Shown here: positions 1 to 64,000 of the stretch, in pieces
How positions within the stretch are numbered: position 1 is the first letter of the stretch
Layout: every line of letters starts with the position of its first letter
NCBI GenBank assembly: GCA_964417965.1
Contig: CAYQJX010000010.1
Span: forward strand, 318-64,317
Length of the DNA: 64,000 nt
Reading direction: 5' to 3'
From: an uncultured Elusimicrobiaceae bacterium
GTDB taxonomy: Bacteria > Elusimicrobiota > Elusimicrobia > Elusimicrobiales > UBA9959
Position numbers and translations under genes: made by a program
Notes under the pieces: generated by a model
Told to the model about the DNA's origin: nothing
What the model saw: the letters and a program-made list of their open reading frames with translations, nothing else
Database searches by the model: none

Positions 1-1293
1 AACGAGTGCTATAACATCATAGCCCGCAATACCGACGGCCTTTACGAGGGCATCGCCATAGGCGGCGACGCCTACCCCGGATCGACCCTGCTTGAGCACA
101 TCCTGCGCTACGAGGCCATCCCGGCCGTTAAGATGATAGTGGCGCTGGGCGAGATAGGCGGCACCGAGGAGCTGCGCATAGTGGAGGCCCTCAAAGCCAA
201 ACAGATAAAGAAGCCGCTGGTCATCTGGGTGACCGGCACCTGCTCCAAGATGTTCCCCGCGGGCGTGCAGTTCGGCCACGCGGGCGCCAAGGCCGGCTCC
301 GACCTGGAGACCGCCGACGCCAAGAACGCCGCGCTTAAAGCCGCCGGCGCGGTAGTGCCGGATTCTTTCGACGACTACGGCGTGAAGATCAACGAGACGT
401 ATGAAAAGCTGGTGAAGAAGGGCGCCATCAAGCCCGCGGCCGAAGTAACTGCCCCGGCGCTGCCGATGGACTTCGCGCAGGCCATGAAGGAAGGCAAGAT
501 CCGCAAGGCCACCACCTTCATCAACACCATCTCCAACGAGAAGAAGGAAGAGCTGGAATACCTGAACATCCCGATCTCCAAAGTGCTCGAGAGCGAGATG
601 GGCATCGGCGGCGTGATAGGCCTGCTCTGGTTCCGCCGGGACCTGCCGGACTACGGCCGCAAGTTCCTGGAGACCGCGCTGATGCTGACCGCCGACCACG
701 GCCCCGCCGTAAGCGGCGCGCATAACGCCATAGTGGCGGCCCGCGCCGGCAAGGACATCATCTCGTCGCTGGCTTCGGGCCTGCTCACCATCGGCCCGCG
801 CTTCGGCGGCGCCATAGACGGCGCGGCGCAGCACTTCAAGCGCGCCTACGACGCCGGCCTTACGCCCGAGCAGTTCATTAAGGACATGAAAGCCAAGGGC
901 ATCAACATCCCCGGCATCGGCCACAAGGTAAAGAGCCTCACCAACCCCGACATGCGCGTGACGCAGCTGAAGGCCTTCTGCAAGAAGAACTTCAAAGATA
1001 CCGCGCTGCTGGACTACGCGCTGGAAGTGGAACAGCTGACCACCGCCAAGAAGGGCAACCTGATCTTGAACGTGGACGGCTGCATAGGCATCTGCTTCGT
1101 GGACATGCTCACCAGCGCCGGCTCGTTCACCAAGGACGAGATCGACAACATCGTCAACATGGGCTGCCTCAACGCCCTGTTCGTGGTGGGCCGCTCCATC
1201 GGCATCTTCGGGCACATCTTCGACCAGAAGCGCCTGAAGCAGCCCCTGTACCGCACCCCCTACGACGAGATAGCCTACATGACGGACCTCTAA
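1..1293 (+). CDS. aclA: ATP citrate lyase alpha subunit, 5'-truncated by the window edge
   Basis: Frame is open from base 1 ([23 protein letters not shown]...). Succinyl-CoA-synthetase-alpha-like phospho-His motif QFGHAGA is followed by a citrate-synthase-like domain ([30 protein letters not shown]). Confidence 0.88.
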
Positions 1294-1306
1294 GCGTCCG
1301 CCTCAC

Positions 1307-1342
1307 AAAAAAAAAGAACCCCGGGCCTCCCCGGGGTTCTTT
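1307..1342. terminator. Bidirectional intrinsic terminator between aclA and the TA operon
   Basis: Stem AAGAACCCCGGG / CCCGGGGTTCTT with a 4-nt loop and a flanking A tract. Confidence 0.8.
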
Positions 1343-1373
1343 AATTCCGGGGAATCCGAGATTGTCTCCGAGA

Positions 1374-1703
1374 TTAGTGCGTGTGGCGGAGCTGGATTAT
1401 GAGGGCGGTGTGGAGGACGGCGGCTATTTTAGCGAGGGTGCGGATGGTGAGGTTCTGGTTGCCGGCTTCGATGCGGGAGATCACGGACTGGGTAGTACCT
1501 ATGGCTTTGGCCAGCTGGCCCTGGGTCAGCTTCGCCTTGGCGCGGGCCTTGGCTATCTGCAGTGCCAGCCGCACTTCGATATCGGCCTTGGCATAAGCCT
1601 CTTTCCAGCGCGGATCGCTCTCCGCGCCGGCAAAGACTTCGTCCAAGGGAACACTTGCGCGTTTCTTTTTCATAAGTTTTCCCAGCCTCTCCGTGAAACC
1701 CAA
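1374..1703 (-). CDS. XRE-family HTH antitoxin (HigA-like)
   Basis: C-terminal HTH (LTQGQLAKAIGTTQSVISRIEAG); lies downstream of and overlaps a RelE-like gene. Confidence 0.8.
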   Translation of the reverse strand: MGFTERLGKLMKKKRASVPLDEVFAGAESDPRWKEAYAKADIEVRLALQIAKARAKAKLTQGQLAKAIGTTQSVISRIEAGNQNLTIRTLAKIAAVLHTALIIQLRHTH

Positions 1704-2035
1704 TCCGACATCGAACTTTTGGACCTTTCTATCTCCGCGGCCGGCACTTCCGGGGACTTCTTCAAAAACGCATTAGTAACCACTACAAACTCTTTCCAGA
1801 ACGAGTACAAGAACCTGTGCTGGTGATGCAGGATAATGATCCGCAGCTCCCATACTCCGTCCCGGAGATACTTTCCATACTCATCCGGCAGCTCCGGCCC
1901 CAGTTCGGCCAAAGCTTTAAACCATCTTTTCGCCTTGGCCTGGTGGTTAATATCCATTGCCCGCGCATAATCGCAAGCCTGGCATCTCCCGCCCGCGTTG
2001 CGGTAAAAATAAACCTTATATTTAGCCCCGTCCAT
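1670..2035 (-). CDS. RelE/HigB-like toxin (Gp49/DUF891 type)
   Basis: GVWELR, HRFLY and NAFLKKSPEVP..EIER motifs; toxin-first order. Start taken at MDGAKY (2035); alternative ATG at 2047. Confidence 0.75.
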   Translation of the reverse strand: MDGAKYKVYFYRNAGGRCQACDYARAMDINHQAKAKRWFKALAELGPELPDEYGKYLRDGVWELRIIILHHQHRFLYSFWKEFVVVTNAFLKKSPEVPAAEIERSKSSMSDWVSRRGWENL

Positions 2036-2063
2036 ATTATAGCACATATGCTATGTTTGTCAA
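2036..2063 (-). promoter_or_regulatory. Consensus sigma-70 promoter of the TA operon, containing a palindromic operator
   Basis: Minus strand TTGACA(2063-2058)-N16-TATAAT(2041-2036); inverted repeat ATAGCA-CATA-TGCTAT at 2039-2054. Confidence 0.7.
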
Positions 2064-2084
2064 CAGCAATGCCCCCGTTCGCTA

Positions 2085-2121
2085 ATAGTCTACCAGACCG
2101 CCCCGACACCATACTGTCGGG
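2085..2121 (-). promoter_or_regulatory. PafBC/RecA-NDp-like promoter, copy 1
   Basis: Minus strand CCCGACA-N6-TGTCGGG-N8-GTAGACTAT, with spacing identical to the copy upstream of recA. Confidence 0.65.
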
Positions 2122-2216
2122 GGAATTTTGGTTATTTCGGCCTCGGGAAAAGACCCCAGGCCTCCGCGGGGGGCGCCCGGCGCGGGCTGCCTCACTGTAT
2201 TTGATAAGATTGAAAC

Positions 2217-2492
2217 ATGGACCCTGCAGCTCAGAACGACCTCGGACAGCTGGCGGCCAAAAGCTCCGCCGGGATACTTGCTGGGCTCACCGTCTGGGGG
2301 CTTGTAGCCGGACTAGTTGTTTCCGCCGTTGGTTTTTTTTATTTCAGGTACGGGAAGCAGAATAACAGTTTTTTCACCATGGGCACCGGGGTGGCGCTCA
2401 TGGCCTTCCCTTATTTTGTCACGCAGACGCTGTATATCGTTCTTATCGCCGCCGGCCTGATCCTCTTCCACCGCTTCTCCGGAAACAGCTAA
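2217..2492 (+). CDS. Small membrane protein, hypothetical
   Basis: 91 aa with about 3 hydrophobic segments; TAAGAT -10 box 6 nt before the ATG. Confidence 0.65.
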   Translation: MDPAAQNDLGQLAAKSSAGILAGLTVWGLVAGLVVSAVGFFYFRYGKQNNSFFTMGTGVALMAFPYFVTQTLYIVLIAAGLILFHRFSGNS

Positions 2493-2504
2493 TTCGGCTA
2501 CGCC

Positions 2505-3542
2505 CTACCAGCATTTATTGCTATTAAAATCGCCGTGCCAGTCATCCAGGTCGCATTCGCGCATGCCGTCCGGCTGTACCACATTGATGAAAGAATAGAA
2601 GCGGCGCCATTCGCCCAGGGTGGCTATTTCGGTCTTGCCGGCCCAGGCGTCCACGTAGATAGCCGTGCGCAGCGGGTCCGTGCCCCTGGGCCAGACCAGC
2701 GCCACAAAATGCGGCAGCAGCTTCCAGCCGTACATCGCCGCCGTGTCGTATTTGGCGGTGAGGTTCTTATCCGCGCGCAGCGCGTCCACGGAAGCGAAGG
2801 CCCAGCTGCTGCAGCCGGAATCCGGGATCTCCCTGTCGGCGCCGATGCGCCTGAGGAAAGGGTTCAAGGCCTGGCGGGCGTTTCCGTTCCAGCCGTGCAC
2901 GTGGCCGGCGGAGTCGCGTTTGGCGCGCGCGGCCTCTACCAGCCCGCGTATCCTGGCCATGTCGCCCCCGCCAAACCCGCGGGCCGCGAAACGGGAATCG
3001 TCCGGTCCGTCGCCAAGCGCTATACCTTTGTTCCCGGCGCGGCCGGCGAACCCCGCAGGGGCGGCTTCGCCATCCGGCTCCGGGTACAACGTAGCGGCGA
3101 AACCGGGCTCCATGTAAACCTGGGCGGCGCTCCTGTCCGCGCCGGTAAGGGCGTGCGCCTTGGCGTGCGTCAGCAGGTCCCGCACCGCGGCCAGCTTTTT
3201 CCTGGCGAAATCTTCTTCGGCCGGACCGAGGTCCTGGCCCAGCGCCAGCAGGTGCTGCTCTCCTACCGAGCGCAGCAGGCGCTCGGCCTGTTCCACGTTC
3301 CAGCGCGCCCGCAGGGCGCGGGAGAACTCCAGCCCTTCGCTGGAACCGCTCTCCGCCACGGCTTCGGCGGCGGCGGGTACGGCGGGGACGTCTACTGAAG
3401 AGGAATCCATTCCGGAGGCCCAGCCAGAATCGCGCGGCGCGTCCCTGAAGTCGGAAGGACGGGAACAAAGCGCCGGCCCCCCGGCCGCAAAAAGGGCCGA
3501 GGCGCAGAAGAAAGCGAAAACAGCTAAGCTCCTGTTCTCCAT
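2505..3542 (-). CDS. Secreted protein with a candidate papain/transglutaminase-like Cys-His-Asp domain
   Basis: N-terminal signal peptide; GCSSWA...PHFVALV...YVDAW order near the C-terminus. Confidence 0.55.
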   Translation of the reverse strand: MENRSLAVFAFFCASALFAAGGPALCSRPSDFRDAPRDSGWASGMDSSSVDVPAVPAAAEAVAESGSSEGLEFSRALRARWNVEQAERLLRSVGEQHLLALGQDLGPAEEDFARKKLAAVRDLLTHAKAHALTGADRSAAQVYMEPGFAATLYPEPDGEAAPAGFAGRAGNKGIALGDGPDDSRFAARGFGGGDMARIRGLVEAARAKRDSAGHVHGWNGNARQALNPFLRRIGADREIPDSGCSSWAFASVDALRADKNLTAKYDTAAMYGWKLLPHFVALVWPRGTDPLRTAIYVDAWAGKTEIATLGEWRRFYSFINVVQPDGMRECDLDDWHGDFNSNKCW

Positions 3543-3690
3543 AAAAGCCTCATCATAGTGTAGGGTCCCCCCCGTAAATTGTCAAGGTACCTTAGGCACC
3601 CCTCCCGGCGCCGCGGCCTTCAGGAACCCGAGTCTTTAAACGTTTTTACCTATTAGGTATACTTTCTCTATACCGGGCACAGGAGACCAC

Positions 3691-4929
3691 ATGAAAGACC
3701 AGATACTTAAAAAAATCGAGACCTATGAGAATTACGCCATAGAGATACAGCGCGGCCTCACCGCCATACCGGCGCTGGCCCCGTCCTCCGGCGGCAACGG
3801 CGAATACGACAAGGCCGTTTGGCTGGAAGGCGAGCTGAAGAAGCTGAAGTTCGACTCCATAGAATGGATCAACGCCCCCCAGAAGGAAGCCAAGAACGGC
3901 ATCCGCCCCAACGTCATCGCCCGCTACAAGGGCAAGAGCTCGAAGAAGACCATCTGGTTCATGGCCCACCTGGACATCGTTCCCCCCGGCGAGGCCAAGC
4001 TGTGGAAGACCGACCCTTATAAGATGGAAGTGCAGGGCCGCAACCTGATAGGCCGCGGCGTGGAGGACAACCAGCAGGCCATAGCGTCGAGCCTCATGGT
4101 GGTGAAAGCCATGATGGAGCTGGACTACCGGCCCGAGTACGACATCGCCCTGCTGTTCTGCGCCGACGAGGAGACCGGCTCCGGCTACGGCGCCGACTAC
4201 ATTTCCGACAACAGGCCCGACATCTTCGGCAAAGAGGACATGTTCTTCGTGCCCGACTCCGGCTGCGAGGACGGCTCGCTGATAGAGGTGGCCGAGAAGT
4301 CCATCATGTGGATGAAGGTCATCACCAAGGGCAAGCAGTGCCACGCCAGCCGCCCGTCGCTCGGCATCAACGCCTTCAAGGCGGCCAGCGAGCTGGTGGT
4401 TAAGTACCAGGGCCTCTACGAGAAGTTCCCCCACAAGGACGCCCTCTACGAGCCCCCGATCAGCACCTTCGAGCCCACCAAGAAAGAGGCCAACGTGCCC
4501 AACGTCAACACCCTGCCCGGCGAGGACGTGTTCTACATGGACTGCCGCGTAATGCCGGTGTACCAGCTCACCGACGTGAAGGCCGAAATGCGCCGCCTGG
4601 CCGACGAGGTGGAGAAAAAGCACGGCGTGAAGATCTCCTTCGAGCCGCAGCAGGAAGCGCAGGCCGCGCCCCCCACCGACCCGAACGCCGACATAGTGGT
4701 GGAACTGAAGAAGGCCATCAAGGAAATTCTCAACGTGGAGCCCAAGGCCTACGGCATAGGCGGCGGCACGGTGGCCGCTTTCTTCCGGCGTCTGCACCTG
4801 CCGGTGGTGGTGTACTCCCGCCTCAACGAGACGGCGCACATGCCCAACGAGTCCTGCGTGATAGACCACATGATGGGCGACGCCAAGGTGTTCGCCGTCA
4901 CCACGCTGAACCTCTGCGCCAAGAAGTAA
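3691..4929 (+). CDS. M20 family metallo-hydrolase (ArgE/DapE-like)
   Basis: AHLDIVP, GRGVEDN, ADEETGS and AHMPNE metal-ligand motifs; AGGAG RBS. Confidence 0.88.
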   Translation: MKDQILKKIETYENYAIEIQRGLTAIPALAPSSGGNGEYDKAVWLEGELKKLKFDSIEWINAPQKEAKNGIRPNVIARYKGKSSKKTIWFMAHLDIVPPGEAKLWKTDPYKMEVQGRNLIGRGVEDNQQAIASSLMVVKAMMELDYRPEYDIALLFCADEETGSGYGADYISDNRPDIFGKEDMFFVPDSGCEDGSLIEVAEKSIMWMKVITKGKQCHASRPSLGINAFKAASELVVKYQGLYEKFPHKDALYEPPISTFEPTKKEANVPNVNTLPGEDVFYMDCRVMPVYQLTDVKAEMRRLADEVEKKHGVKISFEPQQEAQAAPPTDPNADIVVELKKAIKEILNVEPKAYGIGGGTVAAFFRRLHLPVVVYSRLNETAHMPNESCVIDHMMGDAKVFAVTTLNLCAKK

Positions 4930-4940
4930 AGCCTTAAAAT

Positions 4941-4982
4941 AAAAATACGGCGCCGGTTAACACCCGGCGCCGTATTTTTTTA
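4941..4982. terminator. Bidirectional intrinsic terminator
   Basis: AAAAATACGGCGCCGG-loop-CCGGCGCCGTATTTTT between convergent genes. Confidence 0.85.
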
Positions 4983-4993
4983 TCCCAGCGGAG

Positions 4994-5902
4994 CTATTTG
5001 GCTTTCAGCACCGCTATGTTCCCGGTTTTGGATGTGGCGAGCACCTGGAAGGAGCCGCCGCCGGCGAAATCGTTCTTTACAGAGCCAGTGTCGCTCTTCA
5101 GGCTGGCGCTGATAGCGGCCTCCAGCGGAAAGACCAGCGAGATGTCCGCGCCCCCGGTCTTAACGCTGGCCGTTCCGGAAGCGGGGACCGTGGCCCATTC
5201 CATGGCTACGCTGCCGGCGCCGATATCTATAGCCGCCGGCCCGCAGAGTCCTTTCAGAGCCACCTTCGAGCCGCGCCCCTTGACGATCAGCTGTTTAGCG
5301 CAGAACTCCCCGGAAATATCGGCCAGGCCGAGGTCCGCCTCCACCACGCCGGCCATACCGGAAACGTTTACCTTGCCCATGCCGGACTTGGCTTTAAGAT
5401 CCACTCCAGAGGGGGCCCGCACCTTGAAGCCCGCCGGACAAAAGGTCCATTTCCGGTTGCTCTCCGCCTTGAGCAGAAGCGTGCCGTCCCGCAACTCCAC
5501 GCTCAGCGCGCATTTGCGGGGATCGCCGCCAAAAATCTCCACCGTAACGTCCCCTTCTCCGCCCGCCACCGTGACCGGCCCTGTCTCCGTATCCACGGAG
5601 ATCTCTTTTATCTCGGCTGCGGGGAAAATCCAGATCTTCCCCCCTATGATCGGGACCAGTGGCGGCACCGGGTCTTCGGAAGGAGGCAGTTCACTGGGGT
5701 CGCCGGGCTCCGGGATGATGATAGGATCGGGGTTGGGCGGGAGTTCCGGGATGATAGGGGATTCGTCGTCCTTGCCGCCCGAACGGATGGAATCGGCGGC
5801 CGCGCTATAAGCCGTCCCGGACGAAACTACGCCGGCAAAAGCGGCGGCCCCCAGGCCGAAGATCAATATCGCCGCGAGGGCGGCCAGGATCGTCTTTTTC
5901 AT
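4994..5902 (-). CDS. Secreted DUF4097/adhesin-like beta-strand repeat protein with a Pro-rich linker
   Basis: Signal peptide, PIIPELPPNPDP linker and repeated G-x-V/I beta strands; paralog of 9057-9857. Confidence 0.7.
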   Translation of the reverse strand: MKKTILAALAAILIFGLGAAAFAGVVSSGTAYSAAADSIRSGGKDDESPIIPELPPNPDPIIIPEPGDPSELPPSEDPVPPLVPIIGGKIWIFPAAEIKEISVDTETGPVTVAGGEGDVTVEIFGGDPRKCALSVELRDGTLLLKAESNRKWTFCPAGFKVRAPSGVDLKAKSGMGKVNVSGMAGVVEADLGLADISGEFCAKQLIVKGRGSKVALKGLCGPAAIDIGAGSVAMEWATVPASGTASVKTGGADISLVFPLEAAISASLKSDTGSVKNDFAGGGSFQVLATSKTGNIAVLKAK

Positions 5903-6009
5903 TTTCAGTTTTCCCCTATTCCCACAGTACTGTTATCTTACAATACCCGGGCTCCGCGCGACAGGGCTTTTGGACCTAAGAGGAGCCTGGGCCCATAGCC
6001 GGCCTGGCG

Positions 6010-7500
6010 CTAAGCCCAGGGCGGTTCTTTGCCGGCAACTTTAATCCAGCTTATCGTAGAAAATTTTTCAGGGGAATGCCCGGTCTCCAGGCAGAGGTCG
6101 GTAAACCCCATCTCCTTGAGCTGTACCGCGATCTCCTCCCCCCTTATGCCGTCGCCCAGGTTGGAATCGATGTAGATGGGGGTGTCCTTGGCCACCCCTC
6201 CGGCCGAGGCCAGGAAATCGGCCGGGGCTGAGAAAACAAGGAGCTCTACGCCGTGGACGCGGGCGGCGGTCTTCCAGTTTATGCGCACCAGCGCGTCGTC
6301 GTCAATAAGCACCGCGGTCTTCGGAGCGGCCTGCGGTACCGCTTCCGGCAGGTCTATCGTCACTTCGGTCCCGGCGCCTGGCCGGGAAGTTATACTGAGG
6401 CTGCCGCCCCAGCCCTCGGCGCAGGAGCGGGCGTGGTAAAGGCCGAGCCCGGTGCCGCCGGCCTTGCCGTGCGTGGCGCCCTTCTGCCCCAGCCGGGAGA
6501 GTATCTCCGGCGGTATGCCCTTCCCGTCGTCGCGCACCTTCAGCGTCACCCTGCCGCCGCCCCGGGACAGGCCCACCGACACGCGGCCGGCGCCGTCCAG
6601 GGCCTCCACGGCGTTATTTACGAGGTTGGACACCAGGCGGCGCAGCTCCGCCGGGTGAACCCTGGCCCTGGCTTCTGCTTCTCCGGAAAACTCTATCACC
6701 AGGCCGGCCCGGGAAGAGTACTGGGCCCGTTTCTCGGCCAGCACCGGAGAGACCAGGGACTTAAGGTCGTGCGCGGAAGCGGCCTTCGCGGCCGGGGCGG
6801 CGGCGCCGGGCGCCCTGTAATTTTCAAGCAGGTCCCTGGCTATTTCGCCGATGCGCCCCAGCGCGCCGCGGGCCAGCTCACGCCTTTCCTCAGGCAGGGC
6901 GGAGAAATCCGCGAGGGAGGAGTCCAGCGCGGCCAGCGGCGACCTGATGTCGTGCGCCACCTGGGCGGCCAGCGCCGAATAGGATTCTTTTATGCGCAGG
7001 TCCAGGAGCAGGGTATAGTCTTTTATCAGCCTGCGCCGCTCCCTCAGCGCCACCGGCAGCGAGAGCAGCGCCAGGAGCAGCCAGGACAAGACGCCCCAGG
7101 CGGCCGGAGTCCAGCGGGGGTAGTAGAACAACAGTTCCCCGGCCGGGACCTTCTTGTCTTCGTCGAAATAAACGCCTACCCGGGAAGAAGCGTAGAGCAT
7201 CCCGGAGGAGCTCTCGGCGCCGGCCGGCACGCTGAACCCTTTCTCCTGCCCAGCGGGCTTCCAGGCCATGCCGGCAAAGTCGCGCGAAATGGAGGAGGGC
7301 ATGGTGGTTATCACGTGGCGCGCGTCCCCGGCCAGCAGCGAGTCGCGGGAAGCGGCGGCCAGCTGCCTGGCCAGCCGGGCCTTGAAGTAACCCGTAAAAA
7401 GCAGCGACAGCGCCAAGGCCGCGACAAAGATCACCGCCTGGAAAAGCAGGAACTTAACGGCGAGCTGGCGCACGGATCTTTTAATTTCAGGGTCCATCAC
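6010..7500 (-). CDS. Membrane hybrid histidine kinase (HisKA-HATPase-REC), copy 1
   Basis: Two TM helices; H-box VAHDIRSPL, N-box NLVNNAVEA, DDGKG and GTGLGL; C-terminal receiver (IDDD...IDS...ETG...GKEPPWA). Confidence 0.9.
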   Translation of the reverse strand: MMDPEIKRSVRQLAVKFLLFQAVIFVAALALSLLFTGYFKARLARQLAAASRDSLLAGDARHVITTMPSSISRDFAGMAWKPAGQEKGFSVPAGAESSSGMLYASSRVGVYFDEDKKVPAGELLFYYPRWTPAAWGVLSWLLLALLSLPVALRERRRLIKDYTLLLDLRIKESYSALAAQVAHDIRSPLAALDSSLADFSALPEERRELARGALGRIGEIARDLLENYRAPGAAAPAAKAASAHDLKSLVSPVLAEKRAQYSSRAGLVIEFSGEAEARARVHPAELRRLVSNLVNNAVEALDGAGRVSVGLSRGGGRVTLKVRDDGKGIPPEILSRLGQKGATHGKAGGTGLGLYHARSCAEGWGGSLSITSRPGAGTEVTIDLPEAVPQAAPKTAVLIDDDALVRINWKTAARVHGVELLVFSAPADFLASAGGVAKDTPIYIDSNLGDGIRGEEIAVQLKEMGFTDLCLETGHSPEKFSTISWIKVAGKEPPWA

Positions 7501-9011
7501 TTTCTCCTAAGCCGCCATAAAGGATCTCCGGCGATAGCCGCCGGGTAATTGAATTCCCACGGCGCGCGCGCCAGCGAAGCGTAAGGCATAAGGCCGATAG
7601 GCAGGGCGCGCGCGCCGGCCAGGGTCTTGTAATGCAGTTCCCGGAGCATGGCCATCCGCTCTTTCTTGCCCGGGCAGGCCACGTAAGCGGCCAGCCACTT
7701 CTCTTTGGCCTCCGGGCTCAGGTCGAAGAACTCGAGGTCCAGGTAGTACAGCACCAGGCCGATATCGTCCTGGTAGCCGATGTCGCTGCCCAAAAGGAAA
7801 AAATCGGGTTTAGGCGGGTTTTTCCTGTCCTTGAGCGGCGCGGTATCGGCGTAGGCTATCCCCGGCAGCCATTTTTTTATTTCGTCCCCGTCCAGCCAGA
7901 AATAACTGTAGAGACGCCTGGCCTCTACCGTCTTATTTATCACCAGTTCAGGCCCGCCGTCCAGCCGGGCGCGGACATCTTCCAGCTGGGCCCTGGACAG
8001 CGCGCCCTCCATGTTGAACAGCTGGTGCGGGGTCTCGTTCATGCGCCGACGGGCGGGATAAAGCGCGCGCAGCTTCCTGGCTATAAAAAATCTTTCCTCC
8101 CTGGAAAGCCGCTTCAGCCCGCGGTCGGTGAAGACGATGTAGATAATCCTGACCGGCCGCGTAAAGTGCACGGAGTAGCCGGGGTGGGCGGCGGCGAAGT
8201 CGGCCTTATCCTCCGGTTTAAGGACCAGGCCGATCGACAGATAGTCGGCCGTGCCGCCCGAGAGCGTGGCGAGGGACTCCTCGTTGGTGTTGTATTTTTT
8301 AAGACTGACTATCCTGACCTGCCGCGGCATTTTAGAGGAGTAGCGGTAATGCGCGGGGTTGGCCCGGAGCACCATGTCCCCCAGGCCCAGGTCGGCGTCC
8401 ACGTAATACGGCCCCGACGTATTGCGGTAGTCTGTTATCTTCAGGGTCGCCGGGTCTACGGAGCCGCGCGGGATTACGGAGTAGGCCGCGTTGGTCAGCA
8501 GGTGGAAAAGAAAAGGTTTTGGCCCGCCGAGCTTCATCACCAGCCGGCGGCCACCGTCGCGCACCTCCAGGCCCGGGCAGGGGTCCTGCAGGTTTTTCAG
8601 GCTGCTCCGCCCGCACAGCATGCGGCCGAGGAAACTGTAGCTGGTGCCGCCCAGGACGAAGGCTCTTTTCAGGCTCTGTTCGGCGTCGAAGGCGTCTATC
8701 GGCCGGCCGCCAACGGTCTTAAGGCCGGGGCGCATGGTGAAGACGGCTTCTCTCCCCGCCCATTCGAACTGCCCGGCCAGCTCGGAAACCAGCTCGTTGC
8801 CGGAAGAATAGCCCACCAGCGGGCTGAAGAGGTTCTCGGAAAAAAAGTAGTCCCGCGTGTAGTTGAGCGAGACCGGGTCATAGACGGAAGGAGGGTTGGA
8901 CGAATCCATCAGCAGCTTCAGCGCGCCGGGTTCCTGCGCCCTGAAAACGGCGAAAGCCGAATAAAGCGCCGCCCCGATAAGAAGGGGCGGAAATATTATT
9001 CGGAGTTTCAT
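7497..9011 (-). CDS. Family-5 (OppA/DppA-like) solute-binding protein, no ABC permease adjacent
   Basis: N-terminal anchor; LFSPLV...ELVSELA...FTMRPG and SGPYYV segments; stop overlaps the kinase start. Start set at ATG 9011 (alternative TTG 9047). Confidence 0.72.
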   Translation of the reverse strand: MKLRIIFPPLLIGAALYSAFAVFRAQEPGALKLLMDSSNPPSVYDPVSLNYTRDYFFSENLFSPLVGYSSGNELVSELAGQFEWAGREAVFTMRPGLKTVGGRPIDAFDAEQSLKRAFVLGGTSYSFLGRMLCGRSSLKNLQDPCPGLEVRDGGRRLVMKLGGPKPFLFHLLTNAAYSVIPRGSVDPATLKITDYRNTSGPYYVDADLGLGDMVLRANPAHYRYSSKMPRQVRIVSLKKYNTNEESLATLSGGTADYLSIGLVLKPEDKADFAAAHPGYSVHFTRPVRIIYIVFTDRGLKRLSREERFFIARKLRALYPARRRMNETPHQLFNMEGALSRAQLEDVRARLDGGPELVINKTVEARRLYSYFWLDGDEIKKWLPGIAYADTAPLKDRKNPPKPDFFLLGSDIGYQDDIGLVLYYLDLEFFDLSPEAKEKWLAAYVACPGKKERMAMLRELHYKTLAGARALPIGLMPYASLARAPWEFNYPAAIAGDPLWRLRRK

Positions 9012-9056
9012 CCAGATAATTGTGCCTTTTTTGCCGAGCTCCCGCAATTTGGGCGC

Positions 9057-9857
9057 CTACCTGGCTTTCAGCACGGAAATGTCTCCCGTTCCGGATTTGG
9101 CCTGCAGCTGGAAAGGCCCTTCGGCGGCGAACTCGTTCTTTATGGAGCCGGTACCGCTCTTCAGGTTGGCGCCTACAGCGGCCCCTGCCGGGAAGGTGAC
9201 GGAGATATCCGCGGTCCCGGTCTTTACCCTGGCGGTGCCGGAAGCCGGCGCCTTCAGCCAGTCCAGAGCTACGCTGCCAGTGCCGGTACCTATTTCCACG
9301 GGCCCGCAGAGCCCCTTCAAGTTCACCTTCACGCTGCCGCCTTTGACGGTCAACTGTTTGGAGCAAAGTTCGCCAAAGATGTCGCCGGTGCCGCTGTCCA
9401 CCTCCACCTTGCCGGCCAGGGCCGACAGGGCCACGGCGCCGGTGCCGCTCTTAACGGAAACCGTGCCGGTTATCCCGGAGACGCCTATCTTGCCGGTACC
9501 GGACTTAGCCTCAAAATCTATCCCGGACGGCGCCGACACTTTAAAGCCTGCGGCGCAATCCACCCATTTCCCGCCGAAGCCGAAGGGCCCCTTCACCTTA
9601 AGTATTTTGCTGCTCTCGGCCTTAAGCAGCAGCTTGCCATCCAGCACCCCCATGGTCAGCACGCAGGTGTCGGGCAGGTTCCCGAAAACCTCCACTTTAA
9701 TATCCCCGGGCGAGCCTGCCACCGTGATCGGCCCGACCTCCGTGTTAGCGGAGATTCCGTTTATGCCCTTGGCGGGAAAAGTTTTAATCTCCAAATCCGC
9801 GCAATAGCCCTGCCCGGCCAAAGCGAGCAGCGCTGAAAACATTATGGTCTTTTTCAT
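9057..9857 (-). CDS. Secreted DUF4097-like beta-strand repeat protein
   Basis: Signal peptide, repeated SGTG motifs and GGAGG RBS; paralog of 4994-5902. Confidence 0.72.
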   Translation of the reverse strand: MKKTIMFSALLALAGQGYCADLEIKTFPAKGINGISANTEVGPITVAGSPGDIKVEVFGNLPDTCVLTMGVLDGKLLLKAESSKILKVKGPFGFGGKWVDCAAGFKVSAPSGIDFEAKSGTGKIGVSGITGTVSVKSGTGAVALSALAGKVEVDSGTGDIFGELCSKQLTVKGGSVKVNLKGLCGPVEIGTGTGSVALDWLKAPASGTARVKTGTADISVTFPAGAAVGANLKSGTGSIKNEFAAEGPFQLQAKSGTGDISVLKAR

Positions 9858-9955
9858 TTTTCCTCCAGGAACCTGTGCCGCTCTTTAGAATACGTAAGGA
9901 CCTGCGCAACGGTTGCGTCAGTAATACTACCTCTTTCAGGTCAGAATCGGGGCCT

Positions 9956-10816
9956 TTACTGCCCCGCCGTGGACGCCGGAAAGCGGCTAGCCTGCAAATA
10001 CTTCATTTCCGCCGCGTATTTGCCGCAAACAGAATTATCAAAGCCTTCCTTGCCGTAAAACCTGAAGCACTCAGAGATGTCGCTGGTAATGCAGCCCGAC
10101 GCAGGTTTGCCGATAGCCTCAAGGTTCGCGCACGCTTCCGACTCCGCCACGAAGCCGGGCTTCTTCGTCCTTTGGTAGGCGTTATTTATCTCCAGCTCCC
10201 GCTTCGCGTCGTCCGTTCTGCCAAGGTTCCAGGCAAGCTGCGCGAGATTGGAGCTTTTATCTTCCGCTTTTATGTTTATGGCGGCATCAAGATCGCCGAG
10301 GGCGTTAACCTTGTCGCCCTTGGCGAAATATGCCTCGCCGCGATCCTCCAGTATCCAGGTTTTAACATTCGGATTTTTGGTTGTTTGAAGTACTTTGGTG
10401 AACAAAGCTATTGCCGCATCGTAGTCCCCGCGCAGAAAACTGCTCATCCCCATACCCTGCCGTCCCGCGTCAGTATCCCAAAGGCCATTCCTGCGCAGGT
10501 TCGCGTCTATAAGGTCGGCAAGGTGCCGCATCTTGCCTTGCTGCACTTTAGTTCTCTCTTCGAGAGACATTCCTTTGAGTTGAGGTTTTTTCTTGCGAAG
10601 ATCCGCCATTAACCGGCGGATTTCGTCCTCGGCGGAGCCGGCATCTTCCCTGAATTTCTTGTCCGTATCTGGGCATTCAGCGCGGTCATCATTGCTCCGG
10701 CCGGCGCTTTTTGTCTGGACCGGTTTCACTTCCGGAGTCTCTCCGGGGCCGGCAAGTGCGGGCCCGGGAACAAGAACAACGGACAAGAGCGCATAAACGA
10801 ATAAACACCATTTCAT
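9956..10816 (-). CDS. Secreted TPR-repeat protein
   Basis: Signal peptide; GDYDAAIALFTKVL...RGEAYFAKGDKVNALGDLDAAI TPR pattern; ATGA overlap with the upstream gene. Confidence 0.7.
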   Translation of the reverse strand: MKWCLFVYALLSVVLVPGPALAGPGETPEVKPVQTKSAGRSNDDRAECPDTDKKFREDAGSAEDEIRRLMADLRKKKPQLKGMSLEERTKVQQGKMRHLADLIDANLRRNGLWDTDAGRQGMGMSSFLRGDYDAAIALFTKVLQTTKNPNVKTWILEDRGEAYFAKGDKVNALGDLDAAINIKAEDKSSNLAQLAWNLGRTDDAKRELEINNAYQRTKKPGFVAESEACANLEAIGKPASGCITSDISECFRFYGKEGFDNSVCGKYAAEMKYLQASRFPASTAGQ

Positions 10817-11589
10817 AAATTCTCCTCACCATTGCTACAGGATACTCCGCCTTGCATGTTCCCGGCACCTCCGGCCGCAACAGCCTCAAGCACGTCTACA
10901 CTGCGGCTGGCGGGGACCAGCAGCAGGCCCAGCTGATCCTTAAGCGCGACGGAGAGCGCCTCGCTGCTACCGCCGGCCCACGCCAGTTCTACGCGGTATA
11001 GTCCGGCCAGACCTGTCTCGTCCAGGACCGGCATGGAGAACTTCCCCTCGAGCGCCCTCGCCAAGCCGTTCATCTTCAGGCCGGCAGAACGGAGATGGCC
11101 CCGCCCGTCGCTGCACGAGCCGCCGGCGATGCCCGGGGAAAGGCCGGGCGTCGCGGCGCCCTTGTCGCGGCGGAGCAGCAGTACCCGCTTTTCTTTCTTG
11201 AGCTGCCGCACTTCCACGCCATATACAGCCTTTACGGCCTGTCGCAGCAGCGGTTTCATAATCTCTTCCGAAGCCTTCGGCACATGCACCAGGAAATCGT
11301 AATTTTTTCCCGGCAGCTCCGGCGCGATTTCTATGTTCCACCCGCTAATATCGTAAGCATGGGAAAGCATGGAGCACAGGTCCAGGCGGGTATACCTGAG
11401 CGTCGCCGTTTTGCTGTTGGAAACGTACACCAGGCCCGTTTGCCCGCTGTCCGCAGAACGGGTAACCTGCACGGTGAGAACCTCCCGGAGAACATCGCTT
11501 ACGTCCCCCTCCGGGCCCGCCGCGGGCTGCGCATTAAGGAAGTCCTTTACGATCTCGGCTGTTTCGCCGGCGCCGGGTTTTATCTTCAT
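10813..11589 (-). CDS. TIGR03435/DUF3738-like protein
   Basis: VLDETGLAGLYRVELAW and ALKDQLGLLLVP...VDVL C-terminal signature; start at 11589 overlaps the GT9 stop (ATGA). Confidence 0.65.
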   Translation of the reverse strand: MKIKPGAGETAEIVKDFLNAQPAAGPEGDVSDVLREVLTVQVTRSADSGQTGLVYVSNSKTATLRYTRLDLCSMLSHAYDISGWNIEIAPELPGKNYDFLVHVPKASEEIMKPLLRQAVKAVYGVEVRQLKKEKRVLLLRRDKGAATPGLSPGIAGGSCSDGRGHLRSAGLKMNGLARALEGKFSMPVLDETGLAGLYRVELAWAGGSSEALSVALKDQLGLLLVPASRSVDVLEAVAAGGAGNMQGGVSCSNGEENL

Positions 11590-12368
11590 TTTTTTATATC
11601 CGTCCGCCCGGCACCAAGGGTCTTCAAAGCCCTGTCCACTATCTCGCCGGCGGCTATGCTGTCCATGCCGCCGGTTCCCTCCGCGGCAGTTATCGCCTGG
11701 TGCTCCGCATACCCGTGCATGGTGGCGGCCGCGGACCCCCAAAGAGAGATAACGGGGGTGCCGGTCATGTGCGCGGCATGCATGAGGAAGTTGTCGGAGG
11801 TGATCAGCAGGTCCATCCGCTTTAGCAGCAGCACCGCCTCCTGGGGAGTGGTCACTCCGGCCAGCGAATAGGCGTATTTAACTTTTTCCGCCCCGCCCTG
11901 CCCGAGCTGCACCACCAGCGCCCCGCTGTCTCCGAGGGCCTTGGCCACCTCTCCCCACTTGCTCCTGGCCATCATCTTGCCCGGAGAAGCACTGTCCGGG
12001 GCGATGGCCACGTTCTTTGCCTGCCACGGGATCATGGAAGCCACCAGGTCGTCCGAAACCCCGTCCATAGGCAGGTACAGGGTTTCCGGCGCGGGCAGTT
12101 CCAGACCGAAGAGTTTAGCCAGACGCTGGAAAGCGCGGGAAGCGCCGCCGGCTTCGGCCCTGTCAACGGTCAGCACCGGCGCGCCCTTAGGCAGATAATC
12201 TATCTTTTCTATGGCCGGGTGGCCGGCCAGCATTCCGGCCGAGGCAGCGCGCCGGATGACGTTATACTTCTTCCCCAGCCTGTCGTGAGCCAGCTTAAGC
12301 ACCCCCGAGAGCAGCAGCGTGCCGCCCAGGCTTTCCGGAGCGTCTATCCATTGTGTCTCAGTTGTCAT
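11586..12368 (-). CDS. Glycosyltransferase family 9 (heptosyltransferase-like)
   Basis: LITSDNFLMHAAHMTGTPVISLWG and LAGVTTPQEAVLLLKRMDL GT9 C-terminal motifs. Confidence 0.75.
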   Translation of the reverse strand: MTTETQWIDAPESLGGTLLLSGVLKLAHDRLGKKYNVIRRAASAGMLAGHPAIEKIDYLPKGAPVLTVDRAEAGGASRAFQRLAKLFGLELPAPETLYLPMDGVSDDLVASMIPWQAKNVAIAPDSASPGKMMARSKWGEVAKALGDSGALVVQLGQGGAEKVKYAYSLAGVTTPQEAVLLLKRMDLLITSDNFLMHAAHMTGTPVISLWGSAAATMHGYAEHQAITAAEGTGGMDSIAAGEIVDRALKTLGAGRTDIKK

Positions 12369-13467
12369 GTTTGGCTCCCCCCTCGTAACGTAAGCCGGTT
12401 ATCGGCTCGAAATACTTTGTCAGGAACAGTTTAGTCGCGGCGCACCAGCCGGTCTTATGGCGCAGGTCACCGTGAAGGGCCAGGGAGTTCATGGGGCACC
12501 CGCCGTGGCAGATGCCCCAGAAACGGCACCCCCCGCACTCACCGGCCTGCAGCACTGCGGAACGCTCCAGCCAGTCCTTGCGCTTCTCCCTGCCGAACAC
12601 CTCGCCGATGGTGGTATCCGCGATGTTGCCGTAATTGACAAGGTTCCAGTCGGCGGAGCAGCTGCAATGCGAAAGCTCGCCCCGCGGGCCGATGTACATG
12701 TGATTATTCCCGCAGCGGCCGCCCCTGGTGCAGAGCAGGCCAGTGTCCTTACTCGTGTAGTAGCCGTAGTATTCGGAGAAGGGACGCACCATGCCGCGCC
12801 AGCCCGGGGTCTTCCACCAAAGCTTGAACATCTCACCCAGGAAATCCGCGTACTCTTCGGCCGTTATCCCGAGATCCCCCTGGTTCCCGCCTTGCACAAG
12901 CACCGGGTTTATCATCAGGTTGTCCGTCAGATTGGTCAGGAATTTCAGCAGTTCCCGCGGAACGGCCAGGGATTTTTTGGTCACCACGTAGATGATGCCC
13001 CACCGCATATCGCTTTCCTCCAGCAGGGACACGCCTTTGAGAAAGAGCTTGTTATAGCTGCCGGAATCCCTGCCGCCGCCGAACCCGCGCACATTATCCA
13101 GCGGGTCATAGCTGGTCCCGACGTTCGTTATGCCCAGGTTGCGCAGCGCGGCCACCAGTTCAGGATTGAGCAGCGTGAGGTTGGATTGTATGAGATTGGA
13201 GATCCTGCTCTTGGTGGAAGGGCAACACTCGGCCTGCAGCCGCGCCGCCTTGTTCAGGTAGTCGGCCCCGAGCATCAGCACTTCCCCGCCGTGCCAGGTC
13301 AGGTTGACATGCTCGGCCGGCCGGGCCTTAAGGTACTCGTCCACGCGGGTGAACACCAGCCTCAGCATGTCCAGAGACATGTCCGGAACGCTTTCTTTAT
13401 GCACCACGTCGCAATAGGCGCAATTGGCGTTGCAGCGCTCGGTAGCTTTGAAAATTATTGTCGGCAT
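12358..13467 (-). CDS. Radical SAM/SPASM maturase (anSME-like branch)
   Basis: CNANCAYC; WHGGE; SPASM cysteines C..C...HCSC...CGGCRFWGICHGGCP...C. Confidence 0.88.
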   Translation of the reverse strand: MPTIIFKATERCNANCAYCDVVHKESVPDMSLDMLRLVFTRVDEYLKARPAEHVNLTWHGGEVLMLGADYLNKAARLQAECCPSTKSRISNLIQSNLTLLNPELVAALRNLGITNVGTSYDPLDNVRGFGGGRDSGSYNKLFLKGVSLLEESDMRWGIIYVVTKKSLAVPRELLKFLTNLTDNLMINPVLVQGGNQGDLGITAEEYADFLGEMFKLWWKTPGWRGMVRPFSEYYGYYTSKDTGLLCTRGGRCGNNHMYIGPRGELSHCSCSADWNLVNYGNIADTTIGEVFGREKRKDWLERSAVLQAGECGGCRFWGICHGGCPMNSLALHGDLRHKTGWCAATKLFLTKYFEPITGLRYEGGAKHDN

Positions 13468-14285
13468 TTGTTGTTAACCTCATCGGCGGCTTCCAGCAGC
13501 GCCGTTATGAACGGCTTCATCCTGCAGGCGTTGGCGTCCTCGCTTTTCCTGAAACCGCACATCCGCCACGCGGGGCAAAGGGCGCAGCCCCCGAAGTTCA
13601 GCAGCGGGGCGCGGCGCTTTTCCCTGGCGGACAGGCTGAGCCCCGCGAAGTCCACAGCCTCCGGCTTATCCAACGTTCCCACAAAGTCACCTTTAGCCAG
13701 GGCGGCGCGGGAAACGGCGATATTACCCGCCTCGTCGCAGTGGAAGAAGGTCCCCTCTTTTTCCAGATAAAGCTCGTTGTAATCCGCCTGCTGGTTCTTG
13801 TACTCGGTATAAGCGTAGAGGAAGGGCTCCACCGAAGTGTGGGCCACTTTACCGCAGGAGTCATAAGCCAGCAGGTCTTCCATGGCGTCCCAGTCGGCGT
13901 TGTCCCCGTCCAGGATCAGCCCCGTCTTCACCATCAGCGAGGACAGCACGCGCGCCGCGGTGATATTTTCCGGAGTGGCCGGGAAATAAAAACGCGCCGC
14001 CGAGCTGCGCAGATTCTCAAGGGCCGGGGCACAGTCCAGAAGGCGCCCGGCGCTTTGCAGGCGGAAAACCAGCGGCAGGTCCAGCCATTCTTTTTTCAGC
14101 TCCACCCCGGCAAGGCTGTCGGCGGAGACCTCTATGCAATGCAGCCTGTCGCGGCTTACGGCCGCGGCTATCCTGCCGATCTCCCCGGCGTCCCCGGTGC
14201 GCACGGCGAGGCGGCGGGCGCCCGTTTTAGCGATGACGGCCCCGCTGAAAGGAACCACAAAGATTTGCTTTGTCGTATCTGTCAT
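13455..14285 (-). CDS. Degenerate radical-SAM-like protein: SPASM-type Cys tail but no CxxxCxxC
   Basis: FHCDEAGNI and CALCPAWRMC near the C-terminus; overlaps both flanking rSAM genes (start reset to ATG 14285). Confidence 0.6.
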   Translation of the reverse strand: MTDTTKQIFVVPFSGAVIAKTGARRLAVRTGDAGEIGRIAAAVSRDRLHCIEVSADSLAGVELKKEWLDLPLVFRLQSAGRLLDCAPALENLRSSAARFYFPATPENITAARVLSSLMVKTGLILDGDNADWDAMEDLLAYDSCGKVAHTSVEPFLYAYTEYKNQQADYNELYLEKEGTFFHCDEAGNIAVSRAALAKGDFVGTLDKPEAVDFAGLSLSAREKRRAPLLNFGGCALCPAWRMCGFRKSEDANACRMKPFITALLEAADEVNNKCRQ

Positions 14286-15283
14286 ATTTTGAAAGCGCGT
14301 ACGCCACCCTCCCGGTCTATCTCGCGCAGCACGTGCGCCGCGCAGCCGCCGTCGCATACCCCTTTTTTTCGCCAGGAGCAGCTGTCGCATTTTTCGTAGA
14401 TGCCGCCGGCTTCCTGCCTGATGTTCTTAGTGAACGTCCTGAAGTATTCCATCATGCCGTTGTAATCGTCGAAGTCGTACACCGATTTGCGGTGCGTGCC
14501 GGACAGCGGGAAGCAAGCCCACGCCATCATGTCCGGACCTATGTCCACGGGACCGCCGCAGGTGAATTTATGAACGCCCTTGGTGGCTTTATACAGCTGC
14601 CCCAGCTTTTCGTCGCTGAAAAGGCACATGGGGAACCCGCAGTCCAGCCCCGGGCAGACGTTCTGCTGGTCGAACACCGGCAGGTGGTTCAGCAGTCTGT
14701 CCACGATCCCCTGGATGTCGGGGATGGAGATGAAGGAATTATTCTCCCGCAGGATCGGGTGCGTAAGCCCCAGCCGTATGGAGCGCTTAAGCCCGTAACG
14801 GTTTATGTACTTGAAAAGGAAATCCAAACTGAAGTCTTTGCGGTAGATGTTAAAACCCGGCGTCACATGCGCCCCGAACTCCTCAAGGAACTCCTCCACC
14901 CGTTTAGTTTCGCTTTCCGGGGAGAAGGCCGGGTCGTTAAGGTTGCAGAGGAAGGAAACTTTCCTGTCGGCCTGCGGAACGGTCTTGTAAACCCGGCGCA
15001 GGTCATTTTTCACCTTCTCGGACATGATGCCGCTGCTGAAGACCGTAACGGAAAAATCCCGCTTAAGCGCGTAGGCCAGGAAGTCGGCGAACTGCGGGTG
15101 CAGCGTCGGCTCGCCCCCGAGGAACCTCATTTCGCGGCAGCCGCCCTGCGCGAACAGATCCGCGAGATAGACCAGGTCTTCCCATTTGATCACGTCGCCG
15201 CCGTCGTTCTCACCCATCTGCTTCTTGGCGAAGCAGTACGGGCAGGAACGGACGCATTTTTGTGTAAGCAGTATGTTTGGCAT
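14282..15283 (-). CDS. Radical SAM/SPASM protein
   Basis: CVRSCPYC; FLGGEPTLH; CGGPVDIGPD...AC and CDSC...CDGGC. Confidence 0.88.
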   Translation of the reverse strand: MPNILLTQKCVRSCPYCFAKKQMGENDGGDVIKWEDLVYLADLFAQGGCREMRFLGGEPTLHPQFADFLAYALKRDFSVTVFSSGIMSEKVKNDLRRVYKTVPQADRKVSFLCNLNDPAFSPESETKRVEEFLEEFGAHVTPGFNIYRKDFSLDFLFKYINRYGLKRSIRLGLTHPILRENNSFISIPDIQGIVDRLLNHLPVFDQQNVCPGLDCGFPMCLFSDEKLGQLYKATKGVHKFTCGGPVDIGPDMMAWACFPLSGTHRKSVYDFDDYNGMMEYFRTFTKNIRQEAGGIYEKCDSCSWRKKGVCDGGCAAHVLREIDREGGVRAFKI

Positions 15284-15321
15284 ATTAGGTTCTTCTTTTC
15301 GGCTTTCTTGCCCCGGGCGTC

Positions 15322-15354
15322 AGCCGCGGCTGCGGTAATTCCGCCGCCGCGGCT
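15322..15354 (-). promoter_or_regulatory. GC stem-loop after precursor 1 (no U tract)
   Basis: AGCCGCGGC-T-GCGG / CCGC-C-GCCGCGGCT arms. Confidence 0.55.
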
Positions 15355-15368
15355 TCCCCAGGCTGCAC

Positions 15369-15668
15369 TTAGTCTTTGTACTGCACGTACTGATCATAAT
15401 AGTAGGTGTTCCCGTTACTATAACCAGCGCCGTTCGTATAGGTCCCGCTCCTGTCGCTGTTTTCCGCCGCAGCCGCCTGCAAACCGGTGACAGCAGAAGC
15501 CACATGTCCTATGGTGCTGAACTTGGGCCCCTGTACTGCGGCCGTAGCCGCATGCGCCGCCGGCACGAAAGCCCCGATGAGCTGAAGACCCATGCCCACC
15601 CCTACCGAAGCTTTCGCCATCCGTTTAAGCGCCTCGCGCCGCGAAACCCTTCCGTCTTTAACTTCCAT
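15369..15668 (-). CDS. Putative RiPP precursor 1: Tat-type signal peptide and Tyr/Asn-rich C-terminal core
   Basis: AAGGAGG RBS; SRREALK twin-Arg motif, h-region and AHA cleavage site; core GTYTNGAGYSNGNTYYYDQYVQYKD; first gene of the rSAM operon. Confidence 0.75.
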   Translation of the reverse strand: MEVKDGRVSRREALKRMAKASVGVGMGLQLIGAFVPAAHAATAAVQGPKFSTIGHVASAVTGLQAAAAENSDRSGTYTNGAGYSNGNTYYYDQYVQYKD

Positions 15669-15722
15669 TTTCTCCTCCTTACTGCCTTTTCGGAAGCCGA
15701 TGCCCCCGATCGCATCTCTCGA

Positions 15723-15738
15723 AGCAATTATAATGCCA
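15723..15738 (-). promoter_or_regulatory. Sigma-54 (-24/-12) promoter of precursor 1
   Basis: TGGCATTATAATTGCT on the minus strand, GG-N10-GC spacing. Confidence 0.8.
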
Positions 15739-15790
15739 CCCCTGAGAAACCGCTTAAAGGGCCCTTCCCCTGGGGTTAGGGACGACGGAT

Positions 15791-15826
15791 ATTCTCATTT
15801 AAGACCGCTTATTTTCATTTGAAAAT
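15791..15826. promoter_or_regulatory. Tandem palindromic activator-binding sites (candidate UAS)
   Basis: ATTCTCATTTAAGACC (15791) and ATTTTCATTTGAAAAT (15811), starts 20 bp apart. Confidence 0.65.
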
Positions 15827-15831
15827 GGCAA

Positions 15832-15851
15832 CCGCCGGGGAAGCCCGGCGG
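15832..15851 (-). terminator. Probable terminator hairpin
   Basis: CCGCCGGG-GAAG-CCCGGCGG downstream of the 15873-16400 gene. Confidence 0.45.
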
Positions 15852-15872
15852 CTGCGATAGCGGGAGGTGTTA

Positions 15873-16400
15873 TTATTTAGCCGCTTCGACCGTAACTTCA
15901 ATGCGGTTCTTCGGTTCGTCCAGGATAAGGGTGCTTTTCCCGAGCAGGAGCCGCGTCGCGGCCTGGAAACTCACGAACGCAACCTGTGCGCCCGCCCCTG
16001 GCACAAGGAGAGGTCCCTGCAGTTCGAACTGGGATTCAAGGATAACACAATTCCTGTCCTGCGGATCCGTTAAAGGCTTGAACCTGGCCTTGCTCATATA
16101 GCGTTTCATGTCGTACTTACGCTTACCGTCGACTTCTCCCAGGTCCACATTGGTCTCCCCGCTGGAGGAGAACTCGGCGTCCGCCCTGTCCACAGCCGTC
16201 AGGCTGCCGGAACTCTTCAGGATCTCCGTACTTATTTTGTAGGTTATCCTGTAATTGTCTACGCCGTACCTTACCATCTGTACCGGCCGATTATCCGCGC
16301 CCTCGCCCATTTTCGGACCCTTCTCGGCGGCATTGCCCTGGCCCGCCAAGGCAAGCGCCATCACGCCGAAAAGCGCGGCCACTATCATTCTTTTACCCAT
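15873..16400 (-). CDS. Secreted hypothetical protein
   Basis: Signal peptide MGKRMIVAALFGVMALALAGQGNA after a GGAG RBS; preceded by a sigma-54-type promoter. Confidence 0.65.
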   Translation of the reverse strand: MGKRMIVAALFGVMALALAGQGNAAEKGPKMGEGADNRPVQMVRYGVDNYRITYKISTEILKSSGSLTAVDRADAEFSSSGETNVDLGEVDGKRKYDMKRYMSKARFKPLTDPQDRNCVILESQFELQGPLLVPGAGAQVAFVSFQAATRLLLGKSTLILDEPKNRIEVTVEAAK

Positions 16401-16464
16401 TTTCTTGTCCTCCCGTTTATCAGACCTGACTTTGAAAACAATTTTAACGCTTTGCAAAAGGGGG

Positions 16465-16480
16465 AGCATTTTCCATGCCA
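16465..16480 (-). promoter_or_regulatory. Sigma-54-type promoter
   Basis: TGGCATGGAAAATGCT on the minus strand (GG-N10-GC). Confidence 0.6.
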
Positions 16481-16509
16481 GCAGGATAGCCCGGCAATGC
16501 TATTTCCAT

Positions 16510-16594
16510 ATGGAAATAAAAAAAGCGGGCTTACTGCCCGCTTTCGTGGTTTCTGGGTAGCTCCGGGGGGTCAGGCCCAGGGCGGTTCTTTGCC
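16510..16594 (-). repeat. Imperfect direct repeat, copy A: kinase 3' end plus terminator
   Basis: Aligns with 22141-22221; includes the hairpin AAAGCGGGC-TTACT-GCCCGCTTT. Confidence 0.8.
16571..16594 (-). pseudogene. Orphan 3' remnant of a hybrid kinase gene (GKEPPWA-stop)
   Basis: 24 bp identical to 22198-22221; no kinase ORF upstream of it. Confidence 0.7.
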
Positions 16595-16661
16595 CGCGCC
16601 TTTGTGCCCGGTGAAGTCACCAACCTGCATGATATTTACGGGCTTGCGGCCCGTCAGTGCC

Positions 16662-18440
16662 CTAGCTCATATATTTGCTGCTGGATTCCCAGAGCTTGCG
16701 GTAGTACGGCAGTCCGGCCAACAGCTCCTCATGGCTTCCCTCTCCCGCGATGTTGCCATTGCGCAGGACAACGACACGCTCGGCTAATTTTATCGCGCCA
16801 AGCCGGTGCGTGATGATGACGGCCGTGTGCCCCTTCTTAAGTTCCATGAAGTCCTGATATATGCGGTCTTCCTCAAACGGATCTATCGCGGCCGTGGGTT
16901 CGTCCAGCACGATCAGTTGATGTCCCCTGTAATACGCCCTGGCGATGGACAGGCGCTGCCATTCACCGCGGGATAATTCGGTACCATCGAATTCTTTACT
17001 GAGCAATGTCTCCAGACCCCGGTCCAGCCGTTTAAGGTCGACGTGGAAATCCGCGGCAGCCAGCGCGGATCGCACCCGCTTGTCGGAACGGTCCTGCTCA
17101 TTCGAGAACGCGCTGATCCTGACGTTGTCCCCCAGCGTGAGCTGGTACCGCTGGAAATCCTGAAAAACGCACGACACGTTACCGTAAAGGTCGTCTTTCA
17201 CGATATCTTTAAGAGCGATGCCGCCCGCGAGGACCTCGCCTTCCCCGGGTGCGTACAAGCCGAGCAGCAGCTTGGACAGCGTGGTTTTTCCGGACCCGTT
17301 CTCCCCTACGACGGCAACGGTCTCGCCAGCACGGAGGATCAACGAGATGCGGCTTAAAGCCGGCGTGGATGCGCCCGGGTACGTAAAACCGACCTCTTTC
17401 ATGACAAGGTCTTTCCTATCTCCGCAGCGCAGTTCACCGTACTTCTGCTCCTGCATTTCGAAAAAGGAGAAATACTTTTCCAGTCGGCCGGCGCTGACGG
17501 AAAGCTCTCCGAGCCTGCTGTCGAAAACTTCCTCCATCATCGCGAACATCTCCATGGTAGCCGCCAGGATGGCCGAGAACGCACCTATGGAGATGCTGCC
17601 CTTGATCAGCAGCGAGATCAGGAACACCAGGATGCTCATATACCCGGCCAGCGAGAACGCCTTGGCGGCGGTCTCCACGCCCTGGCTTTTCAGGTCGGCC
17701 CTGTATTTAAGCTGCTGGATCTTCTTGAAGGTCAGGTCGTAAAGCAAGAGGAAGAAGCCACTGGCGCCCAAAGCCCGCGTCTCCTTCAGGTATGTCCGGG
17801 ATACCAGGCATTCCTTGTAGTGCTCTTCTTTCCGGCGCAGCGCGACGGACTGGTCTTCAAGCCGGGTGTAGTAGCGGGAGCGCAGGAGATGTGAGGCCAG
17901 GACCGGGACGAAAACAAGGGGCAGTATCAACGGCAGCAGCGGCTGTACGCGGTACAGGTAAGCTCCCATGAAACCGAAATAGGGGATATAGAGGCACAGG
18001 ATATCCATGAGTACATGGACCAATTTGCGCACGTCGGCTGCTCCCCGGTAGGCTTGGCTGATCCGGTCCAGCACGTCCGGATCCTCGAACCCGGCTGCCG
18101 GCAGCCTGGCGGCTTTCTGGTTTAAGAGCTCGGTCATTTTCTGACCGCTCTTGCCGGCATAGAATTCACCGTAAAAGTTGGCGACACCGTCCACAGCTTC
18201 GTCCAGCACCTTTATAACGGCGAACACACAGAGGTACCACAGCACCGACGAGAATGGGACGCGGCCTGCGGCCAGCGCGACGACCTGGTCGAAGAACTTC
18301 TGTAGCCAAACCGTGGTAACGACCAGCATGACGGCGTCCAGGAACGTGAACGCGTACTCTATGACGAAATGCCGGGGCGAGACGCGGAACACCTGCGGGA
18401 TAGCCCTGAGGGCCTGAAGCAGGAAATGCGGCAGGGTCAT
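16662..18440 (-). CDS. ABC exporter, TMD-NBD subunit B
   Basis: GENGSGKTT Walker A, LSRGEWQR signature, LDEPT Walker B; start at 18440 overlaps the upstream stop. Confidence 0.88.
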   Translation of the reverse strand: MTLPHFLLQALRAIPQVFRVSPRHFVIEYAFTFLDAVMLVVTTVWLQKFFDQVVALAAGRVPFSSVLWYLCVFAVIKVLDEAVDGVANFYGEFYAGKSGQKMTELLNQKAARLPAAGFEDPDVLDRISQAYRGAADVRKLVHVLMDILCLYIPYFGFMGAYLYRVQPLLPLILPLVFVPVLASHLLRSRYYTRLEDQSVALRRKEEHYKECLVSRTYLKETRALGASGFFLLLYDLTFKKIQQLKYRADLKSQGVETAAKAFSLAGYMSILVFLISLLIKGSISIGAFSAILAATMEMFAMMEEVFDSRLGELSVSAGRLEKYFSFFEMQEQKYGELRCGDRKDLVMKEVGFTYPGASTPALSRISLILRAGETVAVVGENGSGKTTLSKLLLGLYAPGEGEVLAGGIALKDIVKDDLYGNVSCVFQDFQRYQLTLGDNVRISAFSNEQDRSDKRVRSALAAADFHVDLKRLDRGLETLLSKEFDGTELSRGEWQRLSIARAYYRGHQLIVLDEPTAAIDPFEEDRIYQDFMELKKGHTAVIITHRLGAIKLAERVVVLRNGNIAGEGSHEELLAGLPYYRKLWESSSKYMS

Positions 18441-20236
18441 GCGGGCACCTCCCGGTGCTCCTTGTACCATTTTGCCTGTGCCGTGAACATCTCCGCGTAA
18501 TAACCGTTCCGGGCAAGAAGGATGTCGTGCGGGCCTTGTTCGATGATCCGGCCTTCGTTCATGACTATTATTTCGTCGGCCAGCCGTGCCGCCGCCAGGC
18601 GGTGCGTGATGTATAAAGTGGTCATCCGCCCGTTAAGGCCGGACCTTCTGACGGTCTCGTAGAGGTTATTCTCGGCTAGCACATCAAGGGCCGCCGCCGG
18701 TTCGTCGAACACAAAAAGCCTGGCTTCCCGGCCGAAACTCCTGGCCAGTGCCAGCAGTTGCCATTGCCCGCCGGACAGGTCCGTGCTGTCCGGCTCCAGT
18801 TTACCCAAAGCGGTATCGGCGCCTTTTGGGAACGAACGGACTTTCACGGCCAGGCCCATCTGCTCCAGCAGCGCGTCTATCTTTCCCGCGGGAAGAGCGG
18901 GATTTCCCAATCTCAGTTGTTCCGTTACCGTCAGTTGATACTTGGCGTATTCCTGGTAAAGCACCGAGAAGTACGCTTTCCTTTCCGCGGCGGTGAAGGA
19001 GTTTATATCCCTGTTGTTCAGCAGTATCCTGCCAGTATAGTTCCGGTAGAGGCCCGTCAGCAACTTTATCACGGTCGATTTCCCGCAACCGTTCCTGCCC
19101 ACGAAGGCATACTGCTTGCCGGGAAGGATGGTAAGCGAAAAATCGCGGAGAATCTCCCTTTCGGACCCGGGATACTTAAAGCTAACGCGGTCGAAAACCA
19201 AGCTTTCCAGCGGCATGCCGCAAATGCGCTCATCCGGGGCCAGGTCGCTGCCGGGCACCTCCGAAAGCCGCTGCGCGCACTCCAAGTCTTCCAGGTACAG
19301 CCGGTTGCCGGTGTAGTCTTTGAGCAGTCCCGAAAGTTGCCAGGACAAGGTATGGATAAGCGCCGAAAGGGAGATCACCAGGCTTATAAAGACGCCGGCC
19401 GTCATCCTGTTCTCCTTTACGAGCAGCAGCAAAAGCAGGGAAACAGCTACGAGCAGCAGCGTGAAGACCGCGCTTACGCTCTTTGAGCGGAGAAAGATCT
19501 TCCTGTCCGCCTTAAAATCCAGCTCTATTCTCCGGTCCGTCTCCTCGCCCCAGAATTTGCCTATCCTGTCGCCAAAGCCGAACAGCGTCCTCTCCGAGGC
19601 CGCTTCCCTGGAAGACAGCAGGGACCTGAAATACTTGGCCTTCCTCGCGTGGGGAGCTATCTGCGCACCGGCTTCGTACGCCTCGGTCCCGCTCTTCTTG
19701 GCGATCATGACCACCGGAAAGGCCAGCAGCAGGCACGCGACGGCGGCCGGAACGGAGGAGTGGCCTATAATGGCGATAAGCCCCAGGACGCTGAGGATAA
19801 TCGCGGCCAGGTCCAGCAGATTAGTGAAACCGCGCTCTATCGAGCCGGGAAGGTCTTCGCCTACGCGCTCAAGCAGGTCGTAGGTCTCGTCGTTCTCGAT
19901 ATGCTCGTAGGAAAGACGGTTGAGCTTTGTGACAAGCTGCGGTTTCAGCTTGTTTTCAAGACGCATGTTGAAGCTGAGCTCCGCGAGCCGGGCCGCGGCC
20001 TGGAGCAGATAGCCGGCCATTAATACGGCAAAAAGCCCCGCCAGCGGAAAAAAGGCGGCGGACAGGCTTTGGGCGGAGATAACTCCGGGCAATACGTCAA
20101 GCAGGCCGGCGATGGCCAGCGTCTGCAGCACAGGCAGGGCGGCCTGCGCGGTGCGGAGGAGCAGCAGGCCCGCGGTTAACGGCCTGCTGCAATGGAAAGA
20201 TATGGCGATGTACCTTAGGTTCTTGAGAGTATTCAT
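18437..20236 (-). CDS. ABC exporter, TMD-NBD subunit A
   Basis: GRNGCGKST, LSGGQWQ, FDEPAA; N-terminal TM domain with no C39 peptidase domain. Confidence 0.88.
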   Translation of the reverse strand: MNTLKNLRYIAISFHCSRPLTAGLLLLRTAQAALPVLQTLAIAGLLDVLPGVISAQSLSAAFFPLAGLFAVLMAGYLLQAAARLAELSFNMRLENKLKPQLVTKLNRLSYEHIENDETYDLLERVGEDLPGSIERGFTNLLDLAAIILSVLGLIAIIGHSSVPAAVACLLLAFPVVMIAKKSGTEAYEAGAQIAPHARKAKYFRSLLSSREAASERTLFGFGDRIGKFWGEETDRRIELDFKADRKIFLRSKSVSAVFTLLLVAVSLLLLLLVKENRMTAGVFISLVISLSALIHTLSWQLSGLLKDYTGNRLYLEDLECAQRLSEVPGSDLAPDERICGMPLESLVFDRVSFKYPGSEREILRDFSLTILPGKQYAFVGRNGCGKSTVIKLLTGLYRNYTGRILLNNRDINSFTAAERKAYFSVLYQEYAKYQLTVTEQLRLGNPALPAGKIDALLEQMGLAVKVRSFPKGADTALGKLEPDSTDLSGGQWQLLALARSFGREARLFVFDEPAAALDVLAENNLYETVRRSGLNGRMTTLYITHRLAAARLADEIIVMNEGRIIEQGPHDILLARNGYYAEMFTAQAKWYKEHREVPA

Positions 20237-20287
20237 GTTGCTTTCGCCGCGGCCGTATTACGGCCATTTAACCGCTGCAGCGGCAGA

Positions 20288-21370
20288 TTAAAGGCAGCGG
20301 TCGGCCCGTGTTTTAAACTTGGTCCCTTCTCCGGTAGTCCCGCCTTTTCTCATGACCCGGTATTCCGATTCGGCCGTTCTTTTAGAATCGGAAGAGCAGG
20401 CGAGCGGCGAACCGTCCTCCAGCAACGCGTGCCCGGGACAATGGACGCACTTTTCCTTCAGGCCGCAGGTGGAACACTGCTGCAGATCGCTTTTCTTCAA
20501 CGACAGCAGATATTTCCGCTCGGGGGAATCATACCAGATGGTCTTCAGATCGCTCGAGAAGACATCCCCCAGCTTATGGCGGAAACTGATGCAGGGGAAA
20601 ACCTCACCGCTTGCATCTATGAAGATGGTGTTCTTGAGCGACGGGCAGATGCTCTCGTCCTGCCTCACTTTCTCCAGCAGCGCTTCGGCCTCCGGATTGC
20701 TGCTGGCCAGTATCAGGGCAATGGCGTCATCCATCCCGTCATCGTCCATGCGCAGGTCCCGCACTGACGTGTCGCCGTTCATTTTTGAGGAAATGGTAGG
20801 ACAGGGATTGAAATCGAAACCGTTTTCGGCACAGAATCCGCCCACTTCGCGGAAATCATGCCGATTGGTCTTAAGTATCGGAGTTTTTATCTCTACGGCG
20901 ATCCCATGCTTCTTCAGCAAAGCCACATTATCAAGGGCCTTCCGCAGAGACCCCTTGACTCCGGTAATGGCCTCGTGGACCTCATGGTTCAGGGAAAAGA
21001 TGGTCGTACCGAATGAGGAAATGTGAAGGTCCGCGAGCTCTTTGGCTATGCTCTCATTAATAAGCGTCGCGTTGCTCAGCAGATTGACGCTGAACCCCAG
21101 TGACCGGGCGTCCCTTACAGTGCCCATGATGTTCTTTCTTAGGAAGATCTCGCCTCCGGTCAGATTAAGGTACAACGCCCCAAGTTCCCTCAATTCCCGC
21201 AGAAGTCTCGCGACCACTGCGTCATCAAGCCCTTCAGAAACGCGTTCGGGAATATAGCAATGGGTGCATTTCAGGCTGCACCTGGTCAGAAGCTCAATGG
21301 TAACATTGAGCGGGATATCGGCTTTCTGGGTTATTGTCTGCAGCGAAACGGCCTTGATATTTTCTTTCAT
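20288..21370 (-). CDS. Radical SAM/SPASM peptide maturase (PqqE-like)
   Basis: CSLKCTHC; LTGGE; CPSL...GEVFPC...CSTCGLKEKCVHCPG...C. Confidence 0.9.
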   Translation of the reverse strand: MKENIKAVSLQTITQKADIPLNVTIELLTRCSLKCTHCYIPERVSEGLDDAVVARLLRELRELGALYLNLTGGEIFLRKNIMGTVRDARSLGFSVNLLSNATLINESIAKELADLHISSFGTTIFSLNHEVHEAITGVKGSLRKALDNVALLKKHGIAVEIKTPILKTNRHDFREVGGFCAENGFDFNPCPTISSKMNGDTSVRDLRMDDDGMDDAIALILASSNPEAEALLEKVRQDESICPSLKNTIFIDASGEVFPCISFRHKLGDVFSSDLKTIWYDSPERKYLLSLKKSDLQQCSTCGLKEKCVHCPGHALLEDGSPLACSSDSKRTAESEYRVMRKGGTTGEGTKFKTRADRCL

Positions 21371-21642
21371 TTTGCCAGCTCCCCGGAAGCAGCGATGAAC
21401 CCCTTCTCGACCAGGAGTTCCGTAAGTCCGGTCATATCAGCATCCAGCACTCTTTCCTCCACGTCATAGCTTTTTAGCAGCTCGGCCCTGATGGCCTCAT
21501 AGTCATGGAGCTTCCCGATAAGCAGCCAGAAATCTTTCCCGACATTGTCGAGGGCGTAGATGAACGAGTTCCGCTCATCGCGGAGATACAGCGTGTCCAG
21601 GATCACCTGCCACGCCACGTTAAACGTATATGTCAAACGCAT
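21367..21642 (-). CDS. PqqD/RRE peptide chaperone
   Basis: 91 aa; IYALDNVGKDFWLLI...ELLKSYDVEERVLDADMTGLTELLVEKGFI; ATGA overlap with the rSAM gene. Confidence 0.85.
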   Translation of the reverse strand: MRLTYTFNVAWQVILDTLYLRDERNSFIYALDNVGKDFWLLIGKLHDYEAIRAELLKSYDVEERVLDADMTGLTELLVEKGFIAASGELAK

Positions 21643-21808
21643 CCGGCTGTCCCCTTTTAGCGAAAGTGTAAGGTAAAAAAGCCTGAAACCCACCTGCTTC
21701 GAATAAATCCCGGAAAAGATCTAACCCGAACGTATTATATTCTTAAATGGCCGGACTGGTCCAGAACATGCCGGAGGCAGCCGGGAACCGAAACCGCAAT
21801 ATAGGCGC

Positions 21809-21855
21809 CAGGACAACGGCAGCGGACACTAACTACTCGTCCCTGCCGTTGCCTG
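21809..21855 (-). promoter_or_regulatory. Stem-loop after precursor 2
   Basis: CAGG-A-CAACGGCAG-C-GGAC pairs with GTCC-CTGCCGTTG-CCTG. Confidence 0.6.
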
Positions 21856-21867
21856 ACCCGGGACCGT

Positions 21868-21981
21868 TTAGAGCACCTCGCCGGATTTGCCGTTGCAGGC
21901 ATTGCCGTGACCGCAGCGCGTGGCGGTTTTGGCGCAATTGGAAACAACGGTCAGAACGGGCGTCGAGTAAGTTTTTTTCAT
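21868..21981 (-). CDS. Putative RiPP precursor 2 (37 aa, 3 Cys)
   Basis: AGGAG RBS; MKKTYSTPVLTVVSNCAKTATRCGHGNACNGKSGEVL with a YxxPxL RRE-binding leader motif; directly upstream of the PqqD and rSAM genes. Confidence 0.82.
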   Translation of the reverse strand: MKKTYSTPVLTVVSNCAKTATRCGHGNACNGKSGEVL

Positions 21982-22040
21982 GATAATCTCCTGGTAATTT
22001 TGTTCGTTTTCTGCGTTACAAGTTGTTACGCCCAATACGG

Positions 22041-22056
22041 AGCAATTTATATGCCA
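22041..22056 (-). promoter_or_regulatory. Sigma-54 promoter of precursor 2
   Basis: TGGCATATAAATTGCT on the minus strand. Confidence 0.8.
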
Positions 22057-22111
22057 GGGCGCCTTGTTACAGAAGCGGCCAAGTGTTTTGCTTACGGATG
22101 CCGCAAAATAT

Positions 22112-22147
22112 ATTCTCATTTGAAAATATTGTTTTCAAATATGAATA
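22112..22147. promoter_or_regulatory. Palindromic activator site (candidate UAS) plus a weaker second site
   Basis: ATTCTCATTTGAAAAT at 22112-22127, identical to 28617-28632; degenerate GTTTTCAAATATGAAT from 22131. Confidence 0.65.
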
Positions 22148-22221
22148 GAAAAGCAGGGCAATGGCCCGCTTTCCTAGTTTTGGATAGCTCCGGGAGGTCA
22201 GGCCCAGGGCGGTTCTTTGCC
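22141..22221 (-). repeat. Imperfect direct repeat, copy B: kinase 2 3' end plus terminator
   Basis: Aligns with 16510-16594. Confidence 0.8.
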
Positions 22222-23880
22222 GGTTACTTTAAGCCAGGGGAGATGAGAGAATTTTTCGGGGCCGTGGCCGGTGGCCATGGTGAGGTCGGTAAAACCTTTC
22301 GCATGCAGGGCCTGGGCCGTGTCTTCGCCCTTAACGTCGCCGCCCAGCTCGGAGTCTATATAGATTGGCGTATCTTTGGGCAGGGCTTCAGTGCCGGCGA
22401 TAAGTTCTTCCGGGGTTTTATGCGCCTTGAACTCCACGCCTGCGGCTTTGGCGGCCATCCGCCAGTTCATGTGCACCAACAGGTCGTCGTCCAGCAGCAC
22501 CGCGCGCGCAGGCGCGGTTTTAGCCGCGGCCGCCGGCAGTTCCAGCGTAACGGCGGTGCCTTTGCCCGGCTCGGATTCCATCCTGAAGCTGCCGCCCCAG
22601 GCCTCCACCGTTTTGCGGGCGTGGTAAACGCCCAGGCCGGTGCCGCCGGCCTTGCCGTGCGTTTCGCCCTTCTGCCCCAGCCTGGCCAGGATCTCCGGCT
22701 GTATGCCTTTGCCATTGTCCTTTACGGTCAGCAGCACTTTGTGGTCCAGGGCGGACAGGGAGACCGAGACGGTACCCGGCCCGCTGAAGGCTTCTACCGA
22801 GTTATTGATAAGGTTTGAGACCAGCCGCTGGAATTCGGTGGGCTCCACTGAAGCTTTGATCTCCGCAGCGCCGGCGGCGAAATCGATACTGACGCCGGGC
22901 TTATCCTTGTGCTGCAGCCGCTTCTCCGCGACCACCTGCTCCACAAGACCGCCAAGAGCGAGCACCGCGGTTTTGGGTTTAGCCGGCCCGGAGGACGGCG
23001 CGCGGTAACGGGTTAGCAGTTCGTCGGCTATGCCCTGCATGCGCGCCACCGCCCCGTCTATCATGTTGCGCTGCTCCTGCGGGAGCTCCAGCCCTTTAGC
23101 CGCCGCATCCAGCGCCGCCAGCGGCGACCGTATATCGTGCGCCACCTGCGCGGCCAGGTCTGAGGTGGCCTTGGAGATAGCCAGCTCGCTCTCCAGCCGC
23201 GCCGCCTTGCCGAGCGCGTCGCTCATGCGCCCCGTCATCTGCGCGAAAGGCGTGCCTATGGTGCCGGACGGCAGGCCGGCTATATGTTTTTTTATGGACT
23301 CCCGGATGACCTCGCTGTGCCGGGAGTCGGCCACGGCGTTGATCTCGTTGACCGAGCGCTCTATAGCGAGCAGCGTCTTCATTGCACCCAGATTGGAGAT
23401 AATCAGCAGCCCCAAGAAAAAGAAGACCACGGTAATGAACAGCACGTAGTTCTGGCCGAACACCGCGGCGTTTACGTCCAGCAGGTCTATCACGTACTCA
23501 AGCCGGCCCAGCTCAGCGCCGTTGGAGACGAACGGCACGTTATGCGTTATCTGCGCGCGCGGCCGGTCGTAAAGATTGCCTACTATCGCCTCTTTGAAGA
23601 TCCACCTGCTGCCCTCGAACACTACCGGGTGGAAAGCAATGCGTTTTATGTTTTCGTTCTTTATGCGCCACATTATGCGCTGCGTCTCAAAAACGTCGCC
23701 GTCCAGGAAGGCCTTCTCAAAGTAGGCCGCGTTCTGCCGCATGGCGGTCAGCAACTTGTCATCAGCCACCCGCACAGCGGAAAACGCCGAGAAAGCCTGC
23801 CAAAAAGCGACGAAGACCAGCACCGACACAGCATAGTGCCGCCAGTTATAAGCGAATATCCTGAGAAATATTTTTACCAT
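22198..23880 (-). CDS. Membrane hybrid histidine kinase (HisKA-HATPase-REC), copy 2
   Basis: VAHDIRSPL, NLINNSVEA, DNGKG, GTGLG; receiver LDDD...IDS...ATG...GKEPPWA; C-terminal half closely similar to copy 1. Confidence 0.9.
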   Translation of the reverse strand: MVKIFLRIFAYNWRHYAVSVLVFVAFWQAFSAFSAVRVADDKLLTAMRQNAAYFEKAFLDGDVFETQRIMWRIKNENIKRIAFHPVVFEGSRWIFKEAIVGNLYDRPRAQITHNVPFVSNGAELGRLEYVIDLLDVNAAVFGQNYVLFITVVFFFLGLLIISNLGAMKTLLAIERSVNEINAVADSRHSEVIRESIKKHIAGLPSGTIGTPFAQMTGRMSDALGKAARLESELAISKATSDLAAQVAHDIRSPLAALDAAAKGLELPQEQRNMIDGAVARMQGIADELLTRYRAPSSGPAKPKTAVLALGGLVEQVVAEKRLQHKDKPGVSIDFAAGAAEIKASVEPTEFQRLVSNLINNSVEAFSGPGTVSVSLSALDHKVLLTVKDNGKGIQPEILARLGQKGETHGKAGGTGLGVYHARKTVEAWGGSFRMESEPGKGTAVTLELPAAAAKTAPARAVLLDDDLLVHMNWRMAAKAAGVEFKAHKTPEELIAGTEALPKDTPIYIDSELGGDVKGEDTAQALHAKGFTDLTMATGHGPEKFSHLPWLKVTGKEPPWA

Positions 23881-25292
23881 CTAAAATCAGCCACCTCTGG
23901 ATATTCCGAGAACCCCCGACCGACATCTAAATTTTTAATATTTTGTGGATAATAAAGCTTTGTACTGCTTTGATACAACGGCAAGACAACAGCCTCCCGC
24001 TGCACCCCGCTCGCCAACGCCATCGCTGCCTTCACCTTATCGGCCCTACCGTCCAGGGAGAGTAATTCCTTGTACATTTTCCTGAGATCGGCAGGAACAC
24101 TATCTATCACAGCAGCCTCACCCAGATAGTACTCAAAAAACGGCGCATATTCCGGCCTGACCGTATCAGATACAATCACGATCAGCCCATAAGACTTCAA
24201 CTTAGAGCGATTATGCAATTCGCTTACCAGATCCTTTGGCACGTAGTTCTTAATAATTAGTTTGAGCCCAGTACGATCGAAGAGTCGTTTAGAGAACTCT
24301 CTAAGCTGCACAGCATTGTTTTGGTATAGATTCGCTAAAACAATTTGTTTGTTCTTTAAATAGTGCTTTTTCTCATTAGTGCATGCCGTACTACTTCTGC
24401 CCGCCTCCCCCCCTGGAATGCCTAAAGGCAGCAGCCACTTCACATCCAGTAACCCCTTCCTTTCCGGAAGAAAAGCTTCCCTAAATTCTCCCGCGTCGAC
24501 ACAATTATATACAGCATCGCGAAAACGGCTATCTGGATTATTGATGGCTAATCCCACGACACGCAGTTCGATGTTGAAAAATCCGGCAAACTCTTTCTGG
24601 ATCCATTCCGGCTGCTGGAATGTGGACAGTTTGTTGAAGTCACAGATACTCCTATCGTTAAGCCGCACGTCCCCCGGGCCGGAATACTCATGAAAGATTA
24701 CTTTGTTGTATCCATTTCGGACCGGCTTTTTTCTTTCCAGTGTGATTTGCTTACTCTTCACGCTTTTCACGAAAAAGGGGCCCAGCCCGGATTCGTATCC
24801 GGTTTCAACTTTTATGCTGGGCGCATTATCAAATTTTGATAAAAAGTCCAGATACCCATGCTTCGGTTTCTGGAACCTTATAGAAACACAGCCTTCGTTT
24901 TTGTTTATAGTGGCCCCTGGCTCATATTTCTTTGTGACTTCGGAAATATATGAGAGGAAATACTGGAAAGAAAATCCGTTTTTCGCGTCAAAGCGCAGGG
25001 TCGTGTCGGGACAAAACAGGTACTCAGTAGATAAGTTGTTGCGTCCCCAGCGTTTTAATATGCGTGACGCATAGTTCTGGCCGTCATCTTGGCGAAAAAC
25101 CGGTTCGTGCGTCTGCCGGAGGACATAGAAGGTGGAGGTTTCAGATTCGTTCTTAACGGACACTTCCGCAGGCAAGGCTCCGATCAGCACCTTCCAAACA
25201 TCCTTCTCAGAGGACGTGCCGGCAGCGCACTCCCCGGCAAAGATCGGACAAAAGAGTACCCCTAATATCCAGGCCGCGTGATTTGTAGACAT
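23874..25292 (-). CDS. Family-5-like solute-binding protein, copy 2
   Basis: Signal peptide; HEPVFR...ASRIL, GLGPFFV and VLPLYQ segments; overlaps the kinase start; AT-rich. Confidence 0.65.
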   Translation of the reverse strand: MSTNHAAWILGVLFCPIFAGECAAGTSSEKDVWKVLIGALPAEVSVKNESETSTFYVLRQTHEPVFRQDDGQNYASRILKRWGRNNLSTEYLFCPDTTLRFDAKNGFSFQYFLSYISEVTKKYEPGATINKNEGCVSIRFQKPKHGYLDFLSKFDNAPSIKVETGYESGLGPFFVKSVKSKQITLERKKPVRNGYNKVIFHEYSGPGDVRLNDRSICDFNKLSTFQQPEWIQKEFAGFFNIELRVVGLAINNPDSRFRDAVYNCVDAGEFREAFLPERKGLLDVKWLLPLGIPGGEAGRSSTACTNEKKHYLKNKQIVLANLYQNNAVQLREFSKRLFDRTGLKLIIKNYVPKDLVSELHNRSKLKSYGLIVIVSDTVRPEYAPFFEYYLGEAAVIDSVPADLRKMYKELLSLDGRADKVKAAMALASGVQREAVVLPLYQSSTKLYYPQNIKNLDVGRGFSEYPEVADFRW

Positions 25293-26008
25293 TCAGAATG
25301 GAAACCTATTTTTTTCAGGAATTTATTGGATGCGACATTGAACGGGTTGGCGCCTGTAGCCACAACATCCACAACCTGCGACTTTAACCAAGAGACCATC
25401 CGGCTTTTCACCTCGCACCTCTCATCCCCGGTCAACCCCGGGTCTATCCACACCCAGGTTATCCAATCAATATCCGTCCCGTCAAAGTATTTCGCCTTGT
25501 TCAATGGCAGCAATGCAATAGGATGACCGCTTTTACCGAGACAAAACACTTTTGCTTCCGGGATATGCTGTTCCGCGTTCGTTTGAATGATCTTAAGGTA
25601 CTCACTCTCAAGATATTGTTTCCACGGATACCCGAGTTTTTTAGCCCATGGACCACCGAAGTAGTTTTTCTCCGTAGACAAATAGAGTTCCTGCACCTCC
25701 GCTGAGCTCTTAAACGGATAGTCATCGATTCCAGACGGCGTTGCGCATTGGTTGGGGACAGTTAGCCCATCTCGTTGCGTCCGGTAGATCAACCTGGCTA
25801 AATATTTACCAGAAAGGTTCTTGTTCAGCGCGGCAAAGTCTTCGGGGATCTCATGCTTAAAATTCACAAGAAGTGTCGGGGTTTCCAAAGGCCAAGGAAT
25901 ATTATCCACAAGAGCGTTAGTAATCACGGCTGCATCATCCGCTTCGCACACCAGCAGCCTGTTCGTTTTGCTCACAACCTTTATTTTTTCCGGCATATCA
26001 TGACCCAT
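25262..26008 (-). CDS. Putative GNAT-fold protein
   Basis: C-terminal ITWVWIDP...NPFNVASNKFLKKIGF resembles GNAT motifs A/B; start may be 25996. Confidence 0.5.
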   Translation of the reverse strand: MGHDMPEKIKVVSKTNRLLVCEADDAAVITNALVDNIPWPLETPTLLVNFKHEIPEDFAALNKNLSGKYLARLIYRTQRDGLTVPNQCATPSGIDDYPFKSSAEVQELYLSTEKNYFGGPWAKKLGYPWKQYLESEYLKIIQTNAEQHIPEAKVFCLGKSGHPIALLPLNKAKYFDGTDIDWITWVWIDPGLTGDERCEVKSRMVSWLKSQVVDVVATGANPFNVASNKFLKKIGFHSECLQITRPGY

Positions 26009-26876
26009 AAATTGTTTTTTTATCCGTTGTCAGTTTCCTGAAAACTTTTTCACATAACACGCATGGAGCCGAATCCTCCGGGAGGAACGGGGCCATATTT
26101 AAACCAAATTTTTTGATAATCCCCCTGAAAGACAAACTTCGCATCATACGGTAAAACTCACTGTCCAAGTGAGCTTTAAGCGTTGGATGACAAATGTTTT
26201 GGATATTAGTATCAAAAACCAGAGAAGAGCAACAAATACTAAATCCTTTTTCCGGCAAGCAGGTTATTACTTTTTTATTAGGGCACCTGCGAGACAAGAC
26301 ATTGCGGTCAAAACTGGGATGCTGGTAAAAGATCCTGTTACTCCGGGCCCGCCCTACTGGCAACACCTTTTGCATCCCTATCTGAAAGTCTCCGATGTCC
26401 TTCAACTTATTAAGCAGCAGCATATCCATCGGCGACTGAACAGATGCCACCACTCCGAACCCGATATTCAAACTGCGACAGGCATTATGCAGGTTCCGGA
26501 TGTAGGAGAATGGCAAGAACTTCTTATGAAATTTATCATAAGACAACTGCACAGAATCCAATTTTTTAAACGAGGAGAGAAGTGTGACCGCGGAGCTCTT
26601 TGTTTTAGCAAAATGCCCGTTAGTGGTTATTTTGACTTTGAATTTATTCAATTTCCCGAGTTTCGAAAGGAACGCATTTGTACGGTCGAGATATAGGGTG
26701 GGCTCTCCCCCCAGAAAATGCAACGTTTTCATGCCATGCGATTCAACCGCATCCAGCAGAAGGCTCTCTTCTCGCGGATTAAGCGCCGCACTTGCATCAG
26801 GAGAACAACAGTGCGCACATGCAAAGTTGCATTTAAATCCGAACATGATGCCGATCTTGGATATTCTTTCAGTCAT
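25998..26876 (-). CDS. Radical SAM enzyme resembling the YydG/EpeE peptide epimerase
   Basis: CNFACAHCC, TTNGHFA, LSYDKFH, PVGRA, RCP...ICCSSL.F and CVLC follow the YydG/EpeE motif order as recalled from memory. Confidence 0.72.
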   Translation of the reverse strand: MTERISKIGIMFGFKCNFACAHCCSPDASAALNPREESLLLDAVESHGMKTLHFLGGEPTLYLDRTNAFLSKLGKLNKFKVKITTNGHFAKTKSSAVTLLSSFKKLDSVQLSYDKFHKKFLPFSYIRNLHNACRSLNIGFGVVASVQSPMDMLLLNKLKDIGDFQIGMQKVLPVGRARSNRIFYQHPSFDRNVLSRRCPNKKVITCLPEKGFSICCSSLVFDTNIQNICHPTLKAHLDSEFYRMMRSLSFRGIIKKFGLNMAPFLPEDSAPCVLCEKVFRKLTTDKKTIYGS

Positions 26877-26888
26877 TTTCCACAAAAA

Positions 26889-26927
26889 TTAACGCCCGAG
26901 TTACCTTTGGTAAAGCCCGGGCGTTAA
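26889..26927 (-). promoter_or_regulatory. Stem-loop after candidate precursor 3
   Basis: TTAACGCCCG...CGGGCGTTAA outer stem with inner TTACC/GGTAA. Confidence 0.55.
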
Positions 26928-26962
26928 CCCATTTGAATATCGAAAAGAACTTTACAGAAAGA

Positions 26963-27175
26963 TCACCCGACCTTGGTGGGCTTGGGGTCCCCATGGACAA
27001 GAACCTGGGCGCACACATTATTTAACATGCGCTGCTTCGCAGGATTCTGGATTACCTGCATAAGAGAATTCTTTTGTTTAGCCGGGAGGGTTCGGACATA
27101 CTGAACCGCCTGTATTGCAGAAAATAAGCCGACCGACACCAAAAAAGCCGCTATTATTTTGTCTTTCGTTGTCAT
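26963..27175 (-). CDS. Candidate precursor 3 (70 aa, Sec-type signal peptide)
   Basis: AAGGGG RBS; hydrophobic N-terminus ending AIQA; internal PAKQ repeat; first gene before the rSAM. Confidence 0.55.
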   Translation of the reverse strand: MTTKDKIIAAFLVSVGLFSAIQAVQYVRTLPAKQKNSLMQVIQNPAKQRMLNNVCAQVLVHGDPKPTKVG

Positions 27176-27236
27176 TTTGTTTTCCCCTTAACCCCTATAT
27201 TCTGCCATTTTTGCGGGTTTTGCGCAATTTGCCGAT

Positions 27237-27273
27237 AAAAAAAGGGAAAGCAAAGTGACTTTTTGCTTTCCCT
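27237..27273 (-). terminator. Intrinsic terminator of the rpoN-like gene
   Basis: AGGGAAAGCAAA / TTTGCTTTCCCT stem with a T tract on the minus strand. Confidence 0.75.
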
Positions 27274-27412
27274 GGATACATCCGATTAAGGTCGGATCGT
27301 GGATACTCTGGGGCCAATCCCCCAAATTACAAGGAAGACTACACGGATAGTGTACATCGCGGGGCTTGCGCGCGTAAGGGCATTAGTGCCCACGCGGCGC
27401 TAGGCCCTTGGG

Positions 27413-28465
27413 CTACCGCGCGCCGGCGGCGGCGAGGCTGAGGTCTTTGCGGTACTGGGCGATGGAGCGGCGGCTCAGGTCCACGCCGTGGCGGGAGCGC
27501 AGCTCCGCGCAGAGCCGGGTGTCGCTGAGCTGCGGCTGTTCGGCGGCTATGGAGTAGAGGCGGTCCAGGTTGACCTTCTTGGAGCTGGGCAGCAGCACCT
27601 CCATGGGCGCCTCCATGCCCCAGGGCATCTGTATCGATTTATTGGAGACCAGGCGGTTGAGCACGCTGGCGTCCACCTCCAGGTTCTTGGCCAGCGTCTT
27701 CTGGGACAAGGGGCGGCGGCGGCTGGGGTCCCCGGTGGCCAGGTAGTCGGCCTGCACGCTGATTAGGATCTCCAGCGCGCGGTAAAGGGTGGTCTTGCGC
27801 TTGTCGGCGAACTCTATCTTTTTCAGCAGCTTCTCCACGCGCTTGCGCTCGGCGGGGTCCATACCGGGCAGCAGGGCGGCCAGCTTGTCGCCGTCCACCT
27901 TGTAGCGGCCTTTCCAGATCTCGCGATGAAAGAAGGCCAGCACGGGCTCGCCGTCGTCCAGCTCTATGCCGGCCACGGCGCTGAACACCTTGGCGGCGGG
28001 GGCCTCGGGCTTCGCCTCGAATTCGGCCTGGATGAAGGCCCGGTTGACGAAATCGCGCAGGCGTTCGGCGTCCTTAATTGTAATGTCGCATTCTTCGGCG
28101 CGCTCTATGTCGCTCATCACGGCGTCGCGCAGGAAGCAGGCCTCGAACTTCTCCTGGCCTATCCCCTGGATCAGCTTCACCAGGTCGCCAGTGCCGTCGG
28201 CCAGCTCGGGCAGGTCGCCGCTGGCCATATTGAGGCCGTAGCCGGCGTATTTGCGCGCGGCGTAGCGGGCGGCGGGAAATTCGCTCAGGTTGATGGCGCC
28301 GGAGGTCTTGAGCAGCTGGAACACGCGGCCGCCCTCCAGGTCCTTTATCATCTCCGCGAATTCTTCCTCGGGCATTTCGGCCATCTGGGCCATTTTAAGC
28401 GCGCCCAGCAGGGCGGCCGAAGTTCTTGCCCCGGTGGAGGCGGTGAGTTTAAAGCTGTGTTTCAT
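27413..28465 (-). CDS. rpoN: Short, divergent sigma-54 factor
   Basis: HTH PLSQKTLAKNLEVDASVLNRLVSNKSIQMPWG and RpoN-box-like SRRSIAQYRKDL; only 350 aa. Confidence 0.78.
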   Translation of the reverse strand: MKHSFKLTASTGARTSAALLGALKMAQMAEMPEEEFAEMIKDLEGGRVFQLLKTSGAINLSEFPAARYAARKYAGYGLNMASGDLPELADGTGDLVKLIQGIGQEKFEACFLRDAVMSDIERAEECDITIKDAERLRDFVNRAFIQAEFEAKPEAPAAKVFSAVAGIELDDGEPVLAFFHREIWKGRYKVDGDKLAALLPGMDPAERKRVEKLLKKIEFADKRKTTLYRALEILISVQADYLATGDPSRRRPLSQKTLAKNLEVDASVLNRLVSNKSIQMPWGMEAPMEVLLPSSKKVNLDRLYSIAAEQPQLSDTRLCAELRSRHGVDLSRRSIAQYRKDLSLAAAGAR

Positions 28466-28509
28466 AAAAAGCTCCCTATGCGCACATTATACCTGTTATT
28501 CAAGAACAG

Positions 28510-28525
28510 AACAATTTTAATGCCA
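28510..28525 (-). promoter_or_regulatory. Near-consensus sigma-54 promoter in front of the rpoN-like gene
   Basis: TGGCATTAAAATTGTT (-12 is GT rather than GC). Confidence 0.5.
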
Positions 28526-28596
28526 GCGCTGCGGACAGCAAACTCCGATTTGGCCCCCGAGCGCCGGAAGTTTGTATAATATAGATAGGGTTATAT

Positions 28597-28632
28597 ATTC
28601 TCATCCGAGAACTGCCATTCTCATTTGAAAAT
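28597..28632. promoter_or_regulatory. Tandem palindromic activator sites between rpoN and the activator gene
   Basis: ATTCTCATCCGAGAAC (28597) and ATTCTCATTTGAAAAT (28617), starts 20 bp apart as at 15791/15811. Confidence 0.68.
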
Positions 28633-28653
28633 CAAAGCGGCCCCTGGGGGAGC

Positions 28654-30000
28654 ATGGAAAAACTCAATATTTTCGTACTGGAAGACGACAAACTGGCCCA
28701 GAAGGTGATGGGCGCGCACCTGTCCCCCCACACAGTGGACATGGCGGCCGACCTGGACTCGGCCCTTAAAAAGCTGGACGCCGGCCGCTACGACATGGGC
28801 TTCTTCGACCTGATGCTGGGCGTGAACGACGACTATTCCGGCCTTAAGGCCATAGCCGCGGCCGCCAAAAAAGGCATCTACAGCGTGGTGGTCTCCAGCT
28901 CGGACTCGGACGAGATGATAGACAAGGCCTACGCCCTGGGCGCCTCTGATTTCTACGCCAAGGGCAACGAAGAGGCTAACGTGGAGGAGATCCTGCGCAA
29001 GTTCCTGCAGAACCGCAGGGCCGCGGCTTCCGACGATATCTTCACCTCCGCCTTCATCACCGAGGACCCCGAGACCCGCGCGGCGGCCACGGAAGCGCTT
29101 AAGTACGCGCCCACCGACCTCCCCATCCTTATCCTGGGCCCCTCCGGCACCGGCAAGACCTCGCTGGCCAACATCCTGCACGAACATTCCGGCCGCGAGG
29201 GCGCCTTTGTCTCCATCAACTGCTCCGCCTATACCGACGACCTGCTGGAGGCCGAGCTGTTCGGCCACAAGAAGGGCGCTTTCACCGGCGCGTCCGAGGC
29301 CCGCAAGGGCCGCCTGCTGGAAGCCCACCGCGGCACCCTGTTCCTCGACGAGATCGGCACCATGAGCCACAACATGCAGATGAAGCTGCTCAAGGCCATA
29401 GAGGAAAGGACCTTTTATCCCCTCGGCTCCGAGAAGCCCGAGCGGTCCGAGTTCCGCATCATCAGCGCCACGCTGGAGGACCCGCAGGCCCTCATCGCGC
29501 AGGGCAAGATGCGCTTCGACCTGTTCCAGCGCATCCACGGCTACACCATCAACCTCAAACCGCTGGCGCGGCGCCGCGCGGACATCTTCCCGCTGGTGCA
29601 CCATTTCACCAAGGGCGGCCGGCGGCTCTCTTTCAGCCCGGACGCCAAGGCCTTCATGCAGGACTACGCCTGGCCGGGCAATATCCGCGAGCTCAAGAAG
29701 TTCACGGACCTCGTGTCCGGCGGGCAGCAGGGGCGGGTGGACCTGGACACGGCAAAGCGGCATCTCAAGGGGCAGGCCCTGGCCGCGGGCGCGGGCTACG
29801 AGGATTCGCTCTACGCGCTGGCGCTGGCCGAAGGCCTGGACGCCGCGCTGGAGAAGGTGACCGGCGAGCTGGTAGGGCGCAGCCTCCGCGAGAACGGCGG
29901 CGTGCGCACCAAGACGCTGACCGACCTGAAGATCTCTACAAGGCTTTTATACGCCACCCTCAAAAAACTGGGGCTGGATACCGAAGGGGGAAAGAAATGA
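28654..30000 (+). CDS. NtrC-family sigma-54 enhancer-binding response regulator
   Basis: REC domain (EDD, FFDL, YAK); GPSGTGKT; [13 protein letters not shown]; LFLDEI; WPGNIREL; C-terminal HTH. Confidence 0.92.
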
Positions 30001-30179
30001 CCGGGATAGATAATTCGAAACTGCTGCACGACCTGCGCTCCAAGTGCTCCAGCCTCAAGAGCGCCGCCGAACTCTACAAGGACTGTTCGCCCGCGGAAAA
30101 GAAGGAAATGCTGGCGCTGATGAACTCGGCCGCCGCCGAGATAACCAGACTGCTGGGCCAGCTTGAGAAGTCCGCCTAG
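29997..30179 (+). CDS. Stand-alone 60-aa HisKA/DHp-like protein
   Basis: LLHDLRSKCSSLKSAAEL H-box-like helix plus a second helix; ATGA overlap with the activator gene. Confidence 0.6.
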   Translation: MTGIDNSKLLHDLRSKCSSLKSAAELYKDCSPAEKKEMLALMNSAAAEITRLLGQLEKSA

Positions 30180-30243
30180 AGCGGGGTTAATAAGTATAAT
30201 TAGGTGGTCGCCCGTACCGTGGCGAATTCTTATGGAGGAAACA

Positions 30244-31764
30244 ATGAAATCATTAGCGCTGCTGCCTCTGCTGCTGCTCTGCTGCGCGCCGCTCTACGCG
30301 GCCGGCGGACAGAAGGACGAGCTCCCGCCGGGAGCCTCCATAGAGAAAGACCCCAAATACCCGCCCGTGATCGCCTACACCCTCAAGAACGGGCTGAAGC
30401 TGCTCATCCTCGAGAAAAAATTCGTGCCCACCGTCTCCTTCACCCTGATGTTCAAGGCCGGCAACGTGGACGGGCAGCAGGGCAAGACCGGCCTGGCCCA
30501 CCTGATGGAGCATATGGCCTTTAAAGGCACCAAGACCATCAACTCCGCCAATTACGCCAAGGAAAAGATCGCCCTGGAGAAGGTAGAAAAGGCCGCCCAG
30601 GCCATGATAGCCGCGGAGTCCGCCGCCGCGCCCGACCTGAAGAAGGTGGAAGAACTGCGCAAGGCCCTGGACGCCGCCGAGAAAGAGGCCGACGCCCTGA
30701 TAGTGAAGGACGAATACTGGAAGCTTTACAACACGCTGGGCGAATCCGGCATGAACGCGATGACCTCCACCGACTATACCGGCTACGTGGTCTCGCTGCC
30801 CGCCAACCGGCTGGAAGCCTGGATGGTGATAGAATCCGACCGCTTCAAGAACCCGGTGCTGCGCGAGTTCTACCGGGAGCGCAACGTGGTGATGGAAGAG
30901 CGCCGCATGGGCGAAGCCGACCCCAACAGGACGATGTGGGAAACGCTGGTCTCCAACGCCTTCGTGGCGCACCCCTACCAGAACCCGACCATCGGCTGGA
31001 TGGACGACCTGAAGCGCCTCACCCGCACCGACGCCGAGGCCTTCTTCAAGGCCTTCTACGTGCCCAACAACGCCACGCTGGCCGTGGTAGGCGACGTGAG
31101 ACCGGCCGAAGTGATAAAGCTGGCCGAAAAATATTTCAGCGACTGGCAGAACCGCCCGCTGCCCGCGCGCGACTACACCAGGGAGCCCGCGCAGAAGTCG
31201 GAAAAAGTCATCAGCGTCTTCTTCAAAGCCAAGCCCGCGCTGCGCATGGGCTTCCACAACCCCGGCATGGACAACCCCGAGATCTTCCCGCTGATCATGG
31301 CCTGCGAGGTGCTCTCCAACGGCAAGACCGGGCGCTTCTACAAGACCCTGGTGGAAGGCCAGGAGCTGGCGCTCTACGCCGAAGCCTACGCCTCCTTCCC
31401 CGGCAACCGCTACCCGTCGCTCACCGTGATCGCCGCGGCCCCCAAGGCCCCGCACACGGTGGAGGAACTGGACGCCGCGCTGCTGGCCGAGGTGGAGACG
31501 CTCAAGAAAGAGCCCCCGACGCGCTGGGAGCTGGACAAGATCCTCAATAACTACGAAGCCGAGATGATAAAGCAGCTGGAGTCCAACTCCGGCCTGGGCA
31601 TGAACCTGGCCCAGAACGAGCAGATCTTCGGCGACTGGAAGTACGACTGGAAGATAGGCGAGGAGCTGCGCAAGGTGACCCCGGAGCAGATCTCCGCGGC
31701 CGCCGCCAAATACCTCACCCGTGACAACCGCACGGTAGTTTTCCTTAAAGAGCCGCTCAAATAA
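30244..31764 (+). CDS. M16 (pitrilysin-family) peptidase, catalytic subunit, secreted
   Basis: Signal peptide; HLMEH (HxxEH) and ERNVVMEE; GGAGG RBS, start at 30244. Confidence 0.88.
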   Translation: MKSLALLPLLLLCCAPLYAAGGQKDELPPGASIEKDPKYPPVIAYTLKNGLKLLILEKKFVPTVSFTLMFKAGNVDGQQGKTGLAHLMEHMAFKGTKTINSANYAKEKIALEKVEKAAQAMIAAESAAAPDLKKVEELRKALDAAEKEADALIVKDEYWKLYNTLGESGMNAMTSTDYTGYVVSLPANRLEAWMVIESDRFKNPVLREFYRERNVVMEERRMGEADPNRTMWETLVSNAFVAHPYQNPTIGWMDDLKRLTRTDAEAFFKAFYVPNNATLAVVGDVRPAEVIKLAEKYFSDWQNRPLPARDYTREPAQKSEKVISVFFKAKPALRMGFHNPGMDNPEIFPLIMACEVLSNGKTGRFYKTLVEGQELALYAEAYASFPGNRYPSLTVIAAAPKAPHTVEELDAALLAEVETLKKEPPTRWELDKILNNYEAEMIKQLESNSGLGMNLAQNEQIFGDWKYDWKIGEELRKVTPEQISAAAAKYLTRDNRTVVFLKEPLK

Positions 31765-31774
31765 AGGAAAAACC

Positions 31775-33172
31775 ATGAAAAAATCGATAACAGGAGCCGT
31801 ACTGATGACCCTCTTTAGCGCCGCCTCTTTCGCGCTGCCCCCCGCCCTGCCCAAGCTGGCCGGCGTAGACTTCAAACCGCCGCAGGGCTCGCGCGTCGTG
31901 CTGCCCAACGGCATGATCGTCTACCTCATGAAGGACAACACCCTGCCGGTGGTCCACATGACCGCCTTCATCCGCACCGGCAAGCTCAACGACCCCTTAG
32001 AGAAGGTCGGCCTGGGCGAGATGACCGCAGGCCTGCTCAAGGACGGCGGCACGCTTAAGTACAAGCCGGAAGAGATAGACAAGACCCTGGAATTCCTGGC
32101 CGCCTCGGTGGAAACCTCCATGGGCATAGAGGAAGCGCGGGCCAACATGACCGTGCTTAAGAAGGACCTGGACGCGGTGCTGGACATCTACGCCGACACG
32201 CTGATGAACCCCGCCTTCGCCCCGGACAAGGTAAAGCTCAAGCGCGACGAAACCCTGGAGCTCATCCGCCGCCGCAACGACGATCCCGGCCGCGCGGTGG
32301 TGCGCGAGGCCCTGCGCGCCTTCTACGGCCCGGCCCACCCCTACGGCTGGCGCAGCGAGGAGGCCACGGTCAACGCCGTCACTATCGAGGACATGAAGGC
32401 GTACCACGCCAACTACTACAAGCCCAACAATATCATCATCGCCGTGGCCGGCGACTTCGGCTCGGAGGAGGAGATGCTGGCCAGGCTCAAGGCGAAGTTC
32501 GGCGCCTGGCCCCGCGGCGAGGTTAATTTCCCCGTCATCCCCCCCGTGGAACTTAAGGCCGGCCGCCAGGTCTTCCACGTGGAGAAAGAAAGCTCCCAGG
32601 CCTATATCGTGATGCTGCAGAAGGGCATAAAGCGGCACGACCCGGTGGAATACCCGCTCAGCGTGACCACCGAGATGCTGGGCGGCGGCCTCTCGTCGCG
32701 CCTGGCGGCCGAGATCCGCTCGCGCAAAGGGCTGGCCTATACCGTCTACGCCTATTCGGCGAAAAAGCCGGATTACGGCTATATCCTGGCCTATTGCGGC
32801 ACCAAGCCCGAGACCTATTCGCAGGCGCTCTCCGAGATGCTGCGCCAGTTCAAGCTGATCACGGAGGAGGCCGCGCCCGCCGAGGAAGTGGTCCGCGCGC
32901 GCGACTCCATAGTAAATTCCTTCGTCTTCAGGTTCCCCACGCCGTTCGAGCTCCTGAGCGAACGGGCCTCCTTCGAATATTACGGCTACAAGACGGACTA
33001 CCTGGACAACTACGTGGAGAACATCGCCAAAACCGACCCCGCGGCCGTGCTGGCGGCCTCCAAACGGCTGTTCAAGCCCGACGAGGCCATGCTGTTCGTG
33101 ATCGGCAACTCCAAGAAGTTCGACAAGCCGCTCTCCGAGTTCGGGCCGGTGACGGAGCTGAAGGAAGACTGA
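31775..33172 (+). CDS. M16 peptidase partner subunit (no HxxEH)
   Basis: M16 fold motifs; LSSRLAAEIRSRKGLAY substrate-binding R/Y segment. Confidence 0.85.
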   Translation: MKKSITGAVLMTLFSAASFALPPALPKLAGVDFKPPQGSRVVLPNGMIVYLMKDNTLPVVHMTAFIRTGKLNDPLEKVGLGEMTAGLLKDGGTLKYKPEEIDKTLEFLAASVETSMGIEEARANMTVLKKDLDAVLDIYADTLMNPAFAPDKVKLKRDETLELIRRRNDDPGRAVVREALRAFYGPAHPYGWRSEEATVNAVTIEDMKAYHANYYKPNNIIIAVAGDFGSEEEMLARLKAKFGAWPRGEVNFPVIPPVELKAGRQVFHVEKESSQAYIVMLQKGIKRHDPVEYPLSVTTEMLGGGLSSRLAAEIRSRKGLAYTVYAYSAKKPDYGYILAYCGTKPETYSQALSEMLRQFKLITEEAAPAEEVVRARDSIVNSFVFRFPTPFELLSERASFEYYGYKTDYLDNYVENIAKTDPAAVLAASKRLFKPDEAMLFVIGNSKKFDKPLSEFGPVTELKED

Positions 33173-33188
33173 GCCGGGGCCAGCCCCC

Positions 33189-33223
33189 AAAAAAGAAAGG
33201 CCCCGGAAGGGGCCTTTTCTTTT
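33189..33223. terminator. Bidirectional terminator
   Basis: AAAGGCCCC-GGAA-GGGGCCTTT with flanking A and T tracts. Confidence 0.8.
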
Positions 33224-33238
33224 GCGCGGAGCCGGCGG

Positions 33239-33631
33239 TCAGACGGCCTTATCCTTCTCCAGCGCCGCCTTTACTTCCTCCGGCAGCTCTATCAGCCTGA
33301 GGTCGCGCCCCACGCAGACCAGGTCCGTCTCGGCCCGGCCCAGCAGGCGGCCGTCCTGGTTGTGGATCTCGTAGGCGAAAACGATGCGGTAGGGCGTGAA
33401 CTCCTTCACCCAGGCCTTGATGTCCAGCACGTCGCCGTAAAGCGCCGGGGCCTTGTACTCCATCTCGACCCGCCGCACAGCAAAACCCACACCCTTCTCC
33501 AGCAGGCCCTTTACGGTAAGCCCGCGCGCTTCCAGGTATTCGGAGCGCGTCTCCTCCAGGTATTTAAGATAATTGGCGTGGTAGACCGCCCCGCTGTTGT
33601 CCGTATCGTAGTAGTAGATGCGTCTTTTCAT
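33239..33631 (-). CDS. YbgC/FadM-family acyl-CoA thioesterase
   Basis: YYDTDNSGAVYHANYLKYLE hot-dog fold motif. Confidence 0.85.
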   Translation of the reverse strand: MKRRIYYYDTDNSGAVYHANYLKYLEETRSEYLEARGLTVKGLLEKGVGFAVRRVEMEYKAPALYGDVLDIKAWVKEFTPYRIVFAYEIHNQDGRLLGRAETDLVCVGRDLRLIELPEEVKAALEKDKAV

Positions 33632-34048
33632 TTATTCTCCGATTATCTTTATAAGCAGGCGCTTGTCGCGCCGGCCGTCGAACTCGCCGTAGAAGATCCG
33701 CTCCCACGGCCCGAAATCCAGCTCGCCTTCGGTGACGGCCACCACCACCTCGCGGCCCATGAGGGTGCGCTTCAGGTGGGCGTCGCCGTTGTCCTCGCCG
33801 GAGAGGTTATGCCTGTAGCCGTGCGCGTCGTAAGGCGCGAGCCGCTCCACCCACTCCAGGAAGTCCTGGTGCAGGCCGCTCTCGTTGTCGTTAATGAAGA
33901 CGCTGGAGGTGATGTGCATGGAATTCACCAGGCACAAGCCCTCCCTGATCCCGCTCCGGGCCAGCTCGGCCTCCACTTTGTCCGTGATGTTTACTATGGC
34001 GCAGCGTTCCGAAGTGCGCATTGTCAGGTAGGCTGTATGTGATTTCAT
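33632..34048 (-). CDS. yjbQ: YjbQ (secondary thiamine-phosphate synthase) family protein
   Basis: [31 protein letters not shown]. Confidence 0.88.
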
Positions 34049-34130
34049 TTTTTTTCCGTGGTCCCGGCCGGCGGCTACAGGACTATTTTACAAACTTTAT
34101 CCGCGCGGTATGATTTGCTATAATAAACAC

Positions 34131-34325
34131 ATGGCTTATAAATGTGAACTTTGCGGCAAAAAGTCCGTTTCCGGTAACTCTTACAGCCATTCCAATAAGG
34201 CTACCAAACGGCTTTTCAAGCCCAACCTTCAGAAACAGAAAGTGGTGCACAATGGCAAGACCCAGTCGGTCTATGTCTGCACCATCTGCATAAAGAGCGG
34301 CAAAGCGGTACGCCCGGTTAAGTAA
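34131..34325 (+). CDS. rpmB: 50S ribosomal protein L28 (zinc-ribbon type)
   Basis: CELCGKKSVSGNSYSHSN..TKRLFKPNLQ...VCTICIKSG; TATAAT 6 nt before the ATG. Confidence 0.92.
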   Translation: MAYKCELCGKKSVSGNSYSHSNKATKRLFKPNLQKQKVVHNGKTQSVYVCTICIKSGKAVRPVK

Positions 34326-34553
34326 CCCGGACGCACTCCCCTCCCTTCTTGTTTCCAGGTCTGGCCGCCCCCCGCGGGGCGGCCGGACTTATTTGTCCCC
34401 GCAGGCGCCCCGCCAAAGCCGGAAACAAGAATTTAATAATTTATAAACAAGCCTTTTGTATAATTTTCCTGTATCTTATAAAGGGATTCTATATTTATCC
34501 CTTTATATCTTTTATACCGATTTTGGGCGTACCGGTCCCGGAGGACTAAAAAA

Positions 34554-37500
34554 ATGGAGCAGGAACCTAAACTGGACCCGTCGACAATTACCGACGTGGA
34601 AACCGCCAAACTGGCGCTGCGCTGGGCCGTGGAGAAGATCCACGGCCTGCAGGAGGAAACGGGGCGCCTGCGCGAGGACAACCGGACCAAGACCTCCATC
34701 AACCGCTCCCTGACCGAACAGGTGGAGCAGAAAACCGAGATCCTCAAGAAGTGGCAGGGCACCATAAAGACCTGGGAAGAGAACTGGAAGACCCAGACCG
34801 CCATGGAGTCGGACCTCAAGTCCAAGCTCCGCGAACAGATCCTCAACGAAGAGAGCACCAACTGGCGCGCCGCCCGCATCCAGCTCGAGAAAGAGATCGT
34901 CGCCCTGAAGAACGAACTCGCCGCCCGCGAGAACGAGATCGGCCGCGTGAAGATGGCGATGATAGACGAGTCCCGCAAGGCCTCCGAGGTCAAAGAGGCG
35001 GAACTCAACGCCCTGCTTTCCAAACACCAGGACAACCTCGCCTCCCGCGAGGCGGCCCTGCGCGAGAAGTACGAGCGGCTGGAACACGAGCTGATGGCCG
35101 CCCAGCGCCTGCGCGCGGAGCAGGAAGAACTGTCCCTGCGCGAGCGCTACGAGGTGAAGGCCCAGGAGCTCTCCAAACTGCACGAGCAGAAAGAGGCGCA
35201 GCTGGAAGCCTTCCGCACCCGCCTGGAGAACGACTATTTCGAAAAAACCGGCGCCGTTAAAGGCGAAGCCGCCAAGGAGCTGGAGGCCCGCCGCCTGGAG
35301 CTGGAAGGCTCCTACCGCGACCTGAAGACCTCGCTGGAGAAGGAGCTGGAGGAGAAGCAGGCCAAGAGCAGGGCCGAAGAAGAAGCCCGCAGCCAGGAGC
35401 GCCGCGCCTCGTTCGACAACAGGCTGGCCGCCCTGGAAAAAGATTACGCCGAGCGCCTCACCCGCGCCGAAGAAGAAAAGACCGCCGAGATCGCGGCCTT
35501 CAAGAGCGCCGCCCAGCGCGAGCTGGAGACGCTGCGCGTGCGCACCCAGGAGGCCGCCGGCAAGCGCGAGCAGGAATACGTGGACCTGCGCCTGGAGATG
35601 GAAGGCCAGCTGGTGGAGCTGGTCAAGAAGCGCGAGGAGGAGATCCGCGCCCGCTACGAGCGGGCGGCCGACGAAACCCGCCTGCGCTGGGAGCGGGCCT
35701 CCAACGAAACCCGCGCCGCGCGCGACGCGGAAGCCGTCAAAGCGGCCGAGCGGGCCGAAGCCGAATTCAAGCGCCGGGAGGAAGAGCTGCGCGCCCGCCA
35801 GCAGGAGGAGTTCAAGGCTTTCCGCGGGAAGACCGAGGACGAACTGCGGGGCAGGGAAGAAGCCCTGCGCGCCGCCATGCTGGAGGAGCAGAACGCCTGG
35901 ACGGTGCGCCAGCAGGCCGCCGCCGACGAAACCCGCCGCGCCCTGGAGGCCAGCCACGCCGACAGGCTCGACAGCCTGCGGGCCGGGCTGGAAGAAGCCT
36001 ACCACATGAAGGAAAAAGCGCTGGAGACCAGGGTGGCCTCCGTGCAGCGCAAGATCAAAGCCGAATGGCTGGCCCGCGAGGACGAGTGGCGCATAGAGAA
36101 GGAAGCCGTCCTGCACGAGGAGAAGGAGAAACTTAAGGCCGAGTTCGAGGACCACCGCTCCCTCCTGCACAAGAAACTTTCGCAGTTCGAAGACGAGATG
36201 AAGCTCAAGTTCGCGCAGAAGGAGGCCGAGGCGGACAACGCCCGCAAGGCCTCCATCGCCGCGGCCGCCGACGAGCTGAAGAAAGAGCTCGAGGCCGAAA
36301 AGGCGCGCCTGCGCGACCAGGTCTCCTTCGCCAAACGCGAGCTGGAAACCCGCGAGAACGCCGTACGGCAGGAAGCCGACGCGACGGTGAAGACCATGGC
36401 GGACAATCTGCGCCGGCAGGAGGAAGAGCTCAAGGACAGGCAGCGCCGCAAACTCGAAGAAGCGGAAGCCGCCTTCAGCTCGCGCCTGGACGCCGAGCGC
36501 GCCAGGCTGGCTTCGGAGTTCTCGGCGCGCGCCGCCGCCGCCGAACAGGAGCGCCTCAAGGTGCTGGAAGAAAAGTCCGCCCTCGAGGAGGCGCACGCCG
36601 CCAAGGTCCGCCAGCTGGAGGCCGCCGGCGAAGACCGCGCCCGCCAGGAGCGCGCGAAGGCCGAAGAGGCCTTCCATTCCCGAGAGCTGCACATGAAATC
36701 CCGCGAGGCCGAGCTGGACAAGCTGCGCATCACGCTGGAGCAGCAGCACAACGACCTGAAGCTGAAGCTTTACGCCGAACTGCAGGAGAAGGAGCACGAG
36801 CTGTTCGGCAAGCTGGCCTCCGCCAAGGAGGAGATGTACAAGGCCCTTAACGCCCACCGCGAGGTGCTCGACAAGGAGCACGAGGCCCGGCTCTCCGGCC
36901 TGATGCAGAAGGAAGAGGAGATGCAGGGGCGCTTCGACGAAAAGATCAAAGCCGCGGAAGCCGCGCTGAAGCAGCGCCTGCAGGACGAGACCGACAAGCT
37001 CGCCGTGGAATTCGAGGGCCGCAAGGCCGACCTGGACACCAAGCTGAAGGCCAGGGAGCAGTCGCTGCTGTCGGCCTTCTCGGAAAAAGAAGCCCGCATG
37101 GAGGCCGAAGCCGCCATCCGCGAAAAGAACGCCGCCGCGGCCCAGGAAAAAGCCGCCGAGCGCCGCCGCCAGGACATGGAGAACACGCTGGCCCGCCGCG
37201 AGAAGGAACTGGACAAGAAATACACCGAACTTTCCGAGAAGCTCAACACCCAGTTCAGGTCCGAAAAGGCCTCCTGGGAAGCGCAGAAGCTTTCGGTGCT
37301 GAACGCCGACCGCCAGGCCCTCAGGGCCGAGTTCGAGAAGAAGGACGCCGTCATCGAACAGAAGTTCAACGAGGAGCTGGCCAGGAGCCGCCAGGAAAAA
37401 TCCCGCATGGACGAGGAGCTCTCGGCCAAGAAGGAAGAACTGGAGAAAGCCTATTACGCGGAACTGGAACGCAGCCGCGCAGCCGCGGAAAAAGTCAGGA

Positions 37501-37718
37501 AAGAGCAGGAAGCCCAGCTTAAGGTCCGCTTCGAGGAACTGGAGCGCGAGCAGAACAGGCTCAGCCTGTGGACCGTGAGCAAAGAGGACGAATACGCCAA
37601 GCGCTGCCAGGCCCGCGAAAAAGAGCTGATGAAACTCTGGGAGGACAAGCAGGCCGAGCTGGAGAAGGAATATTCCGCCAAGCGAAAGGAACTGGAGGCG
37701 AAGTTCGGCAGCAGGTGA
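34554..37718 (+). CDS. Giant coiled-coil protein A (1054 aa)
   Basis: Continuous E/K/R/A/L-rich heptad-like sequence with no Walker A, TM or signal peptide. Confidence 0.8.
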   Translation: MEQEPKLDPSTITDVETAKLALRWAVEKIHGLQEETGRLREDNRTKTSINRSLTEQVEQKTEILKKWQGTIKTWEENWKTQTAMESDLKSKLREQILNEESTNWRAARIQLEKEIVALKNELAARENEIGRVKMAMIDESRKASEVKEAELNALLSKHQDNLASREAALREKYERLEHELMAAQRLRAEQEELSLRERYEVKAQELSKLHEQKEAQLEAFRTRLENDYFEKTGAVKGEAAKELEARRLELEGSYRDLKTSLEKELEEKQAKSRAEEEARSQERRASFDNRLAALEKDYAERLTRAEEEKTAEIAAFKSAAQRELETLRVRTQEAAGKREQEYVDLRLEMEGQLVELVKKREEEIRARYERAADETRLRWERASNETRAARDAEAVKAAERAEAEFKRREEELRARQQEEFKAFRGKTEDELRGREEALRAAMLEEQNAWTVRQQAAADETRRALEASHADRLDSLRAGLEEAYHMKEKALETRVASVQRKIKAEWLAREDEWRIEKEAVLHEEKEKLKAEFEDHRSLLHKKLSQFEDEMKLKFAQKEAEADNARKASIAAAADELKKELEAEKARLRDQVSFAKRELETRENAVRQEADATVKTMADNLRRQEEELKDRQRRKLEEAEAAFSSRLDAERARLASEFSARAAAAEQERLKVLEEKSALEEAHAAKVRQLEAAGEDRARQERAKAEEAFHSRELHMKSREAELDKLRITLEQQHNDLKLKLYAELQEKEHELFGKLASAKEEMYKALNAHREVLDKEHEARLSGLMQKEEEMQGRFDEKIKAAEAALKQRLQDETDKLAVEFEGRKADLDTKLKAREQSLLSAFSEKEARMEAEAAIREKNAAAAQEKAAERRRQDMENTLARREKELDKKYTELSEKLNTQFRSEKASWEAQKLSVLNADRQALRAEFEKKDAVIEQKFNEELARSRQEKSRMDEELSAKKEELEKAYYAELERSRAAAEKVRKEQEAQLKVRFEELEREQNRLSLWTVSKEDEYAKRCQAREKELMKLWEDKQAELEKEYSAKRKELEAKFGSR

Positions 37719-37740
37719 TCCGCCGCAGGCGGAGCCGTCT

Positions 37741-40656
37741 ATGACTAACGGGATCCCCCCCCACGATTTCGAGGATATCCTCAAAGAAACCGAGTTGGAC
37801 TCGGCCAAGATGATCCTGCGCCTCACCTCCGAGCTGCACGACAAGGAGGTGGAGGTCGCCTCCACGCGCTCGCGCAGCTTCGAGGAGATCCAGCGCAACA
37901 ACAAGGCCAAGGAGGCCGAGTTCGAGGCGCTGATGCGGGCGCAGGAGGAGCGCATCGCCAAGCGCGAACAGGAACTGGCGCGCCTGCTGGTGGATAAGGA
38001 ATCCGCCCTCTGGCAGAAGTACCAGGCCATGCTCGACGACGCGGTCAGCCGGCAGCGCGGGGAATTCGAATCGGAGCGCGAACTGCTGAGATCCGATATA
38101 GAAAAAAAAGAGGCCGAACTGGCCGCCCAGAAGAAGAACCTCCGGCTGGAGATGGAAGCCCTTTTCAAGAAGTGGGAGGCCGAGCGCGAGGCCGATTTCA
38201 AGAACGAGCGCGAAACTTTCATAGAAGAGCTAAAACTGGGCCGCGAGACCGCAAAAAAAGACGCCATGGAACGTGCCCGGCACATGGAAGAGCTCTGGCG
38301 CCAGAAACTGCTGCAGCAGGAAGCCGATTTCAAGAACCGCGAGGCCATAGCCGCCGAGGAAATACGCAGCCACATGCGCCGCGAAAGGGTGGAGGAGCTC
38401 AGGGAGGTCAACGACCGCCTTAATTCCGAATTTTCAAAGCGCGAGGCCGAGCTCTACGCCCACTACGCCGCCTGGCTGGAAGAGAACAAGAAGCTCATAG
38501 AGGACAAGCACGCCAGGCGCTCGGAGGCCGTGGAGGCCGAGCACAGGGAAAGGACCGCCCGGCTGGAGGATTCGCTGGCCAAGACGCGCCAGGAGCTGGA
38601 TGCCCGGGAGAAGACCTGGGAAGAAAAGTACGGAGAGCTGCGCCGCTCTTACGCCGAGAAAGAGGCCGCCCTGGACGCCCAGGGGCGCGGGCTGGAAGCG
38701 CAGCACCTGACCCGCGACCGCGAGCTTTCCGAGAAATACGAAGAGCTCGCCCGCTCGCTGCGCGAAGACGCCGCCCGGCGCAAGGACGCGCTCCTCAATA
38801 AGGAAAAAAGCCTCGAGACCCAGTACGCCGCCAACCTGGCGGATTTCGCCGCGGAGAGCGAGCGCCGCCTTAAATCCATAGAGACCAGGGAAGCCAAAGC
38901 GGCCGCCGAGCGCGGCGAGCTGGCCGCGCTGCGCGCCCAGATAGGTTCGCTGCTGGCCCAGAAACAGCAGGACCTGGAGAAAACTTTTGCCGAGCGCAAC
39001 TCCCTGGCCATGCAGTCGCTGGAGGAGTCCTACAAGATAAAAGAAGCGAGCCTCGCCAAGAAATACGAGGACATCGACCGCCATTACGCCTCCCTCGCGG
39101 CGCAGCGGGACGAGGCCCTGGCCAGGGCCGACGCGGCGCAGCAGGAGAACGCCAGGCTTAAGGACGCTCTCTCCTCGCTGGACTCGGACGCCAGGGGCGC
39201 CGCCGAGGCCGAGCGGGCGCGCCTCGCCGCGGAGCGCGACAGGCTGGAGGCGGAGTTCCGCGCTAAGACCGAAAAATTCAAAACAGAAGCCGCGGAGCGG
39301 GAGCGGGCAATGAAAGCCGCCTACGCCGAAAAGCTGGAGGCCGAAAGCTCCAGGCTGGGCGCCCAACTGAAGATAAAGGAAGAGGCGCTGGAAAAAGAGC
39401 GCGAGGAGCTGGACCGGCGCTCCGCGGAAACGGAAGAGCGCTTCATGCAGGCGCTCAAAGAACGGGAAGGCGAGATCAGCGGCAACTTCCTCCGGCACTC
39501 CGAGCACCTTAAGAACCAGGCGGAAGCCGCCCGCCGCGCGTGGGAAGAGGAGCGCGCCGCCCTTGCCGCGGCCGCGGACGCCGAGACGGCCAAGGCGCGG
39601 GAGCAGGAGCGCGAAGCCGCCGCCAGGCGGGAGGCCGAGCTGAAAGTTTTTTACGAGGCGAGGGAAAAAGAGTACCGCGCCTCCGCCGACCAGGCCGCGC
39701 AGGCCACCGAGCGCCACCTGGCGGAGAATTTTGCCATCAAGGAGCAGTCCGTCACTGCCAGGGTGAAGGCCCTCGAGGAAAGCCTGGCCAAGCTGTCGGG
39801 GGAAGGTGAAACGGCCGCCCGCGAACTCGCGGCCGCCAAGAACGAACTGGAGCTGTTCAGCACCCGCCTGGAAGAGGCCGCCCGCGAAAAGCAGAAGCTC
39901 ATACAGGAGAACCTCACCAAGGCCCGCGACCTGCGCCAGACCCTGGAGAAGGAATTCCTCGACAAGCTCAAGGACATAGAGCAGAACTACCTCGGCCAGC
40001 TGACCGACCTGTCGAAGCGCTCGGAGGAGGCCCGCCGGGCCGACCAGGACGAATATTTCCGCAAGCTGCAGTTCGTGAAGGACGATTTTAACGCGCAGCT
40101 GGCCGAGCAGGCCAAAGCCATGGAGGCCGCCTACCTGGAGCGCGAAAAGAACCTTTCCGCGGCCATGGAGCAGTCCTTCAAGCTCAAGGAAAAAGCGCTC
40201 GGCGCGCGCCAGGCGCAGCTGGAGAACAGCTACCAGGCCATGCTCTCGGAAAAATCCTCCCTGATAGACACGGACCGCGAGCTGGCCGACAGCGTAGGCC
40301 GCATGAAGGACGAACTCGAGGCGAAAAACCTGGAGCTCAAAGAGACCATAAACTCCTACAACACCCGCCTGGCGGAACTTGAGACCAGGCTGCGCTCTGA
40401 TTTCGAGGCCCGCCGCAAGGACCTGGAGGACACGCAGCGCATGCGGGCCTCGCAGCTGGAATCCGAACGCGCCAAACTGAAAGCCGTGCTCGACCAGGAG
40501 CAGCGGCTGGTGACGGACCTGCAGAAGCGCGAAGCCGCGCTGCAGGAAGGCTACGCGGCGCGGGAAGCCGAGCTGGCGCGCCGCTTCAAAGAAGCCCGCG
40601 AGCGCCTGGAAAAAGATTACCAGGACAAGCTGAAAGAACAGGGCGGGAATAAGTAA
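37741..40656 (+). CDS. Giant coiled-coil protein B (971 aa)
   Basis: Same composition as protein A; begins 22 nt after its stop. Confidence 0.8.
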   Translation: MTNGIPPHDFEDILKETELDSAKMILRLTSELHDKEVEVASTRSRSFEEIQRNNKAKEAEFEALMRAQEERIAKREQELARLLVDKESALWQKYQAMLDDAVSRQRGEFESERELLRSDIEKKEAELAAQKKNLRLEMEALFKKWEAEREADFKNERETFIEELKLGRETAKKDAMERARHMEELWRQKLLQQEADFKNREAIAAEEIRSHMRRERVEELREVNDRLNSEFSKREAELYAHYAAWLEENKKLIEDKHARRSEAVEAEHRERTARLEDSLAKTRQELDAREKTWEEKYGELRRSYAEKEAALDAQGRGLEAQHLTRDRELSEKYEELARSLREDAARRKDALLNKEKSLETQYAANLADFAAESERRLKSIETREAKAAAERGELAALRAQIGSLLAQKQQDLEKTFAERNSLAMQSLEESYKIKEASLAKKYEDIDRHYASLAAQRDEALARADAAQQENARLKDALSSLDSDARGAAEAERARLAAERDRLEAEFRAKTEKFKTEAAERERAMKAAYAEKLEAESSRLGAQLKIKEEALEKEREELDRRSAETEERFMQALKEREGEISGNFLRHSEHLKNQAEAARRAWEEERAALAAAADAETAKAREQEREAAARREAELKVFYEAREKEYRASADQAAQATERHLAENFAIKEQSVTARVKALEESLAKLSGEGETAARELAAAKNELELFSTRLEEAAREKQKLIQENLTKARDLRQTLEKEFLDKLKDIEQNYLGQLTDLSKRSEEARRADQDEYFRKLQFVKDDFNAQLAEQAKAMEAAYLEREKNLSAAMEQSFKLKEKALGARQAQLENSYQAMLSEKSSLIDTDRELADSVGRMKDELEAKNLELKETINSYNTRLAELETRLRSDFEARRKDLEDTQRMRASQLESERAKLKAVLDQEQRLVTDLQKREAALQEGYAAREAELARRFKEARERLEKDYQDKLKEQGGNK

Positions 40657-40677
40657 TTCTCCCCCCGCGGCCCGCGC

Positions 40678-40717
40678 AAAAAAACACGGCGGCATCAGCC
40701 CGTCGTGTTTTTTTTAT
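40678..40717 (+). terminator. Intrinsic terminator
   Basis: AAAACACGGCGGC / GCCCGTCGTGTTTTTTT imperfect stem with a T tract. Confidence 0.65.
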
Positions 40718-40802
40718 TTCCCGAAATATTTGTATATAATTTATCTCCCGCGCAAAGCATAAAAACCGCGCGGGAACAGCGGCGGTTATTATTAAGAAGG
40801 CG

Positions 40803-42272
40803 GTGAATCTTAAAATGAAAGAATTCAAAAATAAAATACTTTTTGTGGGCTACGGCGCGGTCGCGCAGTGCACGCTGCCAATCCTGATGAAGCTCATGAA
40901 AGTATCTGCCAGGAACATCACGGTGATGGATTTCGAGGACAAGCGCAAAGAGCTTAAGCCGTGGATCGCCAAGGGCGTCACCTTTATCCGCAAGAAGGTC
41001 ACGCAGGACAACCTGGACGCCACCGCCGGCAAATACCTCTCCGCCGGAGACATCCTGATAGACCTCGCCTGGAACATAGAGTGCGGCTCGCTGCTGCAGT
41101 GGTGCCACGACCGCGGCGTGCTCTACCTCAACACCTCCACCGAACTCGAGGACCCTTACACCGGCGCGCTGGACAAGCACCCGACGGAGCGCACCCTCTA
41201 CTGGCGGCACATGAACATCCGCCGCCAGATAGCCAAGTGGAAGACCCCGGGCCCCACGGCGGTGCTCGAGCACGGCGCCAATCCCGGCCTGATTTCGCAT
41301 TTCACCAAGAAGGGCCTGATCGACATCGGCAACCGCCTGATAACGGACAAGAAAGTTAAAGGCAAAGACGCCGAAATTATCCGCCAGCTGATCAGCGACC
41401 AGACCTTCAACGAGCTCTCCAGGAAGCTGGGCGTGAAGGTGATACATTGCAGCGAGCGCGATACGCAGATCTCCGCAAAACCCAAGGAAGTGGACGAGTT
41501 CGTAAACACCTGGAGCGTGGAGGGTTTCCGCGAGGAAGGCACCACTACCGCCGAGATGGGCTGGGGCACGCACGAGAAGGAACTGCCGCCGCTCGCCTAC
41601 CAGCACAAGACCGGCCCCAAAAACCAGATCTGCCTGGCCCGCATGGGGATGAACACCTGGGTCACCTCGTGGGTCCCGAATTACAAAGTGCGCGGCATGG
41701 TGGTCCGCCACGGCGAAGCTTTCACCATCTCCGACAAGCTGACCGTCTGGAAGAACGGCAAGGCCGTGTACCGCCCTACGGTGCATTACGCCTACTGCCC
41801 CTGCGACGCGGCTACGGTGTCCCTTGAGGAATTAAGGGGCGACGACTACAAGCTGCAGCCCAAGTTCCGCATCATGACCGACGAGATCATAAAGGGCGAG
41901 GACACCCTGGGCGCGCTAATAATGGGTCACGCCTACAACTCCTGGTGGACCGGCACCAAGCTGGACATCCACGAATCGCGCGAGCTGGTGCCGCACCAGA
42001 ACGCCACCACCATGCAGGTGGCCATTTCCGTGGTGGCCGCCACCATGTGGATGATAGAGAACCCGGACCGCGGCGTGCTGGTGCCCGACGACCTGCCGCA
42101 CGAATATATCCTGAAGATATCCAAGCCCTACCTGGGCAAGATGCTCTCCATCCCATCGGACTGGACGCCGCTCAAGCATTACACCAACGCCTTTCACGGG
42201 CATAACAACCCCGCCGTAGACAGGAAGGACCCGTGGCAGTTCAAGAACTTCCTGATCACGGACGGCGATTAG
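40803..42272 (+). CDS. hss: Homospermidine synthase
   Basis: VGYGAV Rossmann start; EHGANPGLISHF, IHCSERDTQ, NTWSVEGF.EEG, HGEAFTI, RPTVHYAYCPCD, QNATTMQV. Start is GTG 40803 or ATG 40815. Confidence 0.9.
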   Translation: MNLKMKEFKNKILFVGYGAVAQCTLPILMKLMKVSARNITVMDFEDKRKELKPWIAKGVTFIRKKVTQDNLDATAGKYLSAGDILIDLAWNIECGSLLQWCHDRGVLYLNTSTELEDPYTGALDKHPTERTLYWRHMNIRRQIAKWKTPGPTAVLEHGANPGLISHFTKKGLIDIGNRLITDKKVKGKDAEIIRQLISDQTFNELSRKLGVKVIHCSERDTQISAKPKEVDEFVNTWSVEGFREEGTTTAEMGWGTHEKELPPLAYQHKTGPKNQICLARMGMNTWVTSWVPNYKVRGMVVRHGEAFTISDKLTVWKNGKAVYRPTVHYAYCPCDAATVSLEELRGDDYKLQPKFRIMTDEIIKGEDTLGALIMGHAYNSWWTGTKLDIHESRELVPHQNATTMQVAISVVAATMWMIENPDRGVLVPDDLPHEYILKISKPYLGKMLSIPSDWTPLKHYTNAFHGHNNPAVDRKDPWQFKNFLITDGD

Positions 42273-42323
42273 GTTTTTGTATAAACTAAAAAATCGGGAA
42301 ATGGAGGAAGACCAGACAAAAGT

Positions 42324-43472
42324 ATGATCACAAAGAAACAGATGCAGGACCTCGCCAAGAAGCACGGCACGCCCCTTTTCATCGTAGACCACGATGAAAT
42401 ACGCAAGAACTACGCGACATTCAAGAAGTACATGCCCCGCGTACAGGCCTACTACGCGGTGAAGTGCGAGCCGATGGCCGAAATAGTGAAGACGCTCTAC
42501 AAGGCGGGCGCCAGTTTCGACGTGGCTTCCATGCCGGAGTTCATGATCGTGCACGAGTACATCAAGAACATGCCGGACAAGAAGCGGCTGGCCTGGATCT
42601 GGGACAAGATCATCTACGCGAACCCGATAAAGCCCAATGAGACCCTCAAGGAGCTGGACCAGTACCGGCCCCTCGTCACCTTCGACAACCTGGAAGAGAT
42701 ACACAAGATAAAGAAGTACGCCCCCCACGCCGGCCTGTGCCTGCGCATCCGGGTGCCCAACACCGGCGCCGTGGTGGAACTGTCCTCCAAGTTCGGCGCC
42801 TCCCCCGGCGAGGCCGTGGACCTGATCCTCGAGGCCGTGCGGCAGGGCCTCGGCGTGGAAGGCCTCAGCTTCCACGTGGGCAGCCAGACCACCAACTTCG
42901 AGAACTACGTGCAGGCCATCAACCTGGCCGCCGACATCTTCAAGGAAGCCAAGGAACGCGGCTACGACAAGATGAACCTGCTCGACATCGGCGGCGGCTT
43001 CCCGGCCCCGTACGACTCCTCCGTGAAACCGTTCCAGGAGCTGGCCCGGACCATCAACGCCGAGCTGGAGCGCCTGTTCCCGGACCCGAAGATAGAGATC
43101 CTGGCCGAACCCGGCCGCTTCATGATAGCGACCGCCGGCACCTCGGTAGTGCGGATCAACGGCAAGACGGTGCGCGACGGCAAGACCTGCTACTACGTCA
43201 ACGACGGCGCCTACCACACGTACTCGGGCATCATCTTCGACCACCAGCACTGCAACATGTTCTCCTTCCGCAAAGGCAAGAAGGCCGAGAACTGCGCCGT
43301 GTTCGGCCCTACCTGCGACGCCCTGGACGTCATCTCCACCGCGATGCCGCTGCCGACGGACCTGCAGCTGGGCGAGCTGATGTACAGCACCAACATGGGC
43401 GCGTACAGCCACGCGTCCTCCACCTGGTTCAACGGCTTCCCGCCGGCCAAGGTGATACACGTGAACAAGTAG
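42324..43472 (+). CDS. Fold-type-III PLP decarboxylase (ornithine/lysine decarboxylase-like)
   Basis: YAVKC (PLP Lys), KFG, FHVGSQ, DIGGGF, EPGRF, GPTCDALD, GAYS. Confidence 0.88.
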   Translation: MITKKQMQDLAKKHGTPLFIVDHDEIRKNYATFKKYMPRVQAYYAVKCEPMAEIVKTLYKAGASFDVASMPEFMIVHEYIKNMPDKKRLAWIWDKIIYANPIKPNETLKELDQYRPLVTFDNLEEIHKIKKYAPHAGLCLRIRVPNTGAVVELSSKFGASPGEAVDLILEAVRQGLGVEGLSFHVGSQTTNFENYVQAINLAADIFKEAKERGYDKMNLLDIGGGFPAPYDSSVKPFQELARTINAELERLFPDPKIEILAEPGRFMIATAGTSVVRINGKTVRDGKTCYYVNDGAYHTYSGIIFDHQHCNMFSFRKGKKAENCAVFGPTCDALDVISTAMPLPTDLQLGELMYSTNMGAYSHASSTWFNGFPPAKVIHVNK

Positions 43473-43490
43473 CGCCCCGGGAACCCGGAA

Positions 43491-43526
43491 AAAAATACCG
43501 CGGGCCGGCGCCCGCGGTATTTTTTT
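43491..43526 (+). terminator. Intrinsic terminator inside the polyamine cluster
   Basis: AAAAATACCGCGGGC / GCCCGCGGTATTTTT. Confidence 0.8.
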
Positions 43527-43557
43527 CGCCCCCCGCGTAATTTATTATAATTTACCT

Positions 43558-44109
43558 ATGTCACTACACCTGGTACCCAAAGAAGTTTTCCTGACCAAAG
43601 GCCTCGGCCGCCACAAGGAAAAGCTGGCGAGCTTCGAGGAAGCCCTCCGGGACGCCAAGATAGCCAAGTACAACCTTGTGCACGTCTCCAGCATCTTCCC
43701 CCCCTACTGCAAGGTGATCCCGGCCAAGAAGGGGATCCCCAAGCTCAGCGACGGCCAGATCCTGCACTGCGTGCTGAGCCGCAACGCCATCAACGAGAAC
43801 CACCGCCTGATCGCCTCCTCCGTAGGCCTCGCGGTGCCCAAGGACCGTTCCCATTACGGCTACATCTCCGAACACCACACCTTCGGCGAGACCGACGAGA
43901 AGACCGGCGACTACGCCGAAGACCTGGCGGCCATGATGTTATCCACCATCCAGGGCGTGGAGTTCGGCAGCGAGACCACCTGGGACCAGAAGGAAGAGAT
44001 CTGGAAGCTGAGCGGCAAGATCGTGCGGGCCGCCAACATCACCCAGTCGGCCATAGGCACCGAGGGCGTCTGGACCACCACCGTGGCCGCCGCCGTCTTC
44101 CTGTTCTGA
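43558..44109 (+). CDS. pdaD: Pyruvoyl-dependent arginine decarboxylase
   Basis: SFEEALRDAKIAKYNLVHVSSIFPP autocleavage (S-S) motif; YGYISEHH; WTTTVAAAVF. Confidence 0.88.
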   Translation: MSLHLVPKEVFLTKGLGRHKEKLASFEEALRDAKIAKYNLVHVSSIFPPYCKVIPAKKGIPKLSDGQILHCVLSRNAINENHRLIASSVGLAVPKDRSHYGYISEHHTFGETDEKTGDYAEDLAAMMLSTIQGVEFGSETTWDQKEEIWKLSGKIVRAANITQSAIGTEGVWTTTVAAAVFLF

Positions 44110-44165
44110 AAATTTCCGGCGCCTGACGGGCCGGATGGCCGGCCCGGTAACACCCAAAGGTAATT

Positions 44166-45026
44166 ATGATCTTCAAACCGGCTAAAAAGCAGTTCCTGTT
44201 CGGTGACCTGAAGGCTCCCGGCGGCGCGGCCTTCGTCATCCTGCCGGTGCCCTACGAGAAGACCGTCTCCTACGGCAAGGGGACCAGGAAGGGCCCCGGA
44301 GCCATTGTGGACGCCTCCTGGCAGCTGGAGCTGTGGGACGAAGAGACCAAGGCCGAGACGTGGAAGCGCGGCATCTTCACCGCCGCCCCCGTCAACTGCG
44401 CCCTGCCCGACAAGAAGTTCTTTCCCCTCCTGGAGAAGACCGTGGACGGGCTGCTCGCCTCCACCCAGGCGCTGCCCTTCTTTATCGGCGGGGAGCACAG
44501 CATAACCCAGGCGCTGCTGCCGCCTTTTATAAAGCGCCACAAAAATCTCTCCATCCTGCATTTCGACGCGCACGCGGACCTGCGCGTGTCCTACCACGGC
44601 GACCGGCACAGCCACGCCTGCGCGGTCTATCCCGCCTCGCGCACCAACCGTGTGGTGCAGGTGGGCATCCGCAGCGTGGGCCACGACGAGCGCCAGTTCC
44701 ACAACGCGGGCAACGTGACCACCCACCTGATGCACGAGAACCGCGACCTGAAAAAACTGGAACGCGCCGTGCTGCGCGAGCTGACGGACACGGTTTACCT
44801 GACCATAGATGTGGACGGCTTCGACCCGTCCGTGATGCCCGGCACCGGCACGCCCCAGCCCGGCGGCTTCGGCTGGTACGAGGCGCTGCGCCTGTTCAGG
44901 ACGGTTTGCAGGAACAAGCGCGTGGTCGGGGTGGACATCGTAGAGGTGGCCCCGGTCAAAGGCTCGCACGTCAGCGAGCTCACCGCGGCCAAGCTGGCAT
45001 ACCGGCTGATGGGCTACCTGTCCTGA
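44166..45026 (+). CDS. speB: Agmatinase (ureohydrolase family)
   Basis: GGEHS, HFDAHAD, DVDGFDPS, GTGTPQPGG, DIVEVAP. Confidence 0.9.
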   Translation: MIFKPAKKQFLFGDLKAPGGAAFVILPVPYEKTVSYGKGTRKGPGAIVDASWQLELWDEETKAETWKRGIFTAAPVNCALPDKKFFPLLEKTVDGLLASTQALPFFIGGEHSITQALLPPFIKRHKNLSILHFDAHADLRVSYHGDRHSHACAVYPASRTNRVVQVGIRSVGHDERQFHNAGNVTTHLMHENRDLKKLERAVLRELTDTVYLTIDVDGFDPSVMPGTGTPQPGGFGWYEALRLFRTVCRNKRVVGVDIVEVAPVKGSHVSELTAAKLAYRLMGYLS

Positions 45027-45040
45027 ACGCCCGGGGCGAC

Positions 45041-45070
45041 AAAAAACCGCGGGCCTTCCCGCGGTTTTTT
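45041..45070. terminator. Bidirectional terminator
   Basis: AAAAAACCGCGGG-CCTT-CCCGCGGTTTTTT. Confidence 0.85.
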
Positions 45071-45089
45071 TACGCCCGGCCCGGGGCCC

Positions 45090-45383
45090 TCAGTGCGGGA
45101 CCAGGTGCAGCCAGGGCAGTTCGGCCAGGGCCGCGGCGGTAGCCGAGTCCAGGTCCGGGTATTTCTCGGCCGTGCCTTCCTTCACCGGCAGCCAGGCCAT
45201 CTCCAGGATCTTGTCGTCGAAATATTCCTCGCGGTAGCCGCAGACGCCGTCCTCGTCCCTGCGGAAGAAGCGCACCCTGCGCTTGCCGTCCGGGGCGTAG
45301 ACCGTCTTGACCACGGCCACGGTATCCGTCTGCGCGCCGGGCAGGAAAAACGCGGCCAACGCTCTTTTTAATCCCCTGAACAC
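45090..45383 (-). CDS. Hypothetical protein
   Basis: 97-aa ORF with a GGAGGG RBS and typical codon usage. Confidence 0.6.
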   Translation of the reverse strand: MFRGLKRALAAFFLPGAQTDTVAVVKTVYAPDGKRRVRFFRRDEDGVCGYREEYFDDKILEMAWLPVKEGTAEKYPDLDSATAAALAELPWLHLVPH

Positions 45384-45434
45384 GCGCCCTCCTTAATCCC
45401 TGACCTGGACATAAAATTTGATATCATTTCTGTT

Positions 45435-45812
45435 ATGCCTCCGCCGAACAAAAAGATCCTGGTCATGGACGACGACAAAACGGTACATTCCATTCTTAAG
45501 CTGGTCTTTGAAAAGGCCGGCTACCAGGTTTTTTCAGCGCTGGACGCCATGCAGGGCATGATGATGGCCAAGCAGGTCAAGCCCGACCTGATAGTGCTCG
45601 ACATCATGATGCCCGCGGGCGGCGGCTTCGCCGTCTACGAGCGCCTGCAGATGATGTCCGGCACTTTCCAGGTCCCTTTCCTTATCTATTCTTCCGTGAG
45701 CCGGGAGGACATCCTGGCCAAGATCCCGGAAGGCCAGCGGGTGGAAGTGCTGTCCAAAACTGCCCCCATCGACACCATCCTCGCCGCGGCTGAACGGCTG
45801 CTTAAGCCCTGA
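45435..45812 (+). CDS. Single-domain response regulator
   Basis: MDDD, PDLIVLDIMMP, YSS, SKT receiver motifs. Confidence 0.88.
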   Translation: MPPPNKKILVMDDDKTVHSILKLVFEKAGYQVFSALDAMQGMMMAKQVKPDLIVLDIMMPAGGGFAVYERLQMMSGTFQVPFLIYSSVSREDILAKIPEGQRVEVLSKTAPIDTILAAAERLLKP

Positions 45813-45816
45813 CGCG

Positions 45817-46926
45817 CTAAAACGTGTCCAGCTTGTCGAACTCTGAAACTTTCTTTTTCTCCAGCAGCCCGGCCAGGTCGCGGCTGTAGGCGAACGGTCC
45901 TCTGGGCCAGCCGAAGGCCAGCTTCACGGCCGTCTCTATATCGTACTCGGAGGCCATGATCTCGGCGGCCAGCAGCCTGGCCTCCTCCACCACGGGCCGC
46001 ATCAGTTCCCCGAAAATTTCTTCTTTCCCGGTCTTCTTCAGGCCGAGGTACTTTATCATGTTCGGCAGGCCCGGGTTCTCCCCGGCTATGCGGCCCTCCT
46101 CGTAAATGTAGAAGCCGATGGTGGTCTTGCGCCCCAGCTGCCCGTACTGCACGAGGCGCCGCAGGGTCGGCGAAGGGGTCAGGCGCTCGGGGCTGCCGAG
46201 CGCGGCGTAGATGGCCTCCGAAGCCCGGAAGTCCGAATCCAGGCCGGCGAGGTCCAGCATCTCAAAGGGCCCGGCCGCGGCGCCGGCTATTTCCTTGAAA
46301 GCGGCGTCGATCTCGTGCGGGTAGCCTTTGCCGGACTCGAGCAGGCGCAGCGCGGCCAGCAGGAAAGGACGGGCCAGGCGCTCCACTATCTGGCCGGGGT
46401 TGTCCTTGACCATGATCGGCGTCTTGCCTATCTTGCGCAGCAGCGCGACGACGGCCTCCACGTATTCGTCCTTGGTGTGGTCGGTGCGCACCACCTCCAC
46501 CAGGGCGTTGGTCCGTACCGGCTTTAGCAGATGAAACCCGAGCACGCGTTCCCTGGGCAGCTCGGCGAAATCCAGCATTTCTTTAAGCGGGGTTACGGCG
46601 CAGCGGGCGGCCACCACGCAGCCCCCGTCCAGGTGCGGGCGCAGCTTGGTATACAGCAGCTTTCTCTCCTCGGGGGACTTGGAGGCGGCCTCGATAACGA
46701 TATCGGCGCCGCTGAACTTGGACAGGTCCTGGATGCCTTCTATATTGCCCAGCAGGTCCTCTTTGCCGGCCTGGCGCAGCGACCAGGAGATCTTGGCCAG
46801 CGCCACATTGAGGCTGTCTTTGAAATCGTCGTAAAGCCGCACCTGGTAGCCGTGCTTTACGAACAGCTCGGCCGCGCCGCAGCCGGTGGTATTGCCGCCG
46901 ATAATTCCTATCGCTTTTATTTCCAT
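45817..46926 (-). CDS. Divergent 3-hydroxyacyl-CoA dehydrogenase family protein
   Basis: DIVIEA, GFHLLKP, LVEVVR, DNPGQIVER, GPFEMLDLAGLD, GQLGRKT; NAD motif altered to GGNTTG. Confidence 0.72.
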   Translation of the reverse strand: MEIKAIGIIGGNTTGCGAAELFVKHGYQVRLYDDFKDSLNVALAKISWSLRQAGKEDLLGNIEGIQDLSKFSGADIVIEAASKSPEERKLLYTKLRPHLDGGCVVAARCAVTPLKEMLDFAELPRERVLGFHLLKPVRTNALVEVVRTDHTKDEYVEAVVALLRKIGKTPIMVKDNPGQIVERLARPFLLAALRLLESGKGYPHEIDAAFKEIAGAAAGPFEMLDLAGLDSDFRASEAIYAALGSPERLTPSPTLRRLVQYGQLGRKTTIGFYIYEEGRIAGENPGLPNMIKYLGLKKTGKEEIFGELMRPVVEEARLLAAEIMASEYDIETAVKLAFGWPRGPFAYSRDLAGLLEKKKVSEFDKLDTF

Positions 46927-46954
46927 GTTCAGCAAAACTCCTCGCGGGAGGCGG

Positions 46955-48535
46955 CTAGGCCACCCTGACTTCTTCCAGCCGCACGATCCCGTCCTTGCCG
47001 GCGACTATCCTGATACGTTCGTAATGGATGGTGACCTGCTCTTCTTTGTCGAAATAGGTGTACTTCAGGACCAGGTTGATGTGGTAGACCCGCGAACAGA
47101 CCGCCGCGCGCAGGTCGCCGGTGGCCGGGTCCACGTAGGGATAATCCACGGCCGCGTCGTCGGCCTGCGCCACGAGCTCGCGGATATTGAAGCGCATGAT
47201 GTCGTTAAGGTCGCGGCGGCGCTCGTGGCTCTTGAGGATGACCTCGGGGTAGAGCAGGATCTCCTTCTTGTACTTGAAGACGCGTTCCGGCTTGCCCTCC
47301 TCGTCCACCGAGGTGATATTGTCTATGCGGCGCAGGCGGGCTATGTCCGGCGGGATGTCCCGGTCCGAGATGAAGGTGAAGGCCTCTTTGAGCAGGCCGA
47401 TGCGCGCGCCGCCGCCGGAGGAGTCCAGGATGTCTATCTTGCGGTCGGAGATCCAGCGGGTGAGGCTCTTGGAGAACAGCAGCTTGAGCCAGTCCTTGAT
47501 GCGGTCCTTGAAGATATAGCTGATCACCACGGCCAGCACGAAGGGCATGCTGTTCATGGCGTAGCGCTGCTGGAAGAACAGGGTGACCAGCACGGCGAAC
47601 AGCATGGCGCTCCCGGCGGCCAGGCCGAAGAACACCTGCGTCAGGCCCTCCCACTCGGAGAACTCGGCCTTGAGATAGAGCACGCTGGAGATAAACTTCT
47701 TCAGCACGCCCCGGCGGTAGATGATGGTCTCGTTGGTGGAGCCGGGCGTGAGCACCGACGGGTACTTCATGGCCTGCCGGTAGCGGCTCTGGGCCGTCAC
47801 GATAGCCAGCACGCCCCGTTCCACGTCGGCGAAGCGCTCCCTGGCGCCCGGGTTATTGCGGATGGCCTCCAGCAGCGAGGTCAGGTACTCCTCCAGCAGC
47901 AGGCTGACATACTCGTCGAAGAAAGCGGCGGTCTCGCGGATCTTAAGCGGCACGGCCGGGTCCGAGACCTCGGCTTTAAGGGAGGACAGCGCGGTCTCGA
48001 GGTTCTTAAGGTCTCCGAGGAAATTCTCCAGGCCTTCCCCCACGAAAAGCCTGCGCTGCGCGGCCGGCACGGCGTTCCCGTAGGTGGCCAGCCCGTCCAC
48101 GAAGATCTTTACGTAGTCGCGCAGCTCGCCGCGGATAATGCAGCCCAGCAGGCGGAACTCGCCGCAGATCTTGTCGGAGAGCGCCGGGTCCCCCTCGCCG
48201 GCCAGCACCCGCGACAGGTCCTGCCGTACGCGGTTGAGCGGCGAGGTGGCCAGCGCCGGGTCGCAGACCTTGCCCAGGCTCATCTTGGGCGTGCGGAAGC
48301 GGATGTAGCGCTGGCTGGAGTTGTAGAAATTCTCTTTCTTGTAATTATGCGGGCCCACGTTGAGCGCCCGCGGCACGAAGAAGTAGGTCTCCACCTCGTA
48401 GGAGCTCCTGGCCGTGGCGTCCAGGTCGATGTCGAGCTTGATCTCGAAGCGGTGCCTGTCGTGCTGCTTTATGCGTGAGTCGAAAATATCGTTCTGGTCG
48501 TCAATCATAAGGTGATGGCGGCCCGCGGGGGCCAC
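46955..48535 (-). CDS. Hypothetical membrane protein with two TM helices
   Basis: 526-aa ORF with strong codon bias; GTG start 6 nt after TATAAT (alternative ATG 48508). Confidence 0.65.
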   Translation of the reverse strand: MAPAGRHHLMIDDQNDIFDSRIKQHDRHRFEIKLDIDLDATARSSYEVETYFFVPRALNVGPHNYKKENFYNSSQRYIRFRTPKMSLGKVCDPALATSPLNRVRQDLSRVLAGEGDPALSDKICGEFRLLGCIIRGELRDYVKIFVDGLATYGNAVPAAQRRLFVGEGLENFLGDLKNLETALSSLKAEVSDPAVPLKIRETAAFFDEYVSLLLEEYLTSLLEAIRNNPGARERFADVERGVLAIVTAQSRYRQAMKYPSVLTPGSTNETIIYRRGVLKKFISSVLYLKAEFSEWEGLTQVFFGLAAGSAMLFAVLVTLFFQQRYAMNSMPFVLAVVISYIFKDRIKDWLKLLFSKSLTRWISDRKIDILDSSGGGARIGLLKEAFTFISDRDIPPDIARLRRIDNITSVDEEGKPERVFKYKKEILLYPEVILKSHERRRDLNDIMRFNIRELVAQADDAAVDYPYVDPATGDLRAAVCSRVYHINLVLKYTYFDKEEQVTIHYERIRIVAGKDGIVRLEEVRVA

Positions 48536-48559
48536 CGCTACATTATAGAAATTGTAGGC

Positions 48560-48644
48560 AGGGGACGCTGATGACTATATTCCTAATTGCTACTAACTCC
48601 AGCACGCGTTGCGGGAAATAGTCATATAGTCATCAGCGTCCCCT
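48560..48644. repeat. 21-bp perfect inverted repeat with a 43-nt spacer
   Basis: AGGGGACGCTGATGACTATAT (48560-48580) and ATATAGTCATCAGCGTCCCCT (48624-48644). Confidence 0.85.
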
Positions 48645-48649
48645 ACCTT

Positions 48650-49537
48650 CTATTTGTCGGGGTGGAATTTGTCGTGGGCGCGCTTTACGTCGCCTTTGTC
48701 CACGTGGGCGTAGATCTGGGTGGTGTTCAGGCTGGCGTGGCCCAGCATCTCCTGCACGGAGCGCAGGTCGGCCCCGCCCTGCACCAGGTGGCTGGCGAAG
48801 GTGTGGCGGAACAGGTGCGGGTGCGGTTTAAGTTCCACCCCCGCCTCGCGGCCGAAAGCCACTATGTCCTTCCACATCTGCTGGCGGCTGAGTTTCACTC
48901 CGGAACGGTTGAGGAACAGCTCGTCGGCCACCGCCCGGCCGCCGAATTTAAGCTGCCTGGCCTCCAGGTACTCCTTCAGGCGGCTCAGCGCGGCCGCGTT
49001 GACCGGCACCATGCGCTCCTTGGCGCCCTTGCCGAAGACGCGCAGCCAGCCCTGCTGAAAATTAACCGATTCCAGCCGCAGGCCCAGCAGCTCCGACACC
49101 CGCATGCCGCTGGCGTAGAGCAGCTCTATGGCCGCCGCCGCGCGCACATGGGCGAAGGCCTGCCCCGCCGGGAAACCGAGCAGCTTCTCGGTATCGCGGC
49201 GGTCCAGGAAGCGCGGCACTTTGCGCGGCAGCTTGGGAGCCCTGAAATTGGCGGTGGGATCTTTCTGCGCCTTGCCTTCCAGCCGCAGGTAGCGGTAGAA
49301 GGCCCGGAGCGCCTCGGTCTTGCGGAAGATGGAGGCCGGGCCGAGCCCGCGGTCCTTTTTAAGGGACCACAGGTAGCCCTCCACGAACGTCGCCTCGGCT
49401 ATGGCGGGGTCGGTCTTCCTGGCCTCGCAGTAGGCCAGGAAGGCTTCCACGTCCCCGGAGTAGGCGAGGCAGGTGTTTTTTGCCAGGCCCCGCTCCATCC
49501 CCAGGTAACGCGAGAAATCAGCCGCTAAAGGACGCAT
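48650..49537 (-). CDS. xerD: Site-specific tyrosine recombinase XerD-like
   Basis: ELLYASGMRVSEL, GKGAKER.VP, PHLFRHTFASHL..GGADLRSVQEMLGHA...TTQIY. Confidence 0.88.
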   Translation of the reverse strand: MRPLAADFSRYLGMERGLAKNTCLAYSGDVEAFLAYCEARKTDPAIAEATFVEGYLWSLKKDRGLGPASIFRKTEALRAFYRYLRLEGKAQKDPTANFRAPKLPRKVPRFLDRRDTEKLLGFPAGQAFAHVRAAAAIELLYASGMRVSELLGLRLESVNFQQGWLRVFGKGAKERMVPVNAAALSRLKEYLEARQLKFGGRAVADELFLNRSGVKLSRQQMWKDIVAFGREAGVELKPHPHLFRHTFASHLVQGGADLRSVQEMLGHASLNTTQIYAHVDKGDVKRAHDKFHPDK

Positions 49538-50626
<1,089 letters not shown>

Positions 50627-50659
50627 AATTTGTAACCTCCGTTAAATTTTCTTACCTAG

Positions 50660-50696
50660 ATAGTCTACAACCTCAACCCGACAGCGTAGTGTCGGG
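50660..50696 (-). promoter_or_regulatory. PafBC/RecA-NDp-like recA promoter, copy 2
   Basis: Minus strand CCCGACA-N6-TGTCGGG-N8-GTAGACTAT, i.e. TGTCGG-N10-TAGACT. Confidence 0.7.
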
Positions 50697-50808
50697 GTGG
50701 CGGAAAAGTATTATGTTAACATTTCTGCACCTCAGTTAAAGAACCTTTTCGCCGCGACCTCATTGAGTATAGATGATTTTTCTCCAGCTGTCAAGTATTA
50801 AGGAGATA

Positions 50809-50837
50809 TTGACTTTAGCGATATAATATATTATCCT
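50809..50837 (+). promoter_or_regulatory. Leaderless-type sigma-70 promoter of the lexA-like gene
   Basis: TTGACT-N17-TATCCT, 6 nt before the ATG; palindrome ATAATATATTAT at 50823-50834. Confidence 0.55.
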
Positions 50838-50843
50838 TTATAT

Positions 50844-51500
50844 ATGCATCCCATACAAGAGAAGCTCCTGAATCTTTCCAAAGCCAACAACCTGGCGCAG
50901 TTCAGCCTGCGCGAAATGGCCGCCGCTATCGGCCTGCCGCAGGAATCCCCCCAGAAGATAAAGCACCATCTCCTGCAGCTCGAGAAGAAGGGCTTTTTCA
51001 CCATAGACCGGGCGAAGGGCCTGATGGAAAAGGCGAAGCTCCTGCCGGGCCTGGCCAGCGGCCTGCTGAAAGAAGCTTCCGCCCTCTTCTCCATCCCCAT
51101 AATCGGCATGGCGAACTGCGGTCCCGCCACCATCTACGCCGAGCAGAACTTCGAGGGCTTCCTGCGCGTCTCCGGGCGCCTGATCGGCCGCTCCACCCCG
51201 GCCGGCCTCTACGCCCTCAAGACCAGCGGCTCGTCCATGAACCGCGCCGAGATAGCGGGTAAGAAGATAGAGGACGGCGACTACGTGGTGATAGACAGCA
51301 ACAAGCGCGTGCCGGCCAACAACGATATTGTGCTGGCCATCATAGACAACAAGGCCACCATCAAGCGCTTCATCGACGACCGGGCCAACGGCCAGGTGAT
51401 CCTGAAGGCCGACTCCTCCCACGACTACGAGCCCATCTACCTGCACCCCGACGACGACTTCCTCATCAACGGCAAAGCCGTCGCCGTCATCAAGAGATAA
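50844..51500 (+). CDS. lexA: LexA-like repressor (winged HTH plus S24 peptidase)
   Basis: SLREMAAAIGL...HHLLQLEKKGF; IPIIGMANCG cleavage region; GSSM catalytic Ser and ATIKRF catalytic Lys; divergent from recA. Confidence 0.72.
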   Translation: MHPIQEKLLNLSKANNLAQFSLREMAAAIGLPQESPQKIKHHLLQLEKKGFFTIDRAKGLMEKAKLLPGLASGLLKEASALFSIPIIGMANCGPATIYAEQNFEGFLRVSGRLIGRSTPAGLYALKTSGSSMNRAEIAGKKIEDGDYVVIDSNKRVPANNDIVLAIIDNKATIKRFIDDRANGQVILKADSSHDYEPIYLHPDDDFLINGKAVAVIKR

Positions 51501-51542
51501 TTTTGCCCCGGCGCCGGCGCAATTGAAATTAAGGAGGGATCC

Positions 51543-51827
51543 ATGAACAGAGAAACCGTCTTTAAACAGCTTAAATCTTTTCGCGGCAACTGCGTTAAGA
51601 TCAAGATGCGCGATGGGAGCGCCGAGAGCATTGTCGTTCCCAAAAGCTATGAGATCGGGATCCTGGAATCGGAAAGCAAAGACGGGAAAGAAACCGTTTG
51701 GCTTAGGATCTGGAACAATGAGCTCCAGTTCAGGCTGGAGAATATTTCATCCATCACCAAAACAGCCATGCTCCATGATATTGACGTTAGCGGACTAATA
51801 GTAAAACATCAACCGTATTTTGCCTGA
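51543..51827 (+). CDS. Hypothetical protein
   Basis: 94-aa ORF with an AAGGAGG RBS. Confidence 0.6.
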   Translation: MNRETVFKQLKSFRGNCVKIKMRDGSAESIVVPKSYEIGILESESKDGKETVWLRIWNNELQFRLENISSITKTAMLHDIDVSGLIVKHQPYFA

Positions 51828-51897
51828 AAATTTTACTTGCCTTGGCCGGACGGATTAGGTTTAATCTGACTAGAGTCAATTGACCGGAGGCAAGTAC

Positions 51898-52845
51898 ATG
51901 AAAAAAATAGCACTGTTCACCGCGGCCCTGGCGTTCTGCGCCGGCTCCGCCTTTTCCGCCGAAAAAGTAATTTACGGTTCCGACGACCGCCTGGACATCT
52001 ACCAGGTTTCCGACGCCCGCCTGCTCAAGCTGGCGGATTCCACCGTGGGCCTGTTCCAGGGCTACGACGTGACCATCGAAGGTTCCAAGGCCAAGCTGGC
52101 CACCGAATCCTACGCCGACGGCTACAATCTCTGCAAAGAAGAACCCTTCTACGAACAGGTCACCGGCGCCTTCTGCTCCGGCTCGCTGGTAGCCCCGGAC
52201 ATCATCATGACCGCCGGCCATTGCGTAAAGACCGAAGACGCCTGCAAGGGCACCAAGTTCGTGTTCGGCTTCGCGGTGAAGGCCAAGGGCGTAATGCCCT
52301 CCGAAGTGCCCGCCAACGACGTATACGGCTGCGCGCAGCTGATTGGCCGCGAGCAGGTAGGCACCGGCGCCGACTGGGCGCTGATCCGCCTGGACCGCAA
52401 AGTGACCGGCCATGAGCCGCTCAAATATAACACCGCCGACACCGTTAAGAACGGCGACGAGCTGGTAGTCATCGGCCACCCGGCCGGCCTGCCCACTAAA
52501 GTGGCCGGCGGCGCCACCGTGCGCGACGCTTCGCCCAAGGGCTACTACGTGGCCAACCTCGACACCTACGGCGGCAACTCCGGCTCCGCGGTGTTCAACG
52601 CCAGGACCGGCGTGATAGAGGGCATCCTGGTGCGCGGCGAGAACGACTACGTGTACAAGGACGGCTGCTCCGTCTCCAACGTCTGCCCCTCCACGGGCTG
52701 CCGCGGCGAGGACGTGACCAAGCTTTCCGCCATCACTTCCCCCTTCACCAAGGCCTCGCTGGCCGGCGCCGGCGAAACCGTGACCGTAGCCAAGGCCGCC
52801 CCGGCCTTCGAGCTGCTCAAGACCGTGGCTCCCGAACTCAACTAA
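51898..52845 (+). CDS. Secreted trypsin-like (S1) serine protease
   Basis: Signal peptide; TAGHC, DWALIRL and GGNSGS catalytic triad. Confidence 0.9.
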   Translation: MKKIALFTAALAFCAGSAFSAEKVIYGSDDRLDIYQVSDARLLKLADSTVGLFQGYDVTIEGSKAKLATESYADGYNLCKEEPFYEQVTGAFCSGSLVAPDIIMTAGHCVKTEDACKGTKFVFGFAVKAKGVMPSEVPANDVYGCAQLIGREQVGTGADWALIRLDRKVTGHEPLKYNTADTVKNGDELVVIGHPAGLPTKVAGGATVRDASPKGYYVANLDTYGGNSGSAVFNARTGVIEGILVRGENDYVYKDGCSVSNVCPSTGCRGEDVTKLSAITSPFTKASLAGAGETVTVAKAAPAFELLKTVAPELN

Positions 52846-52857
52846 ACCAAGGGCCAT

Positions 52858-52888
52858 AAAAAAACCCCCGGCCGCCCGGGGGTTTTTT
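52858..52888. terminator. Bidirectional terminator
   Basis: AAAACCCCCGG / CCGGGGGTTTTTT. Confidence 0.8.
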
Positions 52889-52906
52889 ATTTATACCCTT
52901 AATAAA

Positions 52907-55048
52907 CTATTCCACCACGCTGAACCGCACCGTGCGGGCCCGCACGGTTTCCGTACCGCGGGAGAGCGTAAAGCTGACGCTGTGCGCCCCGGGCGCCAAC
53001 GGCCAGGGAGCGCCGTTCCCGCGTTCGGCCAGCTCCTTGCCGTCCACCGTCCAGGCGATCTCCCCCTCCTCCTCCCCGGCCTTGAAGAAAAGGGCCTGCG
53101 AAGCGCGAGGCACCTGCGGGTCCAGCCTGAAAACATCCCCTTCCGAAGGGAATTTTACCGAGGGCTTTCCGGCAGGGCGGGGGAGCGCGGCCTCCGGCGG
53201 GGAATGCTCGGAGCATTGGCCGGCGGGCAGGAGCGCGGCGGTGAAGACCTCCTCCATGGAGGAAGGGCAGAACTGCGAAGGCAGTTGGCCGGAGACGGGG
53301 CAGACCCGGGCGGTCTTTATGCCTGGCGGCCGCCGGAACGGGGTGGAGCCGTAAAGTTTTTTAAGCGCCAGCGCAGTTTCCTTTAACACGGGCGCCGCGC
53401 CGGTGATGCCGGAAACCCGGCGCATGGGCGCGCCGCTGAAATTCCCCACCCACACGCCTACTGTCCACTCCGGCGTATACCCCACGGCCCAATTGTCGCG
53501 GTAATCCTTGGTGGTGCCGGTCTTGGCCGCCAGTTCGAAGGGCAGGTTGAAGACCGAATCCGCGCCGAAAGCCGGCGCGCGGGCGGAGTTGTCCGAGAGG
53601 ATATTGGTGACGATATAGGCCTCGGCCCGGCCTATAGCCCGGCGGGCCCCGGCCGGCTCGCCCATAGTCAGCCGCGCCGGCAGCCAGATGCCGCTCCGCG
53701 CCAGCGCCGCGTAGGCCGCGGTCAGCTCCAGCAGCGTCACCTCGCCGTTACCCAGCGCCAGGCCCTCGCCGTAAAAGTCGGCCGGCTTATCCAGCGAAGC
53801 GAAACCGAAATCCTTAAGCTTTGCCAGCAGGTCCTGCACGCCGACGCGCTGCGCCAGCCGCACCGCCGGCACATTATAGGAACAGGCCAGCGCCTGGCGC
53901 AGGCGCACCCGGCCATGGTAGGAACGGTCGTAGTTCTCCGGGGCGTGGCCGCCGGCGGCGTAGAGCGGGGAATCGTCCAGCAAGTCAGAAGCCCGCGCGC
54001 CTTTTGAAATAGCCAGGGCGTAGAGAAAAGGTTTAAGCGCCGAGCCCGGCTGCCGGCGGGCGAGCACACCGTCCACCTGGCCGTTATTGATCCCGTCGAA
54101 AAAATCATTGGACCCTACCCATGCCAGAACGCCGCCGGTGGCGTTATCCAGCACCAGCACGGCCCCGTTCTTAACGTGATTGCGCCCGGCCAGGCCGGCA
54201 AGGTGGCTGCTAAGTGCCCGCGCGGCGGCCTCCTGGGCGCGGCTGTCCAGCGTGGTGGCCACGGTGCCTCCGGCCGGGGCGCGCCGCAGCGCCTGGTCGG
54301 CGAAGTGGGGCGCGCTGAAAGATCTTTCCTTCTCCCTGGCCGCCGTCTTTTCCGCCAGCGCCAGGCGGTAGGTCTCGGCGTCCAACAGGCCCAGGTCTGA
54401 CATGCGGCGCAGGATCAGCCGGCGGCGGTCTTCTGCCGCCCCGGGGTGGCGGCGAGGATCGTAATTTACAGGGGATTTGGGAATGCCGGCCAGCAGGGCC
54501 GCCTGGGCGGGGCTCAGGTCGGCCGCGGGTACGCCGAAATAATCCAGCGAGGCCGCGCCGGCCCCGGTGAGCAGCGCCCCGTAGGAGACGCCGTTAAAAT
54601 ACGCCTCAAGGATCTCCTCCTTGCTGTGCCCGGTCTCCAGCCGCAGGGCGGAGAACATCTCCTTAAGCTTGCCGAACACGGTGCGGGGGCGCGGAACCAG
54701 GGCGCGCGCGAGCTGCTGGGTTATGGTGGAGGCGCCGGACACCGTGCGGCCGCGGCTGGCGTTCTGCGCAAAGGCCCGCGCCGCGGCGCGGAAGTCCACC
54801 CCCGGGTGGGCGAAAAATCGCTTATCTTCGGCCGCCACCGTGGCCAGCACCAGCCAGGGCGAGATCTCCGCGAGCTTAAGGGGCACGCAGGCGGCGTCGG
54901 CCCCCCCGTCCAGGTAGGAGCGCAGCGGCCGGCCGGCGCGGTCGGTGACAACGGTGGAAGCCCTGGGCGCCTCCATGGCGGCCAGAGCCGGCGGGGACGC
55001 CGCGCAGCACAGCAGGGACAGCGCCAGACCAACGGCGGATGAATTCAT
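52907..55048 (-). CDS. pbpC: Penicillin-binding protein 1C
   Basis: EDKRF transglycosylase motif, GASTITQQLAR, RQPGSALKP (SxxK), SYN, KTGT; C-terminal BiPBP-like domain. Confidence 0.88.
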   Translation of the reverse strand: MNSSAVGLALSLLCCAASPPALAAMEAPRASTVVTDRAGRPLRSYLDGGADAACVPLKLAEISPWLVLATVAAEDKRFFAHPGVDFRAAARAFAQNASRGRTVSGASTITQQLARALVPRPRTVFGKLKEMFSALRLETGHSKEEILEAYFNGVSYGALLTGAGAASLDYFGVPAADLSPAQAALLAGIPKSPVNYDPRRHPGAAEDRRRLILRRMSDLGLLDAETYRLALAEKTAAREKERSFSAPHFADQALRRAPAGGTVATTLDSRAQEAAARALSSHLAGLAGRNHVKNGAVLVLDNATGGVLAWVGSNDFFDGINNGQVDGVLARRQPGSALKPFLYALAISKGARASDLLDDSPLYAAGGHAPENYDRSYHGRVRLRQALACSYNVPAVRLAQRVGVQDLLAKLKDFGFASLDKPADFYGEGLALGNGEVTLLELTAAYAALARSGIWLPARLTMGEPAGARRAIGRAEAYIVTNILSDNSARAPAFGADSVFNLPFELAAKTGTTKDYRDNWAVGYTPEWTVGVWVGNFSGAPMRRVSGITGAAPVLKETALALKKLYGSTPFRRPPGIKTARVCPVSGQLPSQFCPSSMEEVFTAALLPAGQCSEHSPPEAALPRPAGKPSVKFPSEGDVFRLDPQVPRASQALFFKAGEEEGEIAWTVDGKELAERGNGAPWPLAPGAHSVSFTLSRGTETVRARTVRFSVVE

Positions 55049-55146
55049 ATGCGGAGAATAATTATAACCCTTTTTGACGGCCGTCATTAGCAGCCGGAAC
55101 GCTTATTGGTAAAATTGATAAGCGCCCGACATCAAAGGGCCACAAC

Positions 55147-55941
55147 ATGAAAACTACACTCTTAACCCTATTCGCCCTGGCAGTCTCCCTGGCCGCGCCC
55201 GCGGCCGCGGAAACCCTGAGGATAATAAGCCCCTACATAGGCAGCGTCACCAACAAATACGCCAACACCGCCTATGGTCTGGACCTGGCCGATACGGCGC
55301 AGATGCGCGGCGTCTACGCCCAGTGGATAAATACCGAAAAATTCCAGGCTAACGCCTTCTACTACGGCGCCCCGGAAGTAAACTACAGCGAGGTTACCGG
55401 CCTGCACCTGAACCTGGACTTCTATTTCCGGCCTACCCGGGCCGGCAAATGGGTGGCCGGGGCCGGTCTGGAGAGCCTCAATATAGACATGTCCGCGGGC
55501 AACGCCATACCCGGACTGACCTCTTTCGACATGGACAATACCGTAACCTTCTGGTTCGCCAGGACCGGCCGGTATTTCTACTACAAGAACGGCCCGCTGG
55601 ACGCCTCCCTGCTGCCCTACGCCGGCTGGGCGCACGAGTCGGTCACCGGGGACATAGCGCTTAACCCGGCCGGCCCCGCCCCCCTGACCAGGGTGGATAT
55701 AGACGACAGTGACGACCACGCGCTGGCCGGCCTGAACCTGAACGCGACCCTCTGGCATTTCATAGACCTGCAGGGTAAATGGATGGGCCGGTTCAAGGAC
55801 GGCGACCGTCTGGACGAGTACTCCCTGATGGCCAACCTCTACCTCAACCGCCACTGGGGCCTGTCCTACCGCTACAAGTACATGGAGTACGGTTCCTCCT
55901 CCAACGGCTACCACCTGGGCGGGGTGGCCTATTGCTTCTAG
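55147..55941 (+). CDS. Putative outer-membrane beta-barrel protein
   Basis: Signal peptide, alternating aromatic beta strands and C-terminal Phe (GGVAYCF). Confidence 0.6.
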   Translation: MKTTLLTLFALAVSLAAPAAAETLRIISPYIGSVTNKYANTAYGLDLADTAQMRGVYAQWINTEKFQANAFYYGAPEVNYSEVTGLHLNLDFYFRPTRAGKWVAGAGLESLNIDMSAGNAIPGLTSFDMDNTVTFWFARTGRYFYYKNGPLDASLLPYAGWAHESVTGDIALNPAGPAPLTRVDIDDSDDHALAGLNLNATLWHFIDLQGKWMGRFKDGDRLDEYSLMANLYLNRHWGLSYRYKYMEYGSSSNGYHLGGVAYCF

Positions 55942-56022
55942 CCGGCAGTTTTATGCTAGTATCTAGGCATATAACCCTTTTACCACTATCTCGGTCTAAG
56001 GAACACTTAAGGAGAACTAAAC

Positions 56023-56268
56023 ATGGCAAACCCGAAATTCATGAAAGAAATGCAGCCTGACGCGGAACTCAGCGCCGTTATTGGAGCGGAGCCCGTTGCC
56101 CGCCCCACCGCGGTCAAGAAGATCTGGGACTACATTAAGAAGAACGGTCTCCAGGACAAGGTCAACAAGCGCAACATCAACGCCGATGACAAGCTCCTGA
56201 AGATGTTCGGCAAGCCCCAGATAACGATGTTCGAACTGGCCGGCATCCTCGGCAAGCACCTGAAGTAA
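56023..56268 (+). CDS. SWIB/MDM2-domain protein
   Basis: ELSAVIG...RPTAVKKIWDYIKKNGLQD..NKRNINADDKL...QITMFEL. Confidence 0.9.
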   Translation: MANPKFMKEMQPDAELSAVIGAEPVARPTAVKKIWDYIKKNGLQDKVNKRNINADDKLLKMFGKPQITMFELAGILGKHLK

Positions 56269-56285
56269 TCAGCCGTGCGGCGCAT

Positions 56286-56320
56286 AAAGGGCTTCCCGTT
56301 AACCCGGGAGGCCCTTTTTT
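56286..56320 (+). terminator. Intrinsic terminator
   Basis: AAAGGGCTTCCCG / CGGGAGGCCCTTTTTT. Confidence 0.75.
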
Positions 56321-56323
56321 GCC

Positions 56324-57397
56324 ATGTCTGAAGAGAACGAAGCCCCCAAACCCCATAAACGCCGCGTCCGCTACGCCGGCAAGCACCCCCGCAATTTCGA
56401 GCAGAAATACAAGGAACTGGACCCCGCAAAGTACGCGGACCAGATAGCCCATATCATAGCCAAGGGCCTCACCCCGGCCGGCACCCACCGCCCCATCTGC
56501 GTGGACGAGATCCTGGCTATCCTGGCCCCCAAGCCCGGCGAAGTCGCCTTCGACGCCACGCTGGGCTACGGCGGCCATACCCGCACGCTGCTGCCGCGGC
56601 TGCTGCCGGGCGGCCGCTTGTTCGCCGTGGACGTGGATACGGTGGAGCTGCCCAAGACGGAAGCCCGCCTGAGGGGAGAAGGTTTCGGCCCGGACGTGCT
56701 GGTTATAAGGAAGATGAACTACGCCGGCATAATGGGCTTGATCGGAGAGGCCGGCGGCGGTTTTGACTGCGTGCTGGCTGACCTGGGCGTGTCCTCCATG
56801 CAGCTCGACAACCCCGAAAGGGGCTTCACCTACAAGGCCGACGGCCCGCTGGACCTGCGGCTCAACCCCGAGCGCGGCAAACCGGCAGCCGAATTCCTGA
56901 AGACCGTGACGGCCGAAAAGCTGGCGGCCCTGCTGACAGAGAACGCCGACGAGCCGCACGCCGCAACCATCGCCCGCGCCATAAAGGAAAGTCCCGCGGC
57001 CATACTCACCACGGCGCAGCTCACCGAGGCCGTTACGGCCGGGATGAAGCGGACTGACCCCAAACTGGGCGAGGACATCATAAAGAAATCGCTGCAGCGC
57101 GTCTTCATGGCCCTGCGCATAGAGGTCAACGAGGAGTTCAGCGCCCTGGACCGCTTCCTGGCGGCCCTGCCCTGGTGCCTTAAACCTGGCGGCCGCGCGG
57201 CCATCCTCACCTTCCATTCCGGCGAGGACCGCCGCGTTAAGAAAGCTTTCGCCAGGGGAGAGGCCGACGGGACATATTCAAGCGTGTCGCCTACCCCGGC
57301 GCGCCCCTCCCCCGCCGAACGCCGCTCCAACCCCCGCTCTGCCTGCGCCAAGCTGCGCTGGGCCGTCCGCTCTGACGCCTTGCCGGGAGCCCTATGA
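56324..57397 (+). CDS. rsmH: RsmH/MraW-family methyltransferase with an N-terminal extension
   Basis: DATLGYGGH, ADLGVSSMQLD..ERGF, PLDLR, ALRIEVN.E, TFHSGEDRRVK, NPRSACAKLR. Confidence 0.8.
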   Translation: MSEENEAPKPHKRRVRYAGKHPRNFEQKYKELDPAKYADQIAHIIAKGLTPAGTHRPICVDEILAILAPKPGEVAFDATLGYGGHTRTLLPRLLPGGRLFAVDVDTVELPKTEARLRGEGFGPDVLVIRKMNYAGIMGLIGEAGGGFDCVLADLGVSSMQLDNPERGFTYKADGPLDLRLNPERGKPAAEFLKTVTAEKLAALLTENADEPHAATIARAIKESPAAILTTAQLTEAVTAGMKRTDPKLGEDIIKKSLQRVFMALRIEVNEEFSALDRFLAALPWCLKPGGRAAILTFHSGEDRRVKKAFARGEADGTYSSVSPTPARPSPAERRSNPRSACAKLRWAVRSDALPGAL

Positions 57398-58098
57398 AAA
57401 GACCCCTTCTCCTGGCCGCGCTGGCGGCCGTGCTGGTGGCCGGCATAGCCGGGCTAAGCCGCGGCACCTCCCTGCTGGAGACGGCGGCGAAAGAAGTGCT
57501 CAAACAGGACCCGAAAGGCCGGAAGATACTCAAAGATTTAGAGCGCTACCAGAAACTGGCGCATATCTTCAAAAAATACCACGACAGCCGGACGCTCGAC
57601 GACGCGGACCTGCTGGAAGTGCTGCGCGAAACCGGGGTTATAAAAGGCGCCGCGCCGGCTAAAGGCGCGAAACCAGCGAAGCCCCCGAAACCCTTCCCTA
57701 TACAACAATATTCAGGCAAGTACCGCTGGCCCATGGACGCCGGGGTGGTCAGTTCGGAATTCGGCCCCCGCTGGGGCAAGCAGCACCAGGGGCTGGATAT
57801 CGCAGCCGATATGGGCGTGCCGATAAGGGCCATCGCCCCCGGCGAGGTCATCTACTCCGGCAGCCATATCACCGGCTACGGCAACGTGATAATAATGCGC
57901 CACGACCAGGATACTACCACTACCTACGCCCACAACAAGGTCCTCAAGGCAAAGAAAGGCGACAAAATAAAAGCCGGGCAGATCATAGCCCTGCTCGGTT
58001 CCACAGGCCACTCCACCGGGCCTCACCTGCATTTCGAGTTCCGCACAGGCAACGCGCCGGTAAACCCGCGCGCCAAACTCCCTAAAAGCGTTTTTTAA
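57394..58098 (+). CDS. M23 family peptidase
   Basis: HQGLDIA, YGNVIIMRH, YAHN, STGPHLHFE; ATGA overlap with the rsmH-family gene. Confidence 0.9.
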   Translation: MKRPLLLAALAAVLVAGIAGLSRGTSLLETAAKEVLKQDPKGRKILKDLERYQKLAHIFKKYHDSRTLDDADLLEVLRETGVIKGAAPAKGAKPAKPPKPFPIQQYSGKYRWPMDAGVVSSEFGPRWGKQHQGLDIAADMGVPIRAIAPGEVIYSGSHITGYGNVIIMRHDQDTTTTYAHNKVLKAKKGDKIKAGQIIALLGSTGHSTGPHLHFEFRTGNAPVNPRAKLPKSVF

Positions 58099-58153
58099 CC
58101 CTCACAAACAAAAACCGCCGGGCGGCCGGCGGTGAGAGCTGTAAAGGCGCGGG

Positions 58154-59074
58154 TTATTTTATCTGCGCCGTCATCTTGTGCAGCGAGCCTGCCACGTTGG
58201 CGTAGCTGCCTTTGTAGTAGTGCCCCCATTTCAGGCAGACCAGGTTGTTCATCTCGGAAGCCGCGATCTCGTGGAAGAACATGGCCGTGGAGAAAGCCAG
58301 CAGCGGCAGGCTGGCGGCGCTTACTGCCGCGCCGGCCCCGTGCCAGGCCAGCCTTTCAAAAGCGAACTCCAGCACCTTCTCCGTGCCTATCATGCCGCCT
58401 TCCTTAACGGCGTGCCAGGCCAGGTGGTGGCCCACGGTAGAGGCCCCCTCTACGTGGCCCACATACACCTCTTTGACGTCCTGTTTAACCACTTTCGCGA
58501 ACTGTTCCAGCAGCGCGTCGGCCTCGGCCTGCCTGGCCTTGTCCTTTTCGAAGCTCTTATGGCAGCCGGCGGCGGCGCGCAGCGAGAAGTACACCGAACT
58601 CTGCAGGTCCCCGGCGCAGGAGCCCCTGCCCTCGGCGCAGTCGCGCTCTCCCATCTTCCCCAGCATCGCGCCGCAGGCCATCCAGTACATGGGGGTCACT
58701 TCCCCGTCCTCGGCCTGCTGTTTGCACATCTCCAGCACTGCGCCCACGCAGTTGAAGCCGCGGTTATTGCAGCGGCCGCCGCCTATGCCCTTGGCGAAAT
58801 CCCGCAGCCAGAGGTCTTTGCCGTTGCAGTCGTCCATGTGCTTGTCGCAGTAGGCGATCATCCCGCTAAGGTGGCGGATGACGGCCGGCTTCAGATCGTC
58901 CTTGGGCGGGGCCGCCGGGGTGGATTTCTCGTATACGGCCGTAGGCTGGATGTCGGCCGGCGCGCCGCGTCCTTCCTGCAGCGTGGCGCGCAGCGAAGCG
59001 CCGGCGGCGCTGAAGTCGTCGGCGTAGGCCGCGGGGGCGGCCAGCAGCAGGGCTAACAGGGCGGTCTTTAACAT
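58154..59074 (-). CDS. Secreted Cys-rich hypothetical protein
   Basis: Signal peptide, 10 Cys and a hydrophobic C-terminal helix. Confidence 0.65.
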   Translation of the reverse strand: MLKTALLALLLAAPAAYADDFSAAGASLRATLQEGRGAPADIQPTAVYEKSTPAAPPKDDLKPAVIRHLSGMIAYCDKHMDDCNGKDLWLRDFAKGIGGGRCNNRGFNCVGAVLEMCKQQAEDGEVTPMYWMACGAMLGKMGERDCAEGRGSCAGDLQSSVYFSLRAAAGCHKSFEKDKARQAEADALLEQFAKVVKQDVKEVYVGHVEGASTVGHHLAWHAVKEGGMIGTEKVLEFAFERLAWHGAGAAVSAASLPLLAFSTAMFFHEIAASEMNNLVCLKWGHYYKGSYANVAGSLHKMTAQIK

Positions 59075-59082
59075 ACCCTAAT

Positions 59083-59121
59083 AGTATAAGGGGCCGGCCT
59101 TGACATGTCAAGGCCGGCCCC
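59083..59121 (-). promoter_or_regulatory. Promoter embedded in a perfect 32-bp palindrome
   Basis: GGGGCCGGCCTTGACA|TGTCAAGGCCGGCCCC at 59090-59121; minus strand TTGACA-N17-TATACT. Confidence 0.7.
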
Positions 59122-59139
59122 TCATGGCGCGAACGCTGC

Positions 59140-61191
59140 CTACTTAAGCAGGCCGCTGTGCCTGAGCAGGGCTTTGGGACTGGGCGCCCTGCCGCGGAAC
59201 TTCTTGAACACCTCGGCCGGGTGCAGGCCGCCGCCGAGAGAAAGCACCGTATCGCGGAACCTGGCGCCGGTGACCGCCAGGGCCTCCTCGTCCTCCAGGC
59301 CGGCTTCCTCGAAAGCCTCGAAGGCGTCGGCGCTGAGCACCTCCGCCCACTTGTAGCTGTAGTAGCCGGCAGCGTAGCCGCCGGAGAACAGGTGAGTGAA
59401 GGAGTTCAGGAACCTGTCCTCCGCCAGCGGCGGGATCACGGCGGTGCGGGCTGCTACCTGCCGCTCTATGGCCTTCAGGTCGGGCTTGTCGGCGGTGTGC
59501 ATGGCCATGTCGGTCATGCCGAAGTTGAGCTGGCGCAGCATCATGATGCCGGCCATGAAAGTAGCGGAGGCCTTTATCTTCTCGAAGGTGGCCTCTGGCA
59601 GGGTCTCGCCGGTCTCATAATGCTTGGCCAGGCCGAGCAGCGTGGCCTTGTGATAGCACCAGTTCTCCATGAACTGGCTGGGCAGCTCCACGGCGTCCCA
59701 TTCCACGCCGCCTATGCCTGCCACGTCGGGGTAGCCCACGGTGGTCAGCATGTGCTGCAGGCCGTGGCCGAACTCGTGGAACATGGTGGTGACTTCCCTG
59801 AAGGTCATCAGCGACGGCTTGCCGCCCACCGGCGGGGTGAAGTTGCAGGTCAGCGTGGCCACCGGCAGCCGGTCATGCGCGGGGCCCACGCGCTTTACCA
59901 CGGCCACGTTCATCCAGGCCCCGCCGCGCTTGTTCTCGGGGCGGCTGTAGGCGTCGAGGTAGAAAGAGGCGATATGCTTGCCGGCCTTGTCGAAGATCTT
60001 GAAGAACCGGGTGTCCGGGTTCCACACGCGGGCCTCGCCGTCAGCGGCCTTAACGGTGACGCCGAAGATGCGGTTGACAAGCGCGAACATGCCGTCCAGC
60101 ACGCGCGGCAGCGAGAAGTAGGGTTTAAGCTCCTCCTCGGTATAGCCGAACTTCTTCTCCTCCAGGCGCTTGGCCCAGAAGTACAGGTCCCACTGCTCCA
60201 GCGGGCCGGCGTGGCCCGACGCGTTGGCCAGCGCGGTGACCTCCGCGAGTTCGGCCTTGGCCGGCCCGGCGGCGGCCGCCAGCAGCTCCTCGAACAGGGC
60301 CGCCACTTCGGCCGCGGAACCGGCCATCTTGCGGGCCAGCGACAGCTCGGCGTAATTTTTATAACCCAGCAGCAGCGCCTTCTCGCGGCGCAGCTCCAGG
60401 ATGCGGGCCATCAGCGGCGTGTTGTCGGTGTCGCCGGAAGAAGCGCGGGTGATGAAGGCGCGGTAGAGCCGCTCGCGCAGGGCGCGCGACCTGGCGAAGT
60501 CCCTGACGGCCAGGTACACCGGCATGTCCAGCGTCACCAGCCACGGGCCGTTGGCCGGGTCGGGCTTGGCCGGCGGGTTCTGCTTTGCGTAGGAATGCGC
60601 CAGCATCTCCTGCGCCGAGGCAGAGAGGCCGTCCACCTCGGCCTTGTCCTTGAGGACCAGCTTGAAGGCTTTGGTGGCGTCTATCACGTTATTGGTGAAC
60701 TTGGTGGCGAGCTGGGAAAGTTCCTCCTCCAGCTTGTTGAAGCGCTCCTTCTCCCCGCCCTTAAGGTCTATGCCGGAGAGCTTGGCCCCCAGCAGGCGGC
60801 CGTCTATGGCGCGGCGCTGCGCGCCGTCGAACCTGGCCCATTCGGAGCCGTTCTTCATCTCCAGCAGCTTGGCGTAGAGGGGAGCGGACTGCCCCATCTT
60901 CAGGTCCAGCGCCACCACCTTGGGCTGGGCGGCCTGGTAGGCGTCGCGCAGGGCCGGCTCGTTGCGCACTACGTTCAGGTGCCCCACCGGCAGCCAGATG
61001 CGCGCGGCCCAGTCTTCGGCGTCGTTTAGCGGCTCTATAACGGTGGCCCAGGAGGCGGGCCGGCTGTCGGCTTCCACTTCGGCCAGGGCTTTCTCGGTTA
61101 TCTCCACCAGTTTGTCCACGGCCTCGGCCACGTGTTCGGGTTTTATCTCGTCGTACCTGGCCAGGTCTTCGCCGCTAAGTAAGGGGTTCAT
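59140..61191 (-). CDS. prlC: Oligopeptidase A (M3A)
   Basis: KRGGAWM, FHEFGHGLQHML, WDAVELPSQFMENW, YAAGYYSYKWAEVL, FRGRAP. Confidence 0.9.
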   Translation of the reverse strand: MNPLLSGEDLARYDEIKPEHVAEAVDKLVEITEKALAEVEADSRPASWATVIEPLNDAEDWAARIWLPVGHLNVVRNEPALRDAYQAAQPKVVALDLKMGQSAPLYAKLLEMKNGSEWARFDGAQRRAIDGRLLGAKLSGIDLKGGEKERFNKLEEELSQLATKFTNNVIDATKAFKLVLKDKAEVDGLSASAQEMLAHSYAKQNPPAKPDPANGPWLVTLDMPVYLAVRDFARSRALRERLYRAFITRASSGDTDNTPLMARILELRREKALLLGYKNYAELSLARKMAGSAAEVAALFEELLAAAAGPAKAELAEVTALANASGHAGPLEQWDLYFWAKRLEEKKFGYTEEELKPYFSLPRVLDGMFALVNRIFGVTVKAADGEARVWNPDTRFFKIFDKAGKHIASFYLDAYSRPENKRGGAWMNVAVVKRVGPAHDRLPVATLTCNFTPPVGGKPSLMTFREVTTMFHEFGHGLQHMLTTVGYPDVAGIGGVEWDAVELPSQFMENWCYHKATLLGLAKHYETGETLPEATFEKIKASATFMAGIMMLRQLNFGMTDMAMHTADKPDLKAIERQVAARTAVIPPLAEDRFLNSFTHLFSGGYAAGYYSYKWAEVLSADAFEAFEEAGLEDEEALAVTGARFRDTVLSLGGGLHPAEVFKKFRGRAPSPKALLRHSGLLK

Positions 61192-61223
61192 GGGATCTCC
61201 TTGAAAGTAGTCTCTAAATTATA

Positions 61224-62375
61224 TCAAGCCGAAAGCAGTTTGGCCCGCTCGGACCAGATCTGTTCCATGGCGGCCCTGGCCGGCGGGCGCGGCGCGTCCA
61301 GGCCGCGGGCCACGGCGCCCAGCAGCTCTATCAGGCCGTGGTAATCCGCGGCGGAGATGAACTCCGGCGCCACGCGCGCCTTCTTCTTGCCGGCCAGTAC
61401 GGCGTCAGGGGCGGCCATGTTGTGGTAGTTGCCCAGCGGCAGGCACAGGCAGGAGGATTTTATGCCGTAGCTCGCAAAGCCGGTGGCTTCGCAGGCCCCG
61501 CCGGCCATCAGCTTGCGCTGGTAACGGAAAGCCGGGTTGGCTTTCTGATAGGCCGCGGCTATGGCCGAAATGGTATTGGTGAGCTCCGGGGTGAACACGC
61601 TCATTTTGTCCCCCACCCGCACTATGGGCCCCGCGCCTATGGGCGAGTCGTGCGGGAAACTGCGGGAACATTCCAGGCAGACCAGCCTGGCGCCCTTGGG
61701 AATGGAGCCGCCGCGGGCCGCGCCTATGGCCCCGACAAAACCCACTTCTTCGGCCCTGGTGAACAGCAGCGCCACATGCGCCGCCTTGTTGTCGCGGGAG
61801 ATTTTTTCGTAGGCCAGCAGGGCGGCGGCCAGGCAGGCCAGGTCGTCGCAGGCGTGCAGCCGCGCGAGGCCGCCAGAGACCGCGCCGGCGGGGAAGCGCC
61901 AGCGGCCTATGCAGCCGGGCGTCACGTACGGCGCTCCCTTGGCCAGCCGCACCGCCACCGTCTTAAAAGGTTTTGCCGCCGCGTCCAGCGACAGCACGGT
62001 GGCCGGGCAGGCGCGCTTTAGTTCTTTATCGTAGATCTCTATGGCCGCGCCCTTGAAATACCTGTCATGCACGCCGCCGCGGAACTCCAGGACGGCGCGG
62101 CGGCCTTCCACCGTTTTCACTATGAAAGCCGGGTGGTCCATGTGGGCCGTTATCAGCAGCGCCGGCAGCCGGCGGCAGGCTTTCTCGAAATCGGGGCGGG
62201 AGACCAGCAGGTTGCCGCAGGGGTCGCGCTTTATCACCAGCCGCGGCCTGGCGCCAACCCAGCGCCGCACAAAGTCCGCCACCGCCCCCTCGTGCCCGGC
62301 CGCGGTAGGCAGCGAGGCTATTTCCACCAGCAGGCGTTCGGCGGTCTTTTTAAGGGCAGCGGTATTTTTGGCCAT
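61224..62375 (-). CDS. M20/M42-like metallopeptidase
   Basis: TAHMDHP, ACDDLA, TRAEEVG, GGACEA, YHNM. Confidence 0.7.
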   Translation of the reverse strand: MAKNTAALKKTAERLLVEIASLPTAAGHEGAVADFVRRWVGARPRLVIKRDPCGNLLVSRPDFEKACRRLPALLITAHMDHPAFIVKTVEGRRAVLEFRGGVHDRYFKGAAIEIYDKELKRACPATVLSLDAAAKPFKTVAVRLAKGAPYVTPGCIGRWRFPAGAVSGGLARLHACDDLACLAAALLAYEKISRDNKAAHVALLFTRAEEVGFVGAIGAARGGSIPKGARLVCLECSRSFPHDSPIGAGPIVRVGDKMSVFTPELTNTISAIAAAYQKANPAFRYQRKLMAGGACEATGFASYGIKSSCLCLPLGNYHNMAAPDAVLAGKKKARVAPEFISAADYHGLIELLGAVARGLDAPRPPARAAMEQIWSERAKLLSA

Positions 62376-62396
62376 GGGGATATTTTATTAAATAAA

Positions 62397-62427
62397 AAAT
62401 GCGCCGGCTTTTAAGGCCGGCGCATTT
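62397..62427 (-). terminator. Intrinsic terminator
   Basis: AAATGCGCCGGC / GCCGGCGCATTT with a T tract on the minus strand. Confidence 0.75.
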
Positions 62428-62442
62428 CCAGTTCGTTAAGAC

Positions 62443-63615
62443 TTATATCTCCCTGGCGCCGAGGGCCTTCAGCAGGGCGGCGGCGGGCACCTTGGGGTAG
62501 GTCATGGTGATGCAGTGCACCGAACCCTGGCCCTGGTTGGAGAGGGCTTTGGAGTCGGCGCCGCTGGCCTTGAGGCCGAGGCTCTGGTACACGGCCAGCG
62601 CCTGGGCGTCGGTGGAGCGGCCGAACACGGGCACGATCACCTGGTCGTTCATGATGAGGGAATTCACGTAGGTCTCGTAAGGGCCGGAGGGCTTGGGCAG
62701 CATGTGCACGGTGAAGCCTTTGCCCTGCAGCACGTCCTTGTACTGGGGCAGGTCGGTGACCAGCACCTTCTCGGAGATGAAGCGCACGTGCTCGTCTATA
62801 TGGCCGATGCCGTCCACGAAGGGCAGGCGGATCATTTCGCTGCAGCCGTACTGGCCGGTGAAGACGCTGTCGGGGATCTGGGTGTGGGCGCCATGGTTGA
62901 CCATGATGCAGGCGCCGGCGTGGTTGGCCATGAAGTTGCCGCCCTCGTAGTAGTACTGGTGCTTCTCGAGGCCCGCGCCGAAGAGCTTGGCTATCTGCGC
63001 GTCGGGCTCGAAGCGGTGGCCGTACACGGCGTCAACGACTACCAGCTTGCCGGCCTTGTCTATGGCGGGCACCGGTATGCCGTCGCGGGCCCAGAAACCC
63101 TGGTAGGCGCCGGCGAGGGCTATAACTTTAATGCGGGAGCGGGGCACTACCTTCTCGTAGGCGCGCACGATGTTCTCTTTGGTGCCGGCGTCGTCGTAAT
63201 CGGTGAAGATCACCAGCGTGCCGTCGGCCGGCAGCTTGCTGGCCATCAGCAGCTTGGCCTGGCTGGAGTTGAAATTGAAATCGGCGCTCATGATGAGGTA
63301 GCCGGGAGCTTCGTAGTCGGCGAAGGGGCGGTACTTGCGCTCCACGCGCTCATCCTGCAGGACGATGCCTTTGTTGAAAGATTCCTGGAGGCCGGAGTTG
63401 TGCTCCCGCATGGCGCTCTGTTCGCCGGCGCTGAAGCCGTGGGCGGGCACCGCTTTAACGGGGAGCGCCTTCTCGCCCGAAGAAGGGGCGGGAACGGCCG
63501 GGGCCTGGGCGGCCTGGTCCACGCTGAGGCCGGCGCCGTCGAAAGGACCGGCCGCTTTAACGTTAACCGCCGCAAAGGCCGCGAACACAGCTATCAAAGG
63601 GAATATTCTTTTCAT
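62443..63615 (-). CDS. Secreted agmatine/peptidylarginine deiminase family protein
   Basis: Signal peptide; FWARD, EGGN, GHIDEH, YVNS and GSVHCIT catalytic motifs. Confidence 0.78.
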   Translation of the reverse strand: MKRIFPLIAVFAAFAAVNVKAAGPFDGAGLSVDQAAQAPAVPAPSSGEKALPVKAVPAHGFSAGEQSAMREHNSGLQESFNKGIVLQDERVERKYRPFADYEAPGYLIMSADFNFNSSQAKLLMASKLPADGTLVIFTDYDDAGTKENIVRAYEKVVPRSRIKVIALAGAYQGFWARDGIPVPAIDKAGKLVVVDAVYGHRFEPDAQIAKLFGAGLEKHQYYYEGGNFMANHAGACIMVNHGAHTQIPDSVFTGQYGCSEMIRLPFVDGIGHIDEHVRFISEKVLVTDLPQYKDVLQGKGFTVHMLPKPSGPYETYVNSLIMNDQVIVPVFGRSTDAQALAVYQSLGLKASGADSKALSNQGQGSVHCITMTYPKVPAAALLKALGAREI

Positions 63616-63725
63616 GTATATAGTCTACATACATAAAGGTTTCCCAGTATGAGGCAAAGGGCCCAGGCCCCCGTTGAAAGAGTACCCAGGCCCATCTAGG
63701 GCTATGGACTGCCTGGCGGCAGGCC

Positions 63726-64000
63726 TCAGGTAAGTTTGGTGATCAGCTCCCCGGAGGCAGGGAAATCCCGCAGCAGGGCGGCGCGCCCCCGCAGTTCAAA
63801 GTCGTCGAACTCGAAACCGGGGGCCACGGTGCAGCCCACGAAGGAGAATTTAGTGCCAGGCTCCGGGTAGGCGCCGAACCAGCAGCCGGCCGGCACCAGG
63901 AGCTGCTGCACCTGGCCGGCGGCGGGGTCCGGCCCCAGGGTTACCCGCGCCTCGCTGTTGTCCGGGAAGAGCTGCCCCACGGTCAACGGCCCGCCCAGGT
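63726..64000 (-). CDS. DUF985/cupin-family protein, 5'-truncated by the window edge
   Basis: QLLVPAGCWFGA...FSFVGCTVAPGFEFDDFEL; frame is open to the window end. Confidence 0.8.
   Translation of the reverse strand, partial: LGGPLTVGQLFPDNSEARVTLGPDPAAGQVQQLLVPAGCWFGAYPEPGTKFSFVGCTVAPGFEFDDFELRGRAALLRDFPASGELITKLT

Follow-up and report, generated by a model that had tools for sequence, protein, structure and literature searches.

Cluster 2, a 5.6-kb gene cluster of an uncultured Elusimicrobia genome that is of the peptide-antibiotic type judging by its gene content, forms a discrete unit that some closely related Elusimicrobia possess and others lack. Because the same locus is found in other environmental samples without the cluster and joined exactly at the repeat, this is a genuine cassette that can be swapped, and ordinary recombination accounts for its gain or loss. 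Cassettes of this kind were probably docked behind a conserved kinase gene by homologous and illegitimate recombination and later exchanged or lost by homologous recombination, and the form with the empty site may be the ancestral one, the cluster then having been inserted, or a derived one, the cluster then having been deleted between the repeats. The elements of the locus within the window, i.e., the whole 64,000-nucleotide stretch of DNA that was analysed, are as follows.

6010..7500, minus strand: HK1, a paralogous kinase gene whose last 20 nt (6014-6033) are as in HK2 and whose downstream DNA differs
15873..16400, minus strand: p175, a 175-aa secreted-type protein matching no Pfam family, the first gene past the left repeat
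16521..16545, minus strand: intrinsic-terminator hairpin and U run of the left copy
16558..16594, minus strand: left copy of the 37-nt core, GGCAAAGAACCGCCCTGGGCCTGACC[C/T]CCCGGAGCTA, identical to 22185-22221 at 36/37 positions
16571..16621, minus strand: orphan histidine-kinase 3' end of about 17 codons, ...DFTGHKGAGKEPPWA-stop, located by translation and an nhmmer profile
16645..22197, minus strand: cluster 2, delimited as a discrete unit by homology breaks in relatives
16662..18440, minus strand: ABC592, an ABC transporter (ATPase and membrane part; Pfam)
18437..20236, minus strand: ABC599, an ABC transporter (Pfam)
20288..21370, minus strand: radical SAM/SPASM maturase (Pfam)
21367..21642, minus strand: PqqD-like (RRE-type) peptide-binding protein (Pfam)
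21868..21981, minus strand: pep37, a 37-aa Cys-containing precursor (3 Cys), MKKTYSTPVLTVVSNCAKTATRCGHGNACNGKSGEVL
22146..22176, minus strand: terminator hairpin 3' of HK2 (right copy)
22185..22221, minus strand: right copy of the core, the true HK2 end plus 13 nt
22198..23880, minus strand: HK2, a 560-aa histidine kinase (HisKA and HATPase_c) with a C-terminal receiver-like domain, ending in GKEPPWA

The imperfect direct repeats reported in the initial annotation (16510-16594 and 22141-22221) were found again, and their homology is concentrated in the 37-nt core (36/37). Repeat family D12 aligns 16551-16614 with 22178-22241 at 83% identity over 64 nt and a spacing of 5627. The 24 identical bp said to encode GKEPPWA-stop lie in the core (24/24), and the terminator hairpins, with their U runs, lie at 16545..16521 and 22176..22146. 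Segment by segment, the left and right copies agree at 24/24 positions in the core, against 14/27 upstream of it, 14/16 directly past the stop codon and 39/53 in the terminator, the 36/37 core being placed between flanks of 52% and 74% identity (Fisher p = 2e-4 and 1e-3). This unevenness, which was counted in favour of the preferred explanation, would be the signature of exchange inside the repeat, and both repeats are apparently copies of one junction module, composed of the last sensor-kinase codons and a terminator. The 20-mer GGCAAAGAACCGCCCTGGGC, read as GKEPPWA-stop on the minus strand, has three copies in the window (6014, 16575 and 22202), all on the minus strand, while shuffles give an expectation of 0.00; the third copy (6014-6033) is the end of the paralogous kinase HK1, and the DNA downstream of HK1 is different. 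The arrangement of repeats and cluster is not an assembly artefact, since an independent Logan contig of 23,166 nt spans 9000-24000 and matches it throughout, without differences.

The left copy has no kinase attached, as already claimed, and holds only the 17-codon orphan tail (16571-16621), which starts 41 nt past the ABC592 stop codon. The reading frame that ends at 16571 starts directly past the ABC-transporter gene (16662-18440) and is interrupted by a stop codon (...I-stop-ARALTGRKPVNIMQVGDFTGHKGAGKEPPWA-stop). When a DNA profile of 61 intact kinase tails was searched with nhmmer, the orphan homology extended over 16575-16621, corresponding to profile positions 154-200. The orphan tail is presumably not a gene, and its terminator presumably insulates the p175 promoter; the same left-copy terminator now appears to end the cluster 2 operon.

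The initial annotation had proposed to look for an empty site in related genomes and had staked its reading on presence/absence variation at these junctions, which is clearly present, with the switch lying inside the repeat. A locus without cluster 2 was found in four other samples, L109 and runs X6, X7 and X10 (the runs belonging to two studies), in short, low-depth (2-7x) Logan contigs and 30-nt ends past the junctions, none of which spans the whole kinase. The order at the empty site is HK2 coding sequence, core, left-type terminator, sigma-54 promoter and p175. The L109 contig (1498 nt) reads ...TDLTMATGHGPEKFSHLPWLKVTGKEPPWA-stop, left-type terminator, TGGCATGAAAAATGC, p175 (86% identical at the protein level), p99 and rSAM333; its nt 1-128 correspond to window 22290-22164 and its nt 47-1498 to window 16617-15145, and its kinase coding part is identical to HK2 at 87/90 positions and to the orphan at just 50/90. 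Runs X6, X7 and X10 have one contig each with the joint 16552->22185, skipping 5632; on 16380-16720 these contigs follow the left-copy sequence to 16594, and the sequence after that, GGTTACTTTAAGCCAGGGGAGATGGGAGAA, matches window 22222-22251 at 29/30 positions. In the empty-site contigs the switch from left-copy to HK2 sequence lies at the upstream edge of the core, 16594, and the absent segment is one repeat period, 5627 nt, e.g. 16595-22221. The indel is exactly one period because the empty-site HK2 runs via the core straight into the left-type terminator, the promoter and p175. Sequencing depth is about 0 over 16600-21975 in X5, X6, X7 and X10, whereas p99 and p175 have coverage, some of it at 99-100% identity.

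The window and the empty-site contigs are about 85-90% identical over 16118-16594, with many small indels, and 99-100% identical in p99. The divergence of the former against the near-identity of the latter implies that the two alleles are old, and the drop in identity suggests a recombination tract boundary inside p175. The alleles were probably exchanged whole, via crossovers in the flanking genes, and if so the kinase tail may be just the last conserved base before the variable part, and not an active site.

Other configurations past the HK2 stop codon were found as well. HK2 is followed by toastB in L105/L106 (22197 joined to 9870); an HK2-type tail is followed by SBP1 in L057 (22204 joined to 9056), with the same joint in run X3; and HK2, terminator, activator sites and promoter are followed by p99 and cluster 1 in L003. 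Additionally, a cluster 2 of about 90% identity in run X3 departs from the window at 16645 and enters the HK2-toastB spacer of L105 (23/25 identical). In relatives, the homology with the window stops at 22197/22204, where HK2 has its stop codon; run X3 shows a break at 16645 as well. HK2 itself is 70-78% identical across many Elusimicrobia, and the 3 kb upstream of its orthologues form one homology group (27/28), whereas the 3 kb downstream fall into 21 unrelated groups among 26 orthologous loci; activator sites and a sigma-54 motif occur within 600 nt past the HK2 stop codon in 13 of the 26. The profile search also recovered three further orphan tails in other Elusimicrobia, in L021 (20 nt), L020 (44 nt) and L036 (about 70 nt), each directly ahead of a terminator, activator sites, a sigma-54 promoter and a precursor peptide, L020 having the architecture of the window with unrelated cassettes. 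In run X3, where the contig extends 80 nt, an orphan is absent from the 30 nt visible past the junction, so not every insertion need leave one. Taken together, the four empty-site samples and the four other configurations past the HK2 stop codon support the earlier proposal that cassettes are inserted or swapped by recombination at the kinase tail.

The second option of the initial annotation, that a third SBP-kinase module was deleted and the left copy is what remains of it, agrees less well with the data, and we consider it unlikely. Such a module would have stood between the ABC genes and p175 and lost all but its last 17 or so codons, the repeats being paralogous gene ends with no part in cassette movement. 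Tandem rSAM-SBP-kinase modules or second kinases 3-8 kb apart are indeed seen in L010, L012, L022, L029 and L032; truncated kinases do occur, since L110 has ORFs of 136 and 157 aa that correspond to nothing but the C-terminal receiver-like part of such a kinase, and one of the two immediately precedes cluster 1; and the L036 orphan is frameshifted, as expected of a decaying pseudogene. Nevertheless, over the 27 nt that precede the core, the orphan matches HK2 at 14/27 positions and the orthologous tail of L109 at 17/27 (about 52-63%), while the adjacent non-coding DNA is about 86% identical; the orphan therefore does not derive from a recent truncation of the kinase found at that place in relatives. 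Moreover, an SBP-kinase module between cluster 2 and p175 is not seen in any relative, run X3 has cluster 2 directly against the toastB spacer, and the kinase tail of the empty site agrees with HK2 itself at 87/90 positions.

A further question is whether exchange at the kinase tail involves a recombinase of its own. The window holds recA and, beside it, a single candidate.

48650-49537: XerC/D-type tyrosine recombinase of 295 aa, beside recA and 26 kb away, the sole Phage_integrase match

The earlier remark that no integrase is nearby holds for 4-33 kb, where a Pfam scan of ORFs found no integrase, transposase or resolvase, and cluster 2 itself (16645-22197) carries no integrase or excisionase gene by Pfam. 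It is highly improbable, in our judgement, that the 20-37-nt core is the attachment site for a dedicated recombinase encoded elsewhere, in an integron- or island-like manner, with cassettes that are cut out as circles and integrate again at any kinase tail. Homology does break at or a few nt from the HK2 stop codon in several independent comparisons, and plain homologous recombination also predicts breaks at the end of a conserved gene. The orphans of the window, L020 and L021 all have exactly GGCAAAGAACCGCCCTGGGC, a codon variant present in few of about 58 intact tails, and integrative elements typically show a direct repeat built from the 3' end of the target gene; on the other hand, third-position variants (GAG/GAA and CCN) are free in intact tails, the orphans differ in length (20, 44, 47 and about 70 nt), the core has lost 1 nt in L036, and run X3 lacks a duplicated tail in the visible 30 nt. 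The lack of mobility genes at 4-33 kb and the Xer type and 26-kb distance of the only tyrosine recombinase also speak against such a system.

The promoters that accompany the junctions, and their likely regulators, are listed below.

15723..15826, minus strand: third regulatory module, ahead of p99 and cluster 1, without a kinase tail (activator-type sites 15791-15826; promoter motif TGGCATTATAATTGCT, 15723-15738)
16465..16480, minus strand: sigma-54-type promoter motif TGGCATGGAAAATGCT, ahead of p175, conserved in L109
22041..22056, minus strand: sigma-54-type promoter motif TGGCATATAAATTGCT, ahead of pep37, from a motif search
22112..22146, minus strand: palindromic upstream activator-type sites (TTTCAAATGAGAAT ...), repeat family D10
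27413-28465, minus strand: 350-aa protein with Sigma54_DBD as its sole domain
28654-30000, plus strand: sigma-54 activator with a receiver domain

The sigma-54-type motif matches the window three times, where 0.25 matches are expected, and the three matches stand ahead of pep37, p175 and p99. The activator-type sites at 22112..22146 recur ahead of p99 and ahead of the activator gene itself (28617-28630). The 350-aa Sigma54_DBD protein and the sigma-54 activator probably regulate these promoters. The kinase-tail sequence might have been kept for a cis-acting role, as part of a 3'-UTR structure or as a binding site, the repeat then reflecting selection for that function and not past recombination. 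All four orphans (4/4) hold the same position relative to the terminator, activator sites and sigma-54 promoter, and in the window the core is 24/24 identical and the upstream flank is not. Equivalent promoter modules, however, do without a tail upstream of p99 (15723-15826) and in L112, the core is frameshifted in L036, and folding gives the terminator hairpin only, with no conserved structure involving the core (z-scores about -2), and this is the least probable of the readings.

As for the cargo, Pfam assigns PF05402, PF04055 with PF13186, and PF00005 twice to cluster 2, which combines a short precursor, a PqqD-like RRE protein, a radical SAM enzyme with SPASM and an exporter, as in rSAM/SPASM RiPP clusters. 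A homologue of pep37 (59% identical) stands ahead of ABC genes in L094. Relatives of cluster 2 with 54-69% protein identity are found in digester, fermentation and sediment metagenomes without kinase tails, one of them with a sigma-70 promoter; cluster 2 is thus self-contained elsewhere, a point also counted for the preferred explanation. By its Cys-containing precursor, PqqD-like protein, rSAM/SPASM enzyme and ABC transporters it resembles the sactipeptide/ranthipeptide type, with a putative peptide modification, but unlike those clusters it has a sigma-54 promoter and enhancer site and is linked to SBP-kinase modules. A literature search (Elusimicrobia, radical SAM, precursor peptide) returned no match, and we know of no description of sigma-54/enhancer control and SBP-kinase linkage of rSAM RiPP clusters.

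The locus can be compared with several known systems. In the sequential displacement arrays of Rhs/CdiA orphan C-terminal modules and Vibrio cholerae T6SS effector-immunity genes, a conserved upstream gene is the anchor, incoming modules push the resident one downstream, and displaced modules retain a short 3'-end fragment of the conserved gene, the proposed route being homology-facilitated illegitimate recombination followed by ordinary homologous exchange (PMC3150448; PMC5361080). Like these arrays, the present locus has no recombinase and a content that differs among close relatives; a conserved upstream gene lies beside a hypervariable downstream region, a 3'-end fragment precedes the displaced module (window 16575-16621, L020, L021 and L036), and whole-module differences include the full gene joined to the downstream part of the orphan. 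However, instead of a toxin and immunity gene fused to the conserved gene, the cargo consists of separate operons with their own promoters, so the locus functions in the manner of such an array without belonging to the family. In place of toxin tips with immunity genes it carries whole sigma-54-driven peptide-maturation operons, a signalling kinase serves as anchor without its product being fused to the cargo, and the orphan is non-coding debris plus a terminator, with no re-fusion into a new protein.

In Neisseria minimal mobile elements, variable cassettes between conserved flanking genes are exchanged by transformation and homologous recombination (PMC3787668, PMC1797815). The locus shares with them alternative contents between the same flanks (HK2; p175/p99, toastB or SBP1-HK1), the absence of mobility genes in the element and an apparent exchange of whole alleles among near-identical backgrounds, but it has a duplicated flanking-gene fragment, which is not usual in these elements, and natural transformation is not on record for these uncultured Elusimicrobia. 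With integrons and integrative islands it shares fixed docking behind a conserved gene, a cassette array and direct repeats of the end of the target gene. Unlike in integrons, there is no adjacent IntI-type recombinase with attI (Pfam, ORFs 4-33 kb), the cassettes are not promoterless, being several kb long and each having a sigma-54 motif, and the repeat is a gene fragment with a plain terminator hairpin in place of a folded attC-type site; unlike in islands, no integrase or excisionase gene is carried in 16645-22197, and the repeat varies in length and decays.

By analogy, the array would have originated by sequential displacement. Incoming DNA, made up of a kinase 3' part and a cassette, would have been anchored by homology in the conserved kinase gene, and at its far end an illegitimate join may have formed within the resident kinase tail or shortly before it. 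The resident tail would thereby be shifted one position downstream as an orphan, together with its terminator, its promoter and the cassette behind them. Later, RecA-type homologous recombination would be able to use the near-identical 37-nt core and the conserved genes of the two flanks (HK2; p175/p99 or toastB/SBP1-HK1) to delete, re-insert or swap the cassette between strains, and a dedicated recombinase would not be needed. The mechanism is one already known, and what is new is its setting.

The window is metagenomic DNA from an uncultured Elusimicrobia bacterium and was recovered a second time in ENA (ERZ27284381 k139_737406) and in a Logan contig of 23 kb. From about 5 to 28.5 kb every gene lies on the minus strand. 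Open reading frames, Pfam scans and called genes give the following map of this region, which ends with a divergent activator gene.

4994-5902, minus: toastA, a toastrack protein
6010-7500, minus: HK1, a kinase
7497-9047, minus: SBP1, a binding protein
9057-9857, minus: toastB, a toastrack protein
9956-15668, minus: cluster 1 (TPR protein, DUF3738, GT9, rSAM/SPASM of 369 aa, p276, rSAM of 333 aa, p99)
15873-16400, minus: p175
16510-16621, minus: left repeat
16662-18440, minus: ABC592
18437-20236, minus: ABC599
20288-21370, minus: rSAM/SPASM
21367-21642, minus: PqqD-like protein
21868-21981, minus: pep37
22141-22221, minus: right repeat
22198-23880, minus: HK2, a kinase
23874-25292, minus: SBP2
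25262-25996, minus: p244
25998-26846, minus: rSAM (282 aa)
26963-27175, minus: p70
27413-28465, minus: protein with a sigma-54 DNA-binding domain only
28654-30000, plus: sigma-54 activator

The homologues of HK2 bear Elusimicrobia names. The toastrack genes after HK1 and before SBP1 are paralogues that share 74% of positions across 300 nt (4994-5293 and 9057-9356, family D1). Beyond this region, two adjacent plus-strand frames of 1054 and 971 aa (34554-37718 and 37741-40656; GC3 0.83-0.87) match no Pfam family, and their strong positive AT skew (0.27-0.42) and internal CTGGAGAAGGAA-type repeats (families D4, D8, D15 and D20) indicate that they probably encode repetitive coiled-coil-like proteins.

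Cluster 2, the peptide cluster between the two repeats, is flanked by a duplicated kinase-gene 3' end (family D12: 64 nt, 83% identity, spacing 5627). The 20-mer GGCAAAGAACCGCCCTGGGC occurs three times in the window and 0 times in shuffles, and an independent contig is identical, so that chance and artefact are ruled out. The right copy is the genuine end of HK2, while the left one closes a stop-interrupted frame that opens just past the ABC592 stop, and 16575-16621 is recognised as kinase-tail DNA by a profile of 61 intact kinase tails; terminator hairpins lie 3' of both. The initial annotation was thus correct in describing repeats with hairpins and a left copy without a kinase, and its statement that no integrase is nearby also holds: there is no recombinase gene near cluster 2, and the only one found, of Xer type, is 26 kb away, where recA immediately adjoins a 295-aa XerC/D-type tyrosine recombinase (48650-50626, minus). 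Identity between the left and right copies is 14/27 before the core, 24/24 in the core, 14/16 past the stop and 39/53 in the terminator. A core of 36/37 identical positions between flanks of 52% and 74% is the signature that diverged copies would be expected to show after a crossover or a patch of conversion between them.

An allele without cluster 2 was found through p175, which has only four protein homologues. One of these, 58% identical, has unrelated neighbours and no kinase beside it. Another, 86% identical, lies on a contig of 1498 nt (L109) that opens with 30 intact in-frame kinase codons, TDLTMATGHGPEKFSHLPWLKVTGKEPPWA*, identical to HK2 at 87 of 90 nt; then come the left-type terminator, TGGCATGAAAAATGC, p175, p99 and the first part of the 333-aa rSAM gene. 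By BLAST, its nucleotides 1-128 match 22290-22164 of the window and 47-1498 match 16617-15145, which places the switch within the repeat. Ten further sequencing runs (X5-X14) carrying part of this stretch came up when runs were searched with 15145-16620. In three of them, from two studies (X6, X7 and X10), contigs carry the joint 16552->22185, skipping 5632 nt, and on 16380-16720 they follow the left copy up to 16594 and then read GGTTACTTTAAGCCAGGGGAGATGGGAGAA, which is HK2 coding sequence (22222-22251, 29/30). Depth across 16600-21975 is about zero in these runs and in X5 although p99 and p175 are covered. The empty-site contigs are short and of low depth, none holds the whole kinase, and 30 nt of each loose end are readable. 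Cluster 2 is a discrete indel with the two kinase-tail copies as its ends, and its presence at these junctions varies among relatives, which supports the cassette interpretation of the initial annotation. The excision joint was not found in X1, the sample of the window itself, among assembled contigs, which do not reveal rare forms.

Some pieces from the empty-site runs reach 99-100% identity with the window (X6 15486-15704, 0 differences; X7 15155-15561, 2 differences). Across 16118-16594, however, identity drops to about 85-90% and small indels are numerous. Alleles that carry cluster 2 and alleles that lack it are therefore old and diverged near the junction, in otherwise near-identical backgrounds, a pattern to be expected if homologous recombination swaps whole alleles, with crossovers inside p175 and in HK2.

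An HK2-homologue alignment scan of the genome collection gave 78 loci, onto which the window proteins were mapped by tblastn. The unit p70-rSAM-(p244)-SBP-HK2 is conserved in these loci, and the 3 kb upstream of full-length HK2 orthologues fall into one homology group in 27 of 28 cases, whereas the 3 kb downstream, compared at 26 loci, split into 21 groups. In half of the loci the first 600 nt past the HK2 stop contain activator sites and a sigma-54 motif. What follows the kinase in close relatives is listed below.

L105/L106 (HK2 88% identical in nucleotides): toastB behind the HK2 stop; the match to the window breaks at 22197 and resumes at 9870
L057 (final 947 nt of HK2 91.7% identical): SBP1 behind the stop; 22204 is joined to 9056, a joint that recurs in run X3
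L003: terminator, activator sites, promoter, p99 and cluster 1 behind the HK2 stop
Run X3: cluster 2, about 90% identical, with the right junction as in the window; the contig departs at 16645, 17 nt past the ABC592 stop

The next 25 nt of the X3 contig match the L105 HK2-toastB spacer at 23 positions, and the order in the X3 strain is therefore HK2, cluster 2, toastB. Cluster 1 is mobile too, being found behind HK2 (L003), a 706-aa protein with no Pfam family recorded (L111), a receiver-only frame (L110) and an M20 peptidase (L112-L114). The kinase stop codon is a recurrent edge of a hypervariable region, and in relatives no fewer than 21 different contents occupy the docking position behind this conserved sensor kinase.

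In L112-L114, the first from the window's own study, cluster 1 (p99-like gene to TPR protein) directly follows the peptidase gene, inverted relative to toastrack-HK1-SBP1, with the CGGCACAAAAATTGCT motif and without kinase tail or activator site. L110 has two frames of 136 and 157 aa (4890-5300 and 6850-7323) that comprise only a C-terminal receiver-like domain with the KEPPW-tail end, each preceding activator-type sites, with cluster 1 directly downstream of the second. They could be kinases that have been truncated, or regulators that genuinely consist of one domain. With these frames, orphan shortness was abandoned as a sign of tail-specific breakage.

Recombination within the kinase genes is also suggested. 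The L057 kinase (8949-9895, aligned with 23150-22204) matches HK2, at 91.7% identity, only between the H-box and the stop, and its N-terminal half and upstream genes are unrelated to those of the window. Because this break coincides with a 50-nt block, 90% identical, shared by HK1 and HK2 (6923-6972 and 23108-23157; family D19), paralogous kinases may recombine at the H-box. HK2 was not seen to be a GC3 mosaic, with values of 0.66-0.85 throughout the gene and a drop at the SBP2 border. From SBP2 to p70 (SBP2, p244, rSAM282 and p70; 23874-27175) GC3 is 0.50-0.56, against 0.77 in the adjacent HK2 and 0.88-0.90 in core genes, and among relatives SBP2 is only 36-44% identical, against 70-78% for HK2. 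It looks as if the p70 precursor, its rSAM enzyme and the binding protein co-diversify fast before a conserved kinase, in a pherotype-like signal/receptor arrangement.

Kinase tails without kinases, of which the left copy (16571-16621, minus) is one, were found by profile and peptide-pattern searches in three further loci.

L020: 44 nt, PWLKVTGKEPPWA*, past an ABC-2 permease gene
L021: 20 nt
L036: about 70 nt; a deletion removes 1 nt of the core

Behind each of them come a terminator, activator sites, a sigma-54 motif and the gene of a small precursor. L020 reproduces the architecture of the window with unrelated genes: the cassette next to HK2 encodes two rSAM enzymes along with an ABC transporter, and the orphan separates it from a second one, which encodes a 30-aa peptide, an rSAM enzyme, an MFS transporter and a toastrack protein. 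The precursors behind orphan tails are diverse (L036 2217-2384; L021 9432-9542 and 9567-9677; L020 17962-18054) and include one with three FTSGFNRAPEL repeats, two tandem MNNILELQK...DCQNGGGN peptides and a 30-aa Cys-containing peptide. DNA-level functional constraint on the core was first hinted at by three orphans sharing one codon variant; GAG and the deletion in the L036 orphan weakened this reading, as did the intact tails, which vary freely at third positions.

The strict sigma-54 motif TGGCAYN5WTGCW has three matches in 64 kb, against 0.25 expected, all located by motif search.

22041-22056, minus: before pep37
16465-16480, minus: before p175
15723-15738, minus: before p99

Palindromic TTTCAAATGARAAT sites lie upstream of the pep37 promoter, the p99 promoter and the activator gene. 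With these sites and promoters around the repeats, the right repeat is the first part of a junction module made of kinase tail, terminator, activator sites and sigma-54 promoter, of which the left copy retains tail, terminator, a degenerate palindrome and the promoter. Since the same TTTCAAATGAGAAT site (28617-28630) precedes the activator gene, this gene may be autoregulated. Its divergent neighbour, of 350 aa, has the sigma-54 DNA-binding domain only and is not a full RpoN; the receiver-domain activator and this protein are kept as a pair beside these loci in many relatives. The regulatory roles proposed for both, and the nature of the peptide product, are read from domains and motifs only. 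In L105, the 225 nt upstream of p70 (27185-27409) are duplicated downstream of toastB (12298-12522), before two small frames of 66 and 68 aa, and promoter regions thus duplicate independently of kinase tails.

Relatives of cluster 2 in other habitats are without kinase tails, one of them with a sigma-70 promoter, and those from a scan of JGI metagenomes, only 59-69% identical and also without tails, gave no junction information. One cluster-2-like cassette (L094 1200-1760), on a sediment contig of 46% GC, encodes a homologue of pep37, MKKIYSTPILTLVSKKNLIRIQCGHGAGCNGKDRKMY, whose gene follows a sigma-70 promoter of textbook form, with an IS91-type transposase fragment recognised by eye upstream.

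Regarding the origin of the orphans, a cassette would come to lie behind the kinase by anchoring one end in the kinase gene through homology, and its other end would be joined illegitimately in or before the resident tail, leaving the latter as an orphan; later gain, loss and exchange would proceed by homologous recombination in the core or in flanking genes. The alternative raised by the initial annotation, that the left copy is the deletion scar of a third SBP-kinase module, is disfavoured, since the orphan's own 27 nt upstream of the core are unlike the kinase tail at the orthologous position in relatives, and neither the relatives nor X3 have a module there. A site-specific recombination system is likewise disfavoured: no recombinase gene lies nearby, the orphans vary and decay, and X3 shows no duplicate in the 30 nt of the loose end that are readable. 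The favoured route, illegitimate capture followed by homologous exchange, forms orphans in the manner of 'sequential displacement', a model put forward for T6SS effector-immunity arrays and for Rhs/CDI orphans (PMC5361080; PMC3150448), and its exchange step resembles the minimal mobile elements of Neisseria (PMC3787668). As a mechanism, cassette arrays that are driven by recombination and carry orphan gene ends are known, and the recombination itself is ordinary; what is new is the setting, in which a conserved sensor kinase of Elusimicrobia has sigma-54-controlled peptide-maturation operons docked behind it. A search of the literature for Elusimicrobia together with radical SAM and precursor peptide gave no hits.

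These results describe a peptide cluster of an uncultured phylum as a live presence/absence polymorphism with ends defined to the base from public environmental data alone, and they extend the orphan-fragment logic of polymorphic toxin loci to whole regulated operons. They also offer a mining route for new RiPP-type clusters, behind HK2-type kinase tails and sigma-54 promoters, and point to a putative peptide-sensing circuit of precursor, rSAM enzyme, binding protein, kinase and sigma-54 activator. A bolder proposal, which we hold only tentatively and consider rather doubtful, is that kinase 3' end, terminator, enhancer sites and sigma-54 promoter form a recombinase-free docking and expression platform that takes up foreign peptide-biosynthesis cassettes immediately behind a conserved sensor kinase, wiring them into one signal-controlled sigma-54 regulon and stacking them in arrays, with orphan tails as homology handles. 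If true, this would be a functional analogue of the integron built on homologous recombination alone, capturing cassettes that are run by sigma-70 promoters in other phyla, and the orphan tails would permit their reshuffling between strains.

Follow-up and report, generated by a model that had tools for sequence, protein, structure and literature searches.

The window, i.e. the whole 64,000-nucleotide stretch of DNA analyzed here, stems from a groundwater Elusimicrobia genome and carries on its minus strand a five-gene cassette for the production, modification and export of a small Cys-containing peptide. The genes are, in order, a 37-aa precursor peptide (21868-21981), a discrete 91-aa PqqD-family RRE (21367-21642; Pfam PF05402, 33 bits at a cut-off of 23.4), a 360-aa rSAM/SPASM peptide maturase (20288-21370; PF04055, 72 bits; PF13186, 36.5 bits), the start of which is overlapped by the stop of the PqqD gene, and two ABC half-transporters (ABC_tran) of 599 aa (ABC1, 18437-20236) and 592 aa (ABC2, 16662-18440 from the called start, with the ORF extending to 18470). 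The domain search detected no Peptidase_C39 domain in either half-transporter, and the two probably form a heterodimeric exporter. All genes that the first-pass annotation had reported for 16662-21981 were recovered on the minus strand at those positions by ORF and domain analysis, and its claim of an RRE-dependent rSAM RiPP is supported.

The precursor (MKKTYSTPVLTVVSNCAKTATRCGHGNACNGKSGEVL) has an AGGAG 7 nt 5' of its ATG, and comprises a leader of approximately residues 1-22, in which the annotated YSTPVL stretch is indeed present (Y5-S-T-P8-V-L10), and a core, C23-G-H-G-N-A-C29-N-G-K32, followed by SGEVL. The cysteines are spaced C16-x6-C23-x5-C29, with H25-G26-N27 inside. Directly 3' of the stop, folding predicts a stable stem-loop on the minus strand (21807..21859; -38.1 kcal/mol, z = -3.05; arms 21814-21822 and 21843-21851) without a clear U-tract, likely a transcript-stabilising or attenuating hairpin. 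Chance does not account for this small ORF. Contigs of three separate samples (ENA, JGI and Logan) encode the identical peptide, and between them the gene shows 5 nucleotide differences, 5 synonymous and 0 non-synonymous. Moreover, a family HMM made from 17 related precursors, with the subclade of the window left out, gives it 21.3 bits, as compared to 11.3 bits for the best of 2000 composition-matched shuffles, none of which (0/2000) reaches 21.3. It is extremely unlikely that the 37-codon ORF is unexpressed or no substrate, with the rSAM enzyme and PqqD working on something else; the sequencing runs found are DNA only, but the ribosome binding site and conserved promoter, the synonymous substitutions in the three samples and the presence of homologous peptide-maturase neighbours at 19 or more loci in several phyla all speak against it.

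The cassette is a further member of a widespread kind that was first recognised in streptococci as KIS and is as yet chemically uncharacterised. The first-pass annotation had missed its homology to the KIS and SSH families of RaS-RiPPs, subfamilies that were reportedly named and catalogued in 2018, KIS being among the streptococcal subfamilies in Bushin et al. 2018. The NCBI-named "KIS family RaS-RiPP peptide" of Streptococcus ruminantium has the leader YTVPLL and the core CNQGTCNGKS, and resides in a locus (L173) ordered Rgg, PqqD, rSAM/SPASM, precursor and ABC. Over 339 aa, the window and KIS maturases share 37% identity (E 2e-80), and alignments place the window leader and core within the KIS pattern, a Y-x-x-P leader and C-x(4-5)-C-N-G-K. 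The window peptide gives no match to the NCBIfam KIS model NF050044 at E <= 0.01 (cut-off 70 bits), which gives 131 bits for the peptide of S. ruminantium and 15-28 bits for other non-streptococcal relatives. Rgg was not found at the window cassette, which thus lies outside the shp/rgg control that serves as criterion for the original streptococcal network. Across related loci, the entire cassette is conserved as a collinear unit, with PqqD, rSAM, ABC1 and ABC2 each 55-65% identical in the loci L004 and L086, and each 30-44% identical in Tepiditoga, Paenibacillus tuaregi and others. In particular, ABC1 and ABC2 are orthologous to the first and second ABC genes, respectively, of L004, L086, L090, L085 and L007 (30-65% and 33-60% identity). 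With 769 clusters at 50% identity matching the window maturase at E <= 1e-30, KIS and SSH represent the tips of a much larger radiation that includes Clostridia, Paenibacillus, Petrotogales and Elusimicrobia, and an anonymous groundwater cassette is now tied to two families named yet uncharacterised since 2018.

The first-pass annotation described the leader as lasso-like, and this holds in the form of weak model matches. Residues 1-12 of the precursor match the NCBIfam lasso_cyano leader model (E 1e-4, 22 bits, under the cut-off of 33), and the PqqD matches geo_PqqD_fam (E 1e-5) and lasso_PqqD_Bac (E 2e-4, 21 bits, cut-off 80). The window PqqD is 55% identical to that of L004 and 28% to that of KIS (E 2e-10), the latter homologue itself matching lasso_PqqD_Bac at 47 bits. 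These similarities could be taken to indicate a lasso peptide system in degenerate or atypical form, a reading that we consider hardly conceivable. Both lasso scores remain under their cut-offs, and neither a B2 protease nor a C (asparagine-synthetase-like) cyclase was detected in the ORFs scanned from approximately 10 to 34 kb of the window or among the called genes of the KIS and SSH loci. Furthermore, about 300 discrete RREs recognised by lasso models have already been reported by the RRE-Finder authors to pair with rSAM enzymes rather than lasso machinery (PMC7470986). M-x-Y-x-K-P-x-Φ leaders occur in about 100 loci with related rSAM enzymes, and the combination of YxxPxL-type leaders with PqqD-like RREs is a superfamily-wide feature, documenting the reuse of this lasso-type pairing throughout an rSAM superfamily. 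The annotated absence of a protease and a lasso cyclase is accurate inside 16662-21981, and also in the ORFs scanned from approximately 10 to 34 kb, apart from an M16 peptidase pair (30163-33172) discussed below.

Comparison of the precursors beside homologous maturases reveals a common [YF]-x-x-P-Φ leader and, at the C-terminus, the core C-x(2-5)-C-[NQR]-G-[KR]. Across 19 aligned relatives, no core residue other than C23 and C29 is invariant, and G31 is conserved to at least 90%. C16 is private to the window lineage, the closest relatives having Ser or Thr at this position, and the C-x6-C-x5-C pattern emphasized earlier is hence present in the peptide but not the functional unit. Similarly, the annotated H-G-N motif exists, shared only by the window peptide and L090, but reads H-G-G in L086 and L004, two of three close relatives that were recovered, where Gly replaces N27. 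H25 is limited to a small "CGHG" subclade, and His is missing from most of the family. The previously suggested His-Asn cyclophane, a three-residue triceptide-type crosslink at H25-G26-N27, is accordingly unsupported and very unlikely. The motif fits the aromatic-x-X pattern and H25 is conserved within its subclade, but Gly, at position 27 in the two closest homologues, offers no C-beta, most family cores are devoid of His or any other aromatic residue, and no cyclophane-synthase model is present among the best 25 NCBIfam matches. Indeed, minimal nine-residue cores, e.g. CNQGTCNGK, are free of aromatic residues, and a His-Asn cyclophane can therefore not be the reaction of the family. The core around the Cys-x-Gly centre can be as short as nine residues, all non-aromatic, and the comparison narrows the reactive unit to the two Cys and the C-x-G-K tail, about ten residues, providing a small and tractable substrate for the chemistry of the family.

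The maturase displays the rSAM motif C31-x3-C35-x2-C38 and a SPASM domain with seven conserved Cys (C242, C260, C299, C302, C308, C311 and C325) and no conserved eighth; CteB aligns with the same pattern, although the ligation itself is not visible from sequence. In CteB, a substrate Cys completes auxiliary cluster I, while in anSME and SuiB the auxiliary clusters are fully Cys-ligated. The AlphaFold2 model (pLDDT 91) has SuiB, PqqE, SkfB and anSME as Foldseek neighbours, with SuiB as the closest fold. Searched with the family profile, the PDB returns the sactisynthase SkfB as the best match (128.6 bits), followed by PqqE (83.8), CteB (73.3) and SuiB (71.9).

In this family, C23 and C29 are the conserved candidate donors in a core adjoining an RRE-associated rSAM/SPASM enzyme. 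Because of this invariance in the 19 relatives, the seven-Cys SPASM pattern, the non-aromatic minimal cores and the top rank of SkfB among solved structures, thioether cross-linking from C23 and C29 is our best guess, held with about even confidence, and the thioether-linked peptide of the first-pass annotation remains the likeliest chemistry. SSH peptides retain only the C29-equivalent Cys, in C-S-G, which is in line with this proposal, as is the precedent that the characterised Cys-acting streptococcal RaS enzymes GggB, QmpB and NxxcB make thioethers, including un-nested bicycles (PMC9389541). On the other side, the closest fold, SuiB, forms a C-C bond, and the maturase reaches none of the curated sacti-/ranthisynthase HMM cut-offs (StsB 71/625, AlbA 66/850, PapB 48/340 and SkfB 46.5/300, score/cut-off), scoring as well or better with models of non-thioether enzymes (GeoRSP 95, NirJ2 88, AhbD 85 and WgkB 77).

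Alternatively, with cassette and family as described, the rSAM reaction at or beside the invariant Cys-x-Gly may be other than thioether formation, which we regard as possible though doubtful. Options include Cys C-beta oxidation to a thioaldehyde or formylglycine as in anSME, epimerisation, a thiooxazole-like heterocycle derived from Cys, and C-C or C-N bonding through Asn or Lys, in which case both Cys would form a disulfide or a metal site, to which the CGHG subclade adds His. HMM and fold likeness to the non-thioether SPASM enzymes AhbD, NirJ, PqqE, WgkB, SuiB and anSME is as high as to thioether enzymes, and the acceptor residue is never invariant. The substrates of anSME carry a C-x-[PA]-x-R site, of which C-x-G-K is loosely reminiscent. 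Conversely, seven rather than eight SPASM Cys, SkfB as the best profile match and the thioether products of the Cys-acting GggB, QmpB and NxxcB (PMC9389541) disfavour such chemistry. KIS chemistry is uncharacterised (PMC13361665), and since the literature searched reports no structure, chemistry or enzymology for any KIS or SSH member, the chemistry proposed here is extrapolated. Likewise, no acceptor position is strictly conserved, L090 having C-N-K-K, and the Cys-Cys spacing ranges from 2 to 5; the ring positions given below are therefore a guess.

Several regulatory elements surround the cassette, and these were overlooked in the first-pass annotation, as was the peptidase pair just beyond 16662-21981. 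Approximately 60 nt upstream of the precursor ATG lies a predicted sigma-54 type -24/-12 promoter (TGGCATATAAATTGCT, 22041..22056, minus strand), an exact match to TGGCAY-N5-TTGCW, of which the window contains 2 as compared to 0.11 expected, and which is conserved on both other contigs carrying the peptide. Further upstream, a motif (TTCAAATGAGAATA) inside a 16-nt imperfect palindrome (22111..22147, minus strand) was identified by motif and palindrome search; its TTCAAATGARAATA form occurs 3 times in the window (0.03 expected), each time 55-100 nt upstream of a -24/-12 element, and is a putative binding site of a sigma-54 enhancer-binding protein. The adjoining upstream gene encodes a sensor histidine kinase (22198..23880, minus strand; HisKA and HATPase_c) that probably regulates the cassette, and a response regulator that carries the AAA+ domain of sigma-54 activators (28654..30000, plus strand; Response_reg and Sigma54_activat, E 1e-55) is the probable activator of three sigma-54 promoters. 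The sigma-54 promoter and the common upstream motif would link the cassette, two neighbouring rSAM operons and the sigma-54 two-component system. Such a regulon over three rSAM peptide operons represents a testable model for RiPP control in a Gram-negative candidate-phylum organism. It is also conceivable, but rather improbable, that the invariant Cys-x-Gly centre, common to KIS-like (CNGK) and SSH (CSGSSSH) peptides, is the substrate of an undescribed rSAM reaction other than plain sactionine or ranthionine formation, the product being one of three co-regulated peptides. If so, three rSAM-modified peptides would form a sigma-54/two-component signalling circuit that has an RpoN-like paralogue of its own and parallels the Rgg/SHP-controlled RaS-RiPPs of streptococci.

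Based on these analyses, we propose that the cassette operates as follows. The precursor would be transcribed from the sigma-54 promoter, probably upon activation by the adjacent histidine kinase and the sigma-54 response regulator. The discrete PqqD may then bind the K-K-x-Y-x-x-P-V-L leader, as lasso B1 proteins bind YxxPxL, and present the C-terminal core to the rSAM/SPASM enzyme. C23 and C29 would serve as sulfur donors, most likely for thioether rings, sactionine or ranthionine, that are small and un-nested and close on acceptor carbons in the vicinity, e.g. C23 to G26 and C29 to K32, with C16 as a lineage-specific extra. The modified peptide is presumably exported by the heterodimeric ABC pair, and the leader would be removed, if at all, by a protease outside the cassette. 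The only candidate seen for this step is the secreted M16 (pitrilysin/PqqF-like) peptidase pair 8 kb away (30163..33172, plus strand), the first member of which has HLMEH and a signal peptide; the link is a weak one, through proximity only. Taken as a whole, including the thioether and the regulation, we rate this account of a self-contained, RRE-dependent rSAM/SPASM RiPP cassette of a 'KIS-like' family as somewhat probable.

How does the cassette compare to known systems? With KIS (NF050044, L173) it shares the leader type (YTVPLL, as compared to YSTPVL), the core C-x4/5-C-N-G-K-S, a discrete PqqD ahead of the rSAM/SPASM maturase (approximately 350 aa), and ABC export. In contrast to KIS, the window peptide has an inter-Cys loop that is one residue longer and contains His (CGHGNAC), carries the additional upstream C16 and lacks a long acidic C-terminal tail, while the cassette has two ABC half-transporters instead of one and sigma-54/two-component elements instead of Rgg/SHP, in an Elusimicrobia rather than a streptococcal host. 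SSH (NF050043, Streptococcus cameli, L084) likewise pairs a discrete PqqD with a homologous maturase (35% identical) and has an [FY]-x-K-P leader and a conserved Cys before x-Gly, but SSH peptides are single-Cys, with the core C-S-G-S-S-S-H-I, and often accompanied by two rSAM paralogues; peptides like that of L005 (CKQGACNGASH) bridge the two types. Sacti- and ranthipeptides, in particular those with small un-nested rings (GggB/streptosactin, QmpB and NxxcB) and SkfB, likewise combine a Cys-donor core, an rSAM enzyme with SPASM or Twitch and RRE dependence, whereas here the RRE is discrete and not fused, the core is only about 10 residues and the scores fall below the cut-offs of the curated synthase models. 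Finally, lasso peptides have in common the YxxPxL-type leader and the PqqD-like RRE, with weak lasso-model matches, but differ by their B2 protease and C cyclase, which the window cassette lacks, and by the Asp/Glu acceptor in the usual position of the core, where the window peptide has none.

The precursor gene at 21868-21981 (minus strand) is real. It is a 37-codon ORF (MKKTYSTPVLTVVSNCAKTATRCGHGNACNGKSGEVL) with an AGGAG 7 nt 5' of its ATG, and an identical peptide is encoded on contigs of three samples, with all five nucleotide differences among these contigs in the precursor gene being synonymous and the maturase of the JGI contig only 90% identical. All genes listed by the first-pass annotation for 16662-21981 are present on the minus strand: besides the precursor, a PqqD of 91 aa (21367-21642; Pfam PF05402, 33 bits), an rSAM/SPASM maturase of 360 aa (20288-21370; PF04055 and PF13186), and the ABC half-transporters ABC1 (18437-20236) and ABC2 (16662-18440, from the called start), both without a C39 peptidase domain. 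Stop and start codons overlap between PqqD and rSAM and, taking the called ABC2 start, between ABC1 and ABC2; a stable stem-loop (-38 kcal/mol, z = -3.05) lies 3' of the precursor stop codon. The window corresponds to an ENA metagenome contig, and its host belongs to the Elusimicrobia, as the PBP1C and the response regulator encoded on the contig fall into 90%-identity clusters with proteins from Elusimicrobia MAGs. All sampled words of the locus were present in one run, a groundwater metagenome; no RNA sequencing runs containing the locus were found.

A search with the pattern Y..P.[LIVM] upstream of homologous maturases gave no match, and in most relatives the precursor lies 3' of the rSAM gene. 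When the DNA around the homologues was read, a short ORF was found adjoining nearly every close maturase homologue. In each of these ORFs a Lys-rich leader at the N-terminus, [YF]-x-x-P-Φ, is combined with a core of the form C-x(2-5)-C-[NQR]-G-[KR] at the C-terminus, as in Paenibacillus tuaregi (...FYMSECNQGTCNGR; candidate minimal natural substrate MKKLVKKVAKKKTLVAFYMSECNQGTCNGR), a Lachnospiraceae member (MKKKSYKKPMAISVISLQETSSCNQGTCNGK), Tepiditoga spiralis (MDYKEPIVKVSKVVIEIDGCGKGTCNGKSRSVFCN) and, among the closest relatives, the loci L086 (MLKAYSVPELILVSKSAPIVVQCGHGGACNGKNNDIPF), L004 (...QCGHGGKCNGKDRTIN) and L090 (...MCGHGNGCNKKSKNEVHPLQ). In an alignment of 19 peptides only C23 and C29 (window numbering) are invariant, and G31 is at least 90% conserved. 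The earlier reading of C16-x6-C23-x5-C29 and H25-G26-N27 is accurate for the precursor itself. As a family motif, C-x6-C-x5-C was rejected, since even the nearest homologues do not conserve C16. His25 is found only in a small 'CGHG' subclade of four distinct loci, i.e. the window, L004, L086-L089 (one peptide on four contigs) and L090/L091, and in L086 and L004 Gly takes the place of N27.

Searching with a profile of the aligned precursors recovers a peptide annotated by NCBI as 'KIS family RaS-RiPP peptide [Streptococcus ruminantium]' (P0091; MTIEDKVTYTVPLLNKGEIIPVYACNQGTCNGKSHNRC...), which has a YxxPΦΦ leader like the window peptide and the shared core in the form CNQGTCNGKS. The S. ruminantium locus is ordered Rgg, PqqD, rSAM/SPASM, precursor, ABC; the window enzyme and the S. 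ruminantium maturase share 37% identity over 339 residues (E 2e-80), and the two PqqD proteins 28%. The window peptide does not reach the cut-off of the KIS model NF050044. An HMM of 17 KIS-like peptides from outside the window subclade aligns window residues 1-34 at 21.3 bits, a score reached by none of 2000 shuffles (best 11.3). The window enzyme also shares 35% identity with the S. cameli maturase P0031, whose gene lies beside that of MAKKFLKPTLRVKKTTTFVASNKSALCSGSSSHIVVDVDK, an 'SSH motif RaS-RiPP peptide' (NF050043, 87 bits). Of the two invariant cysteines, SSH peptides keep only the C29 equivalent, within C-S-G, and peptides of the type found at locus L005 (CKQGACNGASH...) are intermediate between the KIS and SSH types; we place SSH as a cousin subfamily of the window cassette. 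At the SSH-type loci L084 and L020, the precursor is followed by another rSAM paralogue (L084, 6345-7364; L020, 8860-9807) with 33-34% identity to the enzyme of the window, so that the SSH branch may employ two rSAM steps.

The leader had also been described as lasso-like. This resemblance is real, as judged from sequence comparison, yet it is a trait of the superfamily. Precursor residues 1-12 match lasso_cyano, a leader model, below its cut-off (E 1e-4), and the best NCBIfam match of the KIS PqqD is the lasso PqqD model (47 bits). Leaders of the form M-x-Y-x-K-P-x-Φ precede quite different Cys cores at about 100 loci whose maturases are more distantly related; these loci belong to Elusimicrobia, Acidobacteria, Lentisphaerae, Atribacteria and gut Clostridia. 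According to the RRE-Finder paper, about 300 discrete RREs detected with lasso models lie beside rSAM enzymes rather than lasso machinery (PMC7470986). A lasso peptide was rejected for the lack of B2 or C: in line with the earlier report of no lasso cyclase, neither a lasso protease nor a cyclase was present among the ORFs scanned here or, at the KIS and SSH loci, among the called genes. Separately, we observe that dozens of distinct Cys-core peptide families adjoin related rSAM/SPASM genes (L096, L105, L111, L118, L124 and many others in L092-L171; L017, L025, L028, L033, L035, L056), with the M-x-Y-x-K-P-x-Φ leader common to all. Examples are MEYVKPAVINPVVVNSAKCGDGPCGRPCSVNKA and ...AQCNPNSQPSGRPCNPPKPGGR from the gut, ...IETAALACGKCIAGNPI... 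from Elusimicrobia and ...PEESLAAGCK... from Acidobacteria.

The maturase reaches the cut-off of no curated NCBIfam model (best GeoRSP_rSAM, 95 bits, cut-off 400). Among 1.84 billion cluster representatives it has 769 matches at E <= 1e-30, only one of them above 50% identity. For the genome scan a 35-sequence alignment was too diverse and a smaller one was used instead; in the metagenome scan the closest relative was no nearer than 41%. PqqD found no meaningful match among PDB sequences. PqqD, rSAM, ABC1 and ABC2 are each 55-65% identical to their counterparts in L004 and L086, and the cassette is collinear and co-conserved as a whole across relatives. In more distant loci each ABC gene still matches its positional counterpart, which argues that the half-transporters are an old heterodimeric part of the system. 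Among named relatives of the cassette, a Firmicutes MAG (L004) is nearest, and Clostridia or Paenibacillus account for most of the remaining close ones. Together with a G+C of 0.47-0.585 in the 16-28 kb region, against about 0.59-0.66 across most other parts of the window, these relatives would fit horizontal acquisition of the cassette.

We propose that the YxxPVL leader is bound by PqqD and the core handed to the rSAM/SPASM enzyme, which would form thioethers from C23 and C29. Thioether formation appears the most likely reaction, at about even confidence, because C23 and C29 are the sole invariant core residues (the SSH cousins keep one), because the best solved relative is the sactisynthase SkfB, because CteB aligns with the same seven-Cys SPASM pattern, and because streptococcal RaS enzymes that use Cys, where characterised, make thioethers, un-nested small bicycles included (PMC9389541). 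In the comparison of the family profile with solved structures, SkfB scored 128.6 bits, followed by PqqE (83.8), CteB (73.3) and SuiB (71.9). The seven conserved SPASM cysteines are C242, C260, C299, C302, C308, C311 and C325, with no conserved eighth; in CteB, auxiliary cluster I is completed by a substrate Cys. Against a thioether, the maturase reaches the cut-off of none of the curated sacti-/ranthisynthase models, haem-pathway and PQQ enzymes score just as highly in single-sequence HMM scans, and the nearest fold to its AF2 model (pLDDT 91) is SuiB, a C-C bond former, in a search that lacks the power to separate chemistries, as SuiB, PqqE, SkfB and anSME score alike. A serious, though less likely, rival is a reaction other than thioether formation at the Cys-x-Gly centre. 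The His-Asn cyclophane put forward as an alternative by the first-pass annotation was rejected on the poor conservation of H-G-N, and minimal cores free of aromatic residues (CNQGTCNGK) exclude a cyclophane or Trp/Tyr cross-link as the family reaction. For thioethers, we propose by analogy a pair of small un-nested rings, running for instance from C23 to G26 and from C29 to K32; these positions are a guess, since none of the acceptor positions is strictly kept (C-N-K-K in L090) and the spacing of the cysteines ranges from 2 to 5.

About 60 nt upstream of the precursor ATG lies an exact sigma-54 -24/-12 element (TGGCATATAAATTGCT; 22041-22056, minus strand), and a second exact match on the same strand (15723-15738) is found before a 99-aa Tat-like peptide that adjoins another rSAM gene (two observed, 0.11 expected). 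A one-mismatch element at 28510-28525 (minus strand) precedes a truncated RpoN-like gene. The motif TTCAAATGARAATA occurs on the minus strand at 15810-15823, 22111-22124 and 28616-28629, 55-100 nt upstream of these three elements (three matches, 0.03 expected). The precursor promoter is kept in both other contigs carrying the peptide, and the region is bordered by genes for a histidine kinase (22198-23880) and for a response regulator that carries a sigma-54 activator domain (28654-30000). The shared elements and motif, the conserved promoter and the flanking pair suggest that three rSAM peptide operons form one regulon. The three motif-bearing promoters head three neighbouring operons, each with an rSAM gene. 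Including a fourth, one-mismatch match without TTCAAATGARAATA (16465-16480, minus strand), which precedes a 175/198-aa secreted ORF (15873-16469), the arrangement resembles a sigma-54 regulon island some 17 kb long. In the short RpoN-like protein (27413-28465, minus strand, 350 aa) only the DNA-binding domain of sigma-54 is recognised (Pfam Sigma54_DBD, residues 217-349; full-length RpoN model, residues 210-350). Its gene, preceded by a sigma-54-like promoter of its own, diverges from that of the response regulator, and the product could be either a decoy or a dedicated paralogue of sigma-54.

Several neighbouring modules were also observed. At 12358-15668 (minus strand), presumably 'Cluster 1' of the earlier annotation, the 99-aa ORF has a twin-arginine-like signal (SRREALK), a Tyr/Asn/Gly-rich tail (...GTYTNGAGYSNGNTYYYDQYVQYKD) and no curated family match; it is followed by an rSAM (14282-15283), a 311-aa protein without family match, an rSAM/SPASM (12358-13467) and a GT9 glycosyltransferase. 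Upstream of the histidine kinase, the low-GC stretch (0.47-0.52) at 23874-27175 (minus strand) contains an rSAM gene of 282 codons (25998-26846), a 70-aa ORF whose N-terminus has a hydrophobic segment, and two proteins of 248 and 472 aa without family match; it may represent either a sensor module or a third module for peptide modification. The 472-aa protein and the kinase beside the cassette have a counterpart in gene order at 6010-9047 (minus strand), where a periplasmic SBP_bac_5-like protein (7497-9047) is paired with a histidine kinase (6010-7500). The region 34500-40700 shows strong AT skew (0.27-0.42); on its plus strand, very large ORFs of 1054 and 971 aa lack a Pfam match, and long ORFs on the opposite strand overlap them. 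The absence of a protease noted earlier holds within the cassette; outside it, an M16 (pitrilysin/PqqF-like) peptidase pair at 30163-33172 (plus strand) lies directly 3' of the response regulator gene, its first member having a HxxEH motif (HLMEH) and a signal peptide. By proximity alone, this pair is the candidate leader peptidase for the peptides of the island, the only one seen.

In a review of June 2026 (PMC13361665), both KIS and SSH are given as uncharacterised, with a 2018 survey as the sole citation for them, and our other literature searches found no enzymology of either family. The streptococcal loci carry an Rgg regulator gene just upstream, in contrast to the probable sigma-54/two-component control in the window. 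Overall, the first-pass observation holds, and its interpretation finds partial support. By its sequence relationships, the cassette is a divergent new member of the KIS/SSH-like RaS-RiPPs, bioinformatically recognised, chemically uncharacterised and unusual in host and regulation, and its value lies in offering a compact way into the chemistry of this family rather than a new class.

Follow-up and report, generated by a model that had tools for sequence, protein, structure and literature searches.

An operon of groundwater Elusimicrobia that looks like a swappable peptide-signalling module behind a predicted 2'-dG-II riboswitch

An operon of groundwater Elusimicrobia, located in a window of 64,000 nucleotides (the whole stretch of DNA that was analysed), looks like a swappable peptide-signalling module. 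It extends on the minus strand from 27175 to 22198 and has five genes, encoding in order a short peptide, a radical SAM enzyme (rSAM), a 248-aa GNAT-like protein, a solute-binding protein (SBP) and a histidine kinase, with a predicted 2'-dG-II riboswitch in front. Four of the genes (peptide, rSAM, GNAT and SBP) form a block of low GC that is passed on as a unit and swapped between flanks that are conserved. We put at about even the chance that the operon makes an exported peptide, gated by 2'-deoxyguanosine and probably containing D-amino acids, that would be sensed by the co-inherited SBP and the kinase, a chemistry and a signalling route that we infer. What sets the locus apart most is its riboswitch, together with the modular swapping. 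The features concerned are listed here with the basis for each in parentheses.

22198..23880, minus strand: membrane histidine kinase (Pfam HisKA, HATPase_c)
23874..25292, minus strand: periplasmic solute-binding protein, 472 aa, divergent family 5 (NikA/OppA/AapF type; family profile)
25262..26008, minus strand: tandem-GNAT-fold protein, 248 aa (AF2, Foldseek)
25998..26885, minus strand: EpeE/YydG-fold radical SAM enzyme, 295 aa, with a T-SPASM-like domain (profiles, AF2, Foldseek)
26963..27175, minus strand: precursor peptide, 70 aa
26963..27043, minus strand: precursor residues 45-70 and stop, hypervariable core PAKQRMLNNVCAQVLVHGDPKPTKVG (family alignment)
27044..27106, minus strand: precursor residues 24-44, segment xQYVxxLSxxEKxxLxxV (family alignments)
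27107..27175, minus strand: precursor residues 1-23, Sec-type signal peptide (positional conservation, 39 unique homologues)
27176..27232, minus strand: leader between terminator and ATG (kept in most loci, including L006, which has no riboswitch)
27233..27273, minus strand: intrinsic terminator, 12-bp stem AGGGAAAGCAAA/UUUGCUUUCCCU followed by U7 (terminator scan)
27267..27337, minus strand: 2'-dG-II purine riboswitch aptamer, RF03165 (cmscan, 85 bits, E 3e-22)
27413..28465, minus strand: 350-aa protein with a sigma54 DNA-binding domain only (PF04552, E 1.7e-15, residues 217-349)
28654..30000, plus strand: NtrC-type sigma54-dependent response regulator (Pfam Response_reg and Sigma54_activat)

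The organization of the operon is conserved. Successive genes overlap (rSAM and the 248-aa gene by 11 nt, the 248-aa gene and SBP by 31 nt, SBP and kinase by 7 nt), and the true start of the rSAM is likely the ATG at 26876. A preliminary description of this DNA had joined the peptide and rSAM genes to an SBP-kinase operon; its ORF positions and all of the sequence features that it listed were confirmed with tools, and the genes downstream do encode a family-5 SBP and a histidine kinase and do overlap. The order peptide, rSAM, GNAT or peptidase, binding protein and kinase is kept in 24 of 24 Elusimicrobia loci, and thus the adjacency exceeds chance. The same order is found in Bdellovibrionota (Oligoflexia and Bdellovibrionales), and there are paralogous cassettes, several in one genome. 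Other cassettes have M3, TldD/PmbA, transglutaminase-like or beta-lactamase-fold enzymes in the slot of the GNAT. An orthologue of the NtrC-type regulator adjoins the cassette in L001, L003, L007, L009, L011, L020, L022 and L202, and on the basis of adjacency only, the regulator in the window is the probable partner of the kinase. The 350-aa PF04552 protein, whose gene also neighbours that of the NtrC regulator in L003, L011, L022 and L202, may be context that is outside the system.

Judged by its sequence, the element directly upstream of the operon is a bona fide 2'-dG-II riboswitch, with 2'-deoxyguanosine as the predicted ligand. The match covers the full RF03165 model (1-71) and exceeds the gathering score of 60 bits. 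In the cmscan alignment, J2/3 is AGUAUCCAC (with C51 and A48) and J3/1 is GUAUC, 5 nt that include the class-specific 2-nt insertion. The hallmarks of the binding pocket (C at position 51, the 2-nt J3/1 insertion and a terminal C that pairs with the ligand; PMC6847200) are all present in the window aptamer. The peptide genes of 20 related loci are preceded by the same element. Scores of 61.7-85.6 bits against RF03165 were obtained for ten loci besides the window. The class, which goes back to Weinberg et al. 2017 (cited in PMC5473149, PMC6847200 and PMC8872408), had consisted of 12 metagenomic examples without an assigned phylum. Here, in contrast, it is in named Elusimicrobia genomes and precedes an operon for a modified peptide and a sensor. 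The preliminary description did not mention a riboswitch.

The riboswitch is followed by an intrinsic terminator with a predicted hairpin of -15.9 kcal/mol (RNAfold), the stem of which is kept across loci while its loop is variable. The sequence GGGAA belongs both to the 5' arm of the terminator and to helix P1 of the aptamer (3' strand), and because of this overlap, P1 stabilized by ligand should block termination, making the element an ON switch. The leader downstream contains a sigma70-like element (TTGCGC-N17-(TGG)CAGAAT) and an AAGGGG Shine-Dalgarno sequence. Since the sigma70-like element was not called by a consensus scan of the window, a second promoter is possible at most; its position between the terminator and the peptide gene means that control by the riboswitch may be partial. 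No sigma54 promoter was found in the window; L003, L023, L202 and L203 are the only loci with one ahead of the riboswitch.

The alignment of 39 unique family members indicates that the 70-aa precursor is RiPP-like, with a conserved leader and a variable core. A Sec-type signal peptide in invariant register is followed by a 20-aa segment that is conserved and by a C-terminal core of ~25 aa that is hypervariable; mean pairwise identity is 24% for the core versus 51% for the leader. The signal-peptide-like N-terminus that was noticed in the preliminary description is strongly conserved across the family. It consists of MTTKDK, an h-region (IIAAFLVSVGLFS) and AIQA|V, with the putative cut before V; D5, K6, F11, L12, G16, F18, S19, Q22, A23 and Y26 are the conserved positions. 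Presumably the precursor is cleaved after Ala23, which is at -1 in 37 of 39 sequences, with A, V, I or T at -3. If a radical SAM substrate carries a Sec signal, its modification has to precede export, an unusual requirement. The segment at residues 24-44 (Y26 in 38/39, L30 in 36/39, K35 in 37/39, L38 in 32/39) could serve as a leader or for recognition, or it could belong to the mature peptide as a conserved portion. The window and L202 share one and the same core, RMLNNVCAQVLVHGDPK, even though their rSAMs are only 57% identical; within a type, the core is thus under purifying selection. Cores have a recurrent aliphatic-aliphatic-small motif (for example, ILLCSG and QLASGS) that resembles the EpeX site W-I*-L-G-S-G. 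The Val-rich tail reported earlier is present (NNVCAQVLVHGDPKPTKVG), as are two copies of the reported PAKQ repeat; however, the repeat is absent from all 38 other members (the closest relatives have PEKQK...SAKQR in its place) and is therefore without significance.

By profile and predicted fold, the rSAM is a full-length relative of EpeE/YydG, a Bacillus epimerase that turns L- into D-residues (Val and Ile) within its substrate peptide. TIGR04078 (YydG) was the top NCBIfam match (E 1.6e-18), and the next best models cover only the N-terminal core. A profile of the rSAM family matched EpeE over its full length in the PDB (6-285 versus 29-326, E 2.7e-25; next match, 4e-10). In Foldseek, the AF2 model (pLDDT 91.5) matched EpeE (8ai1-8ai6) with TM 0.72-0.75 over ~320 columns, versus 0.46 over 177 columns for viperin. 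EpeE was the best and sole full-length match in all of these searches, with SkfB, CteB and SuiB among the weaker ones. The YydG/EpeE motif order noted in the preliminary description is present and aligns: C19xxxC23xxC26C27 with CxxxCxxCC of YydG and S-I-C218-C219-S with P-C222-C223-S, with the SYDxxH and NG[FH] motifs in common. The predicted ligands of the rSAM cluster (C19/C23/C26) and of the auxiliary cluster (C201/C218/C275/C278), assigned by alignment with YydG, are invariant in 37 homologues. C219, which aligns with Cys223, the H-donor of EpeE, is retained by at least 90% of these homologues, the exceptions being P0058 and P0082. Like EpeE, the enzyme is small, has no RRE domain and is predicted to combine an rSAM core with an extended twitch T-SPASM domain that holds one auxiliary [4Fe-4S] cluster.

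Nonetheless, the rSAM is not a strict EpeE/TIGR04078 member. Its score of 67.2 bits is far below the curated equivalog cutoff of 300, so the comparison with YydG that was called for gave the top and sole full-length match but not membership, and identity to EpeE is ~19%. Asp210 of EpeE, the proposed proton relay to the thiyl radical (PMC13012085), aligns with Lys205 in a column that varies (K/R/S/G) across the family. As in epeXEPAB of Bacillus subtilis, a short precursor gene is directly upstream of the rSAM gene and a two-component system is involved. In contrast, the precursor has no relationship to EpeX, a Sec signal takes the place of a leader of the kind that EpeP removes, and the sensor, including a binding protein, is encoded in the operon. 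No EpeX-like precursor, EpeP protease or EpeAB transporter was found in the cassette of the window or in the 24 loci. The hosts are diderm (Elusimicrobia and Bdellovibrionota), whereas epipeptides have been described as restricted to Bacillota (PMC13012085).

These differences bear on whether the likeness is architectural only, such that the EpeE fold catalyzes some other chemistry (a thioether, a C-C or C-O cross-link, or a backbone modification). We think that this is unlikely. The lack of conservation of Asp210 and the sub-cutoff score would fit it, as would the weaker matches, which include thioether-forming Twitch/SPASM enzymes of similar fold. Cys is present in 22 of 39 cores, often as [ILV][ILV]C, and a thioether or other cross-link is thus possible in those. 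However, the other 17 cores have a small residue instead of Cys, which excludes a Cys-dependent cross-link as the reaction common to all, and retention of the equivalent of the EpeE H-donor argues against a different chemistry.

The 248-aa protein has no direct Pfam or NCBIfam match, and five of 13 homologues have weak matches to Acetyltransf_3. The preliminary description called it a GNAT, and the predicted structure bears this out (AF2 pLDDT 88, pTM 0.84). All of the top Foldseek matches are GNAT or tandem-GNAT proteins (VipF, MshD, NMT and MAB_4324; E ~1e-7, with TM only ~0.45). The protein appears to have a truncated N-terminal pseudo-GNAT followed by a C-terminal GNAT that ends in N-x-x-S-x-x-F-x-K-x-G-F. 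GNAT acyltransferases act on some RiPPs, such as those modified by lipopeptide-forming GNAT maturases. The likeness to these is the location of a GNAT-fold gene beside a RiPP maturase gene, to which it is fused in L028. The tandem architecture and truncated first domain differ. The Q/R-x-x-G-x-G/A motif of the acyl-CoA pyrophosphate-binding loop is not recognisable by eye in the family alignment, in which L-x-x-x-E-R is at the expected place. In addition, the GNAT is optional, occurring in about half of the cassettes.

The SBP is, by its family profile, a divergent member of family 5 (peptide/nickel). The window sequence alone had no Pfam match. The family profile matched nickel and peptide SBPs in the PDB (E 6.5e-9; AapF over 49-437), and PF00496 was matched by five of 23 homologues (best, 8.7e-12). 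The N-terminus, judged by eye to be hydrophobic, has a signal sequence. The kinase has two transmembrane segments around a ~105-aa periplasmic domain, then HisKA, HATPase_c and a ~100-aa C-terminal extension that is REC-like by eye and has no Pfam match. Residues 40-140, in the periplasmic region, are its most conserved part (80-94% identity). LuxP/LuxQ, TorT/TorS and ChvE/VirA are known binding-protein-dependent histidine kinases. As in these, the gene for a periplasmic SBP adjoins that for a membrane-bound kinase that has a periplasmic domain, and no cognate ABC permease gene is nearby. In contrast to these, the SBP is of the family-5 type, the presumed ligand is a modified ribosomal peptide from the same operon, and the SBP gene travels with the genes for the ligand and not with the kinase.

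Exchange of the block is evident from comparisons among loci. Across loci, the SBP co-varies with the core (r = 0.53) and with the rSAM (r = 0.78), whereas the kinase co-varies with none of them (r about -0.1), and differences in the peptide are not mirrored in its sensor domain. L002 and L022 have kinases that are 97% identical versus 46% for the peptide, 40% for the rSAM and 41% for the SBP; L008 and L014 have the opposite pattern. In mosaic loci, DNA similarity is limited to the flanks, which are the riboswitch and leader on one side and the kinase on the other, and GC content changes in a step at the SBP/kinase junction. The preliminary description did not note this swapping. Because the SBP is inherited with the core and rSAM rather than with the kinase, sensing of the modified peptide by the SBP and kinase gains support, although the co-variation may reflect physical linkage only. 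Pherotype-type quorum-sensing loci such as agrBDCA and comCDE also unite precursor, maturation enzyme and receptor and have a hypervariable, co-inherited specificity region between conserved flanks, with several types among related genomes. The operon differs in its radical SAM maturase, predicted Sec export, diderm host and upstream riboswitch, and in that the part of the receptor that would bear specificity is a separate SBP and not the sensor domain of the kinase.

The same arrangement could serve a toxin. EPE is detected by LiaRS, and nisin by NisK. EpeE, the nearest characterised relative of the rSAM, makes a membrane-active toxin to which a two-component system responds (PMC8326336). By analogy, the peptide could be an epipeptide-like antimicrobial or cannibalism toxin, detected by the SBP and kinase for immunity or autoinduction, and the variable block would be the outcome of a toxin arms race. 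Diversification of bacteriocins would fit the hypervariable cores and the presence of several paralogous cassettes in a genome. Even so, we consider a toxin improbable: neither an immunity gene nor an ABC exporter was found in the cassette in 24 loci, the cores are short and polar or charged rather than amphipathic, and what co-varies with the core is the SBP, not an immunity function.

It is very unlikely that the 70-aa product stays in the membrane. MgrB and SafA modulate PhoQ directly, and an unsecreted single-pass protein, tuned by the rSAM and GNAT, could act on the kinase in the same way. The hydrophobic stretch can be read as ~21 residues, and the N-terminal 44 residues of the peptide and the periplasmic/transmembrane region of the kinase are the most conserved parts. 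However, the conserved (A/V/I)-Q-A fits the -3/-1 rule of signal peptidase I, many cassettes carry peptidase genes, the C-terminal core is conserved within types, and a co-varying SBP would be left without a role. We can practically dismiss the idea that the adjacency is merely operonic, with the SBP and kinase responding to some other solute, such as nickel, an opine or nutrient peptides, beside an independent RiPP. The nearest solved SBP relatives are nickel and oligopeptide transport proteins, which would fit, but the genes co-occur in 24/24 loci and in two phyla, and inheritance of the SBP follows that of the peptide and rSAM, not that of the kinase.

For the sensed, modified peptide that we favor, we postulate the following pathway. 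In the cytoplasm, the rSAM would abstract a C-alpha hydrogen and Cys219 would return one to the other face, epimerizing one or more aliphatic core residues. The GNAT, where present, would add an acyl (or aminoacyl) group. The peptide would then be exported by Sec and its signal peptide cut, though how it would cross the outer membrane is not apparent. Binding to the cognate SBP would take place in the periplasm or extracellularly, and the complex would switch the kinase through the highly conserved periplasmic domain, with the signal passing to the NtrC-type sigma54 activator encoded nearby. The riboswitch would be opened by 2'-deoxyguanosine, or by a close guanine nucleoside, which would increase expression of the whole unit, and the swappable block would set signal-receptor specificity in the manner of a pherotype.

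No description of such a signalling module was found in the literature searched. We suggest, tentatively and with some doubt, that these loci represent an unrecognised class of diderm cell-cell or self-signalling, in which a Sec-exported D-amino-acid peptide acts through a dedicated family-5 SBP on a conserved kinase, from an exchanged block under a 2'-dG gate. If so, the peptide would sometimes be acylated, and specificity would have diversified through swaps of a peptide-maturase-receptor block. The 2'-deoxyguanosine gate would respond to a cue of DNA breakdown. The 2'-dG-II class, an orphan with respect to host, would gain the Elusimicrobia as a host phylum, and its regulon would be dominated by RiPP maturases and secreted peptides.

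The cassette consists of five tightly packed minus-strand genes that encode a precursor peptide, a radical SAM (rSAM) enzyme, an accessory protein, a solute-binding protein (SBP) and a histidine kinase. The rSAM/248-aa, 248-aa/SBP and SBP/kinase gene pairs overlap by 11, 31 and 7 nt, respectively. Each part belongs to a known kind, and the identification of the parts is much firmer than the chain of events that we build on them.

The cassette and its leader
27267-27337, minus: 2'-dG-II purine riboswitch aptamer (Rfam, 85 bits against a gathering score of 60)
27273-27233, minus: intrinsic terminator downstream of the aptamer, 12-bp stem and U7 tract
27175-26963, minus: precursor ORF, 70 aa, first gene of the five
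26885-25998, minus: radical SAM protein, 295 aa (TIGR04078, EpeE profile, AlphaFold model)
26008-25262, minus: GNAT-fold protein, 248 aa (AlphaFold model, Foldseek matches, Pfam matches of homologs)
25292-23874, minus: binding protein, 472 aa, divergent family-5 solute-binding protein
23880-22198, minus: histidine kinase, 560 aa (HisKA and HATPase_c)

Among NCBIfam models, TIGR04078 (YydG-family epimerase) fits the rSAM enzyme best, with E 1.6e-18 over residues 12-229, although its 67 bits fall far short of the 300-bit equivalog cutoff; no other model scores above 39 bits or extends past the N-terminal rSAM core. YydG, or EpeE, the rSAM peptide epimerase of Bacillus subtilis, was the sole substantial match in a PDB sequence search. 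A profile of 37 homologs matched the EpeE chain from end to end (6-285 against 29-326, E 2.7e-25), and the second-best PDB match of this profile was viperin (4e-10, core only). In fold comparison, the AlphaFold model (pLDDT 91.5) scores TM 0.72-0.75 against every EpeE crystal form, over ~320 columns, compared to TM 0.46 over 177 columns for the runner-up, a viperin-like enzyme. C19, C23, C26, C201, C218, C275 and C278 are invariant in the family alignment and C219 is retained in at least 90% of it. The conserved cysteines align with the rSAM triad, the auxiliary-cluster ligands and the H-donor Cys223 of EpeE, and the motifs SYDxxH and NG[FH] are common to both. Asp210 of EpeE, a proposed proton relay to the thiyl radical (PMC13012085), corresponds to Lys205 in a column that varies across the family. 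Because profile and fold match EpeE, the cluster cysteines and the H-donor Cys are kept and the Asp210 position is variable, we read the enzyme as built on the EpeE plan, with the residue that defines epimerization kept, and as a distant subfamily of its own, not an EpeE ortholog. The preliminary description had pointed to the CxxxCxxCC and xCCS segments, both of which are in the sequence, the second as ICCS. Its assignment of an EpeE/YydG-type enzyme agrees with the best HMM, PDB and fold matches and the retained H-donor Cys, and is weakened by the low score and the Lys at the Asp210 position.

A homolog of the 70-aa ORF sits ahead of the rSAM gene in every related locus, and direct Pfam and NCBIfam scans of the window precursor gave zero matches. 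The 39 unique precursors align without gaps up to residue 44. They begin with M-x-N-K-D-K, then have a 13-15-residue hydrophobic stretch, FLVSxGxFS, and after it (A/V/I)-Q-A followed by x-Q-Y-V-x-x-L-S-x-x-E-K-x-x-L. Since Ala occupies the presumed -1 position in 37 of the 39 and the -3 residue is small or aliphatic, we infer that the N-terminus fits cleavage by signal peptidase I, in keeping with the signal-peptide-like N-terminus described earlier. The tail NNVCAQVLVHGDPKPTKVG is also present as described. The PAKQ repeat does occur in two copies in the window precursor, but it is missing in all homologs and we dismiss it as a meaningful feature. The final 20-26 residues, the core, are hypervariable (mean pairwise identity 24%), yet cores are conserved within types. 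For example, RMLNNVCAQVLVHGDPK is identical in the cores of the window and of L202, a related locus, though the two rSAMs share only 57% identity. Cys is found in 22 of the 39 cores; elsewhere a small residue preceded by two aliphatics takes the same place, loosely like the preferred site W-I-L-G-S-G of the EpeE substrate EpeX.

The enzyme might instead carry out a chemistry other than epimerization. Asp210 is missing and many cores carry Cys, as such a reading would have it, but the H-donor Cys is retained and Cys is absent from 17 of the 39 cores, and we consider a different chemistry unlikely. We lean modestly toward epimerization.

Direct Pfam and NCBIfam scans of the 248-aa and 472-aa proteins gave zero matches, and family profiles and structure prediction were needed. 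All fold matches of the 248-aa model (pLDDT 88) are to GNAT or tandem-GNAT proteins, e.g., VipF, MshD and N-myristoyltransferase, with E ~1e-7 and TM of only ~0.45, and 5 of 13 homologs have weak GNAT matches. The model thus favors the GNAT that had been proposed next to the rSAM. About half of the cassettes have a GNAT-like protein; in others the slot is empty or holds an M3 oligopeptidase, a TldD/PmbA pair, a transglutaminase-like/TPR protein or a beta-lactamase-fold hydrolase, as expected if the tailoring and processing of a modified peptide include optional steps. A Bdellovibrionales locus (L028:6926-8464) encodes the EpeE-like rSAM and a C-terminal GNAT-like domain as one 512-aa protein, followed by SBP and kinase genes, and this fusion ties both enzymes to one pathway.

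The family profile of the 472-aa protein matches nickel/oligopeptide binding proteins (E 6.5e-9), with AapF matched over residues 49-437, and PF00496 is directly matched by 5 of 23 homologs. No ABC permease was found near its gene. The best-conserved part of the kinase is its periplasmic domain (~105 residues, 80-94% identity). The kinase C-terminus looks REC-like by eye, but Pfam has no match there even at E 5, and we rejected a REC domain. With family-5 SBP and histidine kinase genes in the same overlapping series, the sensor operon of the preliminary description holds.

The gene order of the cassette is found in 24 of 24 Elusimicrobia loci from species-representative genomes, located with a 14-sequence rSAM alignment. 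Several genomes have at least two copies, and the order recurs, at lower similarity, in Oligoflexia and Bdellovibrionales. Pairwise identities of peptide core, rSAM and SBP intercorrelate (r = 0.46-0.78), whereas kinase identity is unrelated to any of the three (r about -0.1). In the related loci L002 and L022, the kinases are 97% identical (DNA 93%) and the peptides, rSAMs and SBPs are 40-46% identical, without DNA similarity; DNA similarity returns at the riboswitch and leader. The pair L008/L014 has the reverse pattern. Homogenization of kinases within a genome was rejected as the cause of their conservation, since paralogs on the same contig (L004/L008) are only 74% identical. The peptide-rSAM-GNAT-SBP block of the window has a GC content of 44-48%, compared to 61% for the kinase and for the whole window, with a sharp step at the SBP/kinase junction that is repeated in ten other loci. 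Block and kinase have different evolutionary histories. Based on the identity correlations, the mosaics and the GC step, peptide, maturase and binding protein form a unit that is swapped against a stable kinase, the same pattern of exchange as in the specificity (pherotype) regions of peptide signaling. Physical linkage alone could yield the correlations among core, rSAM and SBP; the position of the boundary, between SBP and kinase, argues that the SBP functionally belongs with the peptide.

A rival reading makes the peptide an epipeptide-like antimicrobial toxin that comes with a circuit for sensing or immunity; against it, the core co-varies with the binding protein, and immunity and exporter genes were not found in the cassette. 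We doubt this explanation, and hold a role in signaling to be somewhat probable. That the 70-aa product stays anchored in the membrane and modulates the kinase in the manner of MgrB seems very improbable, and mere operonic adjacency of the genes hardly credible.

The 2'-dG-II aptamer, missed in the preliminary description, is the sole Rfam match in the 64-kb window. It carries C51, A48 and a 2-nt J3/1 insertion, the hallmarks of its class (PMC6847200). Because the 5' arm of the terminator overlaps the P1 3' strand, re-using its GGGAA, ligand binding should block termination, which would make this an ON switch. In 20 related loci of named Elusimicrobia genomes, the peptide gene likewise has this aptamer and terminator 55-65 nt ahead of it, and the riboswitches of related loci sit behind their own conserved TAnACT -10-like box. 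The window sequence was found only in DNA metagenomes, from groundwater and similar sources. Since a second, sigma70-like element lies between terminator and start codon, and is also present in a locus without a riboswitch, the riboswitch may contribute read-through only. Three loci (L014, L021 and L023) have an extra conserved hairpin-like element, CCTTGGCCGnTnGnTGnGnATAnC...CGGCACnGGCAAAGCC, between promoter-like box and aptamer, as an insert of ~55 nt immediately upstream of the aptamer.

No sigma54 promoter was found ahead of the window cassette; the candidate TGGCAGAATAT resembles an extended -10 box rather than a -24/-12 element. Only four loci (L003, L023, L202 and L203) have a canonical sigma54 promoter, TGGCATAAAAATTGCT, ahead of the riboswitch, ~120-170 nt upstream of the aptamer, hinting at feedback. 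A similar site, TGGCATATAAATTGCT (L202:1930-1960), precedes a cluster for a 44-aa Cys-rich peptide, a 429-aa rSAM and an MFS protein. Together, these sites suggest that RiPP clusters in these genomes are commonly under sigma54/NtrC-type control.

In the searchable literature, the 2'-dG-II class comprises 12 metagenomic examples without a phylum (PMC5473149), and we found no paper there that links it to Elusimicrobia. An unbiased pattern scan of metagenomes gave 81 aptamers (loci L081-L160); an Rfam re-check covered 15 loci (16 aptamers), all of which passed. Downstream of the 81 are the peptide cassette (14 times), a 454-aa rSAM/SPASM RiPP maturase (TIGR04463-like) with an ABC transporter (13), a secreted 239-aa protein (10) and an SBP-like 537-aa protein with a kinase (4). 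One aptamer (L101) precedes a protein of GGxGNCxxGxDGRMxCGG repeats, another (L143) a lone receiver domain, and the remainder other secreted or Cys-rich proteins or binding-protein/kinase pairs. With only 14 of 81 followed by the cassette, we rejected cassette specificity of the riboswitch. Its regulon seems instead to have many genes for secreted and modified peptides.

Neighboring genes in the window
Upstream of the cassette, divergent to it: NtrC-type sigma54 activator (Pfam)
27413-28465, minus: 350-aa protein with only a sigma54 DNA-binding domain, upstream of the cassette
Within 18437-22119, minus: small ORF ending ...MKKTYSTPVLTVVSNCAKTATRCGHGNACNGKSGEVL, second RiPP-like cluster
21367-21693, minus: PqqD-like chaperone, second RiPP-like cluster
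20288-21370, minus: rSAM/SPASM maturase, second RiPP-like cluster
18437-20236, minus: ABC transporter, second RiPP-like cluster (another at 16662-18470)
7497-9047, minus: 516-aa ORF, upstream of and overlapping a 496-aa kinase gene

An ortholog of the NtrC-type activator adjoins the cassette in eight other loci. The 350-aa protein, whose sigma54 DNA-binding domain is C-terminal and which has no recognizable core-binding region, stands beside the activator in L003, L011, L022 and L202 (68-81% identity) and may be a short or divergent sigma54 paralog. The separate RiPP-like cluster (18437-22119, minus) lies directly downstream of the kinase. The C-terminal part of the 496-aa kinase, encoded within 6010-9047 (minus), shares 54% identity with the cassette kinase across 331 aa. 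The 516-aa protein resembles the SBP-like 537-aa protein behind metagenomic 2'-dG-II riboswitches (L115); it is of a different family and was rejected as a cassette-family member, and no riboswitch is present at this gene pair. Further minus-strand rSAM genes, at 12358-13467 (SPASM) and 14282-15283, make the first third of the window rSAM-rich; the latter is, by family comparison, not of the EpeE-like family. A pair of secreted M16 (pitrilysin-type) peptidases is encoded just past the NtrC gene (30163-33172, plus), and in L019:3854-6819 the orthologous pair directly abuts an EpeE-like rSAM gene. The pair could process the peptide, or this may be plain synteny.

We postulate that 2'-dG or a close nucleoside opens the riboswitch, and that the EpeE-like enzyme would then epimerize at least one aliphatic core residue of the precursor in the cytoplasm. 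The GNAT protein of the window locus would probably also acylate it. The precursor would be exported by Sec and cleaved after Ala23, and the mature product would bind its cognate family-5 binding protein. The loaded binding protein would act on the conserved periplasmic domain of the kinase, which would signal to the neighboring NtrC-type activator. For the whole chain, from riboswitch to activator, we see the chances as evenly balanced.

EpeE-type epimerases and epipeptides have been described as confined to Bacillota (PMC13012085). A conserved sister family with the catalytic Cys in Elusimicrobia and Bdellovibrionota would give EpeE-type chemistry a wider reach, and it supplies natural variants lacking Asp210 for mechanistic work. 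The EpeE-like family outside Bacillota and the precursor family are both absent from the Pfam and NCBIfam libraries and the searchable literature, as is their combination with an SBP/kinase sensor, a swappable block and a 2'-dG-II riboswitch. So far, this riboswitch has served as a structural model with neither host nor biology assigned to it, and its placement at modified-peptide operons makes its role testable. To our knowledge, diderms have no established mode of peptide signaling in which a binding protein and a kinase act together and the specificity block can be swapped. If it is true, the cassette would be a tractable model for the evolution of signal-receptor specificity.
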